Shown one piece after another: positions 1-39,625 of a DNA stretch of 39,625 nucleotides. The translations under genes and the position numbers were made by a program. Below the pieces are notes generated by a model. It worked only from the letters and a program-made list of their open reading frames with translations. It did no database searches and had not been told where the DNA came from. Source of the stretch: a virus (taxonomy: Duplodnaviria; Heunggongvirae; Uroviricota; Caudoviricetes); IMG/VR virus record IMGVR_UViG_2545824712_000011; one strand, written 5' to 3'. The number at the start of each line of letters is the position of its first letter. Positions within the stretch are counted from its first letter, which is position 1.

Positions 1-327
1 CTACTTTTTTGCACGCCCATATTCAACGGCTTCTTTAAGGAGTTCATTTTCCATCGTTTTTTTGCCGAGCAGGCGCTGGAGTTCTTTAATCTGCTTCATG
101 GCAGCAGCAAGTTCAGAGGCAGGAACGACCTGTTCTCCTGCGGCCACAGCAGTAAGACTTCCCTCCTGGTATTGCTTGCGCCAGAGAAATAACTGGCTGG
201 CTGCCACACCGTGTTGCCGGGCAACAAGGGAGACCGTCATTCCCGGTTCAAAACTCTGCTGAACAATAGCGATCTTTTCCTGTGTAGTACGCCGTCTGCG
301 TTTCTCCGGTCCTAAGACATCAATCAT
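1..327 (-). CDS. insC: IS2 transposase OrfA (InsC); 3' end coincides with window edge
   Basis: Translation [56 protein letters not shown]... matches IS2 InsC as recalled; A6G slippery run sits just before the apparent TAG at the window edge. Confidence 0.85.
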
Positions 328-418
328 CTGCTCTCCAATGACTAGTCTAAAAACTAGTATTAAGACTATCACTTATTTAAGTGATATTGGTTGTCTGGAG
401 ATTCAGGGGGCCAGTCTA
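1..418 (-). mobile_element. IS2 (IS3 family) terminal segment; element continues beyond window start
   Basis: 381-418 is the reverse complement of the IS2 end TAGACTGGCCCCCTGAATCTCCAGACAACCAATATCAC; followed by IS2 orfA reading toward the window start. Confidence 0.9.
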
Positions 419-2217
419 GATGCCTGATGTAATGCTGAAAGTTTAGTGCCATTAGAGCCTGTCTGATAACCAATACCTGTATGTTCACCATAGAATCTTG
501 AATGATATTTACTCCCTCTAACGTAGTCATCAGCGATAGAACTACCGCTTGTTTGCTTTATGAATTTGAACCCATCACAAATATCAAACCCACGGCATTG
601 ATACTGGCTTAACTCGTCAGATGTATTCTTAAGAAGGGTAATCCCTTTGTGTGCCCGAACATATCCAGATGATATCCTAACTTGTGTTGGTCCATTCTGT
701 TCATTAGTTGGCAATGATATGAAGTGCGTCACACCTACCGCATTGTCTTCCTTAAGATCGCATGAGATATTTGACAACTCCATTAGCGAAGTAGCATCCT
801 GCTGAACTATATCTGTAAAATCTAAGCAATGATCTCCTGTGACACCCTCAATACCTAGACCATCAATACTTAAAGATCTAAATTGATAGAACTTATGTGG
901 TAATTTACATCCATCCGACGCGATATTTGTGGCCTTAACATACATCAATGGGTAAGGACTGTTCACCGGATCATATGTTGTTCTATCAATAGCCGCGCCC
1001 CACAGATATCCGTAGTCACAATGCCTTGCCCAGTTGGAAGAGAATGTAGTAGATGTGCCAGCCAAACCGAAACCATAGATACAATCATATGCTTGGTTGT
1101 TTGTAACATTACTGACAAAGCATGATAAGGGAAGTGCAAATTTATAATGTAGAAATATGTTATTTTTAATATCATATTCACTACCACCGCCAAAAGTTTG
1201 TGTTTGACCAGAAATGACCAATGGGCTACCTGAATATTCATCGTCAGCGTTGCGAAAACACATATTCTTTACTTTAAGATTGTGCCCCCAACTTCCCATA
1301 ACAAAACCACCACTTCCTGATGTATAAACAATACTTTTTTGTGGATTAATCCCATATAGATTTAGACTAATCCCTTCCCATCTAAACTGGCTAATGTCAA
1401 TTTGAGTGTTACCAATATATATAGGCTGGTCTATGAAAACAGGAAGCTTAGTTAGATAAGCTTTATTAAGTGCTAATCCATCATTTGTTACACCTGTTAA
1501 ATCAACGCCACCCATGCTTGGCGCTCTAGGATACCCTGTGGCCTGAATAGTACTCCAGTCAATATATGGAGCATCCATCCACGCTCCAAACATACGTGGT
1601 GTTACGTACCCCTTACCTTGAAGATCACGTTTCCAGCGTTTACCACCCGCAGTGACAATGACCATGCCGTTATCATCTGCAGAAGTAGAATCTGTGAAAT
1701 CGGCCACAAACAGACCACCACCAGTATCACCTGATACTGTCGGCTTCATGCCTGTAGTGTGGAAGTCGACGAAAATCTTTTGCTGATCTCGCTCAGGCTC
1801 AATTGTCCTTAACATTGCTATATCAGGGCATGTCCCGATGTATTTAAGACCGTCTTCCCCTGATAGAGATACTTTAAGCTGATCAGGATCATATTTAAGA
1901 ACATTCGGAAAATAGAACTGCTGTGCACCATATGCATCATAAACAGCCATAGAATGGCCTTGCACAGTTACGAACTTGGCAATCTGTCCGTTATATACAG
2001 GGTAACCAGCAGCGTTAATGATTATTGGTTGCGAAACAGGAACATGAGAACCGTCTTCATTCTCTACATAAACCTGAATCCGGTTTTCAGGATTTACCGG
2101 GTCAGTGTCAATTTTCCCGATATAAATTTCGCCATTGGCTACGGCTTTAAAAGAACGCGCCATAGTGAAAAGTTGCGAAGGCATCGATACGATCACATTG
2201 GCTGTAATGTCTGTCAT
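403..2217 (-). CDS. Tailspike protein: P22/Sf6/HK620-type N-terminal head-binding domain plus divergent receptor-binding domain; 3' end replaced by IS2
   Basis: N-terminus [59 protein letters not shown]... matches tailspike head-binding domains; last four to five codons and the stop are IS2-derived (IS2 end at 418). Confidence 0.85.
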
Positions 2218-2271
2218 TTAATTTGCTCCAGATACAAGGAATCGCCGCAGCATGGCTACGGTGAATTTTGG

Positions 2272-2300
2272 GCATAAAAAAACCCAGCCGAAGCTGGGTT
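2272..2300 (-). terminator. Intrinsic terminator between ant and tailspike gene
   Basis: Minus strand reads ACCCAGC-TTCG-GCTGGGT followed by TTTTTTTAT. Confidence 0.6.
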
Positions 2301-2317
2301 GTCGCGTTGGTTATCTG

Positions 2318-3253
2318 TCAGTAGTTATGTACTGAAGGAGGTAATTCTTTATTCTTAAGTCTCATCCATGCGGAAAGATTCGTTGGTCCGTCTGGCTCAT
2401 TGATATCAACATCGCGTGTGTGATTGATTAAAACGTCTCTCGCCATTCCGATAACATACGAGAATTCATGACCGTAGTCGTAGCATCTGCCGGAATAGTT
2501 CGATTGAATTTGTTTTAATGCCGGATACAGTTCGCGGAATAATGCCTGTGAGCGGTTAGCATAATCCCATAACCATACAAGGCTGTTTGCTTCTTTTGCA
2601 GAAAGCTCGTTGGTTTTCTTCTCTTGTTTGCCAATGAACTCACCTTCAAGTGGAACTCGAGCTGCAAGTGATAGTGCTTCGGTAAACTGCTCCTCACTGA
2701 TTTCTTTGTACGAACATCCAAAATGGGATTTCAGTGACGACCACATGGTGATCATCGCCTTAGCCTGTTTTTCTTTTGGCAGAGACTGACCGCGACTCAT
2801 GACGAGTTGTTTAATGGCTTCCTGCTGTTCAGTGGTGATTTTACCCGGCAACGCCTTTTTAGCTTTGCGTGGGTTAACTACATGACCTTTAGTCCAGTAG
2901 TCATGCAGCACGCTAAAGCATTCTTCCTGGTACTGAATCAGTTTATCACGGATGTCAGCACGAACTTTCTCAGGGTTGATGCTGAACAGCCATCCATTTA
3001 ACTTCTTCAGCGGGATGCATAAAAGCTTACGTAACTTGCCATCAGCAGCAACCATAGAGATATCTCTACAGTTGAATTTGTCCTTCATTTTACGCAACTT
3101 AACAGATTGACCAGTCCAGTCGATACCAATGTTTTCCACAATTTGACGCATCGCTACATAAGTCACTCCGGCAGCCACAGCGGTTAAAATCTGCTGACCA
3201 TTGAAAGGCACGTAAGAGGTGTTCACTGCTTCTAAAATTGCTATACTATTCAT
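2318..3253 (-). CDS. ant: Antirepressor Ant
   Basis: Starts [21 protein letters not shown]... at ATG 3253 with GGAG upstream; position downstream of arc as in P22 immI. Confidence 0.8.
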
Positions 3254-3321
3254 GTTGGTTTTTCTCCACGAATTTACCGACAACCGAAGCCCTGACTGTT
3301 CCCGCAGTTGGGGCTTCAACT

Positions 3322-3483
3322 TTACGCGCCAATGCGCCCTTCCTTCTTAAAGCTGTCCATTACTCTCTGATAAATCTCAGAGTTAACAGACCGACCATTC
3401 TCTTCCGCCACCTTGCGTACCAAATCCAATACTTCTTTAGGCCACCGCAAATTGAACTGCGGCATTTTTCTTGCGCCTTGCAT
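3322..3483 (-). CDS. arc: Arc repressor (ribbon-helix-helix)
   Basis: 53 aa [53 protein letters not shown], near-identical to P22 Arc as recalled. Confidence 0.9.
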
Positions 3484-3576
3484 ATTCCACTCCATTCCAT
3501 TAAATGATAGCACCGTACTACTATTGAAAGCGTACTACTACCGTTCTAGCATGTCAACAAATAACAGGAGAGCGAC
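3484..3576. promoter_or_regulatory. immI divergent promoter/operator region (Pant / Pmnt)
   Basis: Intergenic between divergent arc and mnt; contains direct repeat GTACTACTA x2 (CCGTACTACTATTGAAAGCGTACTACTACCG). Confidence 0.55.
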
Positions 3577-3816
3577 GTGGCTAGAAACGATCCACAATTT
3601 AACGTAAGAATGCCAAGTGAAATCAAGCAGCAGCTTACTCACATTGCGGCAACAAACAGGCGCTCTATCAATGCTGAAATCATAGCTGCAATACAGCTAT
3701 GGATTAAGATTAACAGAGAAAAGGTCATACCATCGACATCTCAAGATCTCACAAAAACAGAGAAGGAAGCAATGGATATTGCAATTAGCGTACTTAAGAA
3801 GATTCGAGGCCAATAA
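3577..3816 (+). CDS. mnt: Mnt-like ribbon-helix-helix repressor
   Basis: MARNDPQFNVRMPSEIKQQL... resembles P22 Mnt N-terminus; GTG start with AGGAG 7 nt upstream; divergent from arc. Confidence 0.75.
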   Translation: MARNDPQFNVRMPSEIKQQLTHIAATNRRSINAEIIAAIQLWIKINREKVIPSTSQDLTKTEKEAMDIAISVLKKIRGQ

Positions 3817-4163
3817 TGAGCAGTAAGGAGCAATACTTAAAAGTTACTTTTGAGTCTTTTAGTAATTACTTGACTTCATTCAAAAAAACTTATGTATGCC
3901 CAATATGCAGCAATACAAACTGGACTCTTTTAGCACCTGAGCATCTTAAAAAAGATGATGGTGTTGAAGTTATAGGCCCATCCATACCAGGTAAAAGCTT
4001 GCCTAATAATCCTGTTAATCAAGATACTTATAGCAACGATAGTCTTAACATGGTAGCCATGCAATGCACCACTTGCGGTTTCTTCCACTTTTTTAGTTTA
4101 AACAAAGTTAGTGAAAATATCTCTTCTGGAAAATTCGTAAAGGGTGATGGAGATAATGTTTGA
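3816..4163 (+). CDS. Hypothetical zinc-ribbon protein (CxxC...CxxC), first gene of AT-rich cassette
   Basis: ATG overlaps mnt stop (TAATG); CPIC at residues 28-31 and CTTC at 84-87; about 30-35% G+C by rough count. Confidence 0.6.
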   Translation: MSSKEQYLKVTFESFSNYLTSFKKTYVCPICSNTNWTLLAPEHLKKDDGVEVIGPSIPGKSLPNNPVNQDTYSNDSLNMVAMQCTTCGFFHFFSLNKVSENISSGKFVKGDGDNV

Positions 4164-4656
4164 CCAACATGTTCACAATAAATCACCTAGTATTTATGGA
4201 GATGCTCAAAGCCAACATGAAAACCTTGACTTTGACAAATCGTTATGGAGTTCAATAGAAAACGCTAAATATTCAGAGTATTACAGACCAACTGACAGAA
4301 ATCCGTCAAAGGAACCACAAATATTTAGCCTACAAGAAGAGCAACACAAAGAAGAAGGTCGTGATACCGTGAAACGTTTAGAGCTATACGGGGTTGCAGT
4401 TGCTATCATTGGTTCTATCGTTGCCGCCACATGGACGATTCGAGGCACTATAGATGATAAAGTTGAATCATCACGACAAGAGCTAACAGGAAACATCCAA
4501 ACCAGTAAGGCAGAGATAATGGCTACTATCCAAAACAACCAATCAGTATTACAGTCAAGGATTGATAACACTGATCAAAAATTAGACTCAACAAACCAAT
4601 CTCTTTATAAGGTATTGGCTATATTAGAGTCTCAAAAAGACAAACGTTCTCAATAG
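4144..4656 (+). CDS. Hypothetical single-pass membrane protein with C-terminal coiled-coil-like domain
   Basis: Start overlaps upstream gene (alternative ATG at 4156 overlapping its TGA); hydrophobic segment LELYGVAVAIIGSIVAATWTI; polar heptad-like C-terminal region. Confidence 0.6.
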   Translation: MMEIMFDQHVHNKSPSIYGDAQSQHENLDFDKSLWSSIENAKYSEYYRPTDRNPSKEPQIFSLQEEQHKEEGRDTVKRLELYGVAVAIIGSIVAATWTIRGTIDDKVESSRQELTGNIQTSKAEIMATIQNNQSVLQSRIDNTDQKLDSTNQSLYKVLAILESQKDKRSQ

Positions 4657-4677
4657 TTTCTTGATTTATTACCTATA

Positions 4678-4712
4678 GCTGCATGATTGATGTCTGTTGA
4701 AAATCATGCAGC
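4678..4712. repeat. Perfect 11-bp inverted repeat GCTGCATGATT-N13-AATCATGCAGC
   Basis: Read directly; lies between second and third cassette genes, no T-tract after it. Confidence 0.8.
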
Positions 4713-4736
4713 ATTGATAAATCTAAGGAGATCGGC

Positions 4737-5057
4737 ATGTACATATCGCTCTCTACCATTTTTTTCATCTGCTTAGCTATTTGGCTTTTAAGAATATGGC
4801 AGGATTGCTCTGTCAGCCATGCTGCTGCGGTGAGAAATAAAAACGCCCTCATAAAAGAAGCTGAAAACGTTGTCTTATCAATGGATCACCTTTCATGGAC
4901 CGAGATGACTACAGGGCAACAAGAGGTTTATGAGTGTGCGATTGAGCGGTTAAGGCTGCTTAAATCGTACAAAAAGAACCACGCTCCCGACTCATTCCCA
5001 TTCCTGAAAGAATGGCCGAGATGGTATGACCCGAAAAAAGCAACCATCAACCGCTAA
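4737..5057 (+). CDS. Hypothetical small membrane-anchored protein
   Basis: AAGGAG 8 nt upstream of ATG; N-terminal hydrophobic segment MYISLSTIFFICLAIWLLRIW; stop 8 bp from convergent gp16 stop. Confidence 0.55.
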   Translation: MYISLSTIFFICLAIWLLRIWQDCSVSHAAAVRNKNALIKEAENVVLSMDHLSWTEMTTGQQEVYECAIERLRLLKSYKKNHAPDSFPFLKEWPRWYDPKKATINR

Positions 5058-5065
5058 CCAACTTT

Positions 5066-7069
5066 TTACTGCTGGGCTTGCTCACTTGAAGCCTGAATTA
5101 GAGGTGTAAGAGTTTCAGATACCCGTCTGATCGCTCTATCATAAGCAGTACTTCCTTTTGGCGTGTTTGCTAACTTTAGTAATGCGTTCCTCATCGCGCG
5201 TGACTCATAGCCCCTGCCAGCCATACCGATACCAGCTCCAACTGCCGCAACTTTTGCAAACATTGGATTTGTAACAGACGCAAGAGCTGTTATCAGCGCT
5301 GCTGGACCAGCTACCATTTGCCCTGTTAGTGGGCTTGCGGCAGCAGTAGCTGCCTGTCTAGTGGAATCAAGATATTTCATTATCCCATCAAGCTGTTTCC
5401 CATGCTCTCCTCTGAAGAACGTCTCAGCCTGCTTCCGATTCCTTTTCATTTCATTAATAAACTTCTCAACGCTAAGCTTTCCTGAATCGCTTGTCGCCTT
5501 ATCCATTGCACGCTGAACAAGTGCTGCTCTAGCATTTTGACGCCCACTATCATCAAGCAATCGATAAAGTTGCGCCCTTTCCGCTGGGCTTTGGCTGAAT
5601 ACTAGTTTAGTGACATCTTCTGGCGTTGTTTTACCACTCTGAATAGCTTTTTGGACACGTGTATTGCTCATCATGTCGTTGAACTTTGCCCAAGAACGAT
5701 CAACACGCGACATGTTTTGCGCTTCCTTCGCACCTAGTTTTGCGCCAACCGCTTTTTTCATGTCTGTTGTGTATGCGTTATAAACAGACTGCGCAGCTTT
5801 CTCCAGCGTATCTCTATCGACCTCGTCAGGTGCTGCCATAAAGCGCTTACGTAAGTTTGTACGGTTTTCTCTAGCTAATTGCAGGTTATTTGGACCGCTG
5901 GTGATGTCATTTCTAAACTGTTGAAGGACAGAAACAGCTGAGCGGTCTTGCGATACTCCTGGGCGAGTTAACTTGGAAATCTGCTCATCAATTGCTTTCA
6001 CTGTTCCAGTGATGTCAACAGGAGTATCCCCCATCAAACTGATGATCCTGTCGTACCGCTTGCCAGCAGCCTGAATAAATTGCTGCTGACCACGAGTAGC
6101 TGATTGGTAAAGTTGTGCGTCAGATATTCCACCAACATTATCGCTAAATGTTCTAACTAAATCTTCCCTGGCCTTTTGCTGTGCATTTCTTATCCCACCT
6201 GTTCCGGCTATTGGGATTCGCTCAGCCATAGCTCGTGCTTGCTTACCAATATTTGTTCCCGGTTCCACAAGATCTGTTGTCATCAGTGGCAAGTTGTTCT
6301 GCTTGGCAAAGTCAATCTGAGCTTGTTTTTCAGGAGCAATCTTACCCATAGCAGAACGAGACACTGCGCTTGCGGTGTTTTCTACACCCTTTAGTACCCC
6401 ACCAAGACCAGCAGAAATTGCAGTTTGAACTGGATTAACATTCTCACCGCCAGCGATCTTAGTGGCACCCTGTAAAGCTAAATCAGTAGCGCCTGATTTT
6501 AGTGTTGCACCTACAACAGACGCAGCTCTACCTGCTGGAGTGAATGCAAGAGCATTTGCCAAGAATGACGTTATATCCTGCGGTGACAAACCAGGCTTGT
6601 TAAGTGCATATTCCCCTGAAGGAAGGGTGACTATGGAATTTCCCTTCTCATCCTTCCGGATTTTCCCGCCAATACTTTGCAGTATTTTCTCCTGTGAAGC
6701 GTCGGAACCAAATAGCTGCCCCAATCCAGCACGCAGCGCATCAGTGCTTAAGCTATTAAGCTCTGGAGCAGACCCAACATTTTGCAGTCTCTCCATTTCT
6801 GGTGTCATTCGGCTTTCACCGGTAACGGCATCGCGCATTGCAGCACCTAAAACAGCCCCTTGCTCAGCAGAGCGATCTAGTCCTTCCTTCTGCTGAGTGG
6901 CAAGCTGTGCATATCCTGATGCAAGTGAGTTGTCTGCTGGCGATTGCTGAACACCTTGTTGTGTTGGTGCTGACTGACCAGCAAAATACTCATCAATGGC
7001 GGTGCCAATATCTTCGGTGCTCGTACCATCAGGAAAGGTAAATGTCTTACCGTTTGCAGTTACTTTCAT
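5066..7069 (-). CDS. Ejection (DNA transfer) protein, P22 gp16-like
   Basis: [29 protein letters not shown]... and gene order gp7-gp20-gp16 as in P22; ATG overlaps gp20 stop. Confidence 0.75.
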   Translation of the reverse strand: MKVTANGKTFTFPDGTSTEDIGTAIDEYFAGQSAPTQQGVQQSPADNSLASGYAQLATQQKEGLDRSAEQGAVLGAAMRDAVTGESRMTPEMERLQNVGSAPELNSLSTDALRAGLGQLFGSDASQEKILQSIGGKIRKDEKGNSIVTLPSGEYALNKPGLSPQDITSFLANALAFTPAGRAASVVGATLKSGATDLALQGATKIAGGENVNPVQTAISAGLGGVLKGVENTASAVSRSAMGKIAPEKQAQIDFAKQNNLPLMTTDLVEPGTNIGKQARAMAERIPIAGTGGIRNAQQKAREDLVRTFSDNVGGISDAQLYQSATRGQQQFIQAAGKRYDRIISLMGDTPVDITGTVKAIDEQISKLTRPGVSQDRSAVSVLQQFRNDITSGPNNLQLARENRTNLRKRFMAAPDEVDRDTLEKAAQSVYNAYTTDMKKAVGAKLGAKEAQNMSRVDRSWAKFNDMMSNTRVQKAIQSGKTTPEDVTKLVFSQSPAERAQLYRLLDDSGRQNARAALVQRAMDKATSDSGKLSVEKFINEMKRNRKQAETFFRGEHGKQLDGIMKYLDSTRQAATAAASPLTGQMVAGPAALITALASVTNPMFAKVAAVGAGIGMAGRGYESRAMRNALLKLANTPKGSTAYDRAIRRVSETLTPLIQASSEQAQQ

Positions 7070-8484
7070 CATTCCACCGTAAATTGAATGCCTGATTTTG
7101 AGGTATATGATCCAACCTGACTCCGTGGTTCTCCTGAAGGTGTCGAATCTTGTGCTGGCGCTGCGTCAGTATTCATTGACATATACCGCTTAACGGCACT
7201 CCCCAATGATTCACCTTTTTTAACATCCAACCCCAATATCTGACCGCCATTACGCGATTGTCCAGGGTTGCCATTCGCGCTCATCCACTCGGCTTTAAAC
7301 TCATTAAACTGCGCGTTTCGTCGCTCAAGGTTTGCCATTGCATCAAGCCATCTTGCGACCGTCTCAGGGTTATCCATGTCAGTTGGCGCCCCCTGTCTAA
7401 CGATCTCAACGTCTTTATCCGTTGCTGGGCCGGGAGGTAGGAATTTAAGAACCTGACTGTTAACAAGGGCATTTTGGCGAATGCGCAAATCACGCAATGT
7501 CGTATCGCTTCCGGTAAGTTTTGCGAACATGTTCTGTGCGTTACCGAACAAACCTGTCGTTGGTTTTTCTGCTCTGAACTGTTGAGCAAGCGCACTCATG
7601 GAATTGGCTGAGTTTGATGATGCTGTGGCATTGTTTACAGCCGTCTCGATTCCTTTTTCCATGTTTACTGACAGCTTAGGTGCTTCGCTAATCAACTGCT
7701 GAGCCTTTTCCTGCGCTTGCTGCATCTTAAACCCGAACTCTTGCTGATCCAGAGCCAAGCGTTGTGCTGCGATATTGTGCCCAGTCATTGCTGACTGATA
7801 GGAAAGGTTTTGCCCTCTCGCCTGAAGTGCTTCACCAGCCTGATTGCTGCGGATTGTCTCTGCCAGCCTGCCTCGGTCAATTTCACGACCAGCCATCTTA
7901 TCCTGAACAGCAAACGCCTTTTCTGGTCCAAGCGCACCGAGAGACATAGTAGTCAGCATGTGTGATAGCTGCTCTGGATTCTGGATACCTGTCTGAATCA
8001 TCCAGTCAGCATTAGCACCAACGCGATTTAACCTGTCCTTGTTGTCAGTAATGAATTTACTGTAGGCTTCCGGCCCCTGAGAAAGAGCGACGTTAGCCCT
8101 CATGGCTAAATCGCCCATATCGTTGCGTTGCTGATCATTAAGACCGGAAAACGCCTGTTGTGCCTGTGCAACAAACGCTGGATTTTCCTGGGCAAACTTA
8201 AATAGTCCCGATGGATCACCAGAAGCCCATGCATCAGCGTGAACCTTATTGAACGCACTAATAGCTTTCTGTTGCTGTTCCTGATTGTAAATATCAGCAA
8301 CTCCAGCCAGACCACGTAACGCGGTCAGGCCAACGTTATTTGCACCTGAGCGAGCCAGTTCATTGTTTTCGCGGATCAGACCAAGCGTTGCGTTAATGTC
8401 GCTTGCCTTTGGCGCATTCTCATTTTGCGTACCGATGCCAGCCAGAAAACCACCAGAATTAATACCCTGTTGCCACGTAGCCAT
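7069..8484 (-). CDS. Ejection protein, P22 gp20-like
   Basis: 471 aa, same length and position as P22 gp20. Confidence 0.75.
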
Positions 8485-8494
8485 TGATTACCCC

Positions 8495-9187
8495 TTAAAA
8501 CAACGAGCCAAGCAGACCAAGACCGCCGCCGATCGCAGCCCCCCACGGAGTTGATGAACCAATTAATTTCGCAAGTCCGGCCCCAGCAATAGCACCAGAC
8601 GCACCTCCGCCAATAGCAGATTGCATTGCTGATGGTCTGTTGGCATTTGCCGCTGCAAGAGCCGCACTTTGCTGCGAAATCTGACTCATGTTGTTGGCAT
8701 ATGTTTGCCCGGCGTTTGCCTGTCCCTGAAGAGCGCCAAGACCGATATTTGCCAGGTTGTTGTAATTGTTCATTTGTCCAGATAGCCATTGCTGACCAAG
8801 CGTTGGTGCGATTGTTGCTAACTGATTACTGGTTGCGGTGGAACCCAATCCACCTGTTGCTTCCGCTGCCGCCAGACTCTGATAGCGAGCCTGACCTGCA
8901 AGGTCTTTATACTGCTGAGAGTTGTAATACTGGTTAAGTGCCTGACCTTGCCCCTCCAGAGACGATAAGTTTTCGAGGCTGCCGACATACTTCTCAGCCA
9001 GAGGAGTAAACGGCTTCAGGTTATTCATGATGGTGTTGAACTGCTGATTTTGCAGGTCTGCGGCATACTTCTGAGCTTCTGCTGCATACTTTGCGCTTTT
9101 ATCAGAACTGCCACCTTTCCCGCCTTTTTCAGGGCAATAAGGTTCCTCGCCACGCAGTTTTCTGCCCATCTTAAATGCATATAACAT
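8495..9187 (-). CDS. Ejection protein, P22 gp7-like
   Basis: 230 aa, Gln/Ala/Gly-rich, position between gp14 and gp20. Confidence 0.7.
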   Translation of the reverse strand: MLYAFKMGRKLRGEEPYCPEKGGKGGSSDKSAKYAAEAQKYAADLQNQQFNTIMNNLKPFTPLAEKYVGSLENLSSLEGQGQALNQYYNSQQYKDLAGQARYQSLAAAEATGGLGSTATSNQLATIAPTLGQQWLSGQMNNYNNLANIGLGALQGQANAGQTYANNMSQISQQSAALAAANANRPSAMQSAIGGGASGAIAGAGLAKLIGSSTPWGAAIGGGLGLLGSLF

Positions 9188-9189
9188 GG

Positions 9190-9645
9190 CTATCTCCCGT
9201 GATTCAGGAAGTCGATTAGTTCTTCGCGTGTTGCGCTGTAAAAAGTCACATCATCCACGCCTTTGAAGTATTTCTTGATGGTTCCTACACGCTTAAGGCC
9301 AATCATTGCGCAGTAAATCTGCCCGTGGCGGAATTTGCGTGCGGCGAACGATGTGACGCACTGAACGGTGGTGTTAGTCAGAATGTATCGCCAGAACGCC
9401 AGCCCGATTTCCTTGCTGAAGCCGCGAATCTCTGGCAGGTACATGGCGTGGCAATCGAATGTCAGCGGCTGAATCTCCTGATAGTAAACAATGCCGCCGA
9501 ACTGCCCGTGCACGTTCACCTCAAAGTAACGGCATTCAGGCTTGTAGTCGTATCCATCACCGTTGTTGCTTCCGGCAATAATGTCAGGGTGATTTCCGAC
9601 TGCTTCGATCAGGTCGATGTTTCGCGTTGGTTTGAACTGAATCAT
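9190..9645 (-). CDS. P22 gp14-like virion protein
   Basis: 151 aa; synteny between tail needle and gp7. Confidence 0.6.
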   Translation of the reverse strand: MIQFKPTRNIDLIEAVGNHPDIIAGSNNGDGYDYKPECRYFEVNVHGQFGGIVYYQEIQPLTFDCHAMYLPEIRGFSKEIGLAFWRYILTNTTVQCVTSFAARKFRHGQIYCAMIGLKRVGTIKKYFKGVDDVTFYSATREELIDFLNHGR

Positions 9646-10493
9646 TACTGCTCCGCGATTATCTTGATGGTTGTGGCAGTAAACGCCGCCCCATTTGACT
9701 GAATGGTTAACGTACTGCCATTTGTGGCAAGAAAGCCGTCTTTATCCACGCTGAAGAACGTAGCTAACAGGATGTTGTCGGTTGTTGTCTCCGCATTACG
9801 ACTGCTGACCAGTGTGTCAGGAACAGAGCCGGAAAAGGTTAGCTGCATTGACCTGTTTGCGGTTCCGCTGGGCCACGTCCCGACGATCGACAGCTTGAAG
9901 AACAAGGTTTTGTTCTCGTTGAACACAACCATCTTGTTGTTAACGGTGTCGAAGAATGGTGCCAACGTGCCGGATGACGGCGTGAGCGTTTTCAGCAGGC
10001 TAACAAGGTTGGTCGGCGCTGTCGGAATGGTTACTGATACGCCAGAGTAAACAACCTCTGACTTCTTGCGAGTAGTGGCATACTCCAGAGCATCGATGCG
10101 CGTTTCATGGTCTGAAACCTGCGATTCCAGCGACTGAACTCTGGTATCAAGCGACGCAATATCGCTTTCATTCTGAGTGATTCGCGTTTCATGTTCCTGA
10201 AGAGTTGATTCTGCCTGGCTGATTCGCTCCTCATGATTAACAAGCGTTGCTTCCGCAGCAGAAATTCGTTGCTCATGGTCAGAGAGAATCACATCCTGCT
10301 CATCGTTCCTGACTTGTGCATCATAAGCGCCCTGCCCTGCTTCGTTGGCCTTGTTCGCCACGTTACCAACATCAGTACCCTGTGCGATAACGTACAGCAG
10401 ATATGACTGCGAGAAGATATTGCGTGGAAGGACTGATGTGTCGAGTCGTGTAGCCTGAATGATTACCGGCTCATTGAGATTCGAATCAGCCAT
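9645..10493 (-). CDS. Tail needle protein (P22 gp26-like) with Sf6-type C-terminal knob
   Basis: [43 protein letters not shown]... matches gp26 N-terminus; heptad repeats; C-terminal domain longer than P22 (282 aa); ATG overlaps gp10 stop. Confidence 0.85.
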
Positions 10494-11911
10494 TACTCGA
10501 TCCTTATCTGGCAGCCTGACAGAGTGACAGGTGACTTCGTGATAACGCGCAATTTGAAGCCGACATTTTTCCTGATGCGCCCGACACGCTTCCACAAAAC
10601 ACGTTTGTCGTAAATGAACGGTTCATTCTGTTCAATCATCTGCTCACGCCCGTAATTTATGCCGTCAGTGGTTGCAGAGAGGAACAGGCGGTCGGCGTAC
10701 TGAGCTACGCCAGTGGATGATTCCACCTCCAGATCGAAGCATCTGGCGTTATCCGCTTTGAACAGTGGAGTAAACAGCAGGTGTTCCTGTTGCTTGTCGT
10801 ACTGGCTGCTGATGTCGAATTGCAATTTCCCGGTCACGGACTCCAGTTTATCGCCGCACGTTATCTGATTGCCTTCGTAAATGAAGTCGATAGCGCGGTA
10901 CACATCGTCATACAGACCTGTTTTCAGCACACACCATTGCGGACCATTGGCGCTTGAAGATGCGTCGTACACGAGAACATGGCGCGGAAGGTGGATAATC
11001 AGCAACTCATGAGCATCAAATCGCAGCGATTCCATCACACCATCAGCCAGTTCATCAGCAGTGTAGGAGCGGAGGATTTTCTCAATGCTCGCGCTGGCGA
11101 TTGGTGACACCTGACCGGAGCCGATGATGTATACAGACGGCGCACCCGTTGCCGGATTGCTGATGAACGCATACGAATCAGCAAACGGCGTTTTGCAGTA
11201 AGTCCCGGCGATGCCTTTTTGCACCATCAGTGATGGCTGTGCGACATACAAAGCAGCACCAACGGTGGTTGCGCCAGTCAGGGAGAAATATTCAATAGTC
11301 GATGAACCAAAGCAGACGATGAAGTCTCGCCATGTCCCGATACCGATGATGCCGTCCGGCTGAGACTCGGCACGATATTGTGCGCTGTAACGGTCAGGAT
11401 GCGATTCGTCTTCAAGGTCAGTGATAAACCATGAATCAGTGCCGTCTTTTGACCACGCATAACGCCCACGTAAACGAGTAATGTCGCGAACCGAACCTAA
11501 CTCATACTGAGTGAATCCGCTGTCTGTAGGCCAGTTTGAGACTGTTTTAACCGTGCCATCATAGCGATACTCTACCAGTTGACCATTAACGCCTACAGCC
11601 TGAGATGTCCGACCATGCGCCATTGATACACGACCACTTCCGGCAACATCACCGACTTCGCTTTCGCCCTTATACAGCTTGCCCCCACACACGCGATATA
11701 CAGCACTCTGCGCCATGTTGTACTCGACGCCGCGCGATATACCGTTCACATCAGAACGTTTGGCAATGCCCGGGAATGAGCGAAGATATCCGCTGCTGTT
11801 AAGGATTTCTTTTGGTGTAGCCAGCATATTCACTGGCAGATAGTCGATATAGTCGGCGTTTCGAAAGTCTTTGCCGACACCTTTCATAAGCGGAAGTTGC
11901 TGAATCGGCAT
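10493..11911 (-). CDS. Tail accessory/hub protein, P22 gp10-like
   Basis: 472 aa, same size and position as P22 gp10. Confidence 0.75.
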
Positions 11912-11919
11912 TTATTCAC

Positions 11920-12402
11920 CTATGCGTTTGGGATATCGCCATCAATCATAGGGAGATCGCCTGGATAATATCGGTCAGATGTAAACACGTCATATTTATT
12001 ACCCTGTCCTACAGGAAAATCTCCACGTCGTCGCATTGAAGGAACAACCAGAGTGTCGGTCATCAAGGCATCATATGAGCGTTGGGCGTTACTGAGAACT
12101 TGCGGAGTTGGCTCAAGGCTGTAATCAGATAGCATTCTCAGCAATAACTGATAGCCTACTGCGTGTTTGTATTTTCTTGGAAGACCTGACTCATCATCTG
12201 GTAATGGCTGCTCATCTCCAGTTGCGAAAGCGTAACCAATGTCGCCGGGGTTAATCATCCACTCGGACATCATATCTTCCAGATCATTTACACCATCTTC
12301 AATTGATTGCGGCTCAACATCAGTCAGCGATGCATTAGAAGCAATAGCAAACTTACGAAGCGCAAAAAGGACGATCTCACCCTTTGTCAGTACTGTTGCC
12401 AT
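11920..12402 (-). CDS. Tail adaptor protein, P22 gp4-like
   Basis: 160 aa; synteny downstream of coat. Confidence 0.7.
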   Translation of the reverse strand: MATVLTKGEIVLFALRKFAIASNASLTDVEPQSIEDGVNDLEDMMSEWMINPGDIGYAFATGDEQPLPDDESGLPRKYKHAVGYQLLLRMLSDYSLEPTPQVLSNAQRSYDALMTDTLVVPSMRRRGDFPVGQGNKYDVFTSDRYYPGDLPMIDGDIPNA

Positions 12403-12562
12403 TGTCTGCCGCCTTACGACCTCGCTTACTGGTCGGTTTCAATTCATCAACTGAGGCAACAAAGCCCAACTTTTCGAAAAACTGGAAGTCTTTTTCTGCG
12501 ATAACGGCCTGTACATGTCCGGATTCGTTATCTGCGGCAAGGAATACACTCATGCGATCCAT
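12377..12562 (-). CDS. Small hypothetical protein between coat and gp4
   Basis: 61-aa ORF in the late operon, overlapping gp4 start by 26 bp; Sf6-like genomes carry a small ORF here as I recall. Confidence 0.4.
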   Translation of the reverse strand: MDRMSVFLAADNESGHVQAVIAEKDFQFFEKLGFVASVDELKPTSKRGRKAADNGNSTDKG

Positions 12563-12572
12563 ATTGTTTCCT

Positions 12573-12600
12573 TAAAACATAAAAGGGGCGGAAGCCCCTT
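12573..12600 (-). terminator. Intrinsic terminator immediately downstream of coat gene
   Basis: Minus strand AAGGGGC-TTCC-GCCCCTT followed by TTATGTTTT. Confidence 0.65.
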
Positions 12601-12604
12601 GTTA

Positions 12605-13876
12605 TTACGGATTACCGAAGAACTGACCGCCCATGTGAGGGTTAAAGCACACATATGCAGGCAGTAAGTCAAAGCGCATTTTTTGCACGTTGGCATCGCC
12701 ATCTGCGTATTTATGTACGCGGATGGAGAAACCTTCATATGTTGCAACAGCAGAATCAATACTGTGCAGTTTCGGCAGTGGGATAGAGCCAAGTCCACAG
12801 AAGAACTTGTTATAGAACAGGTTTGGCTTCATTGTCTGGCTAGCAGTGCCTACTACAGATACGGCATCGCCTGCCGCTACCTGACGACTTACAGAGTTGT
12901 ACTGCGGGTTTGTAGTGTCATAAATCGGAACACCAGAAAGCGTAACCGTCACATCGCCACTGCTGTCTGAATTAGCATCAGCAGTAACCGTTGCAGTGAA
13001 GCTAATTGGTGTGGCTCCGTTATACAACGCCTGTTTGGTCTGCTGTTGCAGCCAGTAGGTATTGGTGAATTTAACCTGATCACCAGCTTTCAGAAAACCT
13101 GTAACGCTGGCTGTCGCTCCGGTCAATGTTACAGTGAACTGGTATGAGTCTTTAACTGCGTTATAGGTAACAGTTGGCTGTGTTTTGACTGTCAGTGTTC
13201 CGCCAAATGCCCCCTGCGTACGAGAGGCAAGCCCATTAGACATCAGTGCGCGAATGCCGCCAAAATTGGTTGGGATCTGTGCATTCTCCCATGCAGTACG
13301 AACCAATTGATCTGAAGCGTGCAAACCAGTCTGCGCATCAGCAAGTCGCTGTGCAGACCATGGATCCATTACAGCATAGTTTTCACCTTCATTAACGCCG
13401 AGGTCTTTCAGGAAAGATGCCGTCTGCGCAACATCAGACCATTTGGTGATTGGAGTATTGGGGCTACCAAGTGACAACGCACCGTTATTCATCATGAAGT
13501 GAGCAAGCTCTGTTTCAAGGTCGGTAACGATTCGCTGGCGAACCGGCGCGAGAATTTCTTCCAGCTGGTTAAGCTTGATCGCTTCCTCCAGTTGCTGATA
13601 TTCAACAGCAACAGTGATGTAGTTACCTACACGCCCCGTAGCTTTACCTGAGATCAGGTTGTTTTTATTTTGCCCTGAAATATCACCAGTGGGAGTACGG
13701 AGGGATGAGAATTGATGCGGACGTTTAAAGCTAACGCTATCGCCAGTGCTGGAGTTGATTTCACCTGCCAGCAACTGACGGTCTACGGTTTTCGCCAGAA
13801 CTAAATCTGACATAAAACCCGGAAGGAATTTTTTCAGAACGATTTGACTGACGTTACTGTCGAGATTGTTAGGCAT
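12605..13876 (-). CDS. Major coat protein (Sf6/CUS-3 type)
   Basis: 423 aa MPNNLDSNVSQIVLKKFLPGF...; follows scaffold gene; differs from P22 gp5 and matches the Sf6-type coat as recalled. Confidence 0.8.
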   Translation of the reverse strand: MPNNLDSNVSQIVLKKFLPGFMSDLVLAKTVDRQLLAGEINSSTGDSVSFKRPHQFSSLRTPTGDISGQNKNNLISGKATGRVGNYITVAVEYQQLEEAIKLNQLEEILAPVRQRIVTDLETELAHFMMNNGALSLGSPNTPITKWSDVAQTASFLKDLGVNEGENYAVMDPWSAQRLADAQTGLHASDQLVRTAWENAQIPTNFGGIRALMSNGLASRTQGAFGGTLTVKTQPTVTYNAVKDSYQFTVTLTGATASVTGFLKAGDQVKFTNTYWLQQQTKQALYNGATPISFTATVTADANSDSSGDVTVTLSGVPIYDTTNPQYNSVSRQVAAGDAVSVVGTASQTMKPNLFYNKFFCGLGSIPLPKLHSIDSAVATYEGFSIRVHKYADGDANVQKMRFDLLPAYVCFNPHMGGQFFGNP

Positions 13877-13887
13877 TTATCTTTTCC

Positions 13888-14772
13888 TTATTCGATTTTT
13901 GCGCCGGGGCATAATTTGTTGAATTCGTCTTGTTTCGCATCAGCACCGCCACCACGTACTTCCGGCTCTGGCTTGATGGCTTTCTTTGGTTTTGGAGCAA
14001 GGCTTACCTGTTTGCTAATCTGCCCCAAGAGGAATGCTGCGCGAATTGGATCTGTCTCAGCGGCTACACGCTGGCGTAATTGCTGGCTCTTACCTAAGCC
14101 ATAGGCGAGTAGTTCAGAGCCTTCGTCTGCACAGTGAATGATGATTTCCTGCTGAATTGGTGGTAGCTCACTAAGAACAATGGCTTCCATTTCCTGATAA
14201 TCTTTCACAGGAAGTTTGGCTGCCCGTTGTTTATGCGCTTCTACCCTTTGCTGGAAACGCTGCTGGTATTCCTGTTGCTGACGTAGTTTTTGTTGCTGCT
14301 GCTGTTCGACACGGCCTTTTTTCTCATGCCAATCAGTCAATGCCTGTTCAAACGCCTGTTCGTCATAATCACACGACTCAAGAGTCGGTTTTGGTGGAAT
14401 AGCGTCTGGTTGTGGTTGCTGATGTTCCGCTGGCTTGGCTAATGCTTCCTCAAGCTGGCGGCGCAACTCACGGTTTTCTTTCTGTGTTTCTTTGAAGCCT
14501 TTGCGAAGATCTTTCACCCATTGCGGTGCAGGTTGCCCGTCAATGTGATCATCATCGTCAGCGTTAAGCTGAATTTCTTCATCACCAATACGCAAGGCGT
14601 AATCTTCTGGTGTCTCTTCGGTTTTTTCAGGCTCAGTTGCCACCTCTTTACCGTTGTCATCCTGGCTTTCATTCTCAGGCTGTGACTCTGTTTGGATGAT
14701 GGTTTCTTCTGCATTTTCCTGTGCTTCAGACAGGTCAATAACCTGACCGTCGATGATCAGTTCGTTTTCCAT
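13888..14772 (-). CDS. Scaffolding protein
   Basis: 294 aa, highly acidic and Gln-rich helical composition, between portal and coat. Confidence 0.75.
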   Translation of the reverse strand: MENELIIDGQVIDLSEAQENAEETIIQTESQPENESQDDNGKEVATEPEKTEETPEDYALRIGDEEIQLNADDDDHIDGQPAPQWVKDLRKGFKETQKENRELRRQLEEALAKPAEHQQPQPDAIPPKPTLESCDYDEQAFEQALTDWHEKKGRVEQQQQQKLRQQQEYQQRFQQRVEAHKQRAAKLPVKDYQEMEAIVLSELPPIQQEIIIHCADEGSELLAYGLGKSQQLRQRVAAETDPIRAAFLLGQISKQVSLAPKPKKAIKPEPEVRGGGADAKQDEFNKLCPGAKIE

Positions 14773-14785
14773 TGATTACTCCTGG

Positions 14786-16912
14786 TTAACTCGGCATTAA
14801 GTCTGCCGGTGACTGTGGTGGTGACTGGAATTGCTGTTGTTGTGACTCGGCGACATCTTTCAGAAGGCGTATTGCCTCCATCACTGCTTTGTCATCGATG
14901 TTTCTGGCTTGAGCCAGTTTATAGACAGTGTTTGCCTGACTCTCCATCGCATCCTGCTGGGCAGTAAATGCTTTGATTTGAGTTTGAGCAGTTTCGTTAG
15001 TTGCTTTTTGCGCTTCTGCCTGCGCTGCTACCATTTGCGCCTGAGCGAGAACCATTTCAGGATTTGGCTGGCTTTGTGCTGCCATTTGCGCCTGTTGAAC
15101 AATCTGCTGCTCTTTCTCATTGCGTGGTTTTGCAATACCAGATATCAGCAGTTGGTTTCGGTTGTACTCTTTGAAGTCATCAAGGCCTTCGCCATCGATA
15201 TTGTCCAGAATAATACCCTGAATTGCCTGGCGCATTGGGTCTGTTGGAAGCATAGAGCTAAGGACATTTGTCAGTACAGAAACCGTTGCATCACGTCGTG
15301 CTGTGTAGCTTGGTCCAACATCAACCGTCACATCGTATCGACCGACAGAAAGGTCATTTAACGCAACAACAGCCCCTGTTTGCCTGTCAACAACCTGTGC
15401 GCTCAGGACAGCGATATCATCACTTCCATCTTCGTTAACGATGCGCACTTCACGTTCTGAACCGTACACTTCACGCGCCATTGACAGCCATACTTCACCA
15501 GCGCGTTTAAGACTTTTCGCCATATTGTCCAGATAGATAAACGAAGCCATATCTGCTCTGTTCATCAAGTTGTTAACCGTTTCCTGAGCAATATTACTTG
15601 GCATCTGCTGCATGGCCTGACTGCCGCCTGTAACCTCCTGAATATCAGCACTGGTTTGCTGTAGTAATGCAGCCAATGCCTGATTCATAACCGCAGGCTG
15701 TGTATATCCTGCCGGGGTAGCTCCAGCGATAATGTTGCCAGATTTATCTCTCACTTCGCGCAACGGCAAGAACGCTGGGCGTTTCTTGTTGCGAGCCTCC
15801 CAGTGCTTCTCAAGTCCACGAATTTGCTCCATGCCAACTATAGGGATCTGACCGGGGTCTTGCGCTGCAGTATCAGCCAGCATTGAAACCTGAAGGTTGT
15901 ACAAACGCTGTGGATCCATTGCTTTTGCAATGTGCCCTTCGACACGCTCAATGTCATCAATGAACCAGCGTTTTCCATAAACCGGGATGAGGGGGATATG
16001 CTCACCAGGAATACGTCGAGGTTTCTCAAGGAAACCATCACCATCCACTACGGATACATACACACGACGGCGCTTCACTGAGCGCCTTGCCACTTCCTGA
16101 AATCCAGCTATTGCCAGTTCATCTTCAATATCTTCAACCTGATCACTGTCGTATGTTGCAATCTCTCCAGTGATTGGATGTCGATAACTGATGACGTCAA
16201 CAGACTCTTTACGAACTTCGTAATACTTCGCTATGTAAATAACATCTGCACCAAACCAGTTATATTCCCAACTGGTCATAGACGTTACATCCAGAGAAGC
16301 AGGAGGTTTCTTTCCGTATTCAGCCTCATATTTTTCAGGTGACAACGAATACATACAGAACGCCCACAACGCGTCAGATTTGTCGTACTTCTTAGCGTCA
16401 GGGTCAAACCACACAGAGCGCGACGGGTCGTATATTGGTTCAATAGCAATACGCTGACGATCGTCCATGGGGTCGTATTCATTGACCAGCATCGACGTCA
16501 AACGGAAGCAACCGAAACCACCAGTAGCAGCGTCGTCAAATGCATTATCGCAAGCCTCACCGCCATCAGTTTCTTCGTAGTCAGCACGGAACAGACCATT
16601 TAATTTATTGGCTAACTCTTCGCTTGCCTCTCTGTCACCAGGACGAAACTTAACGGTGATTCTGTTATTGCGGTATTCTGCAATGATGCGGTTAAGTTCA
16701 GTTGCTACCTTATTGATTTCAAACTTAGGATACTTCTCGAACTGCTCATCAAGCTTAGTTCCAGCCGCCGTTGCTCCTTCCCATTGACCTCCGGGGACAC
16801 GAGCAAACCTCGTAGCTTCAATGCACTTTTCGCGCACTTCCTTCTGTGGAGAATAGGCGCGGTCAAACCTGAGCATGATCCGCTCATGTTTTTTCTCTAA
16901 TGTCTCTGCCAT
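14786..16912 (-). CDS. Portal protein
   Basis: Start MAETLEKKHERIM...; central region (YYEVRKESVDVISYRHPITGE..., GEHIPLIPVYG) resembles P22 gp1; directly downstream of terL. Confidence 0.85.
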   Translation of the reverse strand: MAETLEKKHERIMLRFDRAYSPQKEVREKCIEATRFARVPGGQWEGATAAGTKLDEQFEKYPKFEINKVATELNRIIAEYRNNRITVKFRPGDREASEELANKLNGLFRADYEETDGGEACDNAFDDAATGGFGCFRLTSMLVNEYDPMDDRQRIAIEPIYDPSRSVWFDPDAKKYDKSDALWAFCMYSLSPEKYEAEYGKKPPASLDVTSMTSWEYNWFGADVIYIAKYYEVRKESVDVISYRHPITGEIATYDSDQVEDIEDELAIAGFQEVARRSVKRRRVYVSVVDGDGFLEKPRRIPGEHIPLIPVYGKRWFIDDIERVEGHIAKAMDPQRLYNLQVSMLADTAAQDPGQIPIVGMEQIRGLEKHWEARNKKRPAFLPLREVRDKSGNIIAGATPAGYTQPAVMNQALAALLQQTSADIQEVTGGSQAMQQMPSNIAQETVNNLMNRADMASFIYLDNMAKSLKRAGEVWLSMAREVYGSEREVRIVNEDGSDDIAVLSAQVVDRQTGAVVALNDLSVGRYDVTVDVGPSYTARRDATVSVLTNVLSSMLPTDPMRQAIQGIILDNIDGEGLDDFKEYNRNQLLISGIAKPRNEKEQQIVQQAQMAAQSQPNPEMVLAQAQMVAAQAEAQKATNETAQTQIKAFTAQQDAMESQANTVYKLAQARNIDDKAVMEAIRLLKDVAESQQQQFQSPPQSPADLMPS

Positions 16913-16914
16913 GT

Positions 16915-18327
16915 TTACCAACCGGAGGATGAGGGGACGTATATTTCTGTTTCTTCGCGGACCAATGCCGGGCAATGCATACACATCATCAGCGCATCAG
17001 CCAGGTTAGGAGATGGAATACCGAGCTTCTGCTTCATTTCGACCTTAGTCATTAGCTCCAGCTTCCCGTTGTTATTGAATTTGCGCTGAATCTGCGTCAG
17101 TTCTGCAAACAGCTTCTCCAGCATCTTCTCGCCTATCGCTTCTTTGTCGAAACTCAGCATGTCGTCGGGGTCTGCATACTCACCGTGGACAACCGCCCGA
17201 TATGTCAGATACAGCCTGTCAGCCAGCGCGTAATAGAATTGCGCTCGCTTATTACGGAACACATCGCCAATAGTGCGAACGTTGTCGCCCTGCACGACTT
17301 CATCAGCCCATGCTCCGGCCTGATATGGTGCACCTTCATCGAATGGCGATTCGCTGCCCTTGAACATCGTGGCGGTGATTTTCTTGCCGGAGAACGCTTC
17401 TGTTGTCTGTCTGCGTAGCCCGGCACCAACACCATCACCATCCCACAGGTAATGGTCAGCGCCGTCTTCAATCGCCAGCGAAGTAGCCCAATCAGCGCCC
17501 TCGTTGATGTCCATCAGCAGACCTTCGGCAATACGCTTAACTACCGAACCGTGACGCGATGCGTAACCTTTAGCATCTGGCCCTGTATCTGATGGATCAT
17601 GCGCAGAGACAACAGCGCCTTTCGCTTTCCATCCGAGTTTCTTGTGCGCATCGGTTGCGGCTTCAAGCCATTCACGTTTGATGATTGCCATATCACTTGC
17701 GCTCACTGGCTCACCAAGCCAGATGTGACGATACAGTGTCGGATTTCTGCGTTTGCACTCTTCCATCTCCAGACGGAGAACTTCAGGAAAGTGCGGGTTG
17801 TCGGTGTAGTTCACCGTCAGCAGACAAATATCATCGGGAGGATTTACAACGAATCGCTGATAGGTATCGTCGAGGATGTTTTTCGGGTTGAAGCTCACCC
17901 ATATTTCGGAAAATGGCTTGCGGATGGTTGGTATCAGGATATCCCATGATTCCTTCGTTACCGCTTCCGCTTCTTCCACCCAGCAGATATCAATGCCTTC
18001 GAGCGATTTAATCTTCGTCGGGTTGTTTTTGATGCCGTAGAACATGAACTCAGCATTCGTTCCGAGATGACGAATCATGGAACGCTGAATTTCAAACTCA
18101 GCCGTATACCCTTCACGCTCTATGGTGTCTTCAAGCAGCCGGATTACCGAATCGCTGATACTGTTTTGCAGTTCACGAGCACAGAGAATACGCACTGGCT
18201 GCCGACGCGCCGCTTCAACAAGCAGTCTCGCAATTGCCCATGATTTACCGCTACCTCGACCGCCTTTGGCGACTTTGTAGCGATGCGCCTCAATGAACGG
18301 TTCAAAGATAGGATTAATCGAGGTCAT
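16915..18327 (-). CDS. terL: Terminase large subunit
   Basis: Walker A KGGRGSGKS; 470 aa as in Sf6 gp2. Confidence 0.9.
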   Translation of the reverse strand: MTSINPIFEPFIEAHRYKVAKGGRGSGKSWAIARLLVEAARRQPVRILCARELQNSISDSVIRLLEDTIEREGYTAEFEIQRSMIRHLGTNAEFMFYGIKNNPTKIKSLEGIDICWVEEAEAVTKESWDILIPTIRKPFSEIWVSFNPKNILDDTYQRFVVNPPDDICLLTVNYTDNPHFPEVLRLEMEECKRRNPTLYRHIWLGEPVSASDMAIIKREWLEAATDAHKKLGWKAKGAVVSAHDPSDTGPDAKGYASRHGSVVKRIAEGLLMDINEGADWATSLAIEDGADHYLWDGDGVGAGLRRQTTEAFSGKKITATMFKGSESPFDEGAPYQAGAWADEVVQGDNVRTIGDVFRNKRAQFYYALADRLYLTYRAVVHGEYADPDDMLSFDKEAIGEKMLEKLFAELTQIQRKFNNNGKLELMTKVEMKQKLGIPSPNLADALMMCMHCPALVREETEIYVPSSSGW

Positions 18328-18749
18328 TTTCCGAATAGAGTGCTCATCGGTGATGTTTCAATCTGGATTGCGCCGCCGTCTTTGCCGACAAGCTCGTTAG
18401 TTACCTTGTCGCCATACTTACGGGGATTCATTCGGGCCAGCGCCCATTTGCGGGTATCAACGCGAAGTCTTGCCTTTGCCACCTCAGCAGCATCTGGAAT
18501 CGCAGTGTCAGCAATTTCGAATATCTCTTCGAAAATAGAATCAGCTCGTGCCTCAGTTGCCTTCGCGTACTTGTCTCTAAATTCTTCATGCTCTGACAGC
18601 CAGCGAAATACAGTAGCCTTTGCTGGCATGCCTGGGCGCTTGCAAACCTTAACCAGACTTTCCCCGGAGGCAAGCAGCGCACAGATATCATCAGCCACCT
18701 CCGGCAGGTAATCCGAAGGGCGACCGACATTCTTTTTCTCAGTCGCCAT
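18324..18749 (-). CDS. terS: Terminase small subunit (Sf6 gp1-like)
   Basis: MATEKKNVGRPSDYLPEVADDICALLASGESLVKVCKRPGMP...; overlaps terL start. Confidence 0.85.
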   Translation of the reverse strand: MATEKKNVGRPSDYLPEVADDICALLASGESLVKVCKRPGMPAKATVFRWLSEHEEFRDKYAKATEARADSIFEEIFEIADTAIPDAAEVAKARLRVDTRKWALARMNPRKYGDKVTNELVGKDGGAIQIETSPMSTLFGK

Positions 18750-18828
18750 ATTGATTATTTCCCTTCTGCTTGCTTATCCCATTCATCGCGGAATTTGGAT
18801 GGGTTGTCGAAACCTTGAGTTGCCATGT

Positions 18829-19083
18829 TTATGCTCCGGTGGTGAACAGGTCTAACGCTTCCTTAGATTTACGCACCGCTTCGAATGTGCGGATCGTGAT
18901 ATCTGAATTAGCGCCGCCTGACTGGAAGTGAATTTTGAATAGCTCAAGCTTCAGTTCGTCAGTGCCAATGAATTGAAATGCTTCTTCTGCGGCTGCGTTC
19001 TGGTTCATGACCAGTTTGTAAATCTCTAACTGGAATTTCTGTTCTTCAGTCATGGGAATAATCTCTGCCATTGTTGGCTCCAT
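18829..19083 (-). CDS. Hypothetical protein upstream of terS
   Basis: 84-aa ORF in late orientation, no recognisable motif. Confidence 0.4.
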   Translation of the reverse strand: MEPTMAEIIPMTEEQKFQLEIYKLVMNQNAAAEEAFQFIGTDELKLELFKIHFQSGGANSDITIRTFEAVRKSKEALDLFTTGA

Positions 19084-19375
19084 TTATCCGTTAAAAGGGA
19101 TATCAGTTAAGTTATCCCGTGTAGGGTATAAGCCATTATCAAAGCCACTCTGTAGGAAGTGGCTTTTGTAATGGCAATAAAAAGCCCCGCGAATGCGAGG
19201 CTAAATCCTGGTATTTGTAATGACTGGCTCTTATCTCAACGCAGCCCCTTACCGCGCGCAAAATGCTCAATATCAAGCATCAGCAATGAGATGTTTAATC
19301 TGGATTCACTCCAGAAGTGATCACCACCCTGTCTACAGAGCCAGATGTGAAGGATGATGAGTAAAATTATCGCTA

Positions 19376-19843
19376 TCATCGAAGGCATTGCGTCCTGATG
19401 TATTCCTGAAGCGTTCTCAGTGCTGTTTGGTCGCGGATAATTCCGTCCCGGACACCGAGAACGTTTCGTCCAGCAACTGGAGAGAGTTCGACGGTGGCAT
19501 CATTGCCCATGCCGGAGGCGCCGGAGGTTTCGGATGAGGATGGCACAGGGCATTTTCCTTTGACGAGCACCCTGCCACCATTATCAAGCTTGCGCCGAAG
19601 AGCATCATTTTCAGCTTTCGCATCAGCTAACTCCTTCGTGTATTTAGCATCGAGTGCATCAGCAGCACGCTGGCGTTGCTGCATGTCAGTAATGGTGGCG
19701 GTCGCCTGCTTCAGCTCACTGACTTTTTTATCACGCTGTTCTTTATAGGCGATGGCGTTATCACGGTAATGATTAACAGCCCATGACAGGCAGACGATGA
19801 TGCAGATAACCAGAGCGGAGATAATCGCGGTGACTCTGCTCAT
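19376..19843 (-). CDS. Rz: Rz i-spanin
   Basis: [31 protein letters not shown]... matches lambda Rz; ATG overlaps endolysin stop. Confidence 0.9.
19417..19623 (-). CDS. Rz1: Rz1 o-spanin lipoprotein, embedded in Rz in another frame
   Basis: [19 protein letters not shown] lipobox followed by Pro-rich [11 protein letters not shown]. Confidence 0.75.
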
Positions 19844-20343
19844 TGCTGCCCCCACAAACAGACTTCACGCTCAATCTCACGGCGAGTCATCAGCCCTTTC
19901 CATTGCTTACCGCCAGCGTATGTCCAGCGACGTAGCTGGTCACATGCGCCATTGATATCGCCCTGGTTGATTTTGCGAAGAAGCGTCGATGTTCTGAAAT
20001 TGCCTGCGCCCACGTTATAGACGAACGAATAAAGAGCGCCGCGCGTTGTTTCCGGTATATCGACTTTGATGTACGGGTTAATTTGTCTGGCGACCGTGGC
20101 AAGGTCTTTATTCAGGAGGGCTTTGCATTCTGCTTCGGTATACGTTTTACCGAGCACGATGTCTTTTCCGGTATGTCCGTGACATACAGTCCATACACCA
20201 ACAATATCTTTGTATGGTATGTAGCTGACACCTTCCAGACCATCGTTACCACTTGGCCCAGTGATTAACACAGATGCTATAGCAATAGCCCCGCCACTTA
20301 TCGCCGCTATTACGCTATTTCGTAGTGCCGGTGACATTGCCAT
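19840..20343 (-). CDS. SAR endolysin (lysozyme, P21 R-like)
   Basis: N-terminal weakly hydrophobic SAR segment [22 protein letters not shown] then lysozyme core; close to P21 R as recalled. Confidence 0.85.
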
Positions 20344-20518
20344 TCAATCTGTCCTCGCGCTCTTTGCGCTTGTAGTACCAGTTGATGCCAAATGTGCCGA
20401 CAGTACAAAGAATACCAATGATGACAGCCCAGTCATTCAGGGAGAGAATGCCACCCATCGCAGTCAGTCCTCCGAAGCTGTAACTGAACCATTCTCTGAT
20501 TTTGTCCATACGGTACAT
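20315..20518 (-). CDS. Pinholin-like class II holin with dual start
   Basis: MYRMDKI... dual Met start, two hydrophobic segments, charged C-terminus KRKEREDRL; overlaps endolysin start. Confidence 0.75.
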
Positions 20519-21029
20519 GCTCTACCCCTTCATTGAGGGGATTTGCTCTATTTAATTAGGAATAAGGTCGATTACTGATAGAACAAATCCAGGCTACTGT
20601 GTTTAGCAATCAGATTTGTTCGTGACCGATATGCACGGGCAAAACGGCATGAGGTTGTTAGCGCAGCCTCCTGCCACCCGCTTTCACGAAGATCATGTGT
20701 AGAAGGCCGCAGCGTAACTATCACTGATGAATTCAGGATAGCCAGTGGCTACGGCTCAGTTTGGGTTGTGGCGGCCGGAATCGAACCGGCTTCCATCGGT
20801 GCGCTGCCGATTGCAGTACGCGCGGCGGTCAGCTACATGACTAGTATTTTCACTGTCGCCTATCTGCTAGCTCGCCATTGAGCTTCACCACAACGATAAG
20901 AGCACTGCGCGGCACCTTTCACCAATTCCGCGAGGTCTGCGGGTTCAATGCTCTTACCTGTTGTGCAAACAAAAAAAGCCACCGTTGCAACTTAAGAGTC
21001 ACTAACGGCAGCTTACCTTCTAATTATGG
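20519..21029 (-). promoter_or_regulatory. Late regulatory region between Q and lysis genes (expected PR-prime/qut/tR-prime)
   Basis: About 510 bp noncoding; hairpin plus U-tract on minus strand near 20957-21003 (GCUGCCGUU...AACGGUGGC then UUUUUUU). Confidence 0.5.
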
Positions 21030-21548
21030 CTAAATGGATAATTGCATGTCAAGGCTTTTAACAGCAACATGCTTAACTTTCTCAACACGTTTACGCATTT
21101 TGAAAGCATTTTGCATTGGCTGGTACAAAACAAATAACGACGCTTTCAGGATGTCGTCAATTTCGTTTCTACAGGTTGCCAGTGAAGGTTTTCTCCATCC
21201 CTCGCCACCACGTCCACACATCTTGCGTGGCTTTGCAGTCGCGTGATAGTAGGATGCAATTGCTCGCTTAGATGAACCATGAGCGTAGTAGCTGAGGAGG
21301 ATGCCAAAGGCTTTCTTGTCAATGTACATGACGGAATCGACGACCTGAGAAATCAACATTCCATCATCATCATTACACATTGGCCTTGTCATAACTCTTC
21401 CCGGCTCTACGCTCTCCATGAACTTCGCTATTACGCTGCTCATGCGCTTTTCCAAGCGGCCTGAATAAACCCATGCGCCCCACAGTTCAAGCCAGCCATT
21501 CAGCCAATCGTGCTGTTCTTTGGTGAGGTTTAGTTCTCTTATGCCCAC
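21030..21548 (-). CDS. Late antiterminator Q family protein
   Basis: Position at end of nin region ahead of lysis genes; motif [12 protein letters not shown] and WGAW resemble Q proteins. Confidence 0.7.
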
Positions 21549-22210
21549 GCGCCTTCTCCCTGTACCTGAATCAATGTGAGGTTTCCGCAGAACACTGCGC
21601 CGGTATCGATATACATCTGGTTGGCAAATTTGAGTGGTTTCACTGCTGGCGTATGACCAAAGATGAACGTGTCCGCTCCTTTGATTTCTTTTACGATCCC
21701 GTCTTGTGAGTTGCTGATTCGTTCGCGGTTCCAGATTACCTGCTGATGATCAACTGGCTTTCCAAACTCGTATTCGTCACAAGGATAATCGGCGTGGCAG
21801 ATGACATATTTTTTATCTTTGCTCACCAGTTCGATGATTAACGGAAGTTCATCTGCTTTATGGGCAAGAGCTTTAGCCAGAATTTCTTTGTCGTAATCGA
21901 GATTAAAGAACCAGCCACCGCCATTAAGCATCCAGTGATTGACGTTTCCGCGCTCTGATAAGCCATCAATCATCATTTGCTCATGGTTTCCACGTACAGC
22001 TCTGAACCAGGGGAATGTGATTAATTCCAGGCATTCGACGTTCTCTGTACCGCGATCGACCAAATCGCCAACCGAGATAAGCAGGTCTTTTTTGGTGTCG
22101 AATCCTATCGTCTCCAGTTTTTTCATCAGGTTCGTGTAGCATCCGTGCAGATCGCCAACTACCCAAATATTTCGGTATTTGCTGCCATCAATTTTTTCGT
22201 AATAGCGCAT
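21539..22210 (-). CDS. Ser/Thr protein phosphatase (lambda orf221 / NinI-like)
   Basis: [25 protein letters not shown]..., GDLVDRG, GNHE metallophosphatase motifs. Confidence 0.9.
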
Positions 22211-22394
22211 CTCTTTCACTCCATCCGCGATGAACCATGAGAACGTCGTTGACGATGGCGTGCATTTTCCCGTCTTTATCATCAACGTATTTTCTGACCG
22301 TACCGCGACTACATTTCAGTCTGCGTGCTACTTCTGTCTGGTTTCCGTATGCTTCAACGAGCATGTCTGGAATGGTTTTTACTGAGAACGTCAT
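22188..22394 (-). CDS. ninH: NinH
   Basis: 68 aa [37 protein letters not shown]... as lambda NinH. Confidence 0.85.
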
Positions 22395-23002
22395 GCGGCC
22401 TCACTTCTGCTATTTCGCAGGTCTTTGAGTTTCTGCTGATACTCTGACTTGATCGCCTTGCACTCTTCGACAGTCCAGCGATGGCGGCTATGGTTTGATT
22501 CGATTTCGTCTACTGCTTCCTGCCCGATACGGCTAATCAGTTCGACGCGATACGGAACGAGATTTCCGCTTTTGTGCTGGTTGCACACCACGCATTGCTT
22601 GTGAATATTGCGTTCATCAAATCGGAGTTGAGGTGCCGCAGCAGTTGTCCGGTAATGTCCGGCATCCCACTGAGCAGACGTGAGCGTTCCGCACGAGATA
22701 CATGGTAAGTCGCGGTCTCTTTCTCTGATGAAGGCGTTTACGGCTTGTTGGGCTTGTTTAATCCAGTAACTGCGGGGCTTTAAGGCGAGTTTTCGAATCT
22801 TAAGTTTATCTTTCTGTTTCTGATCCTCTCGTCGTCGTTTCTTCTCTGCTGCTTTTTCCGCTTTTTCGCGTTCTTTACTTCGTCGTTCGAGTGCTATCTT
22901 GGTTCCACACTCTGGAGAGCACCACCACTGATTAGCGAATGCAGGGTGAAACCATTCCCGACATTCATCGTTTTTACATCGTCTTCGCGCTGGTTTAGCC
23001 AT
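22391..23002 (-). CDS. ninG: NinG / Rap recombination-associated protein
   Basis: 203 aa [22 protein letters not shown]... as lambda NinG. Confidence 0.85.
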
Positions 23003-23164
23003 CGTCTTCTTCCTCGTACATTGAGCTATTCGGATCGCTCATCAGTTCTGCGCAGCAGTGCTCACACACGTGAACTTCCAGCACATGCAGCTTCTGACCG
23101 CAGTTAGCGCACGTTAAAGCCCGCTCGACGCTTTCTTGTTCGTAACTTCGATTTTGGTCAATCA
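22994..23164 (-). CDS. ninF: NinF (not in ORF track; GTG start)
   Basis: Hand translation gives (M)[55 protein letters not shown]; GTG overlaps ninE stop, stop overlaps ninG ATG. Confidence 0.65.
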
Positions 23165-23344
23165 CCTTGTTTTCCTCGCACGTTCTCTAAGCCACCGGAT
23201 ATCCCACAGGTGAGCCGTGTAATTGAAGGTTTTTACGTCAGATTCTTTTGGGATTGGCTTTCGTTTATTTCTGGAACGCTTCGTTGGAAGGTATTTGCAG
23301 TTTTCGCAGATGATGTCGGTGATACTTCGTCGCTGTCGTCTCAT
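23162..23344 (-). CDS. ninE: NinE
   Basis: 60 aa [23 protein letters not shown]...; ATG overlaps methyltransferase stop. Confidence 0.8.
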
Positions 23345-23868
23345 GCCGCCCTCCTGACGCCCTGCCCGATCGCCATCAATGCCGCTTTGGATACGGTAGT
23401 AAACATCCGTCGAGGACTGATGAACGGTCGCCAAATCAGCAGCATTGAGCCTTTACTGTTTCCCTTCTTCTCCAGCCCTGTCGATGGTTCGATAAAATTA
23501 ATCCGTCCATCAGTGATGATGCGAACTTCGTCAACACTCTCCAGAGCCTTGCTGAACCATCCGACTGACATATCCTCTGGCACAAGCATAACTACCGTCT
23601 GTCGCTGTTGTATGCACTGCTCAGCGGCTTTTTCCACCCACGGCCTGATATTGCTGTACGGTGGGTTATTCCAGATTGCACCGTGGCTTACCCACTCAGA
23701 ATTGAGCGCGTCGTCGACCTCAGTTAGCCAGTGAGCGCACAGAGCGTTTTTGTCGCTCGCTGCCGAATCCAGCCAGAATCCAAACTCAATATCCAGTGCA
23801 TCAAAAAGCCAAAGCGGCGTTTGCCAGCAGTCCTTGTCGTGTGCTGGCGTATTTGATTTGATAGTCAT
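23341..23868 (-). CDS. Orphan DNA N6-adenine methyltransferase (phage Dam-like)
   Basis: NPPY catalytic motif (WNNPPYS); start [25 protein letters not shown] typical of small phage N6A methyltransferases; no adjacent restriction gene. Confidence 0.75.
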
Positions 23869-24305
23869 GCAGCCCGGTCTCCCCATCTCGCTTTCCACTC
23901 CAGAGCCAGTCGCGCTTCGTCTGACCACTTAACGCCACGTTCTGTACCGAATGCCTGTATAAGCTCTAATATCTCCGCAAATTCGCTTACACGCATCCTG
24001 CTGGTTGACTGGCCTATTACCACAAAGCCATTCCCGGCAAGGTTAGGAACAACGTCCTGCTGCTTTAATGCTGCGGTAAACACACACTTCCAGCTTTCTG
24101 CATCCAGCCAGCGACCATGCCATTCAACCTGACGAGAGACGTCACCAAGGCAAGCCCAAAGCTTTCTGTTTTGGTCTAAGCTGCGGTTGCGTTCCTGAAT
24201 GGTTACTACGATTGGTTTGGTTGGGTCTGGAAGAATTTGCTGTACTGCGTGAATAGCGTTTTGCTGATGTGCTGGAGATCGAATTTCAAAGGTTAGTTTT
24301 TTCAT
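23865..24305 (-). CDS. ninB: NinB
   Basis: 146 aa MKKLTFEIRSPAHQQNAIHAVQQILPDPTKPIVVTIQERNRSLDQNRKLWACLGDV... as lambda NinB. Confidence 0.9.
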   Translation of the reverse strand: MKKLTFEIRSPAHQQNAIHAVQQILPDPTKPIVVTIQERNRSLDQNRKLWACLGDVSRQVEWHGRWLDAESWKCVFTAALKQQDVVPNLAGNGFVVIGQSTSRMRVSEFAEILELIQAFGTERGVKWSDEARLALEWKARWGDRAA

Positions 24306-24319
24306 GACTTCCCTCTCCC

Positions 24320-24352
24320 CCAAATAAAAAGGCCTGCGATTACCAGCAGGCC
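24320..24352 (-). terminator. tR2-like intrinsic terminator between helicase gene and ninB
   Basis: Minus strand AGGCCTGC-N8-GCAGGCCT followed by TTTTTATTT. Confidence 0.65.
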
Positions 24353-24381
24353 TGTTATTAGCTCAGTTATGTAGATGGTCA

Positions 24382-26847
24382 TCAGAATCCTCCTTTCTTC
24401 TTGGACTGCGGTTCCTCGCGTTCACGGCGGCGCATTTCAGCAGACTGTTGGTCTGTGTCATAAATAGCGCCATTTGCCTGAATGCAATACACCGTGCCGG
24501 TATTGCCATGACGATTGAGACGAAGGATTAGTTCGGTTTCACCAGGTGGAACACTGTCATCAAAAGCACCTTCACGATGGATCCCAACCCAATAATCGCA
24601 ATCCTGTTCAATCTGCCCTGTATCTCGCGAGTCACTTGGTAATGGGCGTTTATTGGTTCGGCTTTCCAATGCGCGGTTAAGCTGCGTCAGAAGCACAACA
24701 ACGCAATCAAGCTCTTTGGCAAGGTTCTTCAGTCCTTTGGTGATCATGCCGTAAGCAAGGTCGTTACGATCGGCTTTCTCAGCGGTCATTAGTGTCAGGT
24801 AATCGACCAGAATCATCCCAACACATCCTTTTTCTCGCTTGATTCGACGGCTTTCGCTGACGATTTGAGCCAGAGATAATCCAGGCGTGTCGTCGATGTA
24901 AAGCAGGTCGATTTCACTCAAGCGATTGGCTGTTTCGATCGCCCTGTTGAAGTCACCATCGTAATCACCCTGATAGCCGTCATCGGCGTCATTTGTCGCC
25001 GGAAGGTAAAAAATATTCGGGTTAACACCAGACTTCTGCCCTACCAGTTTTTCCAGTATCTGATCACCTGGCATTTCAAGGCTGAACATCAAAGCGGGCT
25101 TTTTCTCATGCACTGCGCAATTGATTGCCATCTGGCTGTATAGCGTGGTGTTGTGGGTTAGAATGTATCCGTCAGTTGCATACAAATGTCTCTCGTGGGA
25201 TACCATGATGCAAATGCACTCTTCACGTCCAATATACTCAACCGACGTGATAACAGGCGCACTTGTTTTGATGCGTTTTGCAGTGAATTTTTGCTTCAGG
25301 CGTGGAGATTTTATGTGTGATAGAACCTCATCAGGCAACCTGATTGCGCAAATATGGGCATCCATACCTTTGCGCATTTCTCCCTTATAACTGAATTTCG
25401 GCTCCTGTTTGGTTGTCATACGACACACGCCACCAAGAGAATGCACCAGCCGCTTTACACCATCTGACAGGAACTTGCTTGCCGAGCTAAAGCGCAGGGC
25501 ATTATTTCCTTCAACCCAACCATCGGTTTCAAGTAATCCGCATAGAACATCAATACGAGTTTTCTTATCAGCAGAAAAAATAATATCTGGGATAATTTTA
25601 ATCTCTGACATCCGGCCGTAGATACCAAGCCGTTGCATAACCCGCGTAAGAGATAATTTGCGGCTAAACTTGTGAGATAGGGAGTAATCGCAGCCAGAAA
25701 CATGTCTGACTTCAATATCGTCACCCACTTCAGATCTTACTCGCTCAATGATGTATGGTTCCGTCATGCTGATTCGTGGCGTACCTGCAAGATTTCCATC
25801 GCCAAGTAACGCACCTAACAGCCATGGGCTAATCCCTAAATCAACAGGCAATCCGAAGTCACCGCTAATACCAGGAACATGAATGCGGCTTTGATAGCGA
25901 ACGCATTCCATCATGTCCCGTAGGCGGCAGGTGTCTACAACATCAACGCCACCGGTAATACGGTTACTATGAATTTCCCACAAATGATCATCCGCGCAAT
26001 CAACGGTTCTTCCGTCAGAGAACGTAACTCGGTAAATATCTCGCTCCCCTTGAGGAAAAACTCCAGACACGAATGATGGTTGTCCATCCACTGATGCTAG
26101 GGAATCTCCAACACATACGTCACGAAATGTTGTCCATGAACCATCAGCAAGCAAAATGCGTGAATTAAGCGGTTGCGCTTTCCCCATCTTAGGGCGAGCG
26201 CCAATGACAAACAGAGAGCCTTTCACCAGACCTTTCGGTGACAGCATCCTGTCCAGCGATGGGATCCCTGTGCTCATTCCCCGTTGTTCGCCTGATGGGT
26301 CAAATCGCTTCTCAAGGTCGCTAACCCAGTCTTCCATGACCTCACCAAATGAACGAAGGCCGCGACGCGATCCGGTTTTTGCATGGTCTGTCAGTTGCGT
26401 GAAAATCGACTGAATAGCTTCGTACTTCTGCGTTGCAGTCATTCCGTTGCGGGAATAGAGCAATTCCGTCGCTTCAGTCATGCGGTTGATGGCGTAGCGT
26501 TCCATTGCGGTTTCACGAACCTGCATTGCATAGGCAACGATGTTTGCGGCGCTTGGCGTGTTCTTTGCGATCTCAGCGATATAAGCAAAACCGCCAACAG
26601 ACGCCGTTAATGATTTGCGCTCCAGTTCATCGAAAAGCGTCAGCCCATCTACTGGCTTTTGCTCCCGGTGCATTCTGGTTATTTCATCGAAAATGATTTT
26701 GTGTGGTCGGCTGTAAAATGAATCAGGCTTCAGCATCGCCAGAACTTTCCGGACGCGCTCACTGCTGTCATCATCCAGAAGCAATCCACCAATAACCGCC
26801 TGCTCTGCCTCGATGCTATGGGGCGGCGCATAAAAATTATCGGTCAT
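24382..26847 (-). CDS. Replicative DnaB-like helicase (P22 gene 12 / lambda P position) interrupted by an intein
   Basis: DnaB N-terminal domain (PHSIEAEQAVIGGLLLDD), Walker A GARPKMGK split from TTLYSQMAINCA...KPALMFSLEM by a 343-aa insert, C-terminal RecA-like core. Confidence 0.85.
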   Translation of the reverse strand: MTDNFYAPPHSIEAEQAVIGGLLLDDDSSERVRKVLAMLKPDSFYSRPHKIIFDEITRMHREQKPVDGLTLFDELERKSLTASVGGFAYIAEIAKNTPSAANIVAYAMQVRETAMERYAINRMTEATELLYSRNGMTATQKYEAIQSIFTQLTDHAKTGSRRGLRSFGEVMEDWVSDLEKRFDPSGEQRGMSTGIPSLDRMLSPKGLVKGSLFVIGARPKMGKAQPLNSRILLADGSWTTFRDVCVGDSLASVDGQPSFVSGVFPQGERDIYRVTFSDGRTVDCADDHLWEIHSNRITGGVDVVDTCRLRDMMECVRYQSRIHVPGISGDFGLPVDLGISPWLLGALLGDGNLAGTPRISMTEPYIIERVRSEVGDDIEVRHVSGCDYSLSHKFSRKLSLTRVMQRLGIYGRMSEIKIIPDIIFSADKKTRIDVLCGLLETDGWVEGNNALRFSSASKFLSDGVKRLVHSLGGVCRMTTKQEPKFSYKGEMRKGMDAHICAIRLPDEVLSHIKSPRLKQKFTAKRIKTSAPVITSVEYIGREECICIMVSHERHLYATDGYILTHNTTLYSQMAINCAVHEKKPALMFSLEMPGDQILEKLVGQKSGVNPNIFYLPATNDADDGYQGDYDGDFNRAIETANRLSEIDLLYIDDTPGLSLAQIVSESRRIKREKGCVGMILVDYLTLMTAEKADRNDLAYGMITKGLKNLAKELDCVVVLLTQLNRALESRTNKRPLPSDSRDTGQIEQDCDYWVGIHREGAFDDSVPPGETELILRLNRHGNTGTVYCIQANGAIYDTDQQSAEMRRREREEPQSKKKGGF
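25150..26178 (-). other. Intein (343 aa, Ala1 ... THN) with LAGLIDADG homing-endonuclease domain, in helicase P-loop
   Basis: Insert between GK and T of Walker A; block A-like RILLADGSWTTFRDV, block B DHLW, two dodecapeptide motifs WLLGALLGDGN and VLCGLLETDGW, C-terminal YILTHN followed by Thr. Confidence 0.8.
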
Positions 26848-27727
26848 CGTGTTCACCCTCACGAACTTTCAGGTAGGTATTGTCGTTAAGCAGGAAATCA
26901 AATCCCTTTTTGTGCCAGACGGTTCCGCGTTGATGGTTTGGGCGTTCTTCGAACATCCATCGGCAATTTTCGCCTACGTAGCTCAAATAATTTCTCCAGT
27001 CCTGCATCGTGAACCCATGCCCGTCAAGCTGGCGGGTTATCACTCCGGCTTTGCGCCAGAACGTTCGGATCTGGTTTTTACGCTTGTCATTCAGTGCGCG
27101 GATTCTTGGCGCTTCAGGAAGGATTTCGTGGTAAGCATCGACAACATCCTGACAGCTAACGGAAGGTTTTTTCTTGTCAGACTTTTTGTCTGCTGTGGCA
27201 CTCTCTAATACGTCAGTATTAGAGATATTATTTATATTATTGTTTATGGACAACCGTTGGACAACCGTTGGACAATCTCCGCTGAGAGCCGCGCCATTAC
27301 TGGTGTTTGCGTTGGACAACCGTTGGACAACCGTTGGACAATTTTTTGCCTGAAAATCGTCATATTTAACGATTGTAAACAGGCTAAATTTCTTCCCCAT
27401 CGAGCAAATATTAAGCATCCCTTTCGACTCAAAAGTCCGTAATAAGCTCCGAACTTTGTTGTCGGGGATGAATGTTTCTCTGACCAGCGACGGGCGTCCA
27501 GTTATCATCTGACCGCGATCAACAGTTATCGGACCGATATCCGTATTGACGACAGTAGATTCGTGATTAGCCTTGAGGATTAAGTGAAGCCAAAGATGTA
27601 CTGCCTGAGAGTCCTTATAGAGCCTGCTGTCCATAAACTGGCGGTGTATAGAGACATACCCCATACTGGATGCCTCCTGATGTTGTACAGGGTTATGCCT
27701 GTAATCAGCTAACTTAACGACGCCCAT
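26837..27727 (-). CDS. Replication initiator (lambda O / P22 gene 18 analogue)
   Basis: Position between cII and helicase; contains the iteron array in its coding sequence. Confidence 0.7.
   Translation of the reverse strand: MGVVKLADYRHNPVQHQEASSMGYVSIHRQFMDSRLYKDSQAVHLWLHLILKANHESTVVNTDIGPITVDRGQMITGRPSLVRETFIPDNKVRSLLRTFESKGMLNICSMGKKFSLFTIVKYDDFQAKNCPTVVQRLSNANTSNGAALSGDCPTVVQRLSINNNINNISNTDVLESATADKKSDKKKPSVSCQDVVDAYHEILPEAPRIRALNDKRKNQIRTFWRKAGVITRQLDGHGFTMQDWRNYLSYVGENCRWMFEERPNHQRGTVWHKKGFDFLLNDNTYLKVREGEHDDR
27244..27346. repeat. Origin iterons: two clusters of three 11-bp direct repeats GGACAACCGTT, followed by A+T-rich stretch
   Basis: GGACAACCGTT GGACAACCGTT GGACAATCTCC at 27248-27280 and again at 27314-27346; AT-rich 27341-27400. 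Confidence 0.8.
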
Positions 27728-27875
27728 GTTTCACTCCTGCTTTGGCTAGTCTGTAAACACCAACAAGGCGCTCTGCGAACGCCCTGTTATTTACTGCGGC
27801 TACCACTAATCCCTCAGGTGAATCAGGGTGTCGAATCTCTTCTTTTTCCTGGTATTTCTTACGACGTTTTGTCAT
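27714..27875 (-). CDS. Small basic hypothetical protein (not in ORF track)
   Basis: Hand translation MTKRRKKYQEKEEIRHPDSPEGLVVAAVNNRAFAERLVGVYRLAKAGVKHGRR; stop lies 8 bp upstream of the O-like ATG. Confidence 0.4.
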   Translation of the reverse strand: MTKRRKKYQEKEEIRHPDSPEGLVVAAVNNRAFAERLVGVYRLAKAGVKHGRR

Positions 27876-27909
27876 AATGACTCCTGTGGATTGATCCAGT
27901 CTTTCTACA

Positions 27910-28188
27910 TCAGGCCTCGAAGAATTCGCCGTTCTTCGGGGCTTTTTCTTTTGTCAGCATTCTGGCTACTTTCTTAGCCAGTTCCGCCAACTCCTCGTCT
28001 TCAACACCCCATTCAAGAACAGCCAGAAGCATTCCCATTTTGGGGATGAAGCTGTCTTTCCATCGCGAAATTTGCGATTCATTAATCCCTAATGCATCAG
28101 CAACCTTTCGCTGACCACGTACAGCAATTCGATTCAGGATGTTGCTTGTAATTGCATTCGCTTTCTTGCGAGTACTTGTAAGTTGCAT
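27910..28188 (-). CDS. cII: CII-like transcriptional activator
   Basis: SQISRWK...IPKMGMLLAVLEWGV matches lambda CII core; start chosen at MQLTSTRKK because nutR lies upstream. Confidence 0.8.
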   Translation of the reverse strand: MQLTSTRKKANAITSNILNRIAVRGQRKVADALGINESQISRWKDSFIPKMGMLLAVLEWGVEDEELAELAKKVARMLTKEKAPKNGEFFEA

Positions 28189-28246
28189 ATGTAAGTATTT
28201 CCTTAACAAATAAGAAGTTATACGCATCAACTTATGTGCGTTGTAT

Positions 28247-28289
28247 TCCCGCATTTCGGCGGGAATGAGGACCATGACTGTTAAAGAGC
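28247..28289 (-). promoter_or_regulatory. nutR (boxA GCTCTTTAACA, boxB hairpin TCCCGC-CGAAAT-GCGGGA)
   Basis: Read on minus strand 8 nt after cro stop; boxB identical to nutL boxB. Confidence 0.7.
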
Positions 28290-28296
28290 AATTTGC

Positions 28297-28482
28297 TTAT
28301 GCCGCTTTGCGGTAAGCGCTTTCTTGATACTTCAGGGCGCCAGCTGTAACGACTTCCAGTCGATAGGCGTCTTTCTCTGGGATGACTTCCTTCCACTGAG
28401 AGACTGCTGCGTCGCTAATGCCTAACGCTTTAGCTACAGCACGCTGGGTTCCGAAGTGGTCGATAACATCTTTCTTGTACAT
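28297..28482 (-). CDS. cro: Cro repressor (P22 type)
   Basis: MYKKDVIDHFGTQRAVAKALGISDAAVSQWKEVIPEKDAYRLEVVTAGALKYQESAYRKAA matches P22 Cro as recalled. Confidence 0.9.
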   Translation of the reverse strand: MYKKDVIDHFGTQRAVAKALGISDAAVSQWKEVIPEKDAYRLEVVTAGALKYQESAYRKAA

Positions 28483-28562
28483 AGACTCGCTCCGAAATTA
28501 AAGAACACTTAAATTATCCACTAAAGGAATCTTAAGTCAAGTTTATTTAAGATGTCTTAACT
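28483..28562. promoter_or_regulatory. OR / PR / PRM region
   Basis: Divergent cro and c2; several CTTAA...TTAAG operator-like half sites. Confidence 0.6.
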
Positions 28563-29213
28563 ATGAAAACTCAATTGATGGGAGAGCGCATTCGCGCTCG
28601 GAGAAAAGAACTCAAGATCAGGCAGGCCGCACTTGGAAAGATGGTCGGCGTGTCTAATGTTGCCATATCTCAGTGGGAACGCTCTGAGACAGAGCCAAAT
28701 GGAGAGAATCTTCTCGCCCTGGCTAATGCGTTGAAGTGTTCCCCTGACTATCTGATGAAAGGAGAGGAAAGTCTTTCAAATATTGCCTATCACAGTAGGC
28801 ATGATCCAAGAGGGTCATACCCTCTGATTAGCTGGGTGAGCGCAGGATGCTGGATGGAAGCTGTAGAACCATATCATAAGCGTGCAATAGATAACTGGTA
28901 CGATACAACCGTAGACTGTTCAGAAGATTCGTTTTGGTTGGACGTGAAGGGAGACTCAATGACGGCTCCGGCCGGTCTCAGTATCCCTGAAGGAATGATA
29001 ATACTCGTCGATCCTGAAGTAGAGCCGCGTAACGGGAAACTGGTAGTTGCAAAGCTCGAAGGAGAAAACGAGGCAACTTTCAAGAAGTTAGTTATTGATG
29101 CAGGCAGGAAGTTTCTAAAACCACTTAACCCACAATATCCGATGATCGAGATCAACGGAAACTGCAAAATCATCGGCGTAGTTGTCGATGCAAAACTAGC
29201 AAACCTTCCATAA
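28563..29213 (+). CDS. c2: Prophage repressor C2 (P22 type, LexA-like C-terminal domain)
   Basis: MKTQLMGERIRARRKELKIRQAALGKMVGVSNVAISQWERSETEPNGENL... near-identical to P22 C2 as recalled. Confidence 0.95.
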   Translation: MKTQLMGERIRARRKELKIRQAALGKMVGVSNVAISQWERSETEPNGENLLALANALKCSPDYLMKGEESLSNIAYHSRHDPRGSYPLISWVSAGCWMEAVEPYHKRAIDNWYDTTVDCSEDSFWLDVKGDSMTAPAGLSIPEGMIILVDPEVEPRNGKLVVAKLEGENEATFKKLVIDAGRKFLKPLNPQYPMIEINGNCKIIGVVVDAKLANLP

Positions 29214-29237
29214 GGGGGCATTCGCCCCTTTTTTTTA
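29214..29237 (+). terminator. Intrinsic terminator after c2
   Basis: GGGGGC-ATTC-GCCCC followed by TTTTTTTT. Confidence 0.75.
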
Positions 29238-29254
29238 TTTCCTTTAAAAATCAA

Positions 29255-29340
29255 AGCCAAACTTAAGTTACGAAAGAAAATTTAAGTTTTCTTCAAAAAT
29301 ACTCTTGACCATTAATTAAAGAGATCTTAAATTTAAGCCA
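29255..29340 (+). promoter_or_regulatory. OL / PL
   Basis: TTAAG operator-like repeats; TTGACC (29305-29310), 17 bp spacer, TAAATT (29328-29333). Confidence 0.55.
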
Positions 29341-29379
29341 TCAGCAGGACGCTGGTAGCCAAACGGAACAGATTGGCAG

Positions 29380-29420
29380 GCTCTTTAACATTGATGGGAT
29401 TGTCCCGCCGAAATGCGGGA
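29380..29420 (+). promoter_or_regulatory. nutL (boxA GCTCTTTAACA, boxB TCCCGC-CGAAAT-GCGGGA)
   Basis: Same boxA/boxB as nutR, upstream of N. Confidence 0.7.
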
Positions 29421-29778
29421 ACTGAGTTTAACCAAACAGGAGGTGCCGTAATGGTGCACTAACGCGGTTAGACCGCAGCCGAAAGGCAATGCAGCAGTAA
29501 TGATGCTGCCCCGAGTCGCGTAATGGCGAGCAGGTTTAGCAGACCGATGTGAGGGTAAATAAGGGAACATGCTCCGGAAAGGCAGCGCGAATGCCAGACG
29601 CGCACCGGTTATCAGCGGCTAATAAGCGACAGAGACTCAAGGGCATGAGCGCGCTCACTGCGAGAGTGTGAGTCAAAGAGTAGTTGGCTTTGGGGTGACG
29701 TGAAGTGCAGCTGCACGACGGCAACCGGAAGATAAGCACCCGGCGCGTCACCGCCAAAGTCAATCATCGGAGGTCAAC

Positions 29779-30078
29779 ATGACAGTAGTCATTACATATC
29801 TGGCTGACGATAACGCCAGAAATCGCCGCAGAGCACGCAGACAGGCTCAACGTGAACAGGCAATGCAAGAGCAGCGACTGGCGCGAAAAATTGCGCTAAA
29901 GCTCTCTGGTTGCGTCAGAGCAGATAAAGCAGCATCACTCGGAAGCCTTCGCTGCAAGAAGGCAGAAGAAATCGAGCGTAAACAGAATCGTATTTACTAC
30001 CGCAAGCCACGCAGTGAAATGGGTGTGACTTGTGTTGGTCGCCAGAAAATGAAATTAGGCAGCAAACCACTTATTTGA
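29779..30078 (+). CDS. Antiterminator N-like protein (arginine-rich motif)
   Basis: N-terminal ARM DNARNRRRARRQAQREQ; located downstream of PL/nutL. Confidence 0.75.
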   Translation: MTVVITYLADDNARNRRRARRQAQREQAMQEQRLARKIALKLSGCVRADKAASLGSLRCKKAEEIERKQNRIYYRKPRSEMGVTCVGRQKMKLGSKPLI

Positions 30079-30086
30079 GGTGAGAT

Positions 30087-30557
30087 ATGACAAAATCATG
30101 GAGCGTACCTTTTCCTGAATCAGAAACTGAACATGATGGAATGCCTGTTTTCTGGAGATTCCAAGCGACAGTTGAAGAAGATGGAATCAAAATATTCGCA
30201 CTTCAATATATAGCTTTTCATCAGACAGAGCATTATGCATGGTTGGTTCCTGCGCATTGGATTGTTAATTTTAAACCAGCACCAAATCAGTGGTTACAGG
30301 AATGGAAACAAAGGAGAAATAGATATGCAATTAAGAAAGTAGCAAAAAATGCAGAAAGATCTTTTGCATTCCCAACGAAGAAACTTGCCATTGAGAGTTT
30401 ATTGCGCCGGAAGAAATACCATTTAATGAGAATCAAACAAGATTTGGCTGTTGTATCAACTCTTGTTGATGGGATGAAGAATATTGATACATCAACACCA
30501 GATATTGAATATAACTTTGGGCACAACCAAGAAACAGAAAATTGGGTATTTTATTAG
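30087..30557 (+). CDS. Hypothetical protein, AT-rich moron downstream of N
   Basis: 156-aa ORF, start 9 nt after N stop with GAGG upstream; low G+C; no recognisable motif. Confidence 0.55.
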   Translation: MTKSWSVPFPESETEHDGMPVFWRFQATVEEDGIKIFALQYIAFHQTEHYAWLVPAHWIVNFKPAPNQWLQEWKQRRNRYAIKKVAKNAERSFAFPTKKLAIESLLRRKKYHLMRIKQDLAVVSTLVDGMKNIDTSTPDIEYNFGHNQETENWVFY

Positions 30558-30617
30558 TACGAGTAAGCACTGTGTATTCATTCCAACGAGTGAATACACG
30601 GAGCAATGTCGCTCGTA
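30558..30617 (+). promoter_or_regulatory. Nested inverted repeats (outer TACGAG/CTCGTA, inner 9-bp GTGTATTCA/TGAATACAC)
   Basis: Read directly, immediately after the moron stop. Confidence 0.6.
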
Positions 30618-30661
30618 ACTAAACAGGAGCCGACTTGTTCTGATTATTGGAAATCTTCTTT

Positions 30662-30688
30662 GCCCTCCAGTGTGAGGGCCTTTTTATA
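30662..30688 (+). terminator. tL1-like intrinsic terminator
   Basis: GCCCTC-CAGTGT-GAGGGC followed by CTTTTTAT; a second weaker hairpin plus T-tract at about 30701-30728. Confidence 0.7.
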
Positions 30689-30751
30689 TGCATACCAATA
30701 ACGCTTCACTCGAGGCGTTTTCGTTATGCAATCAAACAGAAGGAGCATCCT

Positions 30752-30922
30752 ATGCAACAGTTCGCTATTGCAGGGGCGGCATCGGTTCGCCCTTTCAACC
30801 CGATTTTATCGGTACAGCATTCACGAAAAAATATTTTAACCGGAGCAGACTTTAAACAACCAAGAATGAAAAGTTTGCTCGAAAAGCTTTGGGATATTTT
30901 GAAACAACAAGGCCGTCCATGA
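30752..30922 (+). CDS. CIII-like protein (candidate FtsH inhibitor)
   Basis: MQQFAIAG... and SLLEKLWDILKQQGRP resemble lambda CIII (MQYAIAG..., LLERITRKL...LIDILNQPGVP); AGGAG upstream. Confidence 0.5.
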   Translation: MQQFAIAGAASVRPFNPILSVQHSRKNILTGADFKQPRMKSLLEKLWDILKQQGRP

Positions 30923-31077
30923 GTTTTACAGATAACTGGTCAGACGAAGAATTCATTCGTCAGATGAAAGATTTAATCGGTAACGAAGGAGATATTCATG
31001 TCACTTGCAACCACAGTGAAGGAGAGCAAGTTACAGAGACGCATGTACACGCAGAAAGCTCTCTGGTATCGCCATAA
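30919..31077 (+). CDS. Small hypothetical protein
   Basis: 52-aa ORF, ATG overlapping cIII-like stop (ATGA). Confidence 0.4.
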   Translation: MSFTDNWSDEEFIRQMKDLIGNEGDIHVTCNHSEGEQVTETHVHAESSLVSP

Positions 31078-31176
31078 TGGTGACCGCGAAGGAATGCGGG
31101 TATGCCTTAATTTGTCCCGAGTCGAAGTATTAAATCAGCGTTATTTCCTTGGGCCATGTCCATTCTGAGGTGAATT

Positions 31177-31884
31177 ATGGATTTGAATAAATTCGATGAG
31201 CCATTCAGCCCTGAAGATATCGAATGGCGAATACAGCAAAGCGGTAAAACACGCGATGGCAAGGTGTGGGCTATGGTGCTGGCTTATGTAACGAACCGGG
31301 CAATCATGAAACGCCTGGACGATGTTTGCGGCAAAGCAGGATGGCGCAATGAATACCGCGATATTCCCAACAACGGCGGCGTTGAATGCGGCATATCAAT
31401 AAAGATTGATTCCGAATGGGTAACCAAATGGGATGCTGCTGAAAACACGCAGGTAGAAGCCGTCAAAGGTGGTCGTTCCGGTGCAATGAAGCGCGCTGCC
31501 GTTCAGTGGGGAATCGGTCGGTATCTGTATAACCTTGAGGAAGGTTTCGCACAAACATCTCTCGATAAAAAGCAGGGGTGGCACAGGGCAAAACTGAAGG
31601 ATGGAACAGGATTTTACTGGCTCCCTCCATCGCTGCCGGGATGGGCAATCCCAGCATCATATAACAAACCATCACCAGAAAATACCAACCAGAAATCTCC
31701 ATCGGTTGACTGCGAACAAATCCTGAAAGACTTCAGCGATTATGCATCAACAGAAACTGACAAGAAAAAACTCATCGAGCGTTATCAGCGTGACTGGCAA
31801 TTAATGGCTGGCAACGAGGAGGCGCAGGCTAAATGCGTTCAGGTAATGAACATCAGAGTTAACGAACTAAAACAGGCGGCATAA
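31177..31884 (+). CDS. Single-strand annealing protein: Rad52-like N-terminal domain fused to Erf-type C-terminal domain
   Basis: WGIGRYLY Rad52-type motif; C-terminus ...ETDKKKLIERYQRDWQLMAGNEEAQAKCVQVMNIRVNELKQAA matches P22 Erf C-terminus as recalled. Confidence 0.75.
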   Translation: MDLNKFDEPFSPEDIEWRIQQSGKTRDGKVWAMVLAYVTNRAIMKRLDDVCGKAGWRNEYRDIPNNGGVECGISIKIDSEWVTKWDAAENTQVEAVKGGRSGAMKRAAVQWGIGRYLYNLEEGFAQTSLDKKQGWHRAKLKDGTGFYWLPPSLPGWAIPASYNKPSPENTNQKSPSVDCEQILKDFSDYASTETDKKKLIERYQRDWQLMAGNEEAQAKCVQVMNIRVNELKQAA

Positions 31885-32391
31885 ATGGCAAGCAGAGGCG
31901 TAAATAAGGTGATTATCCTTGGTCGGGTAGGACAAGACCCGGAAGTTCGATACTCACCATCAGGTACAGCGTTCGCTAACCTGACAATAGCCACGTCAGA
32001 ACAATGGCGAGATAAAAATACTGGCGAGCAAAAGGAATTGACTGAATGGCATCGTGTTGCTGTATCCGGGAAACTGGCTGAGGTCGTGGGGCAGTATGTG
32101 AAAAAAGGTGATCAGATTTATTTCGAGGGAATGCTGAGAACCAGAAAGTGGAAAGACCAGTCAGGGCAAGACCGTTACACAACCGAGGTTCATGTCGGAA
32201 TTAATGGCGTGATGCAAATGCTTGGCGGCATTGGCGACAGCAAACAACAAGCAGCCAGCAGGCAATCACAGAAGCCACAGCAGCAATCATCACCAGCACA
32301 ACACAACGAACCTCCGATGGATTTTGACGACGATATACCCTTTGCACCAGTAACTCTCCCCTTCCCTCGTCACGCTATTCACGCAATTTAA
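31885..32391 (+). CDS. ssb: Single-stranded DNA-binding protein with 15-residue extension past the DDDIPF tip
   Basis: [23 protein letters not shown]...[13 protein letters not shown]... OB fold as E. coli SSB; [11 protein letters not shown] followed by [15 protein letters not shown]. Confidence 0.85.
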
Positions 32392-32404
32392 TCAGGAGAA
32401 AATC

Positions 32405-32701
32405 ATGCCAGCGCCTCTGTATGGTGCGGATGACCCGCGCAACTGCTCCGGTAGCTCCAAGGCGGAGGTGCTGGAAAATATCAAAAACATTTTCGACACG
32501 TTTATTGATCTGCCACCAGAAACAAAAGCAGAACGGATGTACCGACGCGATATACAACTCGCGTTAAAAGATGAGAAGGACCGAACAAACGAAACAGCAA
32601 TGCGACCTTTGCGAAAAGCGACAATAGACAAATTCCCTGAATATATCGACCCGCGTCTGCGTAATTACCGCTCACGCTATGGCGCTATCAGTAATGACTA
32701 A
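32405..32701 (+). CDS. Hypothetical protein (ea region)
   Basis: 98-aa ORF following ssb. Confidence 0.45.
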
Positions 32702-32876
32702 GGAATTTACCACGAGAGGACTTGCATACAATCCCGGCATTCTTCCGGCAGAAATGATTATTCGCCAACGCGTAAAGCCAATGCCATCGAGAGAGGAATT
32801 GCTTAAGAGAAATTCTTTTCCATCAGTGAATCAAAACAAATATCTGAATGCGATGTGGCGGAGTGGGAAGAAATGA
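32694..32876 (+). CDS. Hypothetical protein (ea region)
   Basis: ATG overlapping upstream stop; 60 aa. Confidence 0.35.
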
Positions 32877-33322
32877 AACAAATGTCACTAATTGAGATGG
32901 ATGGTTTTCTGAAAGGTAAATGCATCCCCCGAGATTTAAAGGTTAACGAAACAAACGCTGAATATCTGGTGCGTAAGTTCGGTGAACTTGAATCAAAACT
33001 AGAAACGGCGTTGCGGGAGTGTCGTTCTGCTGGAATCACGATTGATAACCTTGAGGCTAAATGCGCGAAGATGGCTGCTGAAAATACCTCGCTTAAGCAA
33101 TCTGAGAAGGAATTTAATGACTTTTGTCGTGAGGAGTTTAGCGAATGGGAAGATGATGTTACTGAAACCCCAGCCACCGATGCTTTCCTGGCTGAAGTGC
33201 GGGCGCAGGGTGTTGAATTGTTGCGCGAGCATCCTGCTATCCAGATTTGCTCTTTAACGCACGTATGCGACGAGTTCGCCGCCCAGCTTCGTCAGGGGGG
33301 GAAGCGGTATGAGCATAGTTGA
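32855..33322 (+). CDS. Hypothetical protein (ea region)
   Basis: 155-aa ORF; start uncertain (Met at 1, 7, 10). Confidence 0.45.
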
Positions 33323-33911
33323 TGATTCACATCTTACAGACGAAGTGGTTAACGCCGCTTTCGAAGGTACCAATTTCGGGCGCACTGATTTCCGCACCAT
33401 TCTGGCAGAAACAGTTATGAAGCGTGCTGCTGGCTATCACTCTGGCTACACGGCAACGACTATCTGTATTCGCCTGGGATTGCTTGGCAAACACGATCGC
33501 CCGACAAAACTCGGCCTGACCTTCGCTTTCCATCACTACTACAGGCCATGCGTTCGCGAAGCGCTGATTTCGCATAACAGCCTTGAAGTATGGGGCAAAA
33601 CTTGGAGCACAGGAGTCCGCCAAATGAGCAACATCAACAAACAGGCGCTGATTGCAAAAATCAAAAAGCAGGCCGAAAGCTTCGACACAGTGGTGTTGAG
33701 AGAGGATGAAGCTAACGCGCTGCTGGATGAGCTGGAAGCAGCAGAGAAGCGGATTGCTGAACTGGAAGCGCGGGAAATACTGCTCCCGGAACGTAGCAGC
33801 ATGCTTCATCGAACAGATTTTCACGAGGATTACCAAACGGTAATGGCATACAAAGTTTCTGAAGTCATCGATGCAATCCGCGCTACTGGCATTCGCATCA
33901 AAGGAGAGTGA
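33309..33911 (+). CDS. Hypothetical protein (ea region)
   Basis: 200-aa ORF overlapping neighbours. Confidence 0.5.
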   Translation: MSIVDDSHLTDEVVNAAFEGTNFGRTDFRTILAETVMKRAAGYHSGYTATTICIRLGLLGKHDRPTKLGLTFAFHHYYRPCVREALISHNSLEVWGKTWSTGVRQMSNINKQALIAKIKKQAESFDTVVLREDEANALLDELEAAEKRIAELEAREILLPERSSMLHRTDFHEDYQTVMAYKVSEVIDAIRATGIRIKGE

Positions 33912-33912
33912 G

Positions 33913-34488
33913 ATGAGCACTATCACTAAAGAACGTATCGAATTGTTCATTAAATCCCCGCTTGAAAACGGGCTTACCCGTGGCGAACAAATGGAACTGG
34001 CACGAATTGCGCTGGCATCACTGGAAGCAGAGCCTATTGGCGCATTCCACATTGCAGAACAGCAAGTTGACGGCACAAGTGACTACATCAAGGATGGGGA
34101 ATGGCCTATTGATAATGGGATTATTGAGGTCTACGCCGCCCCACCCATTCCAGTAGTACCTGAAGAAAAACCAATGCCTAACCCTCTTAAAATGTACGCG
34201 GTCGATGCTGTTGCCGCTATTGCAGAGGTGAGAGGCTGGAATGCCTGTCGTGCCGCTATGCTTCAGGGTAAATCCGAACAACCACAAAACGCACAACAAA
34301 ATATTCCGGAAAATATTCCCGGTGGCAACTCTCCGGTAACTCCGGATGGTTGGGTTATGGTGCCGAAGGAGCCAACTCAGGCCATGATTAAAGCGTGGCT
34401 ATCAGAGATTGCTAACTTTCGCGGTCATGCTGCTGGTTACAGGGCTGCTATAGAAGCAGCACCACAACTGGAGGTTAACCGTGGCTAA
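33913..34488 (+). CDS. Hypothetical protein (ea region)
   Basis: Start MSTITKERIELF... with GGAG upstream. Confidence 0.5.
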   Translation: MSTITKERIELFIKSPLENGLTRGEQMELARIALASLEAEPIGAFHIAEQQVDGTSDYIKDGEWPIDNGIIEVYAAPPIPVVPEEKPMPNPLKMYAVDAVAAIAEVRGWNACRAAMLQGKSEQPQNAQQNIPENIPGGNSPVTPDGWVMVPKEPTQAMIKAWLSEIANFRGHAAGYRAAIEAAPQLEVNRG

Positions 34489-34765
34489 CCTGCAACTTGC
34501 CGTCAAAGGTGAATACTTCGATGCCATGATTCGAGGAGAGAAAACGGAAGAGTATCGACTGTGTAATGACTACTGGGATAAGCGAATTATGTTCCGGGAA
34601 TATGACCGCCTGATTATCACAAAGGGATATCCGAAGCGTGACGATTCCAGCCGCAGAATTGACGTTCCGTATAGCGGCTATGAAATCAAGACAATCACAC
34701 ATCCGCACTTCGGCGATAAACCGGTAAAGGTGTTCGCGATAAAGGTGAATATCAGCAATGAATAA
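34481..34765 (+). CDS. Small hypothetical protein, possible ASCH/PUA-like fold
   Basis: GTG start with GGAGG upstream; KGEYFDAMIRGEKTEEYR resembles ASCH-type motif (weak). Confidence 0.4.
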   Translation: MANLQLAVKGEYFDAMIRGEKTEEYRLCNDYWDKRIMFREYDRLIITKGYPKRDDSSRRIDVPYSGYEIKTITHPHFGDKPVKVFAIKVNISNE

Positions 34766-34769
34766 CAAT

Positions 34770-34797
34770 CCTCGCGCTCGCGGGGATTTCTTTTATA
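34770..34797 (+). terminator. Hairpin plus T-tract
   Basis: CCTCGCG...CGCGGGG then ATTTCTTTTAT. Confidence 0.45.
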
Positions 34798-34807
34798 TGG
34801 GGATAAT

Positions 34808-35608
34808 ATGACCATCCACTTTCACGGCAGCCCAATATGGGGTGATGAGCATGCCCATACAGATATGCTGATTAAAGCCCTTTACCGTGATGGTGGGGCT
34901 TTTGTTTCATTTGCCAGACCAGAGCAGATGAAAAAGATTGCCATGTTCCCTTGTGATATACGCCTTGATAACGGTGCTTTTAGCGACTGGATGAAAGCAT
35001 TAAAGAAAGGCACTCCGGTAGACTGGAGTAAGAGACGAGCAAAATTCTACGACTTTGTTGGGAAGTGGTTCAGCAGAATTGAATGGTTTCTTATACCTGA
35101 CGTTATCGAAGGGACAGAGGCAGAAAACGACGAGCAGATTGAGTTGGTTCCTGATTGGCTAAAATCAAAAGCGGTTCCGGTCTGGCATACCGACGAATCA
35201 ATTGAACGTCTTTTACGCCTTTCTGGCAAATTTGAATGGGTGGCGATTGGATGCTGCGGCCCACACAGGCACATACGCTCTAAATGGTGGGAACAGAGAA
35301 TGGATGAAGTTTTCACTGAGCTTTATATCAATCGTAATTTGAAAGTGAAAATTCATGGTCTTCGAATGCTCGACGTGAGAGTTCTTGGTATGTATCCGTT
35401 CGCCAGTGCGGATTCTACTAATGTTGCTGTTAACGTACCGAAGACAGAGAAGCGATTTCCTGAGATTACCGACAAACTGGCACGCACAGCTGTACTTCGC
35501 GCTGCTATTGAAAAGGTGCACCCGCCATCGATATCAGCATGGGTAGACAGAAAGATGAGAGAGCCGGCGCAAGCCGGTTTTTTATTTGAATTCACCGACG
35601 CCGCTTAA
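34808..35608 (+). CDS. Hypothetical 266-aa protein flanked by 16-bp direct repeats
   Basis: Long ORF with GGGGA upstream; function not recognisable. Confidence 0.55.
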   Translation: MTIHFHGSPIWGDEHAHTDMLIKALYRDGGAFVSFARPEQMKKIAMFPCDIRLDNGAFSDWMKALKKGTPVDWSKRRAKFYDFVGKWFSRIEWFLIPDVIEGTEAENDEQIELVPDWLKSKAVPVWHTDESIERLLRLSGKFEWVAIGCCGPHRHIRSKWWEQRMDEVFTELYINRNLKVKIHGLRMLDVRVLGMYPFASADSTNVAVNVPKTEKRFPEITDKLARTAVLRAAIEKVHPPSISAWVDRKMREPAQAGFLFEFTDAA

Positions 35609-35626
35609 TGCGGATTTCTTTTATAT
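35598..35626 (+). terminator. Hairpin plus T-tract
   Basis: GCCGC-TTAAT-GCGG then ATTTCTTTTAT. Confidence 0.45.
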
Positions 35627-35666
35627 GAACTCGCTACGGCGGTTTTTGTTTTATGGAGATGATAAA

Positions 35667-35837
35667 TGCACTTCCGAGTCACAGGTGAATGGAATGGAGA
35701 GCCATTCGACAGGGTTATCGAAGCAGAGGACATCAACGACTGCTATAACCACTGGATGATATGGGCGCAGATAGCGCATGCAGACGTAACCAATATTCGA
35801 ATTGAAGAACTGAAAGAACACCAAGACGCCTGATGGC
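35667..35837 (+). CDS. Small hypothetical protein (not in ORF track)
   Basis: Hand translation MHFRVTGEWNGEPFDRVIEAEDINDCYNHWMIWAQIAHADVTNIRIEELKEHQDA; GGAGATG upstream. Confidence 0.45.
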
Positions 35838-35850
35838 GGTTTTTTATTGC
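35829..35850 (+). terminator. Hairpin plus T-tract
   Basis: CGCC-TGAT-GGCG then GTTTTTTATT. Confidence 0.4.
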
Positions 35851-35855
35851 CTGAT

Positions 35856-35871
35856 TTGCAGGTTCGATTCC
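35856..35871 (+). other. tRNA T-arm-like fragment TTGCAGGTTCGATTCC
   Basis: Canonical T-stem/T-loop sequence with no upstream tRNA body; 19 bp before xis ATG. Confidence 0.6.
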
Positions 35872-35890
35872 CTATTCGGAGATAGCACTC

Positions 35891-36091
35891 ATGCAACACG
35901 AACTACAGCCTGATTCCCTGGTTGATTTGAAATTCATCATGGCTGATACTGGCTTTGGTAAAACCTTCATCTACGACCGGATTAAGTCCGGCGACCTGCC
36001 AAAAGCCAAAGTTATCCACGGTCGAGCAAGATGGTTATATCGTGACCATTGTGAATTCAAAAATAAGCTCTTAAGCCGCGCCAATGGGTAA
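35891..36091 (+). CDS. xis: Excisionase / AlpA-family DNA-binding protein
   Basis: HTH-like FIMADTGFGKTFIYDRIKSGDLPKAKVIHGRARWLYRD; last gene of early-left operon. Confidence 0.7.
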   Translation: MQHELQPDSLVDLKFIMADTGFGKTFIYDRIKSGDLPKAKVIHGRARWLYRDHCEFKNKLLSRANG

Positions 36092-36164
36092 AATAGCGGG
36101 TAAAATATTTCTCACATCTAAAAAATACCATTCCAATCAACCCCCTGCCGCTTCAAGTAGATGT

Positions 36165-36179
36165 CTGCAGGGGACACCA
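36165..36179 (+). other. tRNA 3' end fragment CTGCAGGGGACACCA (att core candidate)
   Basis: Abuts exactly the T-arm fragment at 35856-35871 to form ...GCAGG-TTCGATT-CCTGC-AGGGGAC-A-CCA; 165 bp upstream of int. Confidence 0.65.
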
Positions 36180-36303
36180 TCCCGCCGTACACTACCGTCT
36201 ACCATTGTCTATAAACCCCATGTAACCATATAAAAATAAAGAGATTTTATTCTCATGACGTCCATTGCCGTCTATTGAAATCAAGTAAATCTATGGGGCA
36301 TAA

Positions 36304-36343
36304 TTGGGGGCATTGCTGGTTCGATTGTAAATGTGCCCCCAAT
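36304..36343 (+). promoter_or_regulatory. Stem-loop (9-bp stem TTGGGGGCA/TGCCCCCAA) ending 1 nt before int ATG
   Basis: Read directly; 21-nt loop contains GGTTCGATT. Confidence 0.6.
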
Positions 36344-37630
36344 ATGTCCAGAAATACCCTCAACAAATTAACAGACCGTCAGTGCAAAGCAGCTAAGCCA
36401 CGAGACAAAACTTATAAATTGTCTGATGGTGGTGGTCTTTATCTTGAAGTATCCCAGACCGGGTCGAAGTATTGGCGAATGAAGTATCGCCGCCCATCAG
36501 ATAAGAAAGAAGACAGACTTGCTTTTGGTGTATATCCAACCATTAGCTTACAAGACGCCAGAGAAAAACGAGACAACGCCAAAAAGTTGTTAGTCAAGGG
36601 GATAGATCCCAAAGCAGAGCAAAGAGCAGCAAAAGCAGAAGAAAAAGGTGCATTCACTTTTGAGACAATAGGACGTCAATGGGTTGAAAGCCACCAGATG
36701 TGGAACGAAGCCCACCGAAAACGCGTACTTAGAAGCCTTGAAATGTATATTTTCCCTCACATTGGCACTTCGGATATTCGCAAACTGGAGGCGATGACAA
36801 TTTTACCTTTGTTTAAGAAGGTAGATGACGCCGGGAAACACGATACAGCCAACCGACTTAAACAACGAGTTAAGGACATCATACATAGCGCCCGTCTGAG
36901 CGGCATTAAGACAGAAATCATCACGAATGATCTCGATGTCCGGTTAATGCAATATGAAACTAAGCATCATGCCGCACTACATCCCAGAGATTTACCAGAC
37001 TTTTTCACTCGATTGGGCAGCTTTAAAGGTAATCCTCTTACCCGCCTTGCCATTGAGCTAACCATGTTGACCTTTGTTCGTTCAAGCGAGTTAAGGTTTG
37101 CCCGTTGGAAAGAGTTTGACCTTGATCGGGCTGAGTGGATTATCCCTAAAAAAAGAGAGCCTATCGATGGTGTGAGGTTTTCCACCCGTGGCACAAAGAC
37201 GGGAAAAGACGAACATATCGTGCTTCTTAGCCGTCAGGCTGTTTCTATTGTAAAGCAGTTGAGAGAACTAAGCGGAAGCTACGATGTTGTGTTTCCGAAT
37301 GAAAGAAACACCAAAGGCGTGATGAGTGAAAACACGGTAAACAAGGCATTACGCTTAATGGGCTATAACACGCAAGAAGACGTAACTGGACATGGATTCC
37401 GTGCCACAGCCTGTAGTTCCCTGATGGAGTCCGGTTTGTGGCAGGAGGACGCAGTAGAGCGCCAGATGAGCCACAAAGAATATAAAGACGTTAAAAGAGC
37501 CTACAAGCACAAGGCTGATTACTTAGAAGAGCGCAAACTAATGCTTCAATGGTGGGCAGATTATCTGGACGCCAATCGAGAAATACACATAAGCCCTTAC
37601 GAGTTCGGAAGGAGAACACGCCGTGACTAA
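36344..37630 (+). CDS. int: Tyrosine integrase, P4 family
   Basis: N-terminus MSRNTLNKLTDRQCKAAKPRDKTYKLSDGGGLYLEV... and C-terminal HGFRAT...VKRAYKHKADYLEERKLMLQWWADYLD typical of P4-like integrases. Confidence 0.9.
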   Translation: MSRNTLNKLTDRQCKAAKPRDKTYKLSDGGGLYLEVSQTGSKYWRMKYRRPSDKKEDRLAFGVYPTISLQDAREKRDNAKKLLVKGIDPKAEQRAAKAEEKGAFTFETIGRQWVESHQMWNEAHRKRVLRSLEMYIFPHIGTSDIRKLEAMTILPLFKKVDDAGKHDTANRLKQRVKDIIHSARLSGIKTEIITNDLDVRLMQYETKHHAALHPRDLPDFFTRLGSFKGNPLTRLAIELTMLTFVRSSELRFARWKEFDLDRAEWIIPKKREPIDGVRFSTRGTKTGKDEHIVLLSRQAVSIVKQLRELSGSYDVVFPNERNTKGVMSENTVNKALRLMGYNTQEDVTGHGFRATACSSLMESGLWQEDAVERQMSHKEYKDVKRAYKHKADYLEERKLMLQWWADYLDANREIHISPYEFGRRTRRD

Positions 37631-38378
37631 GATGACAGGACTAGATGCGTTTTATAACGAGTCAGAAGATAAAATCTGGTTTGGTAATCTGATCAGCGAA
37701 CTGGCAAGACTAAACAATGAAAATGAAAGAATGATAGCTGCCGCTATCTTAAGTAACTACAGATTGAGCAAGACTAAACCAGATACTTTAGGGGGGCTGG
37801 GCTTTTATCAGTTCGATTGGGTATCTGGTTTTACGACAAATGAAGACTTTGAAAAGCAGTGTGTGGAGTTTTTAGGTCTTCTGGCTATGGGGCATGAATA
37901 CAGGGAGAGCCCGATACCGGGGGAAGAAGGGACTTTCAACGTTAGGAAAGGAGAAGACTTTTTATATCACGATGATGAGGATGATTGGTATGGGTCTTAC
38001 GATTCGTTTTATTTCAAGCGATCCGAGGTTGTGAACTTCTTCCCAGAACTGGATATGAATGTTCCAGATAACGAACCAGAAATTGGAGCACTGTCAAAAA
38101 AAGTAGAAAGAGAACAAAACTGGAGAGGAAAAGATACGGCTTTAAAGATGATCGCCGGAATGGCGATTGCCTTATTTGAATCAAGCAAAGATTTCCATAG
38201 TGGAGGAAACCTTAGTATCAATAGGGTTAGTGCCCAAGTAATAGAAAACAACATAATATTCGGGAACGATGAAGACAGCGATACCCACCCAGATACATTT
38301 CGGAGATTGCTAACGAACGCTTTGGATAAGTACGCCCCCAAATTTAAGAACAAAGCAACCAAAAAGCGTCCAAAATAA
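37623..38378 (+). CDS. Hypothetical 251-aa protein co-transcribed with int
   Basis: Start overlaps int stop (GTG 37623 or ATG 37632); acidic, no recognisable motif. Confidence 0.55.
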   Translation: MTKMTGLDAFYNESEDKIWFGNLISELARLNNENERMIAAAILSNYRLSKTKPDTLGGLGFYQFDWVSGFTTNEDFEKQCVEFLGLLAMGHEYRESPIPGEEGTFNVRKGEDFLYHDDEDDWYGSYDSFYFKRSEVVNFFPELDMNVPDNEPEIGALSKKVEREQNWRGKDTALKMIAGMAIALFESSKDFHSGGNLSINRVSAQVIENNIIFGNDEDSDTHPDTFRRLLTNALDKYAPKFKNKATKKRPK

Positions 38379-38534
38379 AGGAAGGATGTTCCCAAATTGT
38401 GCGTTAGAACTAAAAAATAACGCCCAATTTGGGGTAATTCTATTCCCAAAAATTTTTTCTCCAAATTCACAGAAAACTTAAAAAAACAATGATTTACTAT
38501 CTCACATAGTCAAGCAACGTATTACGAGGTAGAT

Positions 38535-38726
38535 ATGAAAAAGTCGCTGATTCGGCTATCTGAGGTTTTGAAACGCACTGGCTATAGCAAGGCGTGGGTA
38601 TATGCTCTGATGAGCCGAGGACAATTCCCCCAATCAGTCAAGATTGGTGCTCGCGCAATAGCTTTTATTGAAAGCGAGATCGATGACTGGATCGATCAAC
38701 GTATAGCCGAATCGCGTAGCAACTAA
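38535..38726 (+). CDS. alpA: AlpA-family transcriptional regulator
   Basis: LIRLSEVLKRTGYSKAWVYALMSRGQFPQSVKIGARAIAFIESEIDDWI typical AlpA HTH. Confidence 0.8.
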   Translation: MKKSLIRLSEVLKRTGYSKAWVYALMSRGQFPQSVKIGARAIAFIESEIDDWIDQRIAESRSN

Positions 38727-38774
38727 AGAACAGAAACAAACAGGATACAAACAATACGTTATTAGGTATTAAGA

Positions 38775-38966
38775 ATGCAGTTGAAACCTACCAATCAAAA
38801 GCTGAACGTAACCCATGTTGATTTTGAAACCTTCGCGGCACTGATTAGATCAGAGCCACAAAAGGTGAGCACCAGCACCAGGGTTTATGATGTGAAATCC
38901 ACCAGCGGTGGAAAAGCTATCGGCATTGCCTCTGGCGATGATTACTTAGTAATAGATCTGATTTAA
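38775..38966 (+). CDS. Hypothetical protein
   Basis: 63-aa ORF downstream of alpA. Confidence 0.4.
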   Translation: MQLKPTNQKLNVTHVDFETFAALIRSEPQKVSTSTRVYDVKSTSGGKAIGIASGDDYLVIDLI

Positions 38967-39047
38967 TCGCACAAAAATTGTAGAGTAATTTGGGGAGACA
39001 GGAAGTCTCCTCCGTATTGCATTTTGGTACAACAGTAAGGGAATAAA

Positions 39048-39242
39048 ATGATTAATTACCTGACCGCTAAAGACGCAGCAGAATATCTTGGCGTCTGTCT
39101 GTCACGCTTCTATCAGTTAAAGCGATATATCCGAAGCTTTCCTCCCTATATAAATCAGACCATCAATGGTCGCAAGCGCCGGGTGTGGCTTGCCTCCAGC
39201 CTTGATCAATTTGCCGACAGATTTCTGGGGGGACGAAAATGA
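39048..39242 (+). CDS. Small HTH DNA-binding protein (excisionase/MerR-like)
   Basis: LTAKDAAEYLGVCLSRFYQLKR HTH-like. Confidence 0.5.
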   Translation: MINYLTAKDAAEYLGVCLSRFYQLKRYIRSFPPYINQTINGRKRRVWLASSLDQFADRFLGGRK

Positions 39243-39625
39243 GCACTCTTACACGCTCTCAGGTCGCCGCGAATATACGCGATATCCTACTAAGTGGCAG
39301 GAAGCTTACCCCAAAAGAGTTTGACGACATATTAAGGAAAGCCGGAAATCACGAACGTAGTCGCGTTTTAACGCTGTTACGCAACGATTGGGGAATTCCT
39401 GTTGAGCAGTTTAAAACAGGGGCGTATCACGTCACAGAACGCAATTTAGAAGCATACCACAGCGATAAAGACGAAACATTGAAGATCTGGAGGACGAACG
39501 CCAGATATGTAAAGACATTGCGTAAGGTAAACATAACGTTGTCGTTGTTGCGTGGGCTGGTGGGTAAAGTGCCTGAAGACACGCTTAGAACTGTTTACAA
39601 GGGTATTGAAACCAAATACCTGTGA
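39239..39625 (+). CDS. Hypothetical protein
   Basis: 128-aa ORF overlapping upstream stop; ends at window edge with TGA. Confidence 0.5.
   Translation: MSTLTRSQVAANIRDILLSGRKLTPKEFDDILRKAGNHERSRVLTLLRNDWGIPVEQFKTGAYHVTERNLEAYHSDKDETLKIWRTNARYVKTLRKVNITLSLLRGLVGKVPEDTLRTVYKGIETKYL

Follow-up and report, generated by a model that had tools for sequence, protein, structure and literature searches.

IS2, a 1331-bp element of the IS3 family, is classically known from polar insertion mutations in gal and lac. A complete copy carries, after its first transposase gene, a second gene with the DDE catalytic domain that is expressed via a programmed -1 frameshift, and its right terminal repeat ends in ...GGGGCAAATCCA. 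In phage P22, gene 9 (tailspike) nonsense mutants and C-terminal assembly mutants yield filled heads without spikes, which can be completed in vitro with purified tailspike; the spike attaches to the P22 tail as a trimer, and a monomer is not expected to mount on a tail of this type. The P22 tailspike's C-terminal domain is an independent oligomerisation domain that acts in chain registration and trimerisation, and the phi29 and K1F spikes aggregate when their C-termini are missing (PMC3357383). In KP32gp38, trimerisation requires the C-terminal lectin-like domain, and phages engineered to lack it are impaired (PMC13082707). The C-terminally trimmed KP34gp57 depolymerase is a monomer, yet remains stable and fully active (PMC10653864).

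Here we analysed a 39,625-nt stretch of DNA of a tailed-phage record (IMG/VR IMGVR_UViG_2545824712_000011; hereafter, the window), which begins inside an IS2 element that cuts short a tailspike gene. Like the classical IS2 insertions in E. coli genes, this locus displays the terminal repeat, an inward-reading first transposase gene and an insertion that is precise to the base, and related insertions in neighbouring prophage genes are flanked by canonical 5-bp duplications. It differs in that only 418 bp of the element are visible in the window and in that the reciprocal junction, as read from a protein record, implies 4 rather than 5 bp. The interrupted gene shares with P22 gene 9 the head-binding family PF09008 and the position after ant, whereas the beta-helix and C-terminal domain of P22 gp9 have no sequence similarity to the tailspike of the window. 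In the explanation that we favour as a whole, with a probability of roughly 85%, IS2 transposed by simple insertion into a tailspike gene of 745 codons, at codon 600; the gene belongs to an Sf6/P22-like prophage carried by the E. coli P0299483 lineage, and the event left a chain that is unlikely to trimerise.

The tailspike reading frame ends inside IS2

The shortened tailspike ORF occupies positions 403–2217 of the minus strand and comprises 604 codons and a stop, of which the first 600 codons are native. Its product is identical to RefSeq WP_001514659.1, and the same-protein records name E. coli P0299483.1. In gene sense, the 3' end reads ...CAG GCA TC|T AGA CTG GCC CCC TGA, where the bar marks the IS2 junction. 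The element thus supplies the segment 403–418 (minus strand), that is, the third base of Ser600, the four codons AGA CTG GCC CCC (R-L-A-P) and the TGA stop; codon 600 still encodes serine because its third base, now the first T of IS2, is a synonymous change. The first-pass annotation had described a tailspike frame that enters IS2 and takes its last codons and stop from it, and both the letters and the list of open reading frames confirm this. When the window was compared by megablast with complete E. coli genomes, similarity to the intact allele of strain 573 started at position 419 (98.5% match), and the base-level alignment with that allele breaks exactly between 418 and 419.

The other side of the break, positions 1–418, is the left 418 bp of IS2 (IS3 family), clipped by the start of the window and lying on the minus strand, so oriented that its transposase and the tailspike gene are co-directional. 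Direct reading of the plus strand from 389 to 418 (GGTTGTCTGGAGATTCAGGGGGCCAGTCTA) gives, once reverse-complemented, the left terminal repeat of IS2 (TAGACTGGCCCCCTGAATCTCCAGACAACC); this repeat has the IS2-type start TAGACTGGCCCCC, and its outer 30 bases (window 389–418) match exactly. The left terminal inverted repeat (IRL) as a whole presumably spans 377–418 (minus strand), an extent of 42 bp that we take from published IS2 descriptions, with 418 as its outermost base. The first-pass coordinate for the end of the repeat, 418, is therefore exact, given the direct reading and the alignment break. The identical 20-mer bounds complete IS2 copies of 1331 bp in five further E. coli genomes. Across the whole 418 bp, the window differs from two complete 1331-bp copies at 3 bases and from a second IS2 variant at 21, and 4910 of 5426 complete E. 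coli genomes contain loci that match it and are annotated as 'IS3-like element IS2 family transposase'. The comparison copies, 1331 bp long, are annotated with a 'programmed frameshift'. Within the element, the first transposase gene (orfA / InsC) starts with an ATG at 327–325 and runs off the window, which holds its 5' part (1–327, minus strand), and Pfam calls HTH_Tnp_1 at the equivalent position of the identical gene in L003.

The junction is real and not an accident of assembly. It recurs in two draft assemblies at NCBI and in two Logan assemblies built independently from separate runs (positions 1–12217 of the window are identical to one of the contigs that carry it), and the similarity breaks off at the very last base of IS2. 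Every contig of this lineage stops inside IS2, as is typical of short-read assemblies at repeats, and a contig misjoined at a repeated IS could be suspected precisely where such assemblies are least reliable. Nevertheless, the Logan contigs pass the junction unbranched and reach about 30 nt into IS2, which argues for a fixed insertion, and taken with the recurrence of the same junction in separate assemblies this leaves a misjoin with hardly any weight. Neither IS2 junction occurs in any of the 5426 complete E. coli genomes searched.

The truncated protein lacks a C-terminal domain

How much of the protein is missing could be measured against intact relatives. The tailspike of strain 573, the only complete E. 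coli genome with this tailspike 3' end, is 745 aa long and identical to the window protein at 594 of 600 residues; in this allele the native gene continues beyond window position 419 as AAATGCAG.... Compared with the 600 native residues of the window protein, 145 of 745 residues (19%) have therefore been lost, which puts a figure on the first-pass claim of a missing native C-terminus of unknown length. A database search with residues 120–600 returned a second 745-aa protein (P0005) that is 100% identical to the window protein over this interval, and a further 12 relatives of 739–839 aa, some of which have unrelated N-terminal adaptors. In all 13 aligned intact relatives (739–839 aa), the junction is followed by about 145 more residues, the last of which form a conserved YYD[KR]RW motif, and the missing C-terminal part contains 17 invariant columns across 25 sequences. 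Since every one of the 13 continues past residue 600, the possibility that intact relatives simply end here is excluded: the comparison that the first-pass annotation had proposed as the way to overturn its claim found no intact relative ending at the junction residue.

The N-terminal head-binding domain (residues 1–113; window 1879–2217, minus strand) is intact and matches the full Pfam profile PF09008 Head_binding with E = 1.5e-65; the sequence matches of this region in the PDB include the N-domains of Sf6 gp14 and P22 gp9. Pfam identified nothing in the tailspike beyond Head_binding. On the basis of a structural model and Foldseek, the central right-handed parallel beta-helix, the receptor-binding or depolymerase part of the molecule (approximately residues 124–572; window 502–1848, minus strand), is also intact. 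This region was assessed on the AlphaFold model of an intact homologue, whose corresponding residues are 100% identical in the window protein. The model has a mean pLDDT of 68.6, with a poorly modelled N-terminus and a confident beta-rich core at approximately residues 124–560, and Foldseek with the intact model retrieved the solved tailspikes and depolymerases CBA120 TSP2, AM24, Sf6 and WceF, with E-values down to 3e-14.

Beyond the core, residues 572–603 of the intact model form a linker with pLDDT below 50, followed at approximately 604–745 by a separate domain with pLDDT of about 75–85. Modelled alone, this C-terminal domain folds into a beta-sandwich with a mean pLDDT of 82.9, which points to a discrete Ig-like beta-sandwich, in contrast to the interdigitated triple beta-helix and caudal fin that form the C-terminus in P22. 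The window ORF is without this domain, whereas residues 601–745 are present in every intact relative. The IS2 cut falls in the low-confidence linker, and the whole C-terminal domain is therefore lost while the head-binding domain and beta-helix are kept. A search of the PDB by sequence matched no solved structure to the missing domain, and no peptidase-type self-cleaving chaperone domain was detected in Pfam, PDB-sequence or fold searches.

A protein record matches the expected reciprocal IS2 junction

Whether the remaining 3' piece of the gene has been removed or merely separated depends on what lies at the other end of the element, which is outside the window. A 159-aa E. coli protein present on 3 contigs (WP_149007375.1; P0046) begins with MITGVWKYRGKS, continues with T and S, and then runs from native N601 (NAVYQQ...) to the native stop. 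Its first 12 residues correspond to a GTG-initiated reading of the IS2 right end, as in the comparison copy of L008 (gtg ata aca ggt gtc tgg aaa tat agg ggc aaa tcc a). The native part of the protein begins at the same codon at which the window ORF leaves the gene, and the 604-aa protein is likewise encoded on 3 contigs. In strain 573, an acyltransferase gene lies immediately beyond the 3' end of the tailspike gene. Members of this acyltransferase family, END68406.1 and END79613.1, have accessions numerically close to those of the strain's tailspike, END68118.1 and END82304.1, with the closest within about 300 of the strain's tailspike record.

From this protein record and from the proximity of the accessions, we infer a simple interruption, with the 3' piece of the tailspike gene probably still present beyond IS2. 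The first-pass annotation had stated that IS2 replaces the 3' end; the gene end is indeed missing from the ORF, but 'replaces' is probably too strong, since the fusion protein and the acyltransferase accessions favour interruption. Under a simple insertion, the sequence expected after the IS2 right end is CATCAAATGCAG..., followed by the acyltransferase gene and intS. Beyond the other end of the element, such an event would probably have left the final 439 bp at the 3' end of the gene, together with the genes for the O-antigen acyltransferase and for the integrase.

The alternative is an IS2-associated deletion or rearrangement, by which the tailspike 3' end, the acyltransferase, the integrase and the left attachment site would have been lost or moved; IS2 would then truly replace the end of the gene, and the prophage would also be locked in place. 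In line with such an event, nothing to the left of IS2 is visible in the window or in any contig of the lineage, the junction is absent from complete E. coli genomes, and IS-bounded tailspike remnants do occur in relatives such as L013 and L015 (IS1 adjoining a 349-aa remnant). Against it stand the 159-aa protein, which is exactly what fusion across the right end of IS2 should give, which resumes the gene at the same codon and which is found on as many contigs as the 604-aa protein, and the acyltransferase accessions so close to the tailspike record of the strain; we consider a deletion or rearrangement unlikely. Two further look-ups were uninformative on this point: the exact sequence of a 130-aa C-terminal fragment (P0001) matched no contig, and with a representative acyltransferase (P0047) the only contig reached was an unrelated one from Logan, in which the tailspike gene (660 aa) breaks off at the edge of the contig and no IS2 is visible.

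The proposed simple insertion has one irregular detail. The target copy expected to adjoin the left repeat is the 5 bp at 419–423 (GATGC on the plus strand, GCATC in gene sense), and its partner would lie outside the window. A canonical 5-bp duplication (GCATC) would, however, put the 159-aa fusion in another frame; the observed protein requires that IS2 ...TCCA be followed by CATCAAAT, a 4-bp overlap (CATC) deduced from the protein reading frame. With 4 bp in place of the usual 5 bp, the reciprocal junction would be non-canonical in some way, and the frame of the fusion would reflect either a non-canonical duplication or the later loss of 1 bp.

The shortened chain is unlikely to form a functional tailspike

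The interrupted gene now encodes the head-binding domain, the beta-helix, the linker and four residues contributed by IS2, without the C-terminal beta-sandwich (approximately residues 604–745). By analogy with the spikes introduced above, a chain that lacks its C-terminal domain is unlikely to form the stable trimer needed by P22-like tails, and we think it likely that functional (trimeric) tailspikes have been lost. Once induced, the prophage would then release DNA-filled, spikeless particles that fail to adsorb. The prophage could still be kept, with its immunity and conversion genes working as before.

A less severe outcome would be that the beta-sandwich is dispensable for folding and that the 604-aa protein still serves as a usable tailspike or as a free O-antigen depolymerase, in which case the prophage would be at least partly infectious. 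The position of the cut, in an inter-domain linker that leaves the head-binding domain and beta-helix whole, is compatible with this idea, and trimmed KP34gp57, monomeric but stable and fully active, offers a precedent (PMC10653864), so residual enzyme activity of the 604-aa protein is conceivable. Against it, the domain and its invariant residues are kept in 13 of 13 intact relatives, even where the N-terminal adaptors are unrelated, the spikes of P22, K1F and phi29 and KP32gp38 need their C-terminal part to assemble into trimers, and a monomer would not suit the trimeric attachment known from the structure of the P22 tail. On balance, we regard a still usable tailspike as quite improbable and favour the loss of functional spikes.

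What we describe is an ordinary IS2 insertional truncation of a prophage structural gene, an instance of IS-mediated prophage decay. It adds nothing new on the biology of IS2 or of tailspikes, and its main use lies in annotation and strain biology. The 604-aa WP_001514659.1 should be treated as the product of a truncated pseudogene and not as a tailspike variant, and WP_149007375.1, recorded as a 159-aa 'hypothetical protein', as what would be its missing half, joined to IS2 sequence. For predictions of host range or depolymerase that start from this allele, the 745-aa form should be used, and the prophage should be scored as probably defective for infectious particles despite late genes that look complete.

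Tailspike genes of related prophages are broken repeatedly

Insertions of IS2 into this neighbourhood are not confined to the window. Five more independent events were found around the tailspike and antirepressor genes of P22-like prophages in E. coli (strains 702/18, VTB97022v, 2014-01-7375, MFDS1019527 and VE-T10; IS2 copies at L008 4086–5416, L017 3086–4416, L018 3086–4416, L007 5771–7101 and L009 5780–7110), three in the tailspike ORF, one in ant and one in a terminator. In the three genomes in which the tailspike is split, its 3' piece lies just beyond IS2. The sites in the tailspike are within or just past the head-binding domain (residues ~127–140) and near residue 294, while the terminator copy sits in the hairpin between ant and the tailspike gene. 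Four of the five copies are flanked by 5-bp target duplications (GTGAG, CCAGC, ATGTC and CGAAA), and that of strain 702/18 by an unusual 14-bp duplication (ATCCATCTTCCGAA). These prophages thus share with the window the element and the gene neighbourhood, but they represent independent events at other targets, and the tailspikes involved have different receptor-binding domains; an insertion at the linker that precedes the C-terminal domain was seen in the window only. Each of the six IS2 copies near tailspikes points in the same direction as the gene, an apparent orientation bias that we rejected as an ascertainment artefact because the genome search joined pieces only when they lay on the same strand as the query.

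Such recurrence might mean that IS2 hits are favoured here, either because the AT-rich, horizontally shuffled region is a preferred target or because hosts gain by disabling virion adsorption while keeping immunity, superinfection exclusion and O-antigen conversion. We hold this proposal to be doubtful; if it is true, the event in the window, with a domain removed at the linker and an IS2-initiated ORF for the rest, would be one step in a repeated route of domestication.

Damage of other kinds was also noted. In L011, L012 and L014 (4061–6294) and in L016 (2478–4738), a related tailspike (~70–80% identical C-terminally) is split by a frameshift into 644 aa and 97 aa. The 97-aa ORF is encoded on at least 24 contigs, these cases included, and in one Logan contig the split is into 598 aa and 121 aa; the frameshift splits look like independent pseudogenisations of the same tailspike family. 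Separately, in other E. coli genomes a 5'-truncated remnant of the related tailspike (349 aa plus the 97-aa ORF) adjoins the acyltransferase gene and intS near yfdC (L013 4191–6294; L015 166–1514). In L013 its immediate neighbour is IS1, and early genes of lambda-like type lie on the other side; it looks like an IS1-bounded prophage remnant or a mosaic.

The remainder of the prophage appears sound

The tailspike gene lies at the end of the late operon, in the gene order gp16, three ORFs of unknown function, Mnt-like, Arc, Ant and tailspike. The viable phage N7 matches window positions 2300–18412 in one collinear piece at 98.5%, and Pfam assigned gene calls of the late region to tail, needle and ejection proteins of the P22 type. 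Apart from the tailspike, the late region therefore looks sound, and the IS2 insertion is the only visible lesion. This sets the prophage apart from KplE1, a heavily deleted remnant, as its late module is wholly collinear with that of N7. In the relatives examined, prophages of the KplE1 / CPS-53 type and of the Sf6 type are integrated at argW, and intS and an O-antigen modification gene adjoin the tailspike end; in the window prophage, the excisionase gene torI is located at the opposite end from the tailspike. No tRNA gene was detected within the window. A paper on Shigella oac1b was set aside as irrelevant, since it concerns a different type of prophage.

Three other regions of the window deserve mention. 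The three consecutive ORFs that separate the gene of the Mnt-like repressor from that of the ejection protein gp16 (3816–5057, plus strand; 115, 170 and 106 aa) have no Pfam match, and relatives carry SieA-type exclusion genes in that position. An 826-aa ORF for a DnaB-type replicative helicase (24382–26862, minus strand) carries the N-terminal domain of DnaB at one end and the C-terminal domain at the other, and in the middle of the protein (residues 439–485) lies a LAGLIDADG-like match; the insert looks like an intein with a homing endonuclease. Finally, a second, P4-type integrase (36275–37630, plus strand) follows the torI-like excisionase, as annotated in the matching genome L010, and the region 36275–39625 (plus strand) carries genes of another small integrative element, for which the matching genomes annotate a rolling-circle replication protein. 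On the strength of the second integrase and these further genes, a second element apparently lies in tandem at the right end of the prophage.

Follow-up and report, generated by a model that had tools for sequence, protein, structure and literature searches.

The 39.6-kb window (the whole stretch of phage DNA that was analyzed) carries three plus-strand open reading frames, ORF1, ORF2, and ORF3, in the interval between mnt and a homolog of P22 gene 16 (Table 1). In comparison with the P22 annotation, these ORFs occupy the orf59a/sieA slot, between homologs of P22 genes 16 and 9. The original prediction had drawn three genes in the P22 sieA slot, and all three are real, lie where it put them, and carry the features it described. 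The interval holds two modules, namely, ORF1-ORF2 and ORF3, rather than one cassette.

Table 1. Features of the mnt-gene 16 interval, in window coordinates.
Feature	Position	Strand	Description
Candidate Pmnt	3524..3552	+	Promoter-like site TTGAAA-17-TAGCAT, 5' of mnt; consensus scan
mnt	3577..3816	+	Repressor gene of the mnt type (Arc family); 79 aa, starts at GTG; RefSeq WP_000113457
ORF1	3816..4163	+	115 aa, CxxC...CxxC, acidic C-terminal tail; phrog_4293; WP_024203682
ORF2	4156..4656	+	166-aa bitopic membrane protein; phrog_24865; WP_024203681
In-frame GTG, ORF2 codon 72	4369..4371	+	Homologs have a nearly invariant internal Met at the same alignment column
ORF2 predicted TM helix	4384..4440	+	Residues 77-95, LYGVAVAIIGSIVAATWTI; Kyte-Doolittle 19-residue maximum 1.92
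ORF2 conserved C-terminal helix	4441..4653	+	Hydrophobic positions every 11 residues; pLDDT ~90-97 over most of the helix
Hairpin	4678..4712	+	Perfect 11-bp inverted repeat GCTGCATGATT / AATCATGCAGC, 13-nt loop; at the end of the ORF1-ORF2 module
ORF3 SD	4725-4730	+	AAGGAG, 5' of ORF3
ORF3	4737..5057	+	106 aa; N-terminal TM helix, conserved C-terminal domain; phrog_10450; WP_000275950
Gene 16	5066-7072	-	Homolog of P22 gene 16

The mnt product matches the Pfam family Arc (E = 4.8e-13), and its first 40 residues are 47.5% identical to P22 Mnt. Wherever this mnt allele turned up among complete E. coli genomes, ORF1-ORF2 accompanied it, and mnt is predicted to be the first gene of the operon. The position of the candidate Pmnt matches that of Pmnt in the P22 annotation, and scanning 3' of it, including the ORF2-ORF3 gap, detected no further promoter-like site. 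The ORF1 ATG (3816) and the TAA stop of mnt have one base in common (TAATG), and ORF2 overlaps ORF1 by 8 nt (ATGTTTGA, from ATG 4156); both overlaps had been foreseen. Based on the promoter-like site, these start/stop overlaps, and the lack of promoter-like sites further downstream, ORF1-ORF2 are predicted to be transcribed from Pmnt in a lysogen, in line with the expression first proposed.

ORF1 has a G+C content of 34.8% and ORF2 one of 37.7%, compared with 46.8% for the whole window, and the two genes form its lowest-GC 841-nt stretch. This low G+C suggests that ORF1-ORF2 was horizontally acquired. The composition of ORF3 differs (43.6% G+C and 50.5% GC3), such that the AT-richness initially ascribed to all three genes applies to the first two and not to the third. 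Elsewhere in the window, truncation of the tailspike by an IS fragment was considered and dropped; a comparison with phage N7 shows no more than a difference in the receptor-binding part.

The four cysteines of ORF1 (Cys28, Cys31, Cys84, and Cys87) are invariant in 15 family members, which bears out the CxxC...CxxC pattern noticed at first reading. This protein has no hydrophobic TM segment. Relatives are few: an exhaustive HMMER search of 1.84 billion proteins found 16 representatives, a word-indexed protein search returned one cluster, and a scan of species-representative genomes with the ORF1 family gave one locus. When the family was compared with PDB profiles, the best matches were generic zinc ribbons (e.g., L44e and Churchill; E = 0.02-0.07). 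In a single-sequence model (pLDDT 48.7), strands at residues 36-39, 79-84, and 90-94 flank the CxxC knuckles. A Foldseek search of PDB with this model placed Elf1-type zinc ribbons on top (best E = 0.55), which is uninformative because of the low confidence of the model. ORF1 may bind zinc.

The start of ORF2 is most likely ATG 4156, which is the RefSeq start and fits the homolog alignment. The alternative GTG 4144, corresponding to the 170-aa protein originally proposed, is less likely. The other part of that proposal, a single-pass membrane protein with a coiled-coil-like C-terminal domain, stands: a single hydrophobic stretch spans ORF2 residues 77-95 (numbered from ATG 4156), and AlphaFold2 predicted a disordered N-terminus followed by a single continuous helix at residues 72-169 (in 170-aa numbering). 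From the N-terminus, the protein thus comprises a disordered tail, a single TM helix, and an amphipathic helix of ~70 residues. The TM helix ends in a conserved motif [AS]W[TA]I, which is ATWTI in most family members. Counts of K+R flanking the TM segment across the whole family (24 vs. 26) make the positive-inside rule a tie.

Conservation within ORF2 peaks in the helix C-terminal to the TM segment, with dN/dS of 0.11-0.21 compared with 0.32-0.79 for the N-tail. The best hydrophobic period of this helix is 3.60-3.68 in 11 of 11 members, and the window protein has one 11-residue unit more than its homologs. This helix likely oligomerizes. The GTG at 4369 may be an internal start that produces a short TM-plus-helix isoform, although this is speculative; it is preceded by an SD-like run (duplex of -5.5 kcal/mol), and eight of 11 loci have such runs at -5.5 to -11.8 kcal/mol. 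Homologs of ORF2 share 31-39% identity, each located directly 3' of an ORF1 homolog. The word-indexed protein search returned six clusters for ORF2, and the scan of species-representative genomes with the ORF2 family gave nothing confirmed.

The two genes behave as a unit. An overlapping ORF2 homolog lies directly 3' of the ORF1 homolog in 18 of 18 loci, and the pairwise identities of the two families are correlated (r = 0.91), which indicates co-inheritance. Since homologs exist and dN/dS is 0.07-0.42 between ORF1 homolog pairs, ORF1 and ORF2 are real genes, and both are under purifying selection as judged from these substitution ratios. In every locus examined, the pair is located directly behind a prophage repressor gene. 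In the lambdoid loci (L004-L018), these repressors are of the cI type with HTH and Peptidase_S24 domains and belong to several sequence types, while in Klebsiella spallanzanii the repressor is HTH-only. The lambdoid prophages that carry the pair reside in Escherichia and Klebsiella hosts and have the gene order cI-A-B-terminator-N, with a GC-stem/T-run terminator immediately 3' of the pair. These homologs therefore sit in the slot of lambda rexAB. The cI-N interval, which is driven by the repressor promoter, is the home of rexAB and bstA (PMC8585504). As for the window arrangement, adjacent same-strand ORF1-ORF2-ORF3 was found in 41 of 5,426 complete E. coli genomes; the isolates are often bovine and human, and several have CDC-style strain names. 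A megablast search of complete E. coli genomes with the lambdoid-type pair of locus L010 gave no match.

ORF3 belongs to a separate module and is not coupled to ORF2. The two are separated by an 80-nt spacer that contains the 11-bp hairpin, and a mosaic junction between the ORF1-ORF2 and ORF3 modules lies at ~4718. The original prediction of a single, translationally coupled three-gene cassette fails at this point. The hairpin is at the place where the lambdoid homologs have a canonical intrinsic terminator; it is not followed by a T-run, which leaves doubtful both where the operon ends and whether it reads through into ORF3.

ORF3 also travels independently of ORF1-ORF2. It is present without them at 97-99% identity in 19 other complete-genome records, and homologs at 65-77% identity in further P22-like contigs lack them as well. 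In loci L002, L003, L024, L025, and L026, ORF3 adjoins gene 16 without ORF1-ORF2, and none of the 17 other loci with ORF1-ORF2 homologs has an ORF3 homolog nearby. The 5' neighbors of ORF3 vary between P22-like loci, or mnt directly precedes it. In other words, ORF3 stays beside gene 16 while the cargo between mnt and ORF3 changes. The word-indexed search returned fourteen clusters for this protein, and a distant relative, gp49 of phage mEp043, is encoded directly behind cI and matches phrog_10450 (E = 2.5e-54). The single hydrophobic segment of ORF3 is an N-terminal helix (residues 3-21), as expected from the small, N-terminally anchored protein described at the outset.

The three products match PHROG families that are all annotated as 'unknown function' (ORF1 with phrog_4293, E = 4.7e-31; ORF2 with phrog_24865, E = 1.6e-116; ORF3 with phrog_10450, E = 3.2e-52). 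No match was found in Pfam and PADLOC scans (PADLOC at E <= 1) or among PDB entries, and BLASTP against P22 SieA (E <= 10) and orf59a gave no alignment. The SieA motif FxRYPxEAxxFNK is absent from all three proteins, and PADLOC and Pfam revealed no homology to RexA or RexB. Searches of the literature for the accessions and sequence motifs, including the DefensePredictor supplements, returned nothing, and overlap with the systems of Brenes & Laub (2025) is possible. The initial impression that none of these proteins was recognizable is thus upheld across Pfam, PADLOC, PDB, the fold search (with the ORF1 model at pLDDT 48.7), and the literature, and the profile searches found no homology to characterized structural or housekeeping proteins. 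ORF1-ORF2 is an undescribed and uncharacterized module.

Within the ORF1 family, a sister branch (phrog_4293; E = 8.7e-29 in the case of the locus L024 protein) has tail-anchored coiled-coil proteins as partners. Three of four members match Pfam XhlA (best E = 7.8e-7), and the partners also match a holin-annotated PHROG (E = 5.4e-6); the L024 partner scores 23.6 bits against XhlA (PF10779), which is under the curated cut-off of 34.7. The coiled coil of these partners should be cytoplasmic, since it precedes the C-terminal anchor. Remote phrog_4293/XhlA-like pairs are also found in Salmonella phages SPN3UB and 29485 and Klebsiella phage ST101-KPC2phi6.1, which have an annotated tape-measure gene. 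There, the pairs lie in a cluster of accessory genes that precedes the tape-measure gene, are co-oriented with the tail genes, and are not repressor-adjacent. ORF2 and nine homologs have no XhlA match in Pfam. A family-versus-single-sequence comparison of ORF2 with the XhlA/holin-like partners gave P = 5e-4, and the profile-profile comparison of the two families by hhalign was not significant (E = 0.03, 1.7% probability). Homology between ORF2 and these partners, which share the similar motifs RQEL.G and R.DK.D, was dropped on the hhalign result.

Genes in repressor operons have repeatedly proved to be defense systems (rexAB, bstA, sieA, and nun), and ORF1-ORF2 is a compact defense candidate. 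From gene context and predicted architecture, we infer an exclusion or abortive role for ORF1 to ORF3. Our preferred reading, held with slightly less than even confidence, is that the interval carries two independent lysogen-expressed accessory modules, with ORF1-ORF2 as a RexAB-like exclusion or abortive system and ORF3 acting in envelope exclusion. Under this model, mnt, ORF1, and ORF2 would share one Pmnt transcript, and their translation would be coupled. ORF2 would be anchored in the inner membrane through its one TM helix and oligomerize through the amphipathic helix, and ORF1, as a cytoplasmic zinc-ribbon protein, may bind ORF2 as a sensor or inhibitor. A cue from a superinfecting phage would be relayed through ORF1 to ORF2, which would then disturb the membrane as a holin or XhlA might and abort the infection. 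ORF3 would serve as a small single-pass exclusion protein at the envelope level in the position of sieA. It is also possible, though doubtful, that temperate phages of enterobacteria carry an undescribed abortive-infection family of two components, with ORF1-ORF2 as its founding member. A four-Cys zinc-ribbon sensor (phrog_4293) would then control interchangeable small membrane effectors (ORF2-type or XhlA/holin-like), the pair would be built into cI, mnt, or HTH-only repressor operons, and long and short ORF2 isoforms from an internal start may provide sieB/esc-like self-control.

An alternative is that ORF1-ORF2 blocks DNA entry in a SieA-like manner, with a periplasmic ORF2 helix of ~10 nm obstructing the conduit formed by ejection or tape-measure proteins and ORF1 assisting or regulating from the cytoplasm. 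The location of the pair in the sieA slot, adjacent to the ejection-protein genes, is consistent with this idea, as is the conservation peak in the helix after the TM segment, and the 70-residue N-tail of ORF2 without a signal peptide would favor an N-in, C-out orientation. However, blockers of the SieA type act singly, which leaves the strictly conserved zinc-ribbon partner unexplained, the coiled coil of the sister branch is expected to be cytoplasmic, and the proteins have neither similarity to SieA nor its motif. We consider an entry block unlikely.

The pair may instead serve the prophage itself, either stabilizing it as a toxin/antidote-like addiction module or controlling induction or the timing of lysis, with ORF2 being a holin/XhlA-like accessory protein and ORF1 its cytoplasmic inhibitor, similar to RIII and the T4 holin. 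A coupled 1:1 gene pair resembles a toxin-antitoxin layout, the sister-branch partners match XhlA and holin families, the SPN3UB-type phages have the pair co-oriented with late genes, and the conserved internal start candidate recalls dual-start holin/antiholin genes. On the other hand, the window has further lysis/late-region ORFs, and P22-like phages carry a complete lysis cassette elsewhere according to the P22 annotation. Placement in a repressor operon implies expression in lysogeny, when lysis functions must be silent, and the known occupants of such slots (rexAB, bstA, and sieA) are exclusion genes. A prophage-serving role is likewise improbable in our assessment.

Still less probable is that these genes are lysogenic-conversion cargo unrelated to phage, modulating envelope stress, colonization, or virulence of the host. 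Morons in such slots can alter host traits, and the earliest link of bstA was to virulence phenotypes (PMC8585504). Bovine and human isolates frequently carry the cassette, and several strains have CDC-style names, which also fits this idea. Yet the proteins contain no domains indicating host-directed activity, and what the genes share across diverse prophages and hosts is a link to repressor operons, not to a pathotype. Finally, it is very improbable that the three genes form one three-component system: they are adjacent on the same strand in the window and in the 41 E. coli genomes, and the ORF2-ORF3 gap has no promoter-like site, but ORF3 occurs without ORF1-ORF2 in the 19 complete-genome records and the divergent P22-like contigs, ORF1-ORF2 homologs lack a nearby ORF3 in the 17 other loci, and the two modules are separated by a mosaic junction and differ in G+C.

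ORF1-ORF2 is a candidate defense pair overlooked by current defense-system models, with a testable signature of strict pairing, gene overlap, and constant repressor adjacency. If active, it would represent a new sensor-effector architecture and a small, tractable model of a cytoplasmic factor that controls a single-pass membrane effector. The mnt-gene 16 interval is a cargo slot of P22-like phages with ORF3 as a fixed neighbor, and this map aids the reading of the roughly two-thirds of P22-like phages that have no sieA.

Among known systems, a close parallel in layout is lambda RexAB, an abortive-infection system that acts through loss of membrane potential. It is likewise composed of two genes co-oriented with and directly 3' of the lysogenic repressor gene and combines one predicted cytoplasmic protein with one membrane protein. 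In the lambdoid homologs, a terminator also closes the module before PL/N. However, RexA, at ~279 aa, lacks a zinc ribbon and RexB contains four TM helices, whereas ORF1 is a 115-aa protein that contains four Cys and ORF2 combines one TM helix with a long helix. Moreover, ORF1-ORF2 also occurs behind mnt, in immI. BstA of prophage BTP1 is similarly encoded directly downstream of a prophage repressor gene, presumably under the promoter of the repressor, and is associated with prophages across Gram-negatives. Unlike the pair described here, BstA is one protein, which localizes to phage DNA replication sites and has no similarity to ORF1 or ORF2.

In P22, the lysogen-expressed sieA lies between mnt and gene 16 and is co-directional with mnt; the ORFs described here share this slot, and ORF3 takes the gene 16-proximal place of sieA. 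Characterized entry blockers are usually single membrane proteins or lipoproteins, and SieA suffices alone for the entry block. SieA (types A, B, and C) is an inner-membrane protein with several predicted TM segments in addition to its characteristic motif, whereas ORF2 and ORF3 have one hydrophobic segment each.

ORF2 resembles XhlA/holin-like proteins in being small and bitopic with a coiled-coil-like helix, but its TM segment precedes the long helix, and the genes are not part of a lysis cassette. The candidate internal start, which would give long and short isoforms, is reminiscent of dual-start holin/antiholin genes and of P22 sieB/esc, annotated as long and short products from an internal start. 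ORF2 does not resemble SieB or known holins in sequence, and its internal start is a candidate based on the conserved Met and SD-like runs. As for ORF3, T4 Sp and lactococcal Sie2009 are phage-encoded exclusion proteins of ~100 aa with one N-terminal TM helix that are expressed before superinfection, and ORF3 is like them in size (~100 aa), in its one predicted N-terminal TM helix, and in its predicted expression before superinfection.

We found that the window is a P22-like (Lederbergvirus) prophage whose immI region is canonical, as judged from a sar antisense RNA, a promoter-like site and the gene order. The segment 3577-5065 is 100% identical to Escherichia phages N7 and HZ41, and all three ORFs behind mnt are annotated as hypothetical proteins in N7. 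The N7 match of the window begins at 1874 and leaves 403-1873 outside, so the window and N7 have different types of receptor-binding part in their tailspikes. Directly next to the 3' end of the tailspike gene lies a partial IS3-family transposase orfA-like ORF (1-372; called by eye from the translation). In the P22 annotation, the order is mnt, orf59a, a terminator, PsieA, sieA, and then gene 16; sieA is present in only 22 of the 66 sequenced P22-like phages.

Features of the immI region and its surroundings in the window
Feature	Coordinates	Strand	Remark
tailspike	403-2217	-	
ant	2318-3319	-	
sar antisense RNA	3254-3321	+	Rfam RF00262, 94 bits, E 3e-20; overlaps arc/ant junction
arc	3322-3513	-	
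promoter-like site	3524-3552		ahead of mnt
mnt	3577-3816	+	
ORF1	3816-4163	+	
ORF2	4156-4656	+	
ORF3	4737-5057	+	
gene 16	5066-7072	-	genes 20 and 7 next

The original prediction described one AT-rich three-gene cassette coupled to mnt. All three ORFs are present where it placed them, and the ORF1 ATG and the mnt stop have one base in common (TAATG), as proposed. The predicted overlap of ORF2 with the end of ORF1 also stands; the length of 170 aa given there is less likely, the most likely start being ATG 4156 (166 aa, 8-nt overlap), which is the RefSeq start and agrees with the homologue alignment. The expected protein features were recovered, namely, CxxC...CxxC in ORF1 (Cys 28, 31, 84, and 87) and one hydrophobic segment each in ORF2 (residues 77-95, single-pass) and ORF3 (residues 3-21, an N-terminal anchor). 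The low G+C applies to ORF1 (34.8%) and ORF2 (37.7%), which together have lower G+C than any other stretch of equal size in the window (46.8% overall), but not to ORF3 (43.6%, ordinary).

The idea of a single cassette did not hold: ORF1-ORF2 and ORF3 are two modules, since ORF3 occurs without ORF1-2 and homologues of ORF1-2 occur without ORF3. The whole 1.5-kb region was found at ≥99% identity in 41 of 5426 complete E. coli genomes, and in 19 further complete E. coli records the match is limited to 4718-5065, which corresponds to ORF3. The mnt allele of the window occurs only alongside ORF1-2 in the complete E. coli genomes. Across P22-like prophages, ORF3 stays adjacent to gene 16 and its upstream gene varies: mnt directly (locus L025), mnt and a 193-aa protein (phrog_23516; L002), mnt with a secreted 105-aa protein and a P63C gene (L026), mnt and a different two-gene pair (zinc-ribbon/XhlA-like; L024), or a cI-like HTH and S24 repressor that replaces mnt (L003). 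The mnt-ORF3 interval is a cargo hotspot of P22-like prophages that may be empty, as in L025, or filled. No ORF3 homologue is present in any of the 17 other loci with ORF1-ORF2 homologues.

ORF2 is followed by a perfect inverted repeat (4678-4712; 11-bp stem, 13-nt loop), just ahead of the mosaic junction at ~4718. Unlike the homologous lambdoid modules, which end in canonical terminators, this hairpin has no T-run, so read-through from ORF2 into ORF3 is possible. In an extended fold (z = -2.5), the hairpin pairs with the SD region of ORF3, and no promoter-like sites were found in the ORF2-ORF3 interval. The gap between mnt and ORF3 in L025 is 45 nt, which suggests that ORF3 is also read from Pmnt.

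The pairing of ORF1 and ORF2 is strict. ORF2 homologues on lambdoid contigs have 31-39% identity, and the start of each is overlapped by a 125-aa gene that is 38% identical to ORF1. Scans with the ORF1 family yielded nine more loci from viral contigs and one more from species-representative genomes (Klebsiella spallanzanii), and an ORF1 homologue followed by an overlapping ORF2 homologue was observed in 18 of 18 loci (overlaps of 8-26 nt). Pairwise identities of the two families are correlated (r = 0.91), and both genes are under purifying selection (dN/dS 0.07-0.42 among homologue pairs). The pair at the lambdoid locus L010 (5001-5838) had no megablast matches among complete E. coli genomes; despite this, cluster members of its proteins are recorded on E. 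coli contigs >4.5 Mb.

The position of the pair next to a repressor is also consistent. All lambdoid loci share the order cro (- strand), a cI-type repressor (+ strand), the ORF1 homologue, the ORF2 homologue, and N further on, with a GC-rich stem and T-run directly 3' of the pair. The lambdoid repressors contain HTH and Peptidase_S24 domains and are of several sequence types, and the one in K. spallanzanii is HTH-only. The interval between cI and N is recognised as a hotspot; bstA is also located there, with the repressor promoter in common (PMC8585504). In the window, the pair is placed behind mnt, which is the second repressor that P22-like phages express in lysogens.

The ORF1 family is very small (16 representatives among 1.84 billion proteins). 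Its alignment has an N-terminal helix (F..F..YL), C(P)xC...W.L, a variable insert, M.C..CG[YF]...F, and an acidic tail, and the four invariant Cys fit a putative zinc ribbon. The single-sequence structure model of ORF1 is poor (pLDDT 48.7); neither a PDB profile search with the family nor a fold search with this model gave significant matches. In two proteins, P0033 (388 aa) and P0036 (276 aa), the ORF1 query aligns in 4-5 separate stretches each, suggesting tandem copies of a zinc-knuckle unit.

A sister branch of this family has other partners. The L024 pair lies between mnt and an ORF3 homologue; its first gene (121 aa) matches phrog_4293, the ORF1 PHROG (E 8.7e-29), and the ORF1 family by hhalign (E 1.6e-5), and its second encodes a protein (110 aa) in which a coiled coil precedes a C-terminal TM helix. 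This partner matches Pfam XhlA under the curated threshold (E 5.8e-5), a PHROG annotated as holin (E 5.4e-6), and another annotated as hemolysin. Similar pairs were found in Salmonella phages SPN3UB and 29485 and Klebsiella phage ST101-KPC2phi6.1, and three of the four sister-branch partners match XhlA (best E 7.8e-7). In these three phages the pair lies in an accessory cluster upstream of the annotated tape-measure gene (L027, which is SPN3UB gp19-gp28, L028, and L029), together with Arc-like regulators, antirepressors, lipoproteins, and small membrane proteins; the cluster looks like an immI-plus-moron island within the tail gene region. Homology between ORF2 and the XhlA-like partners was considered from motif likeness (P = 5e-4) but not maintained, as the profile-profile comparison was not significant (E 0.03). 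What can safely be said is that members of the zinc-ribbon family are partnered by either of two sorts of small coiled-coil membrane protein with a single TM pass.

The AlphaFold2 model of ORF2 (seven sequences) has a disordered N-terminal region of ~70 residues and a single unbroken helix from the TM segment to the C-terminus, mostly at pLDDT 90-97. The N-tail is variable (dN/dS 0.32-0.79), whereas the TM segment and subsequent helix are conserved (dN/dS 0.11-0.21; motifs EFWLG, GATWTIS, and SRQELxGNIQ). The C-terminal helix (4441-4653) has an 11-residue hydrophobic repeat (best period 3.60-3.68 in 11 of 11 members), and ORF2 of the window has exactly one additional 11-residue unit compared with the lambdoid homologues. 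Repeats of this kind are characteristic of straight or right-handed coiled coils, and also of amphipathic helices at the membrane surface. All ten homologues carry an almost invariant in-frame Met ~11 codons ahead of the TM helix, with GTG 4369-4371 (codon 72) as its counterpart in the window; the site recurs at the equivalent position in L004-L018 and L023. An SD-like purine run, at least as strong as that at the annotated start, precedes this codon in 8 of 11 loci. As a lead from the sequence, codon 72 could be an internal start for a short TM-plus-helix isoform.

In the ORF3 family (phrog_10450), an N-terminal TM helix is combined with a conserved domain (LIxEAE...LSW..M..Q....CAIERL..L..K). 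The family includes mEp043 gp49 (E 2.5e-54), whose gene is immediately behind cI and ahead of PL/N, so the family is also found in lysogen-expressed slots.

A lysogen-expressed anti-phage function in general appears reasonably probable. In such a system, mnt-ORF1-ORF2, and probably ORF3, would be transcribed from Pmnt in the lysogen; ORF1 would bind zinc and ORF2, and ORF2 would be a membrane effector that oligomerises when a superinfecting phage is sensed and damages the membrane, following a RexAB-like logic. ORF3 may act separately, as a small protein that brings about exclusion at the envelope. The specific sensor-plus-membrane-effector model of abortive infection is rather tentative and has two main rivals. 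One is an injection block via a periplasmic ORF2 helix: the long N-tail without a signal peptide favours N-in, C-out, the sister-branch partners favour a cytoplasmic helix, and the flanking K+R counts (24 vs 26) are almost even, so that charge favours neither orientation. The other is a phage-internal role, such as addiction or lysis/induction control.

The PADLOC models gave no matches, the proteins have no known homologues, and their accessions and sequence motifs do not occur in the literature and DefensePredictor supplements searched; within the literature searched, the protein families and the architecture of the module are so far undescribed. ORF3 has no similarity to SieA and, in P22-like phages, lies next to gene 16, where P22 has sieA. 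The candidate internal start of ORF2 is comparable to dual-start holins and to sieB/esc in the P22 annotation, with their long and short isoforms. Prophage repressor operons are well known to carry defence or exclusion morons, and the lambdoid arrangement of cI, the ORF1 and ORF2 homologues, and a stem with T-run has the same layout as lambda cI-rexA-rexB-terminator.

Follow-up and report, generated by a model that had tools for sequence, protein, structure and literature searches.

Genes and features of the immI region

The stretch of DNA analysed here (the window, 39,625 nt) is that of a P22-like podovirus, and its positions 3300-5300 are 100% identical to Escherichia phage N7 (MH717096, Lederbergvirus) and to HZ41. 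A cassette of three genes, here called g1, g2 and g3, sits in immI, in an orientation inverted relative to the usual P22 map. The genes and signals around it are as follows.

403-2217, - strand: tailspike gene
2318-3319, - strand: ant
3254-3321, + strand: sar RNA (Rfam RF00262, 94 bits, full length)
3322-3513, - strand: arc
3524-3552, + strand: candidate Pmnt-like sigma-70 promoter, TTGAAA-17-TAGCAT, called by the scanner at a position equivalent to Pmnt of epsilon34 and P22
3577-3816, + strand: gene for a Mnt-like repressor of the Arc (ribbon-helix-helix) family (Pfam Arc, 4.8e-13), first gene of the operon
3816-4163, + strand: g1, 115 aa, zinc-ribbon-like with CxxC...CxxC, first gene of a two-gene module
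4144-4656, + strand: g2, 170 aa, a transmembrane (TM) helix and a coiled coil, second gene of that module
4737-5057, + strand: g3, 106 aa, N-terminal TM helix, phrog_10450, a separate module
5066-7072, - strand: injection-protein gene of the gene-16 type

The mnt-like gene, g1 and g2 abut or overlap and therefore form one operon, in which g1 and g2 occupy the slot where P22 carries orf59a and sieA. The sar RNA is antisense to the 5' region of ant and stops 1 nt short of arc, an arrangement also seen in P22 and epsilon34. A direct repeat, CGTACTACTA, is present at 3514-3523 and 3531-3540, with its copies 17 bp apart and flanking the -35 hexamer of the Pmnt-like promoter; these copies are probably part of the Arc/Mnt operators. 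At the far end of the cassette, g3 and the convergent injection-protein gene are 8 bp apart (5058-5065), and no + strand terminator is detectable between them. In P22, late transcription runs antisense through immI to the tailspike gene, and lysogenic transcripts passing the hairpin described below would run antisense into the late operon.

The 80-nt spacer between g2 and g3 contains a perfect inverted repeat, made up of three parts.

4678-4688, + strand: left arm, GCTGCATGATT, the 5' strand of the upper stem in + strand RNA
4689-4701, + strand: spacer or loop of 13 nt, GATGTCTGTTGAA
4702-4712, + strand: right arm, AATCATGCAGC, the 3' strand of the upper stem, followed by ATTGATAAATC without a U-tract

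The initial annotation described a perfect 11-bp repeat with a 13-nt centre between the second and third cassette genes, and this matches the sequence exactly: the arms are complementary at 11 of 11 positions, and perfect pairing ends at the arms, with A opposite A outside them and G opposite A inside. The repeat lies 21 nt past the stop codon of g2 (4654-4656) and just upstream of g3, as claimed, although the distance to the g3 ATG (4737) is 24 nt and not the 25 bp first given. The 11-bp stem has five G-C pairs, and the G+C content of the hairpin is 0.43. No T-tract follows on either strand (tails ATTGATAAATC and TATAGGTAATA) and the terminator scanner is silent, in agreement with the earlier description.

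The chance expectation was taken from 200 simulations of the window by a first-order Markov model. It is 0.17 per window for a perfect 11-bp inverted repeat whose loop has 3-20 nt, and at least one such repeat occurred in 13% of the simulations; with loops of up to 40 nt, two such repeats are observed against 0.46 expected. As a bare sequence feature the repeat is only modestly unusual, and it is more notable because of its intergenic position and its folding energy. The second perfect 11-bp repeat has a 34-nt spacer and lies at 37776-37831. Imperfect inverted repeats are also found at 38391-38433 (16 nt, 94%, 11-nt spacer) and at 19132-19175 (18 nt, 89%, 8-nt spacer).

Predicted folding and possible protein binding in the g2-g3 spacer

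The 51-nt repeat region folds at -16.9 kcal/mol (z = -3.8 on the + strand and -4.5 on the - strand), and 0 of 200 shuffles fold as well. The energy of the repeat hairpin ranges from -15.4 to -16.9 kcal/mol, and its upper stem is paired with a probability of about 0.99 in all contexts. The perfect repeat is the core of a longer palindrome that fills the spacer and extends to the ribosome-binding region of g3.

4660-4727, + strand: extended imperfect palindrome of ~68 nt, predicted to form a 25-bp bulged helix (3 + 9 + 2 + 11 bp)
4725-4730, + strand: Shine-Dalgarno (SD) sequence of g3, AAGGAG, kept in all g3 contexts

In the lower stem of this helix, 4660-4671 is predicted to pair with 4714-4727 in + strand RNA. 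The extended helix has an energy of -21.9 kcal/mol alone and -23.2 kcal/mol in its 86-nt context; four bulges interrupt it, and the lower stem is AU-rich and marginally significant (z = -2.8, 86 nt).

Intercistronic sites of phage T7 are RNase III substrates, and a bulged helix of about 25 bp at 4660-4727 has a size compatible with such substrates. An RNase III site calls for some 20 bp or more of near-continuous dsRNA, and the 25 bp predicted here are broken by the four bulges. The helix could accordingly be a cleavage site of the RNase III type that parts the g1-g2 message from that of g3, or the lower stem could couple the translation of g3 to that of g2, in which case a ribosome terminating at the g2 stop would melt the lower stem. 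The base of the lower stem begins 4 nt past the g2 stop and its other strand reaches the AAG of the SD, and in folding predictions with 4642-4669 forced to be unpaired, the probability that 4725-4726 is unpaired rises from about 0.5 to about 0.98, which is in favour of coupling. However, the lower stem touches just these first 2-3 nt, so that sequestration of the SD by the palindrome was rejected, and folding predicts that the SD core GGAG (4727-4730) is paired with sequence further downstream in either case. The local SD/AUG hairpin (4728-4753) is weak as well, and no stronger than in other g3 alleles (-6.1 vs -6.8 kcal/mol, z = -0.7), for which reason the idea that the substitutions at 4722-4751 evolved to strengthen it was rejected. 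Both cleavage and coupling are further weakened by the marginal lower stem and by the short terminators of the diverged relatives, none of which has such a long helix, and this pair of mechanisms is judged quite unlikely.

The repeat has no family in Rfam 15, where the best match is mir-2013 at 24.9 bits against a gathering score of 70; a known RNA family was rejected because 4658-4729 gives sub-threshold, miRNA-precursor-like noise alone. Three other readings were dropped from the sequence alone: an integron attC-like site, as there are no R'/R'' cores in register; a retron, as there is no RT; and a type I toxin-antitoxin system, as g3 is too long.

The initial annotation also considered a dimeric protein-binding site. 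In such a case the Mnt-like repressor, g1, a phage repressor or a host factor would bind the DNA as an operator and block or modulate transcription into g3 or antisense late transcription. The dyad symmetry of the half-sites is perfect over 11 bp, and the cassette does encode ribbon-helix-helix and zinc-ribbon proteins. However, the scanner called neither a promoter nor a terminator in the g2-g3 spacer and found no sigma-70-like site in 4600-4740, so no promoter-like site overlaps the repeat or lies near it. The best candidate found by eye for a g3 promoter in the spacer, TTGAAA-N15-TAAATC (8/12), was rejected, as it would start transcription inside the SD. The half-site does not recur above chance in the phage (19 matches at no more than two mismatches, 19 expected), and in seven related cassettes it is likewise absent as a motif (3 weak matches, 2.6 expected). 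LexA (CTG-N10-CAG) and CRP-like boxes are not seen by eye in the repeat, which also bears no resemblance to the repeats of the Pant/Pmnt region. The centres of the half-sites are 24 bp apart, or about 2.3 helical turns, and thus out of phase for a simple dimer, while the model of g1 resembles generic zinc ribbons alone, with no significant match. An operator is very unlikely on these grounds, and the idea of a dimeric binding site is not supported. An RNA hairpin inside the operon, which was the other suggestion made initially, is the best reading, given the strong fold (z = -3.8) and a spacer without a promoter.

The g1-g2 module, its terminators and the mosaic joint

A full HMMER scan gave about a dozen relatives of g1 at 30-35% identity, and homologs of g1 and g2 (30-39% identity) occur as two overlapping genes in each of seven independent lineages. 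The first protein of the module is zinc-ribbon-like, with CxxC...CxxC, and has 104-133 aa; the second, of 148-177 aa, has one TM helix and a coiled coil, and in it W97, I103, R111, E113, E124 and D141 are invariant. All seven diverged lineages have a canonical intrinsic terminator 4-67 nt past the g2 homolog. The pairs and terminators, given in the coordinates of each record, are as follows.

L040, another P22-like phage, same immI slot: pair 3001-3884; terminator 3892-3911, ATCGGCAC-GGTT-GTGCCGAT + TTTTTT
L048, pair adjoining smpB: pair 3501-4294; terminator 4302-4324, ACCGCCTC-TAGTT-GAGGCGGT + GTTGTTTAT
L049/50 and L051-53 (L049-L053), Providencia lambdoid prophages: pairs 3501-4389; terminator 4393-4411 in L049/50 and 4406-4424 in L051-53, AGCCCTC-CCCGC-GAGGGCT + TTTTTG
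L054/55: pair 443-1266 in L054; terminator 1334-1356, AAGCAGCC-TAAAA-GGCTGCTT + TTTTG
L056, metagenomic: pair 2486-3338; terminator 3343-3362, ACCCGGC-CACCGT-GCCGGGT + TTTTTTT
L057, metagenomic: pair 2501-3329; terminator about 3381-3406, AAGCCCGC-CATTGA-GCGGGCTT + TTTTG

The pair lies directly 3' of a gene for a CI-type repressor (HTH and Peptidase_S24) in four lineages (L049/50, L051-53, L056 and L057), which is the position of rexAB in lambda, and 3' of a Mnt-like repressor gene in two P22-like phages, the window and L040. When window 3577-4656 was compared with 2771-3884 of L040, the Mnt-like protein was 82% identical, g1 34% and g2 39%, a pattern suggesting either that g1 and g2 evolve very fast or that a distant allele has replaced them next to a repressor gene that stayed conserved. 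L040 also has a third gene, which is unrelated to g3 and was rejected as a homolog. A perfect 12-bp inverted repeat, TCGCCACTATCA-N10-TGATAGTGGCGA, occurs at 4264-4297 of L040, just past the stop of this third gene and within the 3' part of the coding sequence of the convergent injection-protein gene. It provides a further example, in a P22-like immI, of a hairpin with a long stem and a large loop.

By sequence, nothing significant was found for the g1-g2 pair in Pfam, PADLOC, NCBIfam or PDB, and Foldseek with the moderate-confidence AF2 model of g1 (pLDDT 68.6) gave a generic likeness to zinc ribbons and no significant match. The pair is a candidate lysogen-expressed exclusion or defence pair because it is repeatedly placed in prophage repressor operons. 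This context, a conserved and uncharacterised module, is a more valuable product of the analysis than the hairpin itself.

The window repeat is, by its place after g2, a positional counterpart of the terminators of the relatives. A stable stem-loop does follow directly on the last gene of the module, but it lacks the U-tract, the compact loop and the G+C-rich stem of an intrinsic terminator. Against a U-tract of at least 5 U in about 8 nt, the + strand tail ATTGATAA has 3 T in 8, and the - strand tail TATAGGTA also falls short. The loop of 13 nt compares with 3-8 nt for a compact loop, and the G+C content of 0.43 compares with 0.48-0.79 in the relatives. On a score of the d'Aubenton-Carafa type, which serves for relative comparison alone, the hairpin reaches -52 on the + strand and -51 on the - strand, while four lineages score from +10 to +19 and L048 scores -13. 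The - strand score and the lack of a T-tract rule out a terminator for late transcription on that strand. The opinion that the repeat is not a terminator is thus borne out by its form, with no U-tract and a 13-nt loop, but less so by its location, in a slot that holds a canonical terminator in 7/7 diverged relatives.

The 68-nt element is identical in all known copies of the hairpin, which come from 41 E. coli genomes, six IMG/VR contigs, two phages and two metagenome contigs, the last two encoding a g2 variant. Copies of the region are 99.7-100% identical overall, and E. coli strain EP91A has a prophage region that matches at 100%; no diverged copies of the hairpin were found among the g1 and g2 homolog searches, which gave near-identical clusters. 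Every copy is identical, which leaves no variation for a test of covariation or selection, and the perfection of the repeat in such clonal copies implies no selection. The conservation in related prophages that the initial annotation asked about is complete (100% in 41 prophages of E. coli), but it is uninformative because they are clones that hardly differ. The hairpin occurs once per genome in 41 of 5426 E. coli genomes and always inside the cassette. A dispersed repeat of the REP, BIME, ERIC or MITE kind is ruled out by the single copy, by the restriction to cassette carriers and by matches in phages at chance level alone.

The three-gene cassette is a mosaic of two independent modules, g1-g2 and g3. 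The whole region is present at 99% identity or more in 41/5426 complete E. coli genomes, while 19 further E. coli prophage records match window 4719-5070 alone, that is, g3 with its SD. In those prophages and in IMG/VR contigs (L002-L004, L013-L037), g3 always adjoins the injection-protein gene, and it is preceded by about ten unrelated sequences, including truncated mnt, divergent genes and other small genes, which makes the site upstream of g3 a hot spot of recombination. In none of the contexts was a promoter-like site found for g3, even where the upstream neighbour is divergent. A similarity of g3 to HkcB of HK620 and epsilon34 was looked for and not found, so this identity is ruled out. 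Two plasmid-listed records of 39,448 bp, NZ_CP081786.1 and NZ_CP081778.1 (E. coli 0H26 and 0H24), have g3 beside hypothetical genes; both probably represent the genome of a P22-like phage that was assembled as a circle outside the chromosome.

The joint is placed as follows.

4719-4751, no strand: junction zone, with likeness to other g3 alleles beginning at about 4719

Of the 8-10 differences from other g3 alleles, seven cluster at 4722-4751, including a change from GTG to ATG at 4737, while from 4752 on the alleles are more than 99% identical, with 1-3 differing positions up to 5070. This distribution implies that the last recombination joint lies inside g3 and that the hairpin and the diverged g3 leader came from an unsampled donor lineage; the patch at 4722-4751 is better explained as the remnant of a diverged allele left by recombination. 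Because g3 has many upstream contexts, the repeat is taken to be part of the g1-g2 side, at its 3' end. Elsewhere, a hairpin precedes g3 in the L004/L029 type alone (ACCAGCC-TGAT-GGCTGGT, then TAATTTCGT); most of the about ten contexts have none, which rules out a hairpin before g3 as a general requirement.

The hairpin could also be a leftover with no function, either a decayed or replaced terminator or a palindrome that illegitimate recombination or template switching produced at the mosaic joint, and perfect only because the lineage is young and clonal. It abuts the mosaic junction at about 4713-4719, its perfection in copies that are 99.7-100% identical implies no selection, the 0.17 repeats per window expected by chance are not a negligible number, and g3 does mostly without a hairpin upstream. 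On the other hand, the slot keeps a functional-looking hairpin in 7/7 relatives, and decaying terminators normally lose stem pairs, while the stem here is longer and perfect. The palindrome also extends, imperfectly, across the whole 68 nt between the genes, and a hairpin of -16 kcal/mol, once transcribed, will affect RNA 3' ends whether it is selected or not. A functionless remnant is judged unlikely.

Probable role of the hairpin and comparison with known systems

The repeat is most likely an ordinary feature and not a special regulatory site. Starting from what is seen directly (the sequence, its position, its folding potential, the equivalence to the terminator slot, and the lack of both a U-tract and a promoter), the preferred explanation, with a probability of about 55%, is a weak or leaky terminator or pause site that is also the 3'-end-protecting hairpin of the mnt-g1-g2 mRNA, with read-through feeding g3. 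The repeat would be transcribed from the Mnt-type promoter within an mnt-g1-g2(-g3) mRNA, and the RNA would fold in vivo into a stable stem-loop whose perfect upper stem of 11 bp can be extended to about 25 bp. With its 13-nt loop and without a U-tract, this hairpin is expected to terminate poorly at best. It would cause RNA polymerase to pause or partly terminate, and would protect the processed 3' ends of the mnt-g1-g2 message. Read-through transcripts would supply g3, which has its own strong SD and which appears to need them, being on the same strand 24 nt further on with no promoter-like site between g2 and g3. The hairpin would in this way determine how strongly g1-g2 is expressed relative to g3 in the lysogen. 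The early suggestion that the repeat may separately affect the third gene agrees with this, as it could set the transcription that reaches a gene without a promoter-like site.

In E. coli, FlowSeq has shown termination to be favoured by a compact loop and a perfect U-tract (PMC9257418). The steady-state 3' ends of many E. coli mRNAs lie at stable stem-loops that lack a U-rich tail and that protect against PNPase and RNase II, and this class has been tied to Rho termination downstream (Dar & Sorek 2018, PMC6061677). The window hairpin has the structure of such a protective 3' stem-loop, being stable and without a U-rich tail. The sequence just past it is the SD and open reading frame of g3, and access of Rho would hinge on the translation of g3.

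Several findings count against a leaky terminator. A translated gene 24 nt on should hinder Rho, and chance alone would give 0.17 perfect 11-bp repeats per window. L040, the sole other P22-like context with a third gene on the same strand, has a canonical terminator, so that read-through is not evidently required by the architecture. In addition, g3 may have an unrecognised promoter, given the other contexts in which its upstream neighbour is divergent. A stronger version of the leaky terminator would be a derived and selected replacement of the terminator of the module that turns a terminated two-gene unit into one with read-through, with the unrelated membrane-protein gene g3 under the Mnt-type promoter and the helix acting as a processing or stability switch that sets g1-g2 and g3 independently. 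This version is improbable; if it were true, RNase III cleavage or binding by the zinc-ribbon protein of the cassette, in the lysogen, would be examples of the mechanism.

The hairpin alone matters little, as it adds one more intergenic stem-loop to those that temperate phages have at operon or module boundaries. Its modest use lies in showing, in a natural case, how a hairpin without a U-tract can hold the slot of a terminator at a mosaic joint, and it offers a clean substrate for asking to what extent hairpins of this kind cause termination or pausing, or protect mRNA, in E. coli.

Among known systems, the U-less 3' stem-loops of Dar & Sorek are similar to the window hairpin in being stable, in lacking a U-rich tail and in lying past a stop codon, in a genome hosted by E. 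coli. Those stem-loops precede rut sites in untranslated RNA (PMC6061677), while the window hairpin precedes a translated gene at 24 nt. The intrinsic terminators of the related cassettes share with it the slot after the g2 stop, the strand and a stable stem-loop, but the window stem is longer and AT-richer, its loop is 13 nt vs 3-6, its tail has 3 T in 8 vs 5-6, and 12 nt further on comes a gene on the same strand that has an SD of its own.

Intercistronic stem-loops and RNase III sites, such as the R sites of phage T7, lambda sib and the REP hairpins of malEFG, give differential expression within operons. The window has a long bulged helix between two cistrons of a phage operon, as in this type, and the likeness is one of resemblance only. 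In contrast to REP hairpins, the window hairpin is a unique sequence with one copy per genome and no Rfam family. The operators of P22 immI (Omnt and Oarc, bound by Mnt and Arc) are palindromic and lie in the same region, but they are 17-21 bp long and overlap Pant/Pmnt, whereas the window repeat spans 35 bp with a 13-bp centre, lies 1.1 kb downstream of the promoter region and has no sequence in common with the repeats at 3514-3540.

In the moron concept of Hendrix and Juhala, a gene of lambdoid phages is said to be flanked by its own promoter and terminator. Unlike morons, g1-g2 has no promoter of its own and always follows a repressor gene, of either the cI or the mnt type, and in the window phage its 3' hairpin is not a canonical terminator. 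Like morons, g1-g2 is an accessory module whose place of insertion varies among temperate phages and which carries a 3' hairpin of its own.

Follow-up and report, generated by a model that had tools for sequence, protein, structure and literature searches.

INTRODUCTION

The gene of M.EcoVT2Dam was reportedly cloned on its own by Radlinska and Bujnicki in 2001. The enzyme is an orphan methyltransferase of phage VT2-Sa, and a later paper gives, second-hand from Radlinska and Bujnicki 2001, both this name and the target GATC (PMC6602927). The "dam" coding sequence of phage Phi24B is 100% identical to the VT2-Sakai protein NP_050531 and 99% identical to the HK97 copy (PMC3342100), and GATC specificity has also been reported for the Dam of phage T1 (PMC4996451). 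M.EcoVT2Dam also appears as the "dam" of Phi24B, of Stx phages of the 933W type, and of HK97, 434, Sf6, SfI, and Lahn1.

Here, we describe a gene of this type in a viral DNA stretch of 39,625 nucleotides (IMG/VR record IMGVR_UViG_2545824712_000011; "the window" denotes this whole stretch). The window represents a P22-like (N7/HK620/Sf6-like) prophage that runs in reverse, and its integrase gene occupies positions 36275-37630. The gene is already known: it is an intact copy of a long-known phage Dam and, as such, ordinary.

RESULTS

The methyltransferase gene is packed between ninB and ninE

The dam gene (528 bp) occupies positions 23341-23868 on the minus strand, where an open reading frame runs from an ATG at 23868-23866 to a TGA at 23343-23341 and encodes 175 amino acids. 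The original prediction had placed an orphan N6-adenine methyltransferase at exactly these coordinates. An alternative GTG start upstream yields a purely mechanical 195-amino-acid version reaching 23928. The 175-amino-acid form is favored because homologues share its conserved N terminus (MTIKSNTP...) and because a Shine-Dalgarno-like GGGGAGA (23878-23884, minus strand) lies 9 to 10 nucleotides 5′ of the ATG, within the 3′ end of ninB. On the minus strand, the sequence before the start reads GATGGGGAGACCGGGCTGC-ATG.

The flanking genes were identified by profile matches, which bear out the predicted location of the methyltransferase between ninB and ninE. On one side is ninB (orf, encoding a recombination mediator; 23865-24305, minus strand; PF05772, E = 3.9e-54), whose ATG at 24305 gives a length of 441 bp that agrees with lambda and with the PGAP annotation. 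On the other side is ninE (23162-23344, minus strand; PF05322, E = 3.2e-43), followed in the profile scan by NinF, NinG, NinH, a NinI-type phosphatase, and the antiterminator Q. The TGA of ninB overlaps the ATG of dam as ATGA (23865-23868), and the TGA of dam overlaps the ATG of ninE in the same way (23341-23344); such tight packing of genes is typical of lambdoid nin regions (PMC8022706). Lambda itself was said to have ninC and ninD in the ninB-ninE slot, and the lambda annotation places both genes there.

Several database entries present Dam fused to NinE or NinB (P0002, P0013, P0022, and P0115; 233 to 235 and 184 to 209 amino acids). Rather than real fusions, these entries probably reflect gene calls that read through or shift frame where the ATGA overlaps lie.

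On the other side of ninB, a DnaB-like replicative helicase gene (24382-26862, minus strand) encodes 826 amino acids, including an insertion of about 343 amino acids at approximately 25150-26178. The insertion splits the Walker A motif (GARPKMGK | A...THN | T) and has weak matches to Hint and LAGLIDADG domains, while the 458-amino-acid helicase of another prophage can be aligned with the sequence flanking it on either side. The insertion resembles an intein that contains a homing endonuclease; the intein-like segment begins with Ala in place of Cys or Ser.

The encoded protein is an intact member of the phage Dam family

Over the full span of both profiles, the protein matches the Pfam family Dam (PF05869; E = 1.2e-64, 217.5 bits versus a cut-off of 28.1, profile positions 1-167 of 169) and the equivalog TIGR01712, phage N-6-adenine-methyltransferase (E = 3.4e-79, 264.1 bits versus a cut-off of 97.05, positions 1-165 of 165). 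Because these scores are far above the curated cut-offs, the matches are beyond chance. PHROG 111 (phrog_111) is matched as well (E = 4e-87). Together with the presence of N68-P69-P70-Y71, these full-length matches substantiate the description of the protein as a small N6-adenine methyltransferase with an NPPY motif.

Conservation was assessed in two alignments, one of 24 homologues with 59 to 98% identity (A1) and one of 68 diverse relatives with 32 to 66% identity (A2). There are 48 invariant columns in A1, including N68-P-P-Y71, while T17, D34, N68, P70, and R122 are invariant in A2, where P18, A37, W59, P69, Y71, L95, W104, and F125 are conserved in at least 90% of the sequences. The catalytic motif IV, (D/N)PP(Y/F), is intact in the window protein (codons at 23656-23667, minus strand, as read from the sequence and the alignment), and in A2 it appears as NPPY in 64 of the 68 relatives, as NPPF in 3, and as NCPY in 1. 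Loss of catalytic residues on alignment had been named beforehand as the outcome that would speak against the prediction; NPPY, D34, T17, and R122 are all retained.

Two further stretches resemble motifs of AdoMet-dependent methyltransferases. L33-D34-S-A-A-S38 (codons at 23755-23772, minus strand), which contains the invariant D34 and the conserved A37, is a motif I-like stretch on strand beta-1, predicted at residues 31-34 in the structure model described below. The analogous LEPAC motif of M.TaqI suggests that this stretch contacts AdoMet. The N-terminal "xTP" motif W15-Q-T17-P18 (codons at 23815-23826, minus strand), with its invariant T17 and with P18 in 66 of the 68 A2 sequences, may be motif X, which is typical of gamma-class amino-methyltransferases.

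Comparison with the VT2 and 434 copies gives dN/dS values of 0.06 to 0.09, calculated from few differing sites; against distant homologues the ratio is unusable, as synonymous sites are saturated.

The protein is an allele of M.EcoVT2Dam and a common module of lambdoid phages

The window protein agrees with VT2-Sakai orf32 (NP_050531) at 174 of 175 residues. The sole change, A51V, affects a freely variable position of alignment A1, and phage Lahn1 has a copy whose protein matches that of the window at 100% identity. Within the whole VT2-Sakai annotation, orf32 is the only methyltransferase, and it has the same ninB-dam-ninE position. We considered whether a second VT2-Sakai methyltransferase could be the true M.EcoVT2Dam and ruled this out, as orf4, near int, is a DUF551 protein and orf32 stands alone. 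The check suggested in the original prediction, to define the target motif, has in effect already been made on a protein one residue away. The window protein is accordingly expected to methylate the adenine of GATC, as reported for M.EcoVT2Dam and T1 Dam (PMC6602927, PMC4996451).

The gene is widespread. Of the 5426 complete E. coli genomes, 1566 (about 29%) carry it at a DNA identity of 95 to 100%, and it also occurs in phages SfI, 434, Sf6, Sf101, HK140, HK97, and IME10, as well as in many Stx-converting phages. Proteins at least 95% identical to it are found in 244 phage records and any family member in 1850, and an exhaustive profile search recovered 8568 cluster representatives at an E value of 0.001 or better. 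PGAP routinely labels the gene "phage N-6-adenine-methyltransferase." Another prophage has a 100% identical dam gene in an otherwise different mosaic. The gene is thus a common, named, and interchangeable module of lambdoid phages and not an oddity of the window.

The methyltransferase is solitary

The original prediction also held that no restriction enzyme accompanies the methyltransferase, and this held true for its nin-gene neighbors and for the scanned nonstructural and unassigned open reading frames of the window. Scans with Pfam, PHROGs, NCBIfam, and PADLOC matched neither a nuclease nor a restriction-modification family in the nin genes, the unassigned early-region frames, or the end frames; for the structural-gene half, the assessment rests on homology to phages N7, HK620, and Sf6. 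The top PADLOC matches of the Dam protein are "orphan methyltransferase" models. Likewise, no restriction enzyme was found near the homologues in the other contexts examined (phage 434, VT2-Sakai, the prophage with a 100% identical dam gene, and prophages of Yersinia and Providencia). With no cognate endonuclease nearby, the protein is an orphan (solitary) methyltransferase in the usual sense of the term.

Homologues from Yersinia and Providencia prophages (66 to 68% identity) occupy other early-region contexts that contain neither a nuclease nor ninB. NinB as an obligatory partner was rejected, as these relatives and that of T1 are not next to ninB, and the NinB/Orf papers that we examined report no link to methylation.

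Other genes of the window and of related prophages deserve mention. In the early-left region, a 266-amino-acid open reading frame (34808-35608, plus strand) matches PHROG 887, "queuine tRNA-ribosyltransferase" (E = 3e-102), and has no Pfam, NCBIfam, or PDB sequence match; RefSeq gives the same name to a protein of phage HK106, within a region that matches the early-left half of the window. The frame may encode a DpdA-like enzyme that inserts 7-deazaguanine into DNA, in which case the prophage would carry a second DNA modification gene. Past the integrase gene are two frames, at 37623-38378 (plus strand; 251 amino acids, GTG start) and at 39239-39625 (plus strand; 128 amino acids, cut by the window end). 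Neither has a match in Pfam, PHROGs, or PADLOC, and the first also has none in NCBIfam. In Providencia prophages (L011-L013, 7892-8534), a 66%-identical Dam is accompanied by a PF01555 (N6_N4_Mtase) methyltransferase just downstream of Q, with a Lar restriction alleviation gene also nearby, so that three functions of the antirestriction type are found at one early/late junction. The PF01555 gene may be of the nonspecific (Hia5, M.EcoGI/GII, phiP27) type.

The predicted fold is a catalytic domain alone

An AlphaFold2 model built from the homologue alignment shows a single domain over all 175 amino acids (pLDDT 95.2, pTM 0.91). A sequence search of the PDB returned no structure of the family, only chance matches to SdiA (E of about 0.09). 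When the model was compared with solved structures, the closest folds were catalytic domains of N6-adenine methyltransferases: PCIF1, an RNA cap adenosine N6-methyltransferase (score 11.5, and also first in Foldseek), followed by M.TaqI (9.9), M.BseCI (9.8), MmeI (9.6), CamA (9.1), and type I M subunits (8 to 9). E. coli Dam, T4 Dam, and DpnM match over about 105 residues with scores of 7.8 to 8.5. The protein thus combines a class I (Rossmann-fold) AdoMet methyltransferase fold with conserved cofactor residues.

Its motifs follow the gamma-class order (xTP, residues 15-18; LD.AA, residues 33-38; NPPY, residues 68-71), and gamma-class enzymes are its best counterparts in structure as well. A C-terminal target recognition domain of the M.TaqI type is absent, and the protein stops about 30 residues past the last core strand. 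Because it has no discrete target recognition domain, we do not file it as canonical gamma class; judged from the model, it is gamma-like in topology. It has no match to PF02086 (MethyltransfD12), the family of alpha-class Dam, and the GATC target that it shares with the host Dam is a case of convergence and not of orthology. Membership in MT-A70, which is defined by a DPPW motif and a profile match, does not apply either, as the motif is NPPY and no MT-A70 match was found.

Lacking a recognition domain, the protein would have to read GATC with loops of its catalytic domain. Alternatively, it could be a relaxed-specificity or nearly nonspecific enzyme that, at lytic levels, methylates beyond GATC and gives broad protection from restriction. 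The small size of the protein (175 amino acids) and a model that consists of the catalytic domain only are compatible with this idea, as are the significant off-target methylation by M.Btr190III, a cloned T1Dam-related prophage enzyme (PMC4996451), and the nonspecificity of several other prophage adenine methyltransferases (PMC7556043, PMC4659465). We nevertheless consider relaxed specificity improbable, given that the nonspecific type (Hia5, M.EcoGI/GII, phiP27) is described separately from the M.EcoVT2Dam type and that M.EcoVT2Dam, one residue apart, is reported to be GATC specific (PMC6602927).

The fold match to PCIF1, together with a Stx-prophage MT-A70 enzyme that methylates 16S rRNA with the help of a partner (PMC10810198), raises a different question, namely, whether the physiological substrate is something other than duplex DNA or whether the enzyme depends on a partner. 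The chance of this is very small in our judgment. The resemblance to PCIF1 is at the level of the fold only (15% identity), and the enzyme of the Stx prophage (PA8) belongs to another family (DPPW, MT-A70) and is encoded near int, whereas the window Dam lacks an MT-A70 match. Dependence on a neighboring partner is opposed by the Yersinia, Providencia, and T1 relatives, which do not adjoin ninB, and by the M.EcoVT2Dam gene having reportedly been cloned alone. A substrate other than duplex DNA is opposed by the GATC specificity reported for M.EcoVT2Dam (PMC6602927).

A related conjecture, to which we assign an outside chance, is that Dam methylates adenines beyond GATC or on single-stranded intermediates of replication and recombination. 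It follows from the lack of a recognition domain, from PCIF1 as the closest solved relative, and from the place of dam in a recombination module (ninB/orf and ninG/rap). If it were true, phage DNA would escape MutH-directed mismatch repair and more restriction systems than the GATC cutters. GATC-specific methylation of duplex DNA remains the reading that we prefer, and the following section proceeds from it.

Predicted expression and proposed role

A strong intrinsic-terminator-like hairpin with a T-run (24330-24353, minus strand; 8-bp stem with 6 GC pairs, TTTTATTT tail) separates the DnaB-like helicase gene from ninB and corresponds in position to tR2 of lambda and 434; phage 434 carries an annotated terminator at the equivalent place 5′ of ninB. 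A PR-like promoter, TTGACT-16-GATAAT (28513-28540, minus strand), is a consensus match only and lies between the dam operon and the gene of a cI-like repressor (28563-29213, plus strand; HTH_3 and Peptidase_S24 domains). Promoter and terminator consensus matches of this kind occur about as often in shuffled sequence, so that conclusions on expression are suggestive only. From this arrangement, dam would belong to the rightward early (PR) operon and share translational coupling with its neighbors ninB and ninE. With a tR2-like terminator ahead of it in that operon, dam is probably a delayed-early lytic gene: synthesis of Dam would follow N antitermination, and a repressed prophage would keep the gene largely silent.

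Prophage methyltransferases have repeatedly been reported to be silent in lysogens (PMC4659465, PMC4996451), and expression of Phi24B dam depends on induction (PMC3342100). Both reports agree with the expected silence of dam in a lysogen. Frequent silence in lysogens could also be taken as a sign that mosaic recombination has merely brought along an inactive remnant, an explanation to which we give virtually no credence. The frame is complete and retains every conserved residue, and one conservative substitution separates the protein from M.EcoVT2Dam. The dN/dS ratio is well below 1, the start/stop overlaps and the Shine-Dalgarno sequence are kept, and conservation of the gene extends to more than 1500 E. 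coli genomes. Silence in a lysogen is what is expected of a PR-operon gene and is no sign of inactivity.

For a functional enzyme, a role is suggested by the undermethylation of P22 and lambda virion DNA by the host Dam, which is possibly outrun by replication (PMC8022706). We hypothesize that the phage Dam keeps fast-replicating phage DNA fully GATC methylated when the host Dam lags. On entering its next host, packaged DNA would thereby be shielded from GATC restriction enzymes that are sensitive to methylation, and phage DNA might be refractory to MutH nicking. The antirestriction and gene regulation roles offered in the original prediction are reasonable hypotheses. Taken together, we consider it highly probable that the gene encodes a functional, stand-alone Dam of the PF05869/TIGR01712 family, an allele of M.EcoVT2Dam that methylates GATC. 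It would be expressed as a delayed-early gene, and completing the methylation of phage DNA is its most likely role.

Two considerations weigh against this role. The host already has a Dam, which makes the benefit of another not obvious, and full GATC methylation would sensitize the DNA to methyl-dependent enzymes of the DpnI type. The window contains 101 GATC sites versus 196 expected from a Markov model (observed/expected ratio, 0.51). Such underrepresentation fits poorly with a simple picture in which GATC is protected and need not be avoided. Because other palindromes are depleted too (CTAG, 0.44; GGCC, 0.43; AGCT, 0.67), the depletion of GATC is uninformative about function. A GATC-poor stretch lies at about 33500-36600.

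Stable lysogeny of 933W has been reported to need the host Dam, according to a citation of that work (PMC3342100). The gain of a phage from duplicating the host Dam could lie in full methylation, in escape from GATC restriction or MutH, or in effects on lysogen stability. What benefit Dam brings in a Dam+ host and how a 175-residue domain reads GATC are general questions about the family and are not specific to the window.

Comparison with known systems

The closest described system is M.EcoVT2Dam, which has the same length, the same place between ninB and ninE, and the same overlaps as the window Dam; it resides on a Stx phage, whereas the window dam is carried by a P22-like (Sf6/HK620/N7-like) prophage. 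Phage 434 has exactly the ninB-dam-ninE order of the window. Lambda carries unrelated proteins in the same slot, the PAPS-reductase-like NinC and NinD, a difference that amounts to module replacement.

T1 Dam (M.EcoT1Dam) shares with the window Dam the Pfam family PF05869, the motif order, NPPY, and orphan status, at 33% identity. At 237 amino acids it is longer, being extended at the N terminus and carrying an insertion ahead of the GR..F motif, and it is encoded by a virulent phage, outside a nin region.

Beyond the family, similarity is confined to the fold. E. coli Dam, T4 Dam, and DpnM (alpha class, PF02086) have no sequence-family relation to the window Dam. In alpha-class enzymes, the target recognition domain is inserted between the cofactor and catalytic halves. 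M.TaqI, M.BseCI, type I HsdM, MmeI, and PCIF1 have large extra target recognition domains that are absent from the window Dam. Identity between the window Dam and gamma-class enzymes or PCIF1 is 12 to 17%, and PCIF1 acts on RNA caps.

A last system for comparison is M.EcoPA8orf6770P (M.EcoGV), which is likewise prophage borne and has been annotated in E. coli as an adenine methyltransferase with the target GATC (PMC10810198). We rejected the possibility that the window Dam is this "prophage rRNA methyltransferase" of Stx phage PA8. The PA8 enzyme is an MT-A70 protein with a DPPW motif that is encoded near int, requires the partner PNB-2, and prefers 16S rRNA (PMC10810198).

Follow-up and report, generated by a model that had tools for sequence, protein, structure and literature searches.

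A helicase gene of an enterobacterial prophage is interrupted in its P-loop by an intein with predicted class 3 splicing and endonuclease domains

A phage helicase gene whose ATP-binding loop is split by 343 in-frame codons raises the question of what the extra segment is and how an intact helicase could be made from such a gene. The gene lies in a stretch of 39,625 nucleotides (IMG/VR virus record IMGVR_UViG_2545824712_000011; hereafter the window), where the surrounding prophage, a P22-like prophage of E. coli, appears complete from integrase through tailspike. It is flanked by an O-like initiator and NinB, a layout shared with HK542 and HK022-type phages. The open reading frame as called spans 24382..26862 on the minus strand and opens at GTG; the true start is likely the ATG at 26847 (MTDNF...), in agreement with the annotation of phage HK542 and with PGAP, and this start gives a precursor of 821 aa, reduced to 478 aa by in-silico splicing. 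The NCBIfam model TIGR03600 (phage_DnaB) matches the helicase in two stretches with 558.7 bits, above its cutoff of 498.65, and Pfam DnaB and DnaB_C both match, corresponding to the DnaB domain at the N terminus and the RecA-like domain at the C terminus. An exact copy of the 821-aa protein is deposited at NCBI as END68147.1, from E. coli P0299483.1. The protein is labelled plainly as 'helicase DnaB' in databases. The gene is organized as follows:

24382..26847, minus strand: helicase precursor gene, a phage DnaB-family replicative helicase (open reading frame, with the start as in HK542 gp41 and PGAP)
26179..26847, minus strand: N-extein, 223 aa, comprising the N-terminal domain of DnaB and the first part of the ATPase domain, up to Walker A (...GARPKMGK)
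25150..26178, minus strand: intein, 343 aa, Ala1 to Asn343, 1029 bp in frame (AQPLNS...YILTHN), delimited by intein-less alleles and the AF2 model
24382..25149, minus strand: C-extein, 255 aa plus stop, with Thr+1 as its first residue, followed by the remaining DnaB_C ATPase domain

Walker A reads GARPKMGK up to the insert and resumes after it with TTLYSQ, the two junctions being GARPKMGK/A and LTHN/TTLYSQMAINCA (slashes mark the insertion point here and below). The insert sits exactly between AAA (Lys) and ACC (Thr), a boundary fixed by the intein-less alleles, and Thr+1, encoded by ACC at 25147-25149, is the P-loop Thr of GK/T. A 400-nt in-silico spliced junction was used as the empty-site query. 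Unbroken alignments of 95-99.5% identity came from 357 complete genomes of E. coli and from 87 phage records, among the latter HK542, ECP1, mEp506, Stx2 phage 86 and VT2-Sakai. Because the junction is contiguous in these intein-less alleles, which make up about 95% of the near-identical helicase alleles, the insert represents a precise 1029-bp in-frame insertion. Once the insert is removed, the Pfam DnaB_C match, previously in two stretches, becomes a single stretch over profile positions 1-244 of 255 with 204 bits. A preliminary description of this DNA had placed an insert at 25150-26178 in a split Walker A motif, had stated that its removal restores a GKT P-loop, and had proposed a comparison with intein-less alleles. 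Our analysis reproduced the span and the split to the base, found all the motifs that it quoted in the translated insert, and recovered the restored P-loop as a contiguous junction in the genomes and phages above; the allele comparison revealed a seamless junction and defined a shared flank of 20 bp.

Within the insert, the following elements were recognized:

25864..26178, minus strand: HINT N-terminal lobe, about aa 1-105, with block A and block B GRTVDCADDHLWEI (limits approximate, from the secondary structure of the model)
26176-26178, minus strand: Ala1 (block A), GCG directly after AAA (Lys)
aa 7-21: block A-like RILLADGSWTTFRDV
aa 64-67, minus strand: block B DHLW, with His65 at 25984-25986 and Trp67 at 25978-25980
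25279..25863, minus strand: LAGLIDADG homing endonuclease domain, about aa 106-300 (Pfam, Foldseek)
25792-25824, minus strand: LAGLIDADG motif 1, WLLGALLGDGN, aa 119-129, with Asp127 as the acidic residue
25516-25548, minus strand: LAGLIDADG motif 2, VLCGLLETDGW, aa 211-221, with Asp219 as the acidic residue
25150..25278, minus strand: HINT C-terminal lobe, about aa 301-343, with blocks F and G (alignments)
aa 319-326, minus strand: block F EECICIMV, with Cys323 (F:4) at 25210-25212 and Cys321 as F:2
25150-25158, minus strand: block G, with Thr341 at 25156-25158, His342, and Asn343 at 25150-25152; Thr-His-Asn is invariant in the alignments

In phmmer searches against the PDB, only inteins matched the insert, and the best natural hits were class 3 DnaB inteins. 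The AlphaFold (AF2) model of the intein reached a pLDDT of 91.5 and a pTM of 0.91. Foldseek searches with the whole model retrieved PI-SceI, TliVMA and PI-PfuI at E values of about 1e-16 (TMq up to 0.75; 0.72-0.75 for PI-SceI), and the HINT domain retrieved Msm DnaBi1 and Mch DnaB1 (TMt 0.77-0.85). The endonuclease domain matched I-DmoI and I-Tsp061I (TMt 0.51-0.59; E values from 2e-6 to about 3e-5) as well as the endonuclease domains of PI-SceI and PI-PfuI, and contains the pair of alpha-beta-beta-alpha-beta-beta-alpha units. Pfam LAGLIDADG_3 scored just over threshold (25 bits against a cutoff of 22.5), and Asp127 and Asp219 are conserved in relatives. The two-motif LAGLIDADG endonuclease proposed in the preliminary description is therefore borne out, with both motifs intact. 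Among intein-specific profiles, no NCBIfam intein N- or C-terminal model matched, and Pfam Hom_end_hint gave a sub-threshold match only. That the insert is an intein is confirmed, on sequence and modelling evidence, by its exact placement, its HINT blocks, a final His-Asn with Thr next to it, and the predicted fold; blocks A, B, F and G, the empty alleles and the modelled HINT fold all agree with this earlier identification.

Comparison of intein-bearing alleles pointed to mobility, for which the evidence is new in this analysis. The intein of the window is 99.4% identical at the nucleotide level to those of L013 and L014 (6 differences in 1029), whereas the exteins are only 64.7% and 64.9% identical, respectively, and the identity ends 13 nt upstream and 9 nt downstream of the junctions. 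The extein lengths of E. coli ET846 (L022), 663 + 735 nt, equal those of L013 and L014. Between the window and E. coli NT1F10, the exteins differ at 33 of 1437 nt and the intein at 2 of 1029 nt. The Thr+1 codon is ACC in every intein-bearing allele examined and ACG in all 110 sampled intein-less alleles of the window type, as well as in HK542 and VT2-Sakai. ACC at Thr+1 is native to other helicase allele types, and in the intein-bearing allele of the window it is a one-base co-conversion footprint. The only flanking bases common to all three intein-bearing helicase allele types are AAGATGGGGAAA/ACCACGCT, whereas the intein-less allele of the window type reads ...AAA/ACGACGCT at the site. These shared bases define a candidate:

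25138..26190, minus strand: candidate homing-site core, the 20 bp AAGATGGGGAAA/ACCACGCT once the intein is removed

The core would lie around the insertion point, where the endonuclease is predicted to cleave. Against the 81%-identical intein of L017, the intein has an overall dN/dS of 0.06 at a dS of about 1.2, with 0.057 in the HINT N-lobe, 0.070 in the endonuclease domain and 0.031 in the HINT C-lobe. As judged by these ratios, the splicing and endonuclease domains are both shown to be under long-term purifying selection. The population-genetic signature likewise shows that the intein has spread horizontally and recently into diverged helicase alleles. This signature, comprising a near-identical intein, 65%-identical exteins, a sharp break, the ACC footprint and an endonuclease dN/dS of 0.07, fits homing, although the sharp break in identity could in principle stem from recombination other than endonuclease-driven homing.

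The intein is carried by 18 of 5426 E. coli complete genomes (about 0.3%), and the protein cluster at 90% identity to which it belongs counts 449 entries, drawn from E. coli, Salmonella and Shigella. When the intein DNA was compared by megablast with 50,697 phage records, zero matches were returned; this intein lineage was seen in prophages and metagenomes only, and isolated phages hold protein-level relatives of less than 60% identity. In RefSeq/PGAP, the two extein halves are annotated as two pseudogene fragments ('incomplete') with the intein left unannotated, in all three of the genomes inspected out of the 18. This annotation in effect describes a dead or decaying intein and a helicase pseudogene in a defective prophage. 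Broken copies do exist: in P0002, the intein breaks off at about residue 117 and continues into a fragment of a tail gene, as a deletion of roughly 14 kb would produce, and L019 retains only residues 170-343, so that some intein copies are decaying by truncation or rearrangement. Class 3 look-alikes can also be inactive, as in Arsp-FB24 (PMC3196547). For the intein of the window, however, the uninterrupted reading frame of 2466 nt is intact here and, with three extein backgrounds represented, in 13 of 13 further loci examined, and the pseudogene call is traceable to the two-stretch match to the helicase model rather than to any lesion. All catalytic positions are intact, including Cys F:4, which is missing in the inactive Arsp-FB24, and both the low dN/dS at high dS and the recent spread into diverged alleles speak against decay. 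We consider a dead intein quite improbable; the intein appears, from its sequence, to be active.

The chemistry by which it would splice was examined from its residues. Class 3 inteins, one of the rarer types, are defined by a residue 1 other than Ser, Cys or Thr, together with Trp B:12, Cys F:4, Thr G:5 and Thr or Ser at +1 (PMC2807308, PMC3196547). The insert has Ala1, a Trp two residues past His B:10, Cys F:4, Thr G:5 and Thr+1, with block F reading EECICIMV...HLY and block G LTHN/T. In an alignment with the MP-Be intein, Ala1, His65, Trp67 (B:12), Cys323 (F:4; Cys320 in MP-Be), Thr341 (G:5), His342, Asn343 and Thr+1 all line up. In the phmmer alignments to PDB entries, His65 and Trp67 align with the H and W of Msm DnaBi1, Mch DnaB1 and gp41-1_WCT, and Cys323 pairs with residue 118 of the 6bs8 chain (Msm DnaBi1), a Cys that is the catalytic residue there (Cys118; PMC6195587), and with the block F Cys of 6rix (Mch DnaB1). 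Cys323 is invariant across all full-length relatives, and the pattern xCI...THN/T occurs in 28 of 28 large-database relatives with the C-terminal part present. Position 7 of block B is Ala in place of the usual Thr; its equivalent in MP-Be, Ser62, is dispensable (PMC2807308). Transferring the WCT triplet alone to an intein of class 1 failed to yield splicing (PMC7664689), which makes the signature necessary but not sufficient. The assignment to class 3, which the preliminary description had drawn from Ala1 and the Trp/Cys/Thr pattern, is thus supported as a prediction from sequence and structure alignment.

A functional intein could also splice by another route, either through direct attack by Thr+1, as in class 2, or with Cys321 (F:2) as the nucleophile. 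Ala1 does occur in the class 2 KlbA inteins (PMC2807308), and block F holds a Cys-x-Cys pair (Cys321 and Cys323). Class 2, however, is known in KlbA only and there without the WCT triplet (PMC2807308, PMC3196547), and the Trp, Cys and Thr of our intein align to MP-Be residues found essential by mutagenesis. Cys323 is moreover invariant, whereas Cys321 is not conserved among relatives: the pair is common to the Min27, L020, PhoH-type and P0010 relatives, and the Cys321 position is not conserved in the cellular-DnaB, P0012, P0014, UvrD-type and MP-Be relatives. We hold a route other than class 3 to be very improbable. That the insert is an ordinary accessory domain of a helicase subfamily, never removed, as its sole database name of 'helicase DnaB' might imply, is scarcely credible, and the check for such a conserved domain in helicase homologues excluded it, given the seamless empty alleles, the split GK/T of Walker A, the HINT and LAGLIDADG fold and the occurrence of related inserts in unrelated primase-helicase, PhoH, UvrD-like and FtsH-like proteins. 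Taken together, we assign a probability of about 85% to the reading that the insert is a class 3 intein of the bifunctional kind, lodged between the Walker A Lys and Thr of a phage DnaB-family helicase; this position, 'site b' in the DnaB P-loop, is a classic intein site (PMC4760082, PMC6195587).

The MP-Be intein of phage Bethlehem is similar in length (341 aa versus 343 aa) and shares His65 and Trp67 at identical numbering, a non-nucleophilic residue 1, the block F Cys (320 versus 323), Thr-His-Asn/Thr, a LAGLIDADG domain with two motifs, and a host protein that is a phage ATPase. It differs in its identity of only 25%, in having Pro1 instead of Ala1, and in its junction, VSQDQ/TKNTF rather than a GK/T P-loop. 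Its host, in an actinobacteriophage, is not a DnaB-family helicase: the prototype named 'MP-Be DnaB' is located in Bethlehem gp11, a protein of 904 aa whose gene lies immediately upstream of that for the portal and which is named as the large terminase, TerL1-c, in PMC5050341. The statement in the preliminary description that class 3 was first described in a mycobacteriophage DnaB consequently needs correction. Bethlehem gp52 was ruled out as the class 3 prototype, its intein having Cys1 (class 1-type); this is apparently the RDF intein (gp51) of PMC5050341.

The Msm DnaBi1 and M. chimaera DnaB1 inteins (6bs8, 6rix, 6riy; PMC6195587, PMC7664689) share with the prophage intein the DnaB 'site b' in the P-loop, a P-loop Ser or Thr as the +1 nucleophile, the WCT triplet and the HINT fold. 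They are, however, mini-inteins without an endonuclease in the essential cellular DnaB of actinobacteria, with low sequence identity in the splicing domain, and their redox and zinc control has been proven by experiment. PI-SceI and other VMA-type inteins (1vde, 1lwt, 7qsu), the best whole-model structural matches, share HINT and a monomeric double-LAGLIDADG domain, whereas they are class 1 (Cys1), only 14-17% identical, equipped with an extra DNA-recognition region and hosted by archaeal or yeast V-ATPase.

Relatives of about 50% identity are found at the same helicase site, as well as in the P-loop of the Stx-phage primase-helicase (Min27, phi24B), a protein unrelated to the helicase. The intein of this Stx-phage protein P (Min27, phi24B and TL-2011a, and also Shigella flexneri prophages) is the closest relative in isolated phages. 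It has 342 aa, is 46-49% identical over its full length, and shares two LAGLIDADG motifs, Ala1 (ACPLNEP...), DHLW, ECLCIMV, THN/T, the position after the Walker A Lys (GHGK/T) and enterobacterial lambdoid phage hosts. Its host protein differs, being a toprim primase plus gp4-like helicase, a non-orthologous replicative helicase. A common homing site with the Min27 primase-helicase was rejected, as the flanks match at the Lys and Thr codons only. The phi24B intein was noted in 2012 (PMC3430580) without class assignment or mobility analysis, and ShP-Sfv Primase inteins appear in PMC2807308. The supposed rarity of inteins in enterobacterial phage helicases is thus partly contradicted by the Stx-phage relative of ~49% identity, noted in phi24B in 2012. 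Among the papers searched, none was found to describe the helicase intein itself.

We propose a mechanism in which splicing chemistry, endonuclease activity and cut site are all putative, following from sequence and from analogous inteins. The 821-aa precursor would be translated with a split ATP-binding loop and would lack helicase function before splicing. Ala1 offers no nucleophile at position 1; as in the analogous inteins MP-Be, Dra Snf2 and Msm DnaBi1, Cys323 of block F would attack the Lys(-1)-Ala1 peptide bond with the aid of His65 and Trp67, forming a thioester-branched intermediate. The N-extein would then be transferred onto the side chain of Thr+1, cyclization of Asn343 would free the 343-aa intein, and an O-to-N shift would yield the 478-aa helicase with its GKT P-loop intact. 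The endonuclease of the freed intein may attack helicase alleles lacking an intein, cutting around AAGATGGGGAAA/ACGACGCT, when their lambdoid or P22-like phages are co-resident or co-infecting; with the intein-bearing copy as template, repair would then insert the intein, completing homing.

That the intein is more than a passenger, acting as a sweeping homing element in phage competition, as a redox or metal switch on prophage replication, or as both, is a tentative and rather unlikely extension. If it were true, the endonuclease would attack the helicase genes of intein-less lambdoid or P22-like competitors in the same cell, amounting to marker exclusion, and three lineages that are about 50% divergent would compete for the GK/T site in two non-orthologous replicative helicases. 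Thiol-dependent class 3 chemistry would likewise tie replication after induction to the redox or metal state of the cell, by analogy with mycobacterial DnaBi1, and conditional splicing could owe something to the Cys321-x-Cys323 pair, which several relatives, among them every enterobacterial phage lineage, also have.

The locus adds no new principle, since class 3 inteins, inteins with LAGLIDADG domains and the DnaB P-loop as an insertion site are already well documented. On our reading, E. coli, the standard intein-free host in intein work, would have native class 3 inteins in its prophages. Because PGAP fragments the helicase and standard profiles miss the intein, calls of prophage completeness and intein censuses will be biased. 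The locus also provides an unusually clean natural record of intein homing, with 65%-identical alleles, breakpoints 9-13 nt from the junctions and a single-base footprint, in a lambdoid phage setting that is genetically tractable for homing, marker exclusion and conditional splicing. Being full-length, mesophilic and native to E. coli, with an empty site that is defined, the class 3 intein may serve as an experimental model.

The window is a P22-like/lambdoid E. coli prophage read on the minus strand, and to the right of its integrase the sequence matches E. coli chromosomes at 100% identity. The main features are as follows:

403-2217, tailspike
between tailspike and coat, DNA-transfer proteins
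12605-13876, coat
14786-16984, portal
16915-18327, large terminase
between large terminase and repressor, nin region and replication genes
24382..26862, minus strand, helicase ORF read from GTG
26837-27727, minus strand, O-like replication initiator gene
28563-29213, plus strand, repressor
36275-37630, plus strand, integrase

The ATG at 26847 (MTDNF...) is the helicase start in phage HK542 and in PGAP annotation, with the same 11-nt overlap with the O-like gene, and the 821-aa precursor is deposited verbatim as END68147.1 (E. coli P0299483.1). Directly upstream of the helicase, at 27236-27353 within the O-like gene, are two clusters, each of three overlapping 11-bp direct repeats (GTTGGACAACC), with 44 bp between them; they encode a duplicated peptide of the O-like protein (CPTVVQRLS) and look like origin iterons inside the initiator gene, as in lambda. 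At 23341-23928 and 23865-24323 (minus strand) are a Dam-like N6-adenine methyltransferase ORF (NPPY motif; phrog_111) and ninB. Read from the first possible GTG, the former shares 64 nt with the 3′ end of ninB, and its true start probably lies further downstream.

The helicase is interrupted by 343 aa (AQPLNS...YILTHN) at exactly 25150-26178, as the preliminary description had proposed, and all the motifs quoted there were found in the translated insert. At the DNA level both insert boundaries can be placed without ambiguity (...ATG GGG AAA / GCG CAA ... CAC AAC / ACC ACG...; marked by slashes). A 400-nt spliced-junction query, comprising 200 nt from each side of the insert, aligned in one piece at 95-99.5% identity both in 357 of the 5426 complete E. 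coli genomes and in 87 phage records, among them HK542, ECP1, mEp506, Stx2 phage 86 and VT2-Sakai. The segment might otherwise have been an ordinary conserved domain; since the junction is contiguous without it in these homologues, it is an insertion rather than a helicase domain. With the insert removed, the Pfam DnaB_C match, otherwise split in two, became continuous (profile 1-244 of 255, 204 bits). The precursor with the insert still passed the curated NCBIfam TIGR03600 (phage_DnaB) cutoff, its match falling into two stretches.

Sequence and structural comparisons both point to an intein with a LAGLIDADG homing endonuclease domain. All PDB matches by phmmer, searched over all chains, were inteins, the best being the engineered gp41-1_WCT and the class 3 DnaB inteins of M. 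smegmatis (Msm DnaBi1, 6bs8) and M. chimaera (Mch DnaB1, 6rix and 6riy), followed by PI-SceI. An AlphaFold2 model built with 24 homologues (mean pLDDT 91.5, pTM 0.91) was compared with the PDB using Foldseek: the whole model matched PI-SceI, TliVMA, PhoVMA and PI-PfuI (E down to 3e-16, TMq 0.72-0.75), the central domain I-DmoI and I-Tsp061I, and the splicing domain Msm DnaBi1 and Mch DnaB1 (TMt 0.77-0.85). Each LAGLIDADG helix terminates in Asp-Gly (Asp127 in the first, Asp219 in the second). Pfam gave LAGLIDADG_3 alone, just over threshold, and no NCBIfam intein model matched the precursor.

Class 3 inteins are defined by the lack of Ser, Thr or Cys at position 1 and by Trp B:12, Cys F:4 and Thr G:5, with a +1 residue that is usually Thr or Ser (PMC2807308, PMC3196547). 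The prototype, MP-Be, was recovered from phage Bethlehem, where it lies in gp11 (904 aa), encoded immediately upstream of portal; the intein junction, VSQDQ/TKNTF, is the published one. His65, Trp67, Cys323, Thr341, His342 and Asn343 are among the invariant positions when the window intein is aligned with MP-Be and four relatives. HMMER alignments place His65/Trp67 opposite the HxW of Msm DnaBi1 and Mch DnaB1, and Cys323 opposite both the block-F Cys of Mch DnaB1 and Cys118 of the Msm DnaBi1 chain, which is catalytic (PMC6195587). Position B:7 is Ala, not Thr; its MP-Be counterpart, Ser62, is dispensable (PMC2807308). Every sequence feature of class 3 is thus present, and the intein would be expected to splice through a block F branched thioester, the mechanistic hallmark of the class; PMC7664689 cautions that the WCT triplet by itself does not confer splicing. 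Junction, fold and signature together support the overall reading of a class 3 intein in the helicase P-loop. A separate Cys1 class 1-type intein (HEGNHD/CSWTNARAV...) is present in Bethlehem gp52 (L003 4578-6296, annotated ‘phosphoesterase’) without annotation in the deposited record; it is apparently the RDF intein (gp51) of PMC5050341.

If the intein works like its homologues MP-Be (PMC2807308), Dra Snf2 and the Msm and Mch DnaB inteins (PMC6195587, PMC7664689), Cys323 would attack the Lys-Ala1 bond with help from His65 and Trp67, the N-extein would then move to Thr+1, which is the P-loop Thr, and Asn343 cyclisation followed by an acyl shift would restore GKT, and with it ATPase and helicase function. 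The freed intein would then cut empty alleles as a LAGLIDADG endonuclease.

A large protein database search returned 28 relatives. Most of those with the N-terminal junction present carry an A/S-Q-P-L-(D/N) signature, and all whose C-terminal part is present carry x-C-I...T-H-N/T. Their hosts are cellular-type DnaB (GRPSMGK/AQPLDA...), PhoH-like proteins (RGR/SQPLDA or RGR/AQPLNS), a UvrD-like helicase (GSGK/A...) and FtsH-like proteins. The PhoH-hosted P0009, P0013, P0015, P0016, P0019 and P0022 have the full Trp/Cys/Thr triplet, yet begin with Ser (RGR/SQPLDA...), and their sibling P0014 begins with Ala (RGR/AQPLNS...), a natural Ser1/Ala1 polymorphism inside one WCT lineage; PMC2807308 mentions just three cases of WCT inteins that start with a nucleophile.

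Among isolated phages, the intein DNA had no nucleotide match, and tblastn gave 414 records, all below 60% identity. The best were ~50 Stx2a phages (Min27, phi24B, TL-2011a and others), 46% identical across the full intein. Their intein (ACPLNEP...DHLW...ECLCIMV...ATHN/T), noted earlier without class assignment (PMC3430580), splits the Walker A motif GHGK/T of a toprim-primase/gp4-like helicase, a replication protein unlike the window's helicase. A third lineage, comprising protein P0001 and locus L020, is ~50% identical to both and occupies the same site as the window intein, in a helicase with a C-extein much like the window's. These inteins therefore appear to represent at least three class 3 lineages in enterobacterial lambdoid phages, with ~50% mutual divergence, at GK/T of two non-orthologous replicative helicases. 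A block F Cys-x-Cys (residues 321 and 323; F:2, F:4; window 25210-25218) is common to all three lineages, the PhoH-type relatives except P0014, and P0010, whereas the cellular-DnaB, P0012, P0014, UvrD-type and MP-Be relatives lack it; the pair could conceivably contribute to redox or metal sensitivity. According to the preliminary description, inteins are not known to be routinely described in enterobacterial P22-like prophage helicases. Our literature search found no earlier description in the DnaB-type helicase of P22-like/lambdoid coliphages, making this the first we have found, but close parallels are known in the Stx-phage P intein and the mycobacterial DnaB site-b inteins.

The intein DNA was found in 18 of the 5426 complete E. 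coli genomes, never below 99.4% identity, and full-length in 12 IMG/VR contigs (99-100%); it is far less diverse than its host alleles. Between the window and E. coli NT1F10, exteins differ at 33 of 1437 sites and inteins at 2 of 1029. Against loci L013/L014, nucleotide identity is 99.4% for the intein, 64.7% for the N-extein and 64.9% for the C-extein (exteins 62-68% aa, lengths differing), and the nearest mismatches on the upstream and downstream sides are 13 and 9 nt, respectively, from the intein. Locus L017 has a more distant copy (81% nt, 87% aa) in a third allele type, and L020 is the converse case, its ~50% identical intein adjoining a C-extein closely like the window's. The Thr+1 codon is ACC in all intein-bearing alleles examined, and ACG in HK542, VT2-Sakai and 110/110 sampled intein-less window-type alleles. 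As ACC is native to intein-less alleles that resemble L013 and L017, this footprint is best read as a putative co-conversion tract, >3 and <9 nt, from homing off an ACC-type donor. E. coli ET846 (NZ_CP100895.1, hit H18) matches the intein DNA in two places; one is locus L022, an L013-type allele with the extein lengths of L013/L014 (663 and 735 nt), and the other may be another prophage or fragment.

Between the window and L017 inteins, Nei-Gojobori dN/dS is 0.06 (dS ~1.2), with 0.057 in the N-terminal splicing lobe, 0.070 in the endonuclease domain and 0.031 in the C-terminal lobe, which indicates purifying selection on both predicted activities. Degenerate copies also occur. Protein P0002 (NCBI/Logan, 235-kb contig) is a chimeric ORF joining the helicase N-extein and intein residues 1 to ~117 (99% identical) to the middle of a tail-associated gene (Pfam PF11134), connecting window ~25828 with ~11515; this implies a ~14-kb deletion in a related prophage that took the endonuclease domain, C-extein, and nin, lysis, terminase, portal and coat genes. 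Locus L019 (2-523; IMG/VR contig UViG_2565956616_000001) matches intein residues 170-343 only, at 99% identity, and is either a 5′-truncated intein or merely a locus whose sequence starts at the match. Such copies agree with the cycle of invasion and decay that homing elements usually go through.

PGAP splits the helicase in each of the three intein-bearing RefSeq E. coli genomes inspected (L001 5332-7797, L022 1838-4264, L023 1832-4297). The gene becomes two ‘incomplete’ pseudogene fragments, labelled ‘missing C-terminus’ and ‘missing N-terminus’, that stop and resume precisely at the intein boundaries, with no feature in the intervening 1029 bp; GenBank entries for the 821-aa protein are named ‘helicase DnaB’ only. 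Together with this consistent mis-annotation, the clean natural evidence for predicted ongoing homing and the tractable host make up the main value of the system.

Follow-up and report, generated by a model that had tools for sequence, protein, structure and literature searches.

An accessory gene of the early-left operon and the structured spacer behind it in a P22-like Escherichia coli prophage

Between the antiterminator gene N and the cIII gene of a P22-like Escherichia coli prophage lies a single A+T-rich gene, followed by a succession of hairpins. The locus (IMG/VR record IMGVR_UViG_2545824712_000011, of which the whole stretch of 39,625 nt, here called the window, was analysed) raises the question of what this gene is and does, and whether the hairpins and terminators behind it belong to it. 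An earlier note on this DNA had described a moron encoding a protein without recognisable motif, with nested hairpins and tandem terminators behind it. The gene, referred to here as ORF156, is a conserved accessory gene of the early-left (pL) operon and the same gene as gene 45 of phage HK97 and L0079 of the Shiga-toxin phage 933W, and as such was already known. The operon features on which the following argument draws are:

29305-29333, plus strand: probable pL promoter (TTGACC-17-TAAATT), flanked by the terminator behind cI (29212-29231) and by the nutL-like block
29380-29416, plus strand: nutL-like site, recognised by sequence, with boxA GCTCTTTAAC and boxB hairpin CCCGC-cgaaat-GCGGG
29779-30078, plus strand: N-type antiterminator gene, 99 aa (PHROG 271, E = 7e-37; weak match to Pfam N_peptide)
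30025-30086, plus strand: left joint of the mobile module, comprising the last ~55 nt of N, a linker and the ribosome-binding site (TTATTTGAGGTGAGAT)
30087-30557, plus strand: ORF156, 156 aa, accessory protein of the HK97 gp45 / 933W L0079 family (PHROG 1636), basic alpha/beta by prediction
30752-30922, plus strand: cIII-like gene (PHROG 550, E = 1e-22)

Conservation and predicted fold of ORF156

The arrangement of one A+T-rich gene directly after N, flanked by N and cIII, is as first described, with both neighbours confirmed by profile (PHROG 271 and PHROG 550). The ATG of ORF156 lies 8 nt beyond the N stop codon (TGA, 30076-30078) and its Shine-Dalgarno sequence (GAGGTGAG, 30077-30084) overlaps that stop. 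Its G+C content of 36.1% (GC3 28%) differs from the window mean of 46.8% and, as had been anticipated, from neighbouring genes (48.7% in N, 48.2% in the Rad52-like gene); a value this low is reached in only 0.84% of sliding 471-nt windows. ORF156 is a real gene under purifying selection. Its DNA is 99.2% identical to HK97 gene 45 and 98.7% to 933W L0079; the 933W copy carries ~1.3% nucleotide differences and encodes a protein 100% identical to that of ORF156, an identity that extends to most of 88 phage records.

The wider family extends beyond lambdoid prophages to phages of N4-like and myovirus type. The match to the PHROG 1636 profile spans residues 1-156 (E = 2.7e-112) and a profile search gathered 87 cluster representatives. 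The gene is present in at least about 10% of complete E. coli genomes, and homologues in Pectobacterium, Brenneria, Cronobacter and Rosenbergiella are 55-85% identical, those of the Pectobacterium and Brenneria prophages lying just upstream of xis-int. Distant members are located in early operons, and virulent-type phages are represented by Pantoea LIET2 and by N4-like phages among the matches in BFVD. An orphan DNA methyltransferase was found 0.3-2.5 kb from distant members in 4 of the 7 contexts examined; such methyltransferases are common in early regions and the association may mean nothing.

Searches of Pfam, NCBIfam, PADLOC, PDB and PHROG gave no match to a gene of defined function, in line with the earlier description. 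The Pfam, NCBIfam, PADLOC and PDB sequence searches returned nothing, including those made with 69 family members at E values up to 10, the sole match among PADLOC-DB defence profiles being a spurious one to Cas1_II (E = 0.018, 12 bits). The literature, searched by names, accessions, locus tags and anti-defence screens, yielded no functional data on HK97 gp45 or L0079, and neither its accession nor its peptides turned up the protein in the supplements of two accessory-gene screens.

An AlphaFold2 model from a 69-sequence alignment (pLDDT 95.9, pTM 0.83), which supersedes a run on 20 close homologues (pLDDT 59.5), predicts an N-terminal beta-sheet, two short helices, a beta-hairpin and a 33-residue basic helix. 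Against BFVD, the model gave 12 matches at E < 1e-3, all of them uncharacterised proteins of diverse phages, and it showed no significant superposition with Tudor, SH3 or KOW-like small beta-barrels. No membrane segment and no nuclease- or ATPase-type motif was found. A strand-helix motif (RFAFxTKEEA) had raised the suspicion of an AP2 or integrase arm-type DNA-binding domain, which was rejected at hhalign probabilities of 0.4% for AP2 and 0.8% for the lambda-type Int N-terminus, values of limited sensitivity as the targets were single sequences.

The family is basic throughout, with a median pI of 8.9, no acidic member and a charge of +12 in the central segment. Lysine or arginine is conserved at positions 24, 75, 76, 83, 84, 87, 92, 98, 108 and 109, and only G33, T47, K87 and A101 are conserved in 90% or more of members. 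As modelled, ORF156 is a small basic alpha/beta protein without a relative of known structure or function and without enzyme-like invariant residues. Basic charge of this kind is equally compatible with DNA or RNA binding in regulation or in recombination.

A variable slot in the pL operon

The position behind N is occupied by different genes in different phages, namely ral in lambda, ECs_1180 in Sakai Sp5 and a sieB-like gene in Sakai Sp15, with a sieB-like exclusion gene in the same slot also in PA28. Lambda, P22, Sakai Sp5 and Sakai Sp15 are without ORF156, and presence or absence at the same locus among related phages bears out its description as an accessory gene in a variable slot. ORF156 belongs to a set of cassettes, alternative or stackable, that fill the interval from N to ea10/cIII. 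It is not simply an alternative to ral, as both coexist in phi367, where a separately annotated ral and the ORF156 gene stand side by side; the Ral family does not appear among the PHROG, Pfam or NCBIfam hits of ORF156. The gene is found paired with at least three N alleles and with recombination modules of Red, Erf, RecT or Rad52 type. Its left joint varies among 80 loci: in 31 the break falls at 30008-30026, in 17 within the last third of N and in 15 only the linker is retained, the remaining 17 being contiguous with N. The linker recurs before extra genes in three loci.

Another possibility is that ORF156 helps the phage internally and is not directed at the host, as a basic protein that would bind DNA or RNA in recombination, replication initiation, or transcription and antitermination of the early genes of the phage itself. 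The basic family with its +12 central segment would suit such a role, as would the direct abutment to N here and the constant location in early-left operons, beside or between recombination genes (YqaJ, SSB, RdgC, RecE) and int. However, the gene is dispensable and patchy, being missing from the four phages named above, shows no tie to any N allele or recombinase type, and varies in position (after N, after ral, before xis), and the comparison with AP2 and lambda-type Int arm-binding profiles remained below 1% probability. An internal helper is on this balance rather unlikely.

With regards to transcription, the probable pL is the only promoter-like site upstream of ORF156 on the plus strand in a consensus scan, and no sigma-70-like site was detected between it (29305-29333) and the ORF156 ATG, although a non-consensus promoter could escape such a scan. 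The block 29333-29422 is conserved in many related loci. Within the N leader, a 251-nt G+C-rich block was considered as a structured RNA and rejected (fold z = -0.49, no Rfam match). In this prophage ORF156 is fused to the end of N, and the sequence scan found neither promoter nor terminator from pL to the ORF156 stop; the first intrinsic terminators after pL, at 30662 and 30700, both lie behind the gene (Rho-dependent ones could escape detection), and ORF156 should therefore be made with N, before antitermination. Judging from this anatomy, pL would drive its transcription and its translation would accompany that of N, in the immediate-early phase and at a point when antitermination by N is not yet required; in the repressed prophage the gene would be silent.

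A moron in the strict sense has its own promoter and terminator, is expressed from a repressed prophage and constitutes an extra gene of deviant G+C (PMC3594210). Since no promoter-like site separates pL from the gene and the gap to N is 8 nt, the term moron given to this gene does not hold in that sense. The same observations weigh on the idea of a true moron, expressed in the lysogen and providing superinfection exclusion or abortive infection as sieB does, which is highly unlikely. Its appeal lies in the deviant composition (36% G+C), in the sieB-like exclusion genes that hold the same slot in Sp15 and PA28, and in the terminator that ORF156 possesses in some relatives, five loci having a private hairpin (GGCCG-catagt-CGGCC) with a T run directly after the stop codon. 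Yet ORF156 is co-directional with pL, the promoter that the repressor shuts off, whereas the sieB-like gene of Sp15 is on the opposite strand; it has no PADLOC match, membrane segment or nuclease/ATPase-type motif; and protection of a lysogen makes no sense in the virulent-type carriers (Pantoea LIET2 and the N4-like BFVD matches).

The RNA cassette behind the gene

The 208-nt intergenic RNA behind ORF156 has a folding z of -5.35, and the 138-nt cassette within it, taken alone, one of -4.61. The following elements are present:

30558-30563, plus strand: left arm of the outer inverted repeat, TACGAG, not conserved
30567-30604, plus strand: SL1, the inner hairpin and first cassette element, with 14 stem positions and a 10-nt loop
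30605-30621, plus strand: near-invariant linker AATGTCGCTCGTAACTA, containing the outer right arm CTCGTA (30612-30617) and the boxA-like CGCTCGTAA (30610-30618)
30622-30639, plus strand: SL2, small hairpin AACAGG-agccga-CTTGTT
30640-30661, plus strand: U-rich single-stranded spacer of the cassette
30662-30685, plus strand: terminator 1, GCCCTC-cagtgt-GAGGGC (hairpin 30662-30679) followed by T5
30690-30751, plus strand: cIII leader module, with a weak terminator-like hairpin (30700-30719, terminator 2) followed by TTTTCGTT and the cIII Shine-Dalgarno sequence (30740-30745)

The nested inverted repeat and the two hairpin/T-tract sites reported earlier are thus all in place, and terminator-like sites are enriched here, with 7 in the 2-kb region against 2.5 +/- 1.7 in shuffles. 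Terminator 1 qualifies as intrinsic, with 6 pairs (5 of them G-C) and then CTTTTT. Terminator 2 has 8 pairs and is weak, since its T tract (TTTTCGTT) is interrupted and its stem is degraded in the Salmonella relatives S135 and SEN22. Of the proposed tandem terminators, the two sites therefore stand, but the second is a poor one.

The attribution of these elements to the inserted gene had to be given up. SL1 and terminator 1 form part of a conserved lambda-type cassette that also follows a number of other genes, ral and ECs_1180 among them; terminator 2 moves together with the cIII module, which in 933W comes after ea10 (79% identity); and the outer stem exists in a minority of copies only, most having TACGAA and other contexts lacking the left arm, which is probably a remnant of the ...CGAATAA end common to other cassette genes. 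The site of terminator 1 is annotated as a putative terminator in HK97 and is present in lambda between ral and ea10, the interval to which Luk and Szybalski reportedly assigned the tL2 terminator cluster. Its T run is kept whatever module joins downstream, and other phages have different hairpins there. The commonest right joint, in 43 of the 80 loci, falls just behind it at 30685-30689. Short linkers and terminators thus punctuate stackable gene cassettes in the slot after N, an organisation which bears on accessory-gene shuffling and early-transcript processing in lambdoid phages.

The cassette (~30564-30685) is 97.6% identical over 123 nt to the ral-ea10 spacer of lambda (J02459 33923-34045), has matches in 385 phage records and in 2238 of 5426 E. 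coli genomes, and is preceded by many unrelated genes. The SL1 stem occurs in four unrelated, isosteric sequence versions in different phages, with 92.5% of cells paired as opposed to 26-44% in slid controls. Compensatory changes affect 8 of its 14 pairs and the observed covariation score was reached by none of 500 shuffles, in a set of ten sequences that comprise only four independent stem types. SL2 covaries with AACGAG/CTCGTT of the Salmonella P22-like phages (100% of cells paired; one double and two single changes). SL1, within the 120-nt spacer shared with lambda, is under clear structural selection, and a function at the RNA level is likely because its stem is maintained in unrelated but isosteric versions.

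The boxA-like CGCTCGTAA, 3 nt ahead of SL2, shares 8 of 9 positions with lambda boxA, a resemblance without significance at the level of the window, in which the relaxed pattern occurs twice against 1.05 expected. SL2 is unlike the boxB of this phage, and phages that differ in their N allele have an identical cassette. A pseudoknot between the SL1 loop and downstream sequence (ACGAG with CUCGU) was rejected, the 7-nt connector being too short for a 14-bp helix.

The cassette, with its SL1, invariant linker, SL2, U-rich stretch and intrinsic terminator, would end the unantiterminated transcript and would probably also be a signal for RNA processing or stability. That it, and not the protein, is the most constrained element of the locus, acting in cis as such a signal, is an evenly poised proposition and one compatible with the explanations of ORF156; within it, the cassette may also give rise to a stable RNA, bound by Hfq, out of the 3' untranslated region of the preceding gene. 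Its lambda identity and wide occurrence behind unrelated genes, the isosteric, compensated SL1 versions and the SL2 covariation between E. coli and Salmonella phages are consistent with this, as is a layout typical of small RNAs (5' stem-loop, U-rich stretch, intrinsic terminator). ECs1180, whose 3' end in Sakai Sp5 is formed by the cassette, is 22nd in rank among mRNAs crosslinked to Hfq, a signal assigned to the transcript and not to the cassette within it; the Hfq-CRAC data come from Sakai, which is without ORF156. On the other side, Rfam gave no family match at E up to 1, the consensus scan found no promoter belonging to the cassette, the covariation comes down to four independent stem types, and the extreme conservation could reflect a homologous-recombination linker between modules.

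Proposed role and known systems

The preferred explanation of ORF156 is that it would bind nucleic acid or a host protein, without catalysis, and aid the phage at the onset of lytic growth. Its likeliest roles would be counter-defence or host takeover, as for its slot-mate ral and the neighbouring anti-RecBCD genes. This reading is proposed with low confidence, its counter-defence part from position, timing and charge. Taken as a whole, with an immediate-early binding protein for host takeover or counter-defence and a separate, shared RNA module behind its gene, the explanation is plausible if somewhat short of an even prospect. It is doubtful whether a broader version applies, by which ORF156 would stand as founder of a widespread phage family of small, basic proteins, its fold unseen in solved structures and its binding mechanism new, working in immediate-early counter-defence or host takeover. 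The lambda-type cassette would in that version be, separately, a structured RNA so far overlooked, with a regulatory part in the pL operon.

Carriers of the gene include 933W, many Stx1/Stx2 phages and the model phage HK97, and well-established genetic systems allow a direct test of it. Its apparent production at the same time as N, the first protein of the lytic programme, and a confidently predicted fold without a solved relative make ORF156 worth considering for some new activity directed at the host or against its defences. Should it prove a minor helper, it would belong to the ordinary "dark matter" of phages.

Among known systems, EHEC prophages encode the Hfq-binding small RNAs AgvB and AsxR (Tree et al. 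2014, PMC4104026), whose genes occupy the PR' moron site of the late region. The cassette resembles them in its small-RNA-like layout, in its location in lambdoid prophages and in the strong Hfq crosslinking of its Sp5 carrier transcript, but it lies in the pL operon and has no Rfam match to AgvB, AsxR or others. An identity with AgvB, AsxR or Pas was rejected on these grounds, those RNAs residing in the late PR'/Q region, and so was one with EcOnc20 or EcOnc22 (Tree et al.), which map to the pL leader and the tail region. The gene 15 moron of HK97 (Juhala et al. 2000, summarised in PMC3594210) is, like ORF156, an extra gene of deviant G+C that spreads horizontally. Unlike it, ORF156 has no promoter of its own by the consensus scan; it forms part of the pL operon under repressor control, its translation is linked to that of N, and where a moron has its own terminator, the one behind ORF156 here is an element of a shared spacer.

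Closer parallels are found in the pL operon itself. Ral and the other slot occupants (sieB-like genes, ECs_1180) share with ORF156 the operon, the variable slot and the downstream cassette, and all are small accessory genes dispensable for basic growth; lambda Ral, however, has 66 aa compared with 156, and no sequence or profile similarity was found. The lambda spacer (J02459 33923-34045) has SL1, linker, SL2 and terminator hairpin in common with the present cassette. In lambda, ral, a further terminator and a CA-rich linker come before the cassette and ea10 after it, whereas here it stands directly behind ORF156 with the cIII leader next, ea10 being absent. The products of HK97 gene 45 (NP_037731) and 933W L0079 (NP_049479) are likewise 156 aa long, encoded after N and followed by the same cassette. 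In those two phages the 3' end of the N gene of the present phage survives only as a 58-nt non-coding remnant behind a different N allele, whereas here ORF156 is fused to that N allele.

The early-left operon around ORF156

The prophage that makes up the window, from E. coli, is P22-like (Lederbergvirus-type), and its virion genes resemble those of HK620 and Sf6. Around ORF156, the 156-codon gene under study, the early-left (pL) operon runs on the + strand, with the following features.

Features of the immunity and early-left region
minus strand: cII and cro
28563-29213: cI, with a terminator directly after
29305-29333 (+): promoter-like site, probable pL
29380-29416 (+): nutL-like boxA/boxB
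29779-30078 (+): N
30087-30557 (+): ORF156, 156 codons
30752-30922 (+): cIII

Past cIII follow two small HK97-like genes, a Rad52-type annealing protein and SSB. The two small ORFs overlap (30889-31077 and 30998-31168, +), and are counterparts of HK97 gp42 and gp42.1. Their PHROG matches, 2123 and 1723, both bear the label "recombinase", which seems to have been carried over in annotation and not to reflect a demonstrated function. Between pL/nutL and N lies a G+C-rich leader block of ~251 nt (29423-29673, +; G+C about 0.55-0.57) containing several GNRA-type loops, with an ordinary folding energy (z = -0.49) and no Rfam match. Many related loci lack it, 29422 being joined straight to 29674.

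The N stop codon lies 8 nt ahead of the ORF156 start and is overlapped by the ORF156 Shine-Dalgarno sequence; the gene is translationally linked to N. The probable pL is the sole promoter-like site upstream of it on the + strand, and no terminator-like site occurs from pL to 30662. Together with the translational link, this argues that ORF156 would be made with N as an immediate-early product. The unantiterminated pL transcript would yield both, and the gene would be silent under repressor control. At the level of predicted promoters, the lack of one of its own is firmly established, and it is very improbable that ORF156 is an exclusion gene expressed in the lysogen.

The A+T-richness described in the earlier note is confirmed, ORF156 having 36.1% G+C (GC3 28%) against 46.8% for the window, a value as low in only 0.84% of equally long windows. 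Three further A+T-rich islands (441-1622, 3421-5012 and 38001-38832; 471-nt windows below 39% G+C) are as deviant in composition, and could be additional accessory genes or genes gained horizontally.

Identity and mobility of the module

ORF156 is an already sequenced but uncharacterised gene, not an orphan. No Pfam match occurs among 69 aligned family members, and searches of NCBIfam, PADLOC and PDB sequences were empty. The protein matches PHROG 1636 (function unknown) over its full length (E = 3e-112), and its DNA is 99.2% identical to HK97 gene 45 and 98.7% to 933W L0079. No related PHROG has an assigned function, annotated copies are without exception named "hypothetical protein", and a literature search found no paper on what the protein does. 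Phage records carrying the gene number 82, the majority Stx1- or Stx2-converting phages and H-19B, and 563 of 5,426 complete E. coli genomes contain 80% or more of a query comprising ORF156 plus its cassette, the RNA spacer behind it. In most phage copies the DNA differs by 1-2% while the protein is 100% identical, which indicates purifying selection. Homologues at 55-85% identity are found in other Enterobacterales, and with a profile searched against 1.8 billion representatives the family grows to include proteins of ~130-155 aa at 20-25% identity.

Comparison of 80 IMG/VR loci with identical ORF156 protein, plus HK97, 933W, phi367 and 611R6, reveals a module with recurrent joints. Across the 80 loci, the left joint lies in the last ~55 nt of N (31/80), inside its last third (17/80) or so as to include only the linker and ribosome-binding site (15/80), the remainder being contiguous with the window's N allele (17/80). 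The right joint lies just past terminator 1 (30685-89) in 43 loci and at the stop codon in 10, while in 20 similarity runs on into the cIII module. At least three different N alleles accompany the module, and the recombination genes it is paired with may be of Red, Erf, RecT or Rad52 type. The identity of ORF156, its accessory and mobile nature and its deviant composition are firmly shown.

In related loci arranged as cassette arrays, linker AATTATTTGAGGTGAGATATG precedes each small gene; behind the gene come its own terminator and CA-rich linker GGCATAAACAACAGAATAAACACTGCACTG, in that order. Accessory genes are stacked in this way after N, separated by the repeated ribosome-binding-site linker and the CA-rich linker, in L011 (2133-2500), L035 (2690-3010) and L019 (2270-3010); the matching position in the window is 30071-30089. 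The CA-rich linker resembles a GcvB-target or Hfq ARN motif and is absent from the window. Some relatives carry a private terminator (GGCCG-catagt-CGGCC plus T run) after ORF156, then two uncharacterised small genes (94-98 aa, then 52 to 70 aa) exactly between the ORF156 stop codon and the SL1 hairpin (L018, L033, L042 and L064, ~3472-4023; also L024 and L037).

Prophages of Pectobacterium and Brenneria carry the homologue directly upstream of xis-int. Distant members stand between recombination genes and int in early operons, or belong to early gene clusters in phages of virulent type, with an orphan DNA methyltransferase 0.3-2.5 kb away in 4 of 7 contexts examined. In these four (L005, L007, L009 and L221) the methyltransferase has the same orientation as the homologue.

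A structurally constrained RNA cassette behind ORF156

The features described in the earlier note are all present where it places them, namely the ORF, an outer repeat (TACGAG 30558-63/CTCGTA 30612-17), the inner hairpin SL1 (30567-30604) and two terminator-like hairpins (30662-79, then T5; 30700-19, then TTTTCGTT). Folding of the intergenic RNA is far more stable than that of shuffled sequences (z = -5.35 over 208 nt; z = -4.61 over the 138-nt cassette), and terminator-like sites are enriched (7 vs 2.5 +/- 1.7 expected).

These hairpins and terminators are not part of the ORF156 insertion. Lambda 33923-34045, the ral-ea10 spacer, is 97.6% identical to window 30567-30689, and the same ~120 nt occur in 933W, HK97 and, after ECs_1180, Sakai Sp5. 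The cassette is found in 385 phage records and 2,238 of 5,426 E. coli genomes, at up to six copies per genome, behind at least eight different upstream contexts, in several of which its left edge (~CGAATAA-GCAC) supplies the upstream gene's stop codon. The left arm of the outer stem reads TACGAA in most copies behind ORF156 and is missing in other contexts, so the outer stem is incidental. Terminator 1, a putative terminator in the HK97 annotation, belongs to the cassette; other phages swap it for different hairpins, always keeping the T run, and downstream modules join exactly where its stem ends. Terminator 2 is part of the cIII leader module, placed after ea10 in 933W (79% identity) and shared by S135 and SEN22, both with a weakened terminator stem. 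The terminators stand in tandem because ea10 is absent from the window, which brings the two modules together. The proposed moron with hairpins and terminators of its own is only partly borne out. What survives is an accessory, mobile gene of deviant G+C; the promoter of its own that a strict moron carries (PMC3594210) is lacking, and the hairpins and terminator 1 are shared property.

Four unrelated SL1 stems (common E. coli; L024/ST-32; ST104; S135/SEN22) fill an identical set of 14 positions with the flanks unchanged, with 7-9 pairs altered on both sides between the common type and each other type. Aligned in register, 92.5% of cells pair, vs 26-44% with partners slid; compensatory changes affect 8 of 14 pairs, and the covariation score was reached by 0 of 500 shuffles. 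SL1 is clearly selected as a structure. Furthermore, SL2 (AACAGG/CTTGTT, 30622-39) covaries with AACGAG/CTCGTT of Salmonella phages, and structural constraint on the cassette is firmly shown. The nearly invariant SL1-SL2 linker holds CGCTCGTAA (30610-30618, +), a statistically undistinctive 8/9 match to lambda boxA, 3 nt upstream of SL2 in a nut-like arrangement.

Chances are even that the cassette works at the RNA level as a signal for processing or stability, perhaps yielding Hfq-bound RNA. The one experimental hint behind the Hfq idea concerns ECs1180, an alternative slot gene of Sp5 (L212 1040-1235, minus strand) whose 3' end is the same cassette and which ranks 22nd among Hfq-crosslinked mRNAs in Sakai (Tree et al. 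2014 supplement); this rank suggests abundant Hfq-bound RNA from the Sp5 region in uninduced cultures.

The predicted protein and its likely role

AlphaFold2 gave a poor ORF156 model with close homologues alone (pLDDT 59.5) and a very confident one with the 69-sequence alignment (pLDDT 95.9, pTM 0.83), comprising strands 19-30, 33-46 and 50-55, short helices 56-61 and 66-74, a small hairpin 83-95, a 33-residue helix 98-130 and an ordered C-terminal tail. The profile and structure searches proposed in the earlier note returned only uncharacterised relatives, among them all 12 matches in a viral model library (E < 1e-3), from phages of Erwinia, Achromobacter, Delftia, Rhizobium, Sinorhizobium, Tenacibaculum and Cellulophaga. 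The predicted fold is firmly novel relative to solved structures. A suspected resemblance to AP2 or Int-arm DNA-binding domains was rejected by profile comparison.

The family is basic (median pI 8.9, no member below pI 6), with conserved K/R at positions 24, 75, 76, 83, 84, 87, 92, 98, 108 and 109 and a net charge of +12 over residues 56-130. A nucleic-acid-binding helper acting within the phage's own cycle would suit such a protein, yet is considered unlikely. Conservation reaches 90% at just four residues (G33, T47, K87 and A101), leaving no enzyme-like catalytic signature. The reading preferred, tentatively and at somewhat under even odds, is a protein made early that acts by binding and not by catalysis, in host takeover or counter-defence, an estimate that takes in the parts firmly shown, the molecular function being speculative. 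ORF156 is attractive as a gene that is tractable, uncharacterised, carried by medically relevant phages and confidently predicted to encode a new fold. In kind it is ordinary, an accessory gene of a lambdoid early-left operon, in a slot after N that is variable as had been supposed, holding ral in lambda, ECs_1180 in Sakai Sp5, a sieB-like gene on the opposite strand in Sakai Sp15, and ral followed by ORF156 in phi367.

Follow-up and report, generated by a model that had tools for sequence, protein, structure and literature searches.

Ring assembly, binding of single-stranded DNA (ssDNA), and strand annealing have been shown experimentally for Sak of Lactococcus phage ul36, for Erf of phage P22, and for RAD52. 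The ERF and Rad52/Sak families are now regarded as branches of one Rad52 superfamily (PMC2896510, PMC11783212), and the C-terminal regions of such strand-annealing proteins (SSAPs) are considered dispensable for annealing and required for interactions with partners (PMC11783212). λ Redβ, as described in the literature, has an analogous layout, in which an N-terminal annealing domain of the Rad52 superfamily is followed by a small helical C-terminal domain that is needed in vivo for binding its partners, Exo and SSB (PMC11783212, PMC12315714). A two-domain structure of P22 Erf was established by Poteete and colleagues, as far as their work is related in the genome papers of epsilon34 (2008; PMC2629481) and phage L (2020; PMC8022706), and both papers explicitly speak of an Erf “domain swap.” Cryo-EM of the ring formed by the Erf-like protein Gp77 places a flexible C-terminal domain of three helices at the periphery (PMC13017515).

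The gene analyzed here lies in a window of 39,625 nucleotides, the whole stretch of DNA under study (IMG/VR virus record IMGVR_UViG_2545824712_000011). It encodes the same protein as the mosaic “Erf” of several described phages (Sf6 gp28; ORF252 of mEp235, mEpX2, HK75, and IME10; ES18 gp49; the ST64T protein; epsilon34 gp36; and the phage L protein), with length, core, linker, tail, and place upstream of ssb and abc2 all as they are there. The mosaic of a Rad52 core and an Erf tail is real; it is also already known, is widespread in P22-like phages, and is not specific to the window.

Relatives and layout of the locus

Over its full length, the protein was 99.6% identical to its counterparts in mEp235 and mEpX2, 99.1% to those in IME10 and HK75, about 92% to those in ES18, epsilon34, and ST64T, and about 89 to 94% to those of many other Salmonella P22-like phages; Sf6 gp28 had the same length, an identical tail, and a core that was 99.4% identical. 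A tblastn search with the SSAP across 50,697 phage records recovered 97 that share the architecture at ≥80% coverage, and a collection of 5.8 billion proteins held 5,593 homologues, with full-length matches down to 57% identity across Enterobacterales (Cronobacter, Citrobacter, Klebsiella, Hafnia, Pantoea, Erwinia, and Atlantibacter). The annotation of the mEp235 record already reads “Rad52/22 family.” Another record, OR850339.1 (“Staphylococcus phage SA 1298 Kay,” 1,698 bp), contains a copy of the SSAP gene at 91% identity and is most likely a mislabeled or contaminant sequence. The SSAP gene and its surroundings comprise the following features:

29779-30078: N-like antiterminator
30087-30557: ORF without assigned function
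30998..31168, + strand: small ORF of 56 aa, identical to Sf6 gp29 (phrog_1723), occupying the position of P22 arf
31167..31170, + strand: GAGG, a Shine-Dalgarno-like site read from the sequence, 6 nt 5' of the SSAP ATG
31177..31884, + strand: SSAP gene, a complete ORF with ATG, 235 codons, and a TAA stop
31177..31656, + strand: Rad52/Sak-type annealing core, residues 1-160 (Pfam, identity to ul36 Sak, AlphaFold2 model)
31507..31530, + strand: WGIGRYLY motif, residues 111-118, invariant among 43 full-length homologues
31654..31713, + strand: variable linker, residues 160-179, the join of the two ancestries (AlphaFold2, comparison of homologues, homology boundaries)
31714..31881, + strand: P22 Erf-type C-terminal domain, residues 180-235, a three-helix bundle (DNA and amino acid identity, AlphaFold2)
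31885..32391, + strand: phage SSB, 168 aa (Pfam SSB, E 1.6e-36)
32405..32701, + strand: Abc2 anti-RecBCD protein, 98 aa (Pfam PF11043, E 3.3e-35; phrog_656)
36275-37630: integrase, with several function-unassigned ORFs between abc2 and it

This neighborhood is the early-left operon of a P22-like/lambdoid temperate phage. The TAA of the SSAP gene directly abuts the ATG of ssb, and the Shine-Dalgarno-like site overlaps the stop codon of the small ORF upstream. By megablast, the right half of the window was matched in patches, at about 97% identity, by IME10, Sf6, Huey, HK106, and mEpX2, which is the usual lambdoid mosaic picture; compared with Sf6, the window lacks gp26 and has an ssb whose 3' third is different. 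A P22-type recombination module was recognizable in that abc2 lies near the SSAP gene and no nuclease family was found among the neighboring ORFs tested. In P22, however, arf lies upstream and abc1 downstream of erf, whereas in the window these positions are taken by the gp29-like ORF and ssb, and tblastn with P22 Arf and Abc1 gave no match anywhere in the window. The small upstream ORF was rejected as a candidate Arf because the two fall in different PHROGs (phrog_1723 for the ORF, phrog_2445 for Arf). Present in most of 80 related IMG/VR loci and belonging to a PHROG that bears the label “recombinase,” this ORF may encode an accessory recombination factor.

Two ancestries within one gene

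A sequence-only reading had placed a Rad52/Sak-type WGIGRYLY motif in the N-terminal two-thirds of the protein, and both the family and the extent proved accurate. Pfam PF04098 (Rad52_Rad22) matched residues 4-136, spanning profile positions 7-153 of 153, at E 5e-26 and 91.9 bits against a curated cutoff of 20.3; no other Pfam family matched the protein, and ERF (PF04404) gave no match even at E ≤ 10. Residues 6-159 were 59% identical to residues 11-164 of ul36 Sak, also named ORF252, the prototype among phage homologues of Rad52 (155 residues; E 1e-66), which has WGVGRYLY where the window protein has WGIGRYLY and, as here, is followed immediately by ssb. The similarity to Sak stops at residue 159; the C-terminal ~88 residues of Sak are unrelated to the Erf-type tail, and its host is a Firmicute. 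Profile match, similarity to a characterized member, and a predicted Rad52-type fold all placed the core in the Rad52/Sak family.

Such identity (31192-31653 against positions 2001-2462 of the ul36 locus L009) is unusually high for phages of different bacterial phyla, which suggests strong constraint or a relatively recent transfer of the core. A separate observation concerns the end of the core, residues 129-161 (31561-31659; LDKKQGWHRAKLKDGTGFYWLPPSLPGWAIP), which bears a weak resemblance to WW domains: phmmer matched it to the Prp40 WW domain at E 0.27, Pfam gave no WW match, the spacing W135...W156-x-x-P159 is WW-like, and AlphaFold2 predicted β-strands at 136-139 and 145-149. This segment is conserved in ul36 Sak.

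The AlphaFold2 model of the whole protein (43-sequence alignment; mean pLDDT 82.9) showed a Rad52-like core of β-sheet and helices (pLDDT mostly >85), disorder at residues 164-175 (pLDDT <50), and tail helices at residues 179-192, 196-209, and 214-234 (pLDDT ~90); modeled alone, the tail formed a three-helix bundle (pLDDT 95.9). Since the disordered stretch lies between two confident, independently folding domains, the join sits in a flexible linker, a region that differs in length and sequence among homologues. The model agrees with the two-domain structure related for P22 Erf. When the whole model was compared with the PDB by Foldseek, the best 16 matches were all yeast Mgm101 or human RAD52, with probabilities of 0.6-1.0 over the 16 (0.9-1.0 at the top, with E values of ~2e-3 to 5e-2), modest TM-scores (0.25-0.45), and sequence identities of 13-18%. 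In structure, the predicted core is thus closest to Mgm101 and the N-terminal domain of RAD52, which belong to the same Pfam family; the eukaryotic C-terminal regions (RPA and RAD51 binding) are unrelated.

The tail told of a different ancestry. The claim that the last about 60 residues match the C terminus of P22 Erf was borne out, length included: BLASTP against P22 Erf (reference taken from BK000583) aligned only residues 157-235, to Erf 134-205 (63% identity over 79 aa; E 3e-30), tblastn across 2.3 Gb of phage DNA returned the same tail match (E 8e-24), and 42 of the last 56 residues were identical. In DNA, the homology to P22 erf was limited to 31714-31884 (79%), that is, to the last 56 codons and the stop. 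It ends exactly at the SSAP stop codon, after which abc1 follows in P22 and ssb in the window, and it resumes at abc2 (71% identity in DNA, 61% in protein). The two proteins share this C-terminal domain, the early-left operon position, and the association with abc2. The core of P22 Erf, by contrast, is ERF (PF04404 at residues 5-146, E 4.6e-46; phrog_155) and has no detectable sequence similarity to the window core, so that the window protein carries a P22 Erf-type C-terminal domain and lacks an ERF-family core. Both the Rad52/Sak and the Erf matches are far beyond chance.

One profile, phrog_1097, labeled “Erf-like,” does cover the SSAP over its full length, but it is really a Sak family: ul36 Sak matches its positions 2-238, and of Erf only the last ~58 residues match it. 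The “Erf-like” label on this PHROG and on many records is owed to the tail alone. Uniform full-length similarity to either family, which would have spoken against a chimera, was not seen; the domain-wise alignment led from the core to Rad52_Rad22/Sak and from the tail to P22 Erf, and this split ancestry supports the earlier proposal of a domain shuffle between two annealing families. The event is a core replacement inside one superfamily, not a fusion of unrelated folds.

The third tail helix (31822-31881; QAKCVQVMNIRVNELKQAA) also resembles the receptor-binding coiled-coil helix of colicins E2, E3, and E9 (QAKAVQVYNSRKSELDAA), which hmmsearch with the tail profile against PDB sequences matched at E 0.019; this is probably a chance likeness between amphipathic helices.

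Diversity and exchange of the tail

The same C-terminal domain was found on 7 ERF-core (PF04404) proteins; phages with tail-bearing ERF cores include Salmonella Oslo and ABTNLsp11242, Shigella Sf101, Klebsiella GZ7, Morganella IME1369_01, and Erwinia Eho49. Its presence on such divergent ERF-core proteins indicates that enterobacterial ERF proteins are its native setting. When the last 56 residues of 43 Rad52-core and these 7 ERF-core proteins were clustered, tail cluster A united the window protein and its Salmonella and E. coli Rad52-core relatives with P22 Erf, and one Salmonella Rad52-core protein (P0026) had a tail identical to that of P22 at 54 of 56 positions. In tail cluster C, 14 Rad52-core proteins grouped with the GZ7 (Klebsiella) and Eho49 (Erwinia) ERF proteins; of 61 tail positions in a protein from an Erwinia genome (P0106), 45 were identical to the tail of Erwinia phage Eho49. 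Because clusters A and C mix both cores, at least two tail subtypes are each common to the ERF and Rad52 families.

Within the Rad52-core family, mean identity was 78% for cores and 45% for tails, core and tail identities were weakly correlated (Spearman 0.30), and certain pairs had cores 93-94% identical and tails 35% identical. The occurrence of tail subtypes on both core types, along with the faster divergence of the tail, implies repeated exchange. What is new here is that the tail occurs on both core types in at least two subtypes and diverges much faster than the core. Host labels, which cover part of the sequences, are suggestive of a tail subtype that tracks host genus rather than core type. 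Recombination within the linker or close to it very probably gave rise to the mosaic, with tail and core both swapped repeatedly among enterobacterial phages, a judgment that applies jointly to this history and to the function proposed below.

Searches with the tail alone were of narrower use: the collection of 5.8 billion proteins gave 19 proteins, almost all of them short fragments and unfit for a survey of architectures, and phmmer against 1.84 billion representatives gave 14 matches, a small number because a database of that size calls for a query longer than 61 residues.

Function and candidate partners of the tail

With high confidence, the protein serves a temperate phage of the P22-like group (Sf6/HK75-type) as its strand-annealing recombinase and is a member of the mosaic “Erf” family. 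By analogy with the characterized proteins, its Rad52/Sak core would form rings, bind ssDNA, and anneal complementary strands. Since none of the module ORFs tested was recognized as an exonuclease of the exo or recE type, resection would fall to the RecBCD of the host, reprogrammed by Abc2 as in the model of Murphy for P22, and the ssDNA would be coated by phage or host SSB. The recombinase would then circularize the terminally redundant injected genome and support recombination-dependent growth, as erf does in P22. The C-terminal domain is, again by analogy, most likely a flexibly tethered docking module, dispensable for annealing and needed in vivo; our best guess for its partner is a host factor common to Enterobacterales, for example SSB. 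The sequence-only reading had likewise suggested that the Erf tail may retain an interaction with a partner.

The constancy of the surrounding module was examined in the 80 IMG/VR loci, which were found with a single tail query, all have a 100% identical tail, and therefore inform on constancy rather than diversity. Their gene order was Sak core, tail, SSB, (gp26), and Abc2, with an SSB gene downstream of the SSAP in all 80 and Abc2 in 79. Eleven of these loci (e.g., L011) have, directly after the SSAP, an ORF of 155 aa with a helix-turn-helix-like C terminus, and SSB further downstream; the ORF looks like an inserted gene, possibly for a homing endonuclease.

Docking of the annealing ring onto SSB-coated ssDNA, whether the SSB is that of the host or that of the downstream phage gene, would give the tail a role like that of the λ Redβ C-terminal domain, and we regard this tentatively as one possible form of the docking. 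The ssb gene directly abuts the SSAP gene in the window, in a Pantoea genome (L092), in a metagenome contig (L094), and in IME1369_01 and ABTNLsp11242, and of the candidate partners host SSB alone occurs in every host. The tail, at the sensitivity of tblastn, was found almost only in Enterobacterales phages, the Sak core carries other C termini in Lactococcus and Vibrio phages, and binding of Redβ to SSB is reported (Zakharova et al. 2024, as cited in PMC12315714). Yet neither in sequence nor in specific fold was the tail found to resemble the C-terminal domain of Redβ: hhalign of that domain against the tail profile detected no homology (probability 0.2%), and PDB sequence and fold searches with the tail returned generic helical bundles only. 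A phage SSB is moreover absent beside the tails of P22, GZ7, Eho49, an Erwinia chromosome (L091), and a second metagenome contig (L096). Covariation of the tail with the C-terminal type of the phage SSB was considered and rejected, the identical tail lying beside both IPF-ending SSBs and SSBs extended by 15 residues, and the rapid divergence of the tails is a poor fit to simple docking on the highly conserved SSB tip.

The SSB of the window merits description in its own right. Its canonical acidic tip with IPF is followed by 15 more residues (32344-32388), and the IPF motif is therefore internal; SSB partners normally dock on the free C terminus of this motif. In the 80 related loci, approximately 48 SSBs were extended (168 or 171 aa) and approximately 20 ended in ...IPF, and a similar segment stands at the end of gp26, a separate protein in Sf6. 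A 28-aa query made of the tip and the extension found 98 phage records at ≥80% coverage, with matches that include “hypothetical proteins” of ~145-kb Klebsiella, Serratia, and Cronobacter myoviruses as well as SSBs of Vibrio phages. The extension may mask or alter the SSB tip, or may be a portable mimic of such a tip.

It is unlikely, though well worth weighing, that the tail instead serves specifically as a handle for RecBCD, which after modification by Abc2 would load the annealing protein, rather than RecA, on resected DNA. Abc2 has been proposed, in a putative published model, to reprogram RecBCD so that it recruits and loads Erf (PMC9836394). The gene lies two genes downstream of the SSAP gene in the window and is near-constant in the identical-tail loci; it accompanies the tail-bearing ERF cores of Oslo, Sf101, and P22 and, as a distant homologue, that of ABTNLsp11242, and tail and Abc2 were both kept across a complete replacement of the core. 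Against such a handle, Abc2 was undetected in the flanks examined of seven tail-bearing SSAPs, those of GZ7, IME1369_01, Eho49, L091, L092, L094, and L096. The ORFs of ~100 aa near the tail-bearing SSAPs of Erwinia, Pantoea, and metagenome origin, when compared with Abc2, gave nothing in Pfam and an hhalign probability of 0.45%; with these downstream ORFs not detectably Abc2, its candidacy as the obligatory partner of the tail was rejected. Phage HK620, too, presumably pairs abc2 with Sak4, which we take to be a RecA-like annealing protein without an Erf-type tail, and this counts against the handle.

The other P22 neighbor, Abc1 (L001 2716-3000), has a 37%-identical homologue in Klebsiella phage GZ7 (L003 3008-3310) that matches Pfam HTH_23 at E 3.5e-6, and the PHROG of P22 Abc1 is that of D5-like transcriptional regulators, which hints at a DNA-binding protein.

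A tail with no external partner, modulating its own protein through ring stacking, stability, or auto-inhibition of DNA binding, strikes us as quite improbable. The near-invariant tail residues (L183, F186, L199, Y203, W207, and L231) are mostly hydrophobic core, rapid surface divergence is what would be expected if no conserved partner had to be met, and the C-terminal domains of Gp77 contribute extra ring-like density atop the assembly (PMC13017515). The general view of SSAP C-terminal regions as mediators of partner interactions (PMC11783212) points the other way. So does the retention of the tail across complete replacement by another core family with a different ring geometry, which makes a role tuned to one particular core hard to reconcile with the data.

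Finally, that there is no chimera at all, only a divergent full-length Erf or an assembly artifact, has the “Erf-like” labels of many records and of PHROG 1097 over the full length in its favor but is hardly credible and was refuted by the domain-wise comparisons, given the Rad52_Rad22 score set against the lack of any PF04404 match, a core so close to ul36 Sak and placed in a different PHROG from the P22 Erf core, and the same architecture in the 97 phage records, the 80 IMG/VR loci, and thousands of database proteins.

A tail that is exchanged repeatedly raises a broader prospect, which we put forward with due reserve as a possibility: the tail may be a portable adaptor cassette, traded time and again between ERF-core and Rad52-core annealases of enterobacterial phages in step with host genus. 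In that case it would connect any annealing ring to a single host-specific partner (SSB, RecBCD-Abc2, or another), and the tail, not the core, would set which hosts a phage recombinase works in. The gene itself, near-identical to those of sequenced phages, is a textbook case of within-gene mosaicism in lambdoid phages, and its practical lesson is that the protein, though labeled “Erf-like,” is by its core a Rad52/Sak-type annealase. The identity of the tail partner would fill a gap in the Abc2/RecBCD/Erf model of P22; and if the tail sets compatibility with host or partner, it could be grafted onto other annealases, moving recombineering systems between hosts.

What the first reader, a model, noticed from the sequence alone, without database searches (positions are those of the whole stretch)
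31885..32391. SSB whose acidic tip is buried by a 15-residue extension
Bacterial SSB proteins end with DDDIPF, and partner proteins recognise that free C-terminus. Here DFDDDIPF is followed by [15 protein letters not shown] before the stop. The phage SSB might therefore bind ssDNA but fail to recruit host partners, or act as a competitor; it could also be a stop-codon mutation.
Basis: partly seen in the sequence, partly recalled or inferred. Interest (0 to 1): 0.45.

Follow-up and report, generated by a model that had tools for sequence, protein, structure and literature searches.

The report
Conserved cap on mobile-element SSB tip
This phage's single-stranded-DNA-binding protein carries 15 extra residues after the normally terminal DDDIPF docking peptide, and this addition is not a mutation but a conserved, selected, portable module found on SSBs of many temperate phages and conjugative plasmids of enteric bacteria, which conflicts with the rule that SSB partners need a free C-terminus.

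Summary
ORF 31885-32391 (+) is a 168-aa Pfam SSB ending [13 protein letters not shown] + [15 protein letters not shown]. It is not a stop-codon mutation or a sequencing error. The same junction occurs in 298 of 5,426 complete E. coli genomes, in at least 120 viral contigs, in phages mEp235, HK75, mEpX2 and epsilon34, and in about 150 plasmids (IncN and others). The extension is almost always exactly 15 residues, [AS]P[VI][TG]LP[FY]P[RS]H.[IV][HY].[ILV]. Its dN/dS is 0.18-0.28, against 0.12 for the OB fold and above 1.8 in the other two frames. It travels with the acidic tip on at least five different ssDNA-binding bodies, next to different recombinases. AlphaFold2 predicts it to be disordered, like the tip. 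In Sf6, Huey and 58 viral contigs an HNH endonuclease gene sits exactly at the F|A boundary. That insert gives ssb a recoded tip and a stop codon, and its own ORF reads out through the old 15 codons, so the extension predates the insertion. Function is untested. Appending GFP to E. coli SSB abolishes ExoI binding and is dominant negative, so the cap most likely changes which partners the SSB can recruit. However, the buried tip remains under very strong selection, which a simple "dead tip" does not explain. I found no paper describing the extension.

The parts
31885..32391 (+). ssb gene (168 codons plus TAA), lambdoid 'SSB-1' type
   Evidence: ORF list; Pfam PF00436 at 1.6e-36; annotated as ssb in mEp235, HK75 and E. 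coli genomes.
31900..32196 (+). OB-fold ssDNA-binding and tetramerisation domain (residues 6-104)
   Evidence: Pfam match to residues 6-104; AlphaFold2 pLDDT about 75-89 with the expected strands and one helix; dN/dS 0.117.
32227..32304 (+). Intrinsically disordered, hypervariable Gln/Ser/Pro-rich linker (residues about 115-140)
   Evidence: pLDDT about 30-45; the only part of alignment A2 with indels and little conservation.
32305..32343 (+). Acidic tip [13 protein letters not shown] (residues 141-153), here internal rather than terminal
   Evidence: Identical at 13 of 13 positions to the E. coli SSB C-terminus; nearly invariant among carriers; pN 0.008, pS 0.78.
32344..32388 (+). 15-residue extension ('cap') [15 protein letters not shown] (residues 154-168)
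   Evidence: Exactly 15 codons in 120 of 120 viral loci and in 107 of the 120 best protein hits. dN/dS 0.177 over all positions and 0.279 over the 10 positions not fixed by the search pattern, against 1.85 and 2.53 in the other frames. Predicted disordered. No match among solved structures.
32343..32344 (.). F|A boundary: the site occupied by the Sf6/Huey-type HNH endonuclease cassette in related phages. It is empty here.
   Evidence: Window versus Huey alignment; 58 viral contigs with the HNH ORF fused to the tail, 8-9 of which retain the full APVTL... tail.
31177..31884 (+). Rad52/Erf-type single-strand annealing protein, directly upstream (its TAA overlaps the ssb ATG)
   Evidence: Pfam PF04098 at 5e-26.
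32405..32701 (+). abc2 anti-RecBCD gene, 13 nt downstream, with an AGGAG ribosome-binding site at 32394-32398
   Evidence: Pfam PF11043 at 3.3e-35; sequence read. With the two genes above it forms the 'HK75-type' Rec module of PMC12315714.

Best explanation
The 15 residues are a conserved, selected C-terminal 'cap'. Together with the acidic tip they form a portable, disordered interaction module of about 26-28 residues, carried by SSBs of mobile elements in Enterobacterales (temperate phages, prophages and conjugative plasmids). Shown: the cap is real, has a fixed length, evolves under purifying selection in its own reading frame, is shuffled together with the tip between unrelated ssDNA-binding bodies, and predates the HNH endonuclease gene that splits it from ssb in Sf6- and Huey-type phages. 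Inferred: because the cap makes Phe153 internal, it removes the free alpha-carboxylate that the pockets of ExoI, RecO and similar host partners anchor. The phage SSB would then coat phage ssDNA, and probably co-assemble with host SSB, without recruiting the usual host nucleases and mediators. The cap's own conserved motif, P-hydrophobic-x-L-x-[FY]-P-[RS]-H-x-hydrophobic-[HY]-x-hydrophobic, would offer a different docking surface. In short, the cap changes the partner repertoire of the SSB hub peptide rather than simply destroying it.
For: (1) Prevalence: the same junction is in 298 of 5,426 E. coli genomes, at least 120 viral contigs, 17 Enterobacterales species genomes and about 150 plasmids, 128 of them conjugative. 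(2) Selection: the length is 15 in 120 of 120 loci. Synonymous-only variants exist (7 synonymous, 0 non-synonymous changes). dN/dS is 0.18 overall and 0.28 at the unconstrained positions, against 0.12 for the OB fold and 1.85 and 2.53 in the shifted frames. Substitutions are conservative (F/Y, I/V/L, A/T/S, R/K/S). (3) Modularity: tip plus cap sits on window-type SSB-1, on divergent PF00436 bodies (MAINTI... and MAINLF...), on a phrog_743 body with no Pfam match, on a host-like long-linker body and on P0211. Its neighbours are Erf/Rad52-type or AAA_24/Sak4-type annealases, or plasmid leading-region genes. (4) It is a linear motif: AlphaFold2 pLDDT is about 30 for residues 114-168. (5) Blocking effect: GFP appended directly to the SSB C-terminus abolishes ExoI binding and is dominant negative (PMC7293020), and RecO Arg132 anchors the SSB-Ct carboxyl end (PMC3152348). 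(6) The cap belongs to ssb, not to the HNH gene. HNH relatives elsewhere end variably just after ...KPIYP(D/E)E. The phrog_2340 profile stops at residue 143 of Sf6 gp26. HNH genes only 47% identical in the core carry the same tail, and their tail variants match SSB tail variants.
Against: No experiment exists on this peptide; the 2025 survey of lambdoid Rec modules says these SSBs 'have not been studied experimentally'. The tip stays almost invariant although it is internal, which argues that it still docks somewhere or becomes exposed. A small 15-residue peptide may not behave like a GFP fusion. Viable phages manage with an uncapped SSB (Sf6 and Huey, where the cap ends up on the HNH protein) or with no cap at all (ES18), so the cap is dispensable in some backgrounds. 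No partner for the cap is identified. AlphaFold2 gave no docking signal and no solved structure contains a similar peptide.
Confidence: 0.5

Rival explanations
1. C-terminal degron or timer. The exposed hydrophobic, His-containing C-terminus (...[15 protein letters not shown]) targets the mobile-element SSB for host AAA+ proteases (Lon, ClpXP or ClpAP). A protein that could poison host SSB tetramers would then be present only during the early burst after infection, induction or conjugative entry.
For: Carriers are early-left operon genes of temperate phages and leading-region genes of conjugative plasmids, both expressed transiently. The C-terminal residues are always small followed by aliphatic (AI, AL, VI, AV, SL, CL). 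The peptide is disordered and exposed. When the HNH gene inserts, the same peptide ends up on a potentially toxic nuclease. The resemblance to known degrons (MuA ...KKAI, SulA ...LYH, UmuD FPLF/FPSP) is recalled from memory only.
Against: Conservation spans all 15 positions, including the N-terminal A-P-hydrophobic-x-L-x-[FY]-P, which is more than C-terminal degrons usually need. This does not explain why the tip remains conserved. There are no stability data.
Confidence: 0.15
2. Removable pro-peptide. The cap keeps the tip latent and is cleaved at F|A by a host or element protease, releasing a canonical IPF-COOH SSB at the right time or place.
For: This would explain simultaneous strong selection on the tip and the cap and the invariant [AS]-P just after Phe. 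The HNH cassette splits the gene at exactly F|A and yields a working SSB with a canonical end. In IncN plasmids a SprT-family metalloprotease gene lies directly next to ssb.
Against: No protease is known for such a site. Phage loci have no conserved neighbouring protease. The SprT adjacency is one plasmid family and may be coincidental.
Confidence: 0.1
3. Neutral scar. The extension is the 3' end of an HNH endonuclease gene left fused in frame to ssb after deletion of the endonuclease, with no function of its own.
For: This was my first reading. The last 46 nt of the window's ssb are 100% identical to the last 46 nt of the HNH genes of Huey and Sf6. Decayed HNH copies (L006) and SSB::HNH hybrid ORFs (P0011, P0014) show that deletions do occur here.
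Against: The tail is far more widespread and diverse than the HNH association. It occurs in Providencia, Pantoea and IncN/IncT plasmids and on five body types with no HNH gene nearby. It is under purifying selection with a fixed length. It is absent from HNH relatives elsewhere and lies outside the HNH family profile.
Confidence: 0.03
4. DNA-level element. The 45 nt are conserved as a homing-endonuclease target, a mosaic 'boundary sequence' or a translational-coupling signal for the downstream gene, and the peptide is incidental.
For: In epsilon34 the tail DNA has 0 differences although the ssb body is 11% diverged. Synonymous divergence of the tail (pooled dS 0.52) is lower than that of the OB fold (1.59). 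Module junctions lie on both sides of it.
Against: Across the wider sample the substitutions respect the reading frame: pS 0.37-0.51 against pN 0.09-0.20, and dN/dS exceeds 1.8 in the other two frames. The downstream genes differ (abc2, DnaQ-like exonuclease, others). A DNA-level role may add to the peptide-level constraint but cannot replace it.
Confidence: 0.04
5. A stop-codon mutation or sequencing error in this particular allele.
For: None found.
Against: Identical or near-identical alleles occur in hundreds of independent genomes, phages and plasmids. No orthologue differs by a stop codon at the position after Phe153 followed by the same 45 nt. Where ssb ends at IPF, about 440-460 nt of foreign DNA is inserted.
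Confidence: 0.01

Closest known systems
E. coli chromosomal SSB (PF00436; PDB 1eqq, 4mz9)
   Same: OB fold, disordered linker and a 13-residue acidic tip [13 protein letters not shown] that is identical in sequence.
   Different: In E. coli SSB the Phe is the last residue and its free carboxylate is part of what partners recognise. Here 15 conserved residues follow it. The linker is also much shorter (about 26 residues against about 56).
Canonical-ended lambdoid SSB-1 proteins (Sf6 gp27, ES18 gp48, Huey CDS0029)
   Same: Same gene family, same position between the Erf-type annealase and abc2. Huey's ssb is about 99% identical up to codon 143.
   Different: They end ...NFDD(S)(D/E)IPF* because an HNH endonuclease cassette follows. 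In Sf6 and Huey the 15 (or 14) cap codons now terminate the HNH ORF.
Engineered SSB-C-term-GFP fusions (Dubiel et al. 2020, PMC7293020)
   Same: Extra residues are appended directly after DDDIPF.
   Different: These are artificial 27-kDa folded domains. They lose ExoI binding and are dominant negative or require wild-type SSB. The natural cap is a short, conserved, disordered peptide of unknown effect.
HK620 SSB (SSB-2, HkaK) and its NDYPPF tail (Hutinet et al. 2018, PMC5928155)
   Same: A phage Rec-module SSB whose C-terminal peptide mediates a functional interaction; its last six residues are needed for Sak4 loading and stimulation. A phrog_743-type body next to an AAA_24 (Sak4-type) gene carries tip plus cap in Trabulsiella and Pantoea prophages.
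   Different: HK620's tail still ends in PF-COOH and has no cap.
Conjugative-plasmid leading-region SSBs
   Same: IncN, IncT (Rts1) and other plasmids encode SSBs with the same tip plus cap.
   Different: Most plasmid SSBs lack it: about 150 records carry it, out of more than 5,000 plasmids with an SSB. That the F plasmid SSB ends at the tip is recalled from memory, not tested here.
Beta-clamp-binding hexapeptides (Hda QLSLPL, epsilon QTSMAF; consensus QL[SD]LF / QxxLF; PMC12309361)
   Same: Cap positions 2-7, P-[VIAF]-[TGSC]-L-[PQM]-[FY], share the hydrophobic-x-L-x-hydrophobic spacing. Their conservation pattern also matches: positions 1, 4 and 6 are the most constrained.
   Different: The cap lacks the conserved Gln at position 1. 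Tyr at the last position is atypical. The second half of the cap (P-R-H-x-I-H-x-I) has no counterpart. Binding is untested.

Membership tests
Bacterial/phage SSB (Pfam PF00436) | N-terminal OB fold matching the family profile | tested here: met
   PF00436 at E = 1.6e-36, 125 bits against a cut-off of 26, residues 6-104. AlphaFold2 gives a confident five-strand-plus-helix OB fold.
Bacterial/phage SSB (Pfam PF00436) | Disordered, poorly conserved linker after the OB fold | tested here: met
   pLDDT below 50 from residue 114; the linker is hypervariable with indels in alignment A2.
Bacterial/phage SSB (Pfam PF00436) | Acidic tip motif D-D-D-I-P-F | tested here: met
   [13 protein letters not shown], identical at 13 of 13 positions to E. 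coli SSB.
Bacterial/phage SSB (Pfam PF00436) | The tip is the extreme C-terminus, giving a free Phe carboxylate | tested here: not met
   15 further codons precede the stop, and this is conserved across carriers.
Bacterial/phage SSB (Pfam PF00436) | Homotetramer that binds ssDNA | not testable with these tools
   Only inferred from 60-70% identity to E. coli SSB in the OB fold.
HK75-type lambdoid Rec module (PMC12315714) | Contiguous annealase + SSB + anti-RecBCD genes with no nuclease gene | tested here: met
   Rad52/Erf-type gene at 31177-31884, ssb at 31885-32391, abc2 at 32405-32701, and nothing between them.
ES18/Sf6-type Rec module with an HNH endonuclease between ssb and abc2 | An HNH ORF between ssb and abc2 | tested here: not met
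   Only 13 nt separate the ssb stop codon from the abc2 ATG. The insertion site 32343|32344 is empty.
Beta-clamp-binding motif | Gln at position 1 of QL[SD]LF / QLxLxL | tested here: not met
   Position 1 is an invariant Pro, preceded by Ala or Ser.
Beta-clamp-binding motif | Conserved Leu at position 4 and a hydrophobic or aromatic residue at the last position | tested here: met
   Leu is invariant and F/Y is invariant, including in the protein-based set that no DNA pattern constrained.
Beta-clamp-binding motif | Binds the DnaN hydrophobic cleft | not testable with these tools
   No multimer prediction or binding assay is available.

The most novel reading that the evidence does not exclude
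Tip plus cap is a dedicated mobile-element device that re-wires the universal SSB hub. The cap abolishes carboxylate-dependent recruitment of host nucleases and RecFOR-type mediators to element ssDNA, giving a 'stealth' and possibly dominant-negative SSB. At the same time its own QLxLxL-like motif (P-hydrophobic-x-L-x-F/Y) plus the basic/His C-terminus recruits a different conserved host factor, such as the beta sliding clamp, to phage recombination intermediates and to incoming plasmid strands.
Probability: 0.12. Interest if true: 0.85.

Novelty: new variant of a known kind. Interest (0 to 1): 0.62.

Why it matters
The current view of bacterial SSB is that its last residues, ending in a free Phe carboxylate, act as the landing pad for well over a dozen replication, repair and recombination proteins. 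Here a large, naturally occurring and evolutionarily maintained class of SSBs has that landing pad sealed behind a conserved 15-residue peptide. It is found in about 5% of complete E. coli genomes, in many phages, and in IncN and other resistance plasmids. If the cap blocks host partners, it is a natural dominant-negative or 'stealth' SSB used by phages and plasmids at the moment their DNA is single-stranded, which bears on SOS induction, recombination, plasmid establishment and defence sensing. If it does not block them, then the accepted requirement for a free C-terminus is not general. Either outcome is informative, and short peptides would be enough to test it. It also matters for recombineering, where these Erf+SSB pairs are candidates for portable systems. 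For annotation, the HNH ORF that captures the cap is usually left unannotated in E. coli genomes.

Tried and rejected
(1) Deletion-scar hypothesis. I adopted this, when the tail proved identical to the 3' end of the Sf6 and Huey HNH genes, and abandoned it. (2) DNA-level conservation only: rejected because the substitution pattern is frame-specific. (3) The cap as a docking peptide for the neighbouring Erf/Rad52 annealase: rejected because carriers also sit next to AAA_24/Sak4-type genes, YqaJ-like genes and plasmid leading-region genes. (4) Intramolecular docking of the cap on the OB fold: AlphaFold2 gives pLDDT of about 30 for the whole C-terminal 55 residues, so there is no support, although a monomer model is a weak test. 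(5) Similarity to any solved structure: only the tip matches. (6) Programmed frameshift or alternative termination at CCC-TTT-G: rejected by inspection, because neither the slippery sequence nor the +1-frame TAA is conserved among the variants. (7) Enumerating carriers with a 33-residue query against the 50%-identity representative library: only 14 hits, mostly gene fragments, so of little use. (8) One wasted scan: an HNH-junction DNA pattern with a mistyped first codon found nothing; the corrected pattern found 58 loci. (9) T4SS translocation signal: considered because of the IncN carriers and PMC11288057, but it cannot explain the majority of carriers, which are phage-borne. (10) Literature searches found no description of the extension. 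The only prior trace is the Sf6 annotation note that gp26 shares 14 contiguous residues with an 'E. coli SSB'.

Full report
**1. What is in the window**

The ORF at 31885-32391 (+) encodes 168 residues. Residues 6-104 match Pfam SSB (PF00436, E = 1.6e-36). The protein ends [13 protein letters not shown] (32305-32343), followed by [15 protein letters not shown] (32344-32388) and TAA. The 13-residue tip is identical to the C-terminus of E. coli SSB.

The gene lies between a Rad52/Erf-type annealase (31177-31884, PF04098) and abc2 anti-RecBCD (32405-32701, PF11043). This is the 'HK75-type' recombination module of lambdoid phages (PMC12315714). The window as a whole is a mosaic P22-like element with HK620/Sf6/N7-type virion genes.

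**2. It is not a private mutation**

- The allele occurs at 99% or higher identity in 173 E. coli records and in phages mEp235, HK75 and mEpX2. It occurs at 89% identity in Salmonella phages epsilon34 and g341c, with the extension intact.
- A 72-nt probe across the tip/extension junction finds it in 298 of 5,426 complete E. coli genomes.
- Of the 120 best relatives in a 5.8-billion-protein collection, 107 carry a 15-residue extension after [DE][IV]PF. Their SSB cores are only 66-93% identical, and they come from Klebsiella, Citrobacter, Enterobacter, Salmonella, Kluyvera, Pluralibacter and Phytobacter.
It also found 17 Enterobacterales species genomes, including Pantoea (Erwiniaceae) and Providencia (Morganellaceae).

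**3. The extension is under selection as a peptide**

- All 120 viral loci have exactly 15 codons before the stop, a length the pattern did not impose.
- There are 24 distinct DNA versions. One differs from the window at seven sites, all synonymous.
- Pooled Nei-Gojobori estimates over 64 unique genes give dN/dS of 0.117 for the OB fold and 0.177 for the extension. The same 45 nt read in the other two frames give 1.85 and 2.53.
- Restricting to the ten positions that my pattern did not fix gives 0.279.
- Amino-acid changes are conservative: [AS]-P-[VIAF]-[TGSC]-L-[PQM]-[FY]-[PAG]-[RSK]-H-x-[IVL]-[HYNQ]-x-[ILV], out to SPVGLQYGKHRVYAL and APFGLQYSSHAIHSL.
- In alignment A2 the linker is hypervariable with indels, whereas tip plus extension form one conserved, indel-free block.
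- The tip itself is nearly invariant (pN 0.008, pS 0.78).
- AlphaFold2 models the OB fold confidently and leaves residues 114-168 disordered (pLDDT about 30). The extension therefore behaves, like the tip, as a short linear motif.

**4. It is a portable module of mobile-element SSBs**

Tip plus extension occurs on several kinds of body:

- the window-type SSB-1 body;
- two divergent PF00436 bodies (MAINTITISGNVGKD..., 152-157 aa; Providencia MAINLFIVTAHLG..., 151 aa);
- a 243-aa body with no Pfam match that belongs to phrog_743, where only the last ~55 residues match classical SSB;
- a host-like long-linker body;
- a further body, P0211.

The neighbours vary. In viral contigs the window-type tail mostly follows a Rad52/Erf-type gene, but divergent tails follow other genes. 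L128 and L134 are prophage modules built around AAA_24 (Sak4-type) ATPases.

The module is also on conjugative plasmids:

- IncN plasmids encode ...MPDF[ED][20 protein letters not shown] next to anti-restriction genes.
- A Providencia plasmid has ...WEDDIPF-APIGLPYPRHAIYVI.
- A Salmonella plasmid has ...APIGLPYPRHTVYCL.
- IncT Rts1 has a 16-residue variant, AGLGASFGKHTIHAIC.

About 150 plasmid records carry the module, 128 of them conjugative, out of more than 5,000 plasmids with some SSB. In Providencia the variant APIGL[PQ]YP[RS]HAIY[VM]I appears on three different bodies. This is compatible either with adaptation to a host factor or with module exchange inside one gene pool.

**5. Relation to the HNH endonuclease gene**

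In Sf6, Huey, IME10 and similar phages ssb ends canonically (NFDDSDIPF* or NFDDEIPF*). It is followed after 3-15 nt by a 155-160-aa HNH-type ORF (phrog_2340) ending ...[26 protein letters not shown]. The last 46 nt are identical to window 32346-32391.

I first read this as a deletion scar. The wider data reverse the direction:

- HNH relatives elsewhere end variably right after ...KPIYP(D/E)E.
- The family profile stops at residue 143.
- HNH genes only 47% identical in the core carry the same tail, and their rare tail variants match SSB tail variants.
- In 8-9 of 58 viral contigs the HNH ORF ends with the complete 15-residue APVTL... tail. The usual Glu at that position is a single change, GCA to GAA.
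- The tail exists in lineages and plasmids with no HNH gene at all.

Against Huey, the window shows 8 substitutions in 1,139 nt of erf plus ssb. Then come 8 substitutions in the 25 nt encoding the tip, then the insert, then 85 identical nt. The cassette therefore consists of a recoded tip, a stop codon, a ribosome-binding site and the HNH gene, inserted exactly at F|A.

A recoded target next to an endonuclease gene is what a homing element would look like. Decayed copies (L006), hybrid ORFs (P0011, P0014) and a second, unrelated HNH gene at the same place in ES18 fit an invasion-and-decay cycle. Homing itself is an inference. In E. coli genomes about 107 further genomes have the tail only, mostly in unannotated DNA.

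**6. What it probably does**

What is shown is a selected, disordered, portable peptide that makes the SSB tip internal.

From the literature, partner pockets anchor the SSB-Ct carboxyl end (RecO Arg132; PMC3152348). GFP appended directly to E. coli SSB abolishes ExoI binding, requires a second wild-type ssb copy, and is dominant negative from a plasmid (PMC7293020).

My best inference (confidence about 0.5) is that the cap alters the partner repertoire. It would prevent carboxylate-dependent docking of host nucleases and mediators on element ssDNA, while offering its own motif to something else.

The main difficulty is that the buried tip remains under very strong selection. This implies that it still binds something in internal form, or has an intramolecular role, or becomes exposed. 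Two rivals address this: a removable pro-peptide (0.1) and a degron or timer (0.15). The degron idea also fits the transient expression of phage early-left and plasmid leading-region genes.

A speculative lead is that cap positions 2-7 (P-V-T-L-P-F) resemble hexapeptide beta-clamp-binding motifs such as Hda QLSLPL, but they lack the key Gln (PMC12309361). Phages such as Sf6, Huey and ES18 are viable without a capped SSB, so the cap is advantageous rather than essential.

**7. Known or new**

The protein is an SSB in every respect tested except one defining feature, a terminal tip, which was tested and is not met. I found no paper describing the extension. The 2025 survey of 325 lambdoid phages states that these SSB-1 proteins have not been studied experimentally and does not mention the extension. 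The only prior trace is the Sf6 annotation note that gp26 shares 14 contiguous residues with an 'E. coli SSB'.

I classify the finding as a new variant of a known kind. Interest is 0.62. It contradicts a textbook expectation about SSB, it is widespread in medically relevant mobile elements, and it can be tested with peptides. Its functional meaning is still inferred.

Noticed in passing
L001 (phage Huey) 1930-2445; L002 (Sf6) 1940-2463; empty site at window 32343|32344: An HNH endonuclease cassette (recoded SSB tip + stop + RBS + HNH ORF) sits exactly at the tip/extension boundary of ssb, and its ORF reads out through the old 15 ssb codons. The clustered recoding of the 25 nt next to the insert (8 substitutions, against 8 in the preceding 1,139 nt) suggests a homing endonuclease that targets the tip-coding sequence. 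PMC12315714 treats such HNH genes as likely genuine Rec-module members.
   Followed up: partly
L005 (E. coli HZDC01) 2068-2547; hits H161-H168: The intact Sf6-type HNH ORF that ends in the SSB tail is left unannotated ('none') or called a hypothetical protein in many RefSeq E. coli genomes. About 107 genomes carry this tail-only form.
   Followed up: partly
L146 (phage ES18) 2272-2874: ES18 has a different, AT-rich, T7 gp7.7-like HNH gene at the same place after ssb (which ends IPF-TAA-TAA), with no remnant of the 15-codon tail. This looks like a second, independent invasion of the same junction.
   Followed up: partly
L006 (Klebsiella phage phiKp_30) 1851-2046: An internally deleted HNH remnant that keeps the first 8 codons (MKICSRCH) and the last ~25 codons. 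Its tail variant, [14 protein letters not shown], was read from the DNA. This is a decaying endonuclease gene.
   Followed up: no
Proteins P0011, P0014 (SSB::HNH) and P0024, P0053, P0060, P0063 (HNH::DnaQ-like exonuclease): Hybrid ORFs join the SSB OB fold to the C-terminal half of the HNH protein, or join the HNH N-terminus to the downstream 3'-5' exonuclease. They could be real deletion products of this module or assembly and frameshift artefacts.
   Followed up: no
L205 (IncN plasmid pTR4) 2568-3353, convergent with ssb at 2005-2538: A SprT-family zinc metalloprotease gene lies directly next to the capped ssb in IncN plasmids. SprT/Spartan-type proteases act on DNA-bound proteins (from memory), so a link to cap removal is conceivable. 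The adjacency could also be coincidental.
   Followed up: no
Window 32431 onward (abc2), compared with L001: A sharp mosaic boundary lies inside abc2. Window and Huey are identical from 32346 to 32430 and then differ at roughly one site in three through 32632, so recombination joints lie within a few dozen nt on either side of the cap.
   Followed up: no
Protein P0078 (Salmonella enterica; representative of a cluster of 588 member sequences): The cluster representative has a tail three residues short ([12 protein letters not shown]). If that is typical of the cluster, the last three residues are dispensable in one large Salmonella lineage.
   Followed up: no
L004 (E. coli EC931) 2396-2559: A prophage remnant in which a truncated lambda-family holin pseudogene abuts the last 59 nt of ssb (DIPF + cap) and an intact abc2. 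This is a large internal deletion of a P22-like prophage.
   Followed up: no
L145 (contig CACSKA010000001.1, labelled Chryseobacterium sp. 18061, 799 kb): It carries a 168-aa window-type capped SSB, and the 8-kb locus has 51% G+C, which looks enterobacterial. The organism label or the assembly may be wrong.
   Followed up: no
L207 (IncT plasmid Rts1) 188-775: The most divergent cap seen: ...DFNDDIPF-AGLGASFGKHTIHAIC*, 16 residues. It keeps [FY]-G-K-H-T-I-H-A-I but has lost the P-x-x-L-P half.
   Followed up: no
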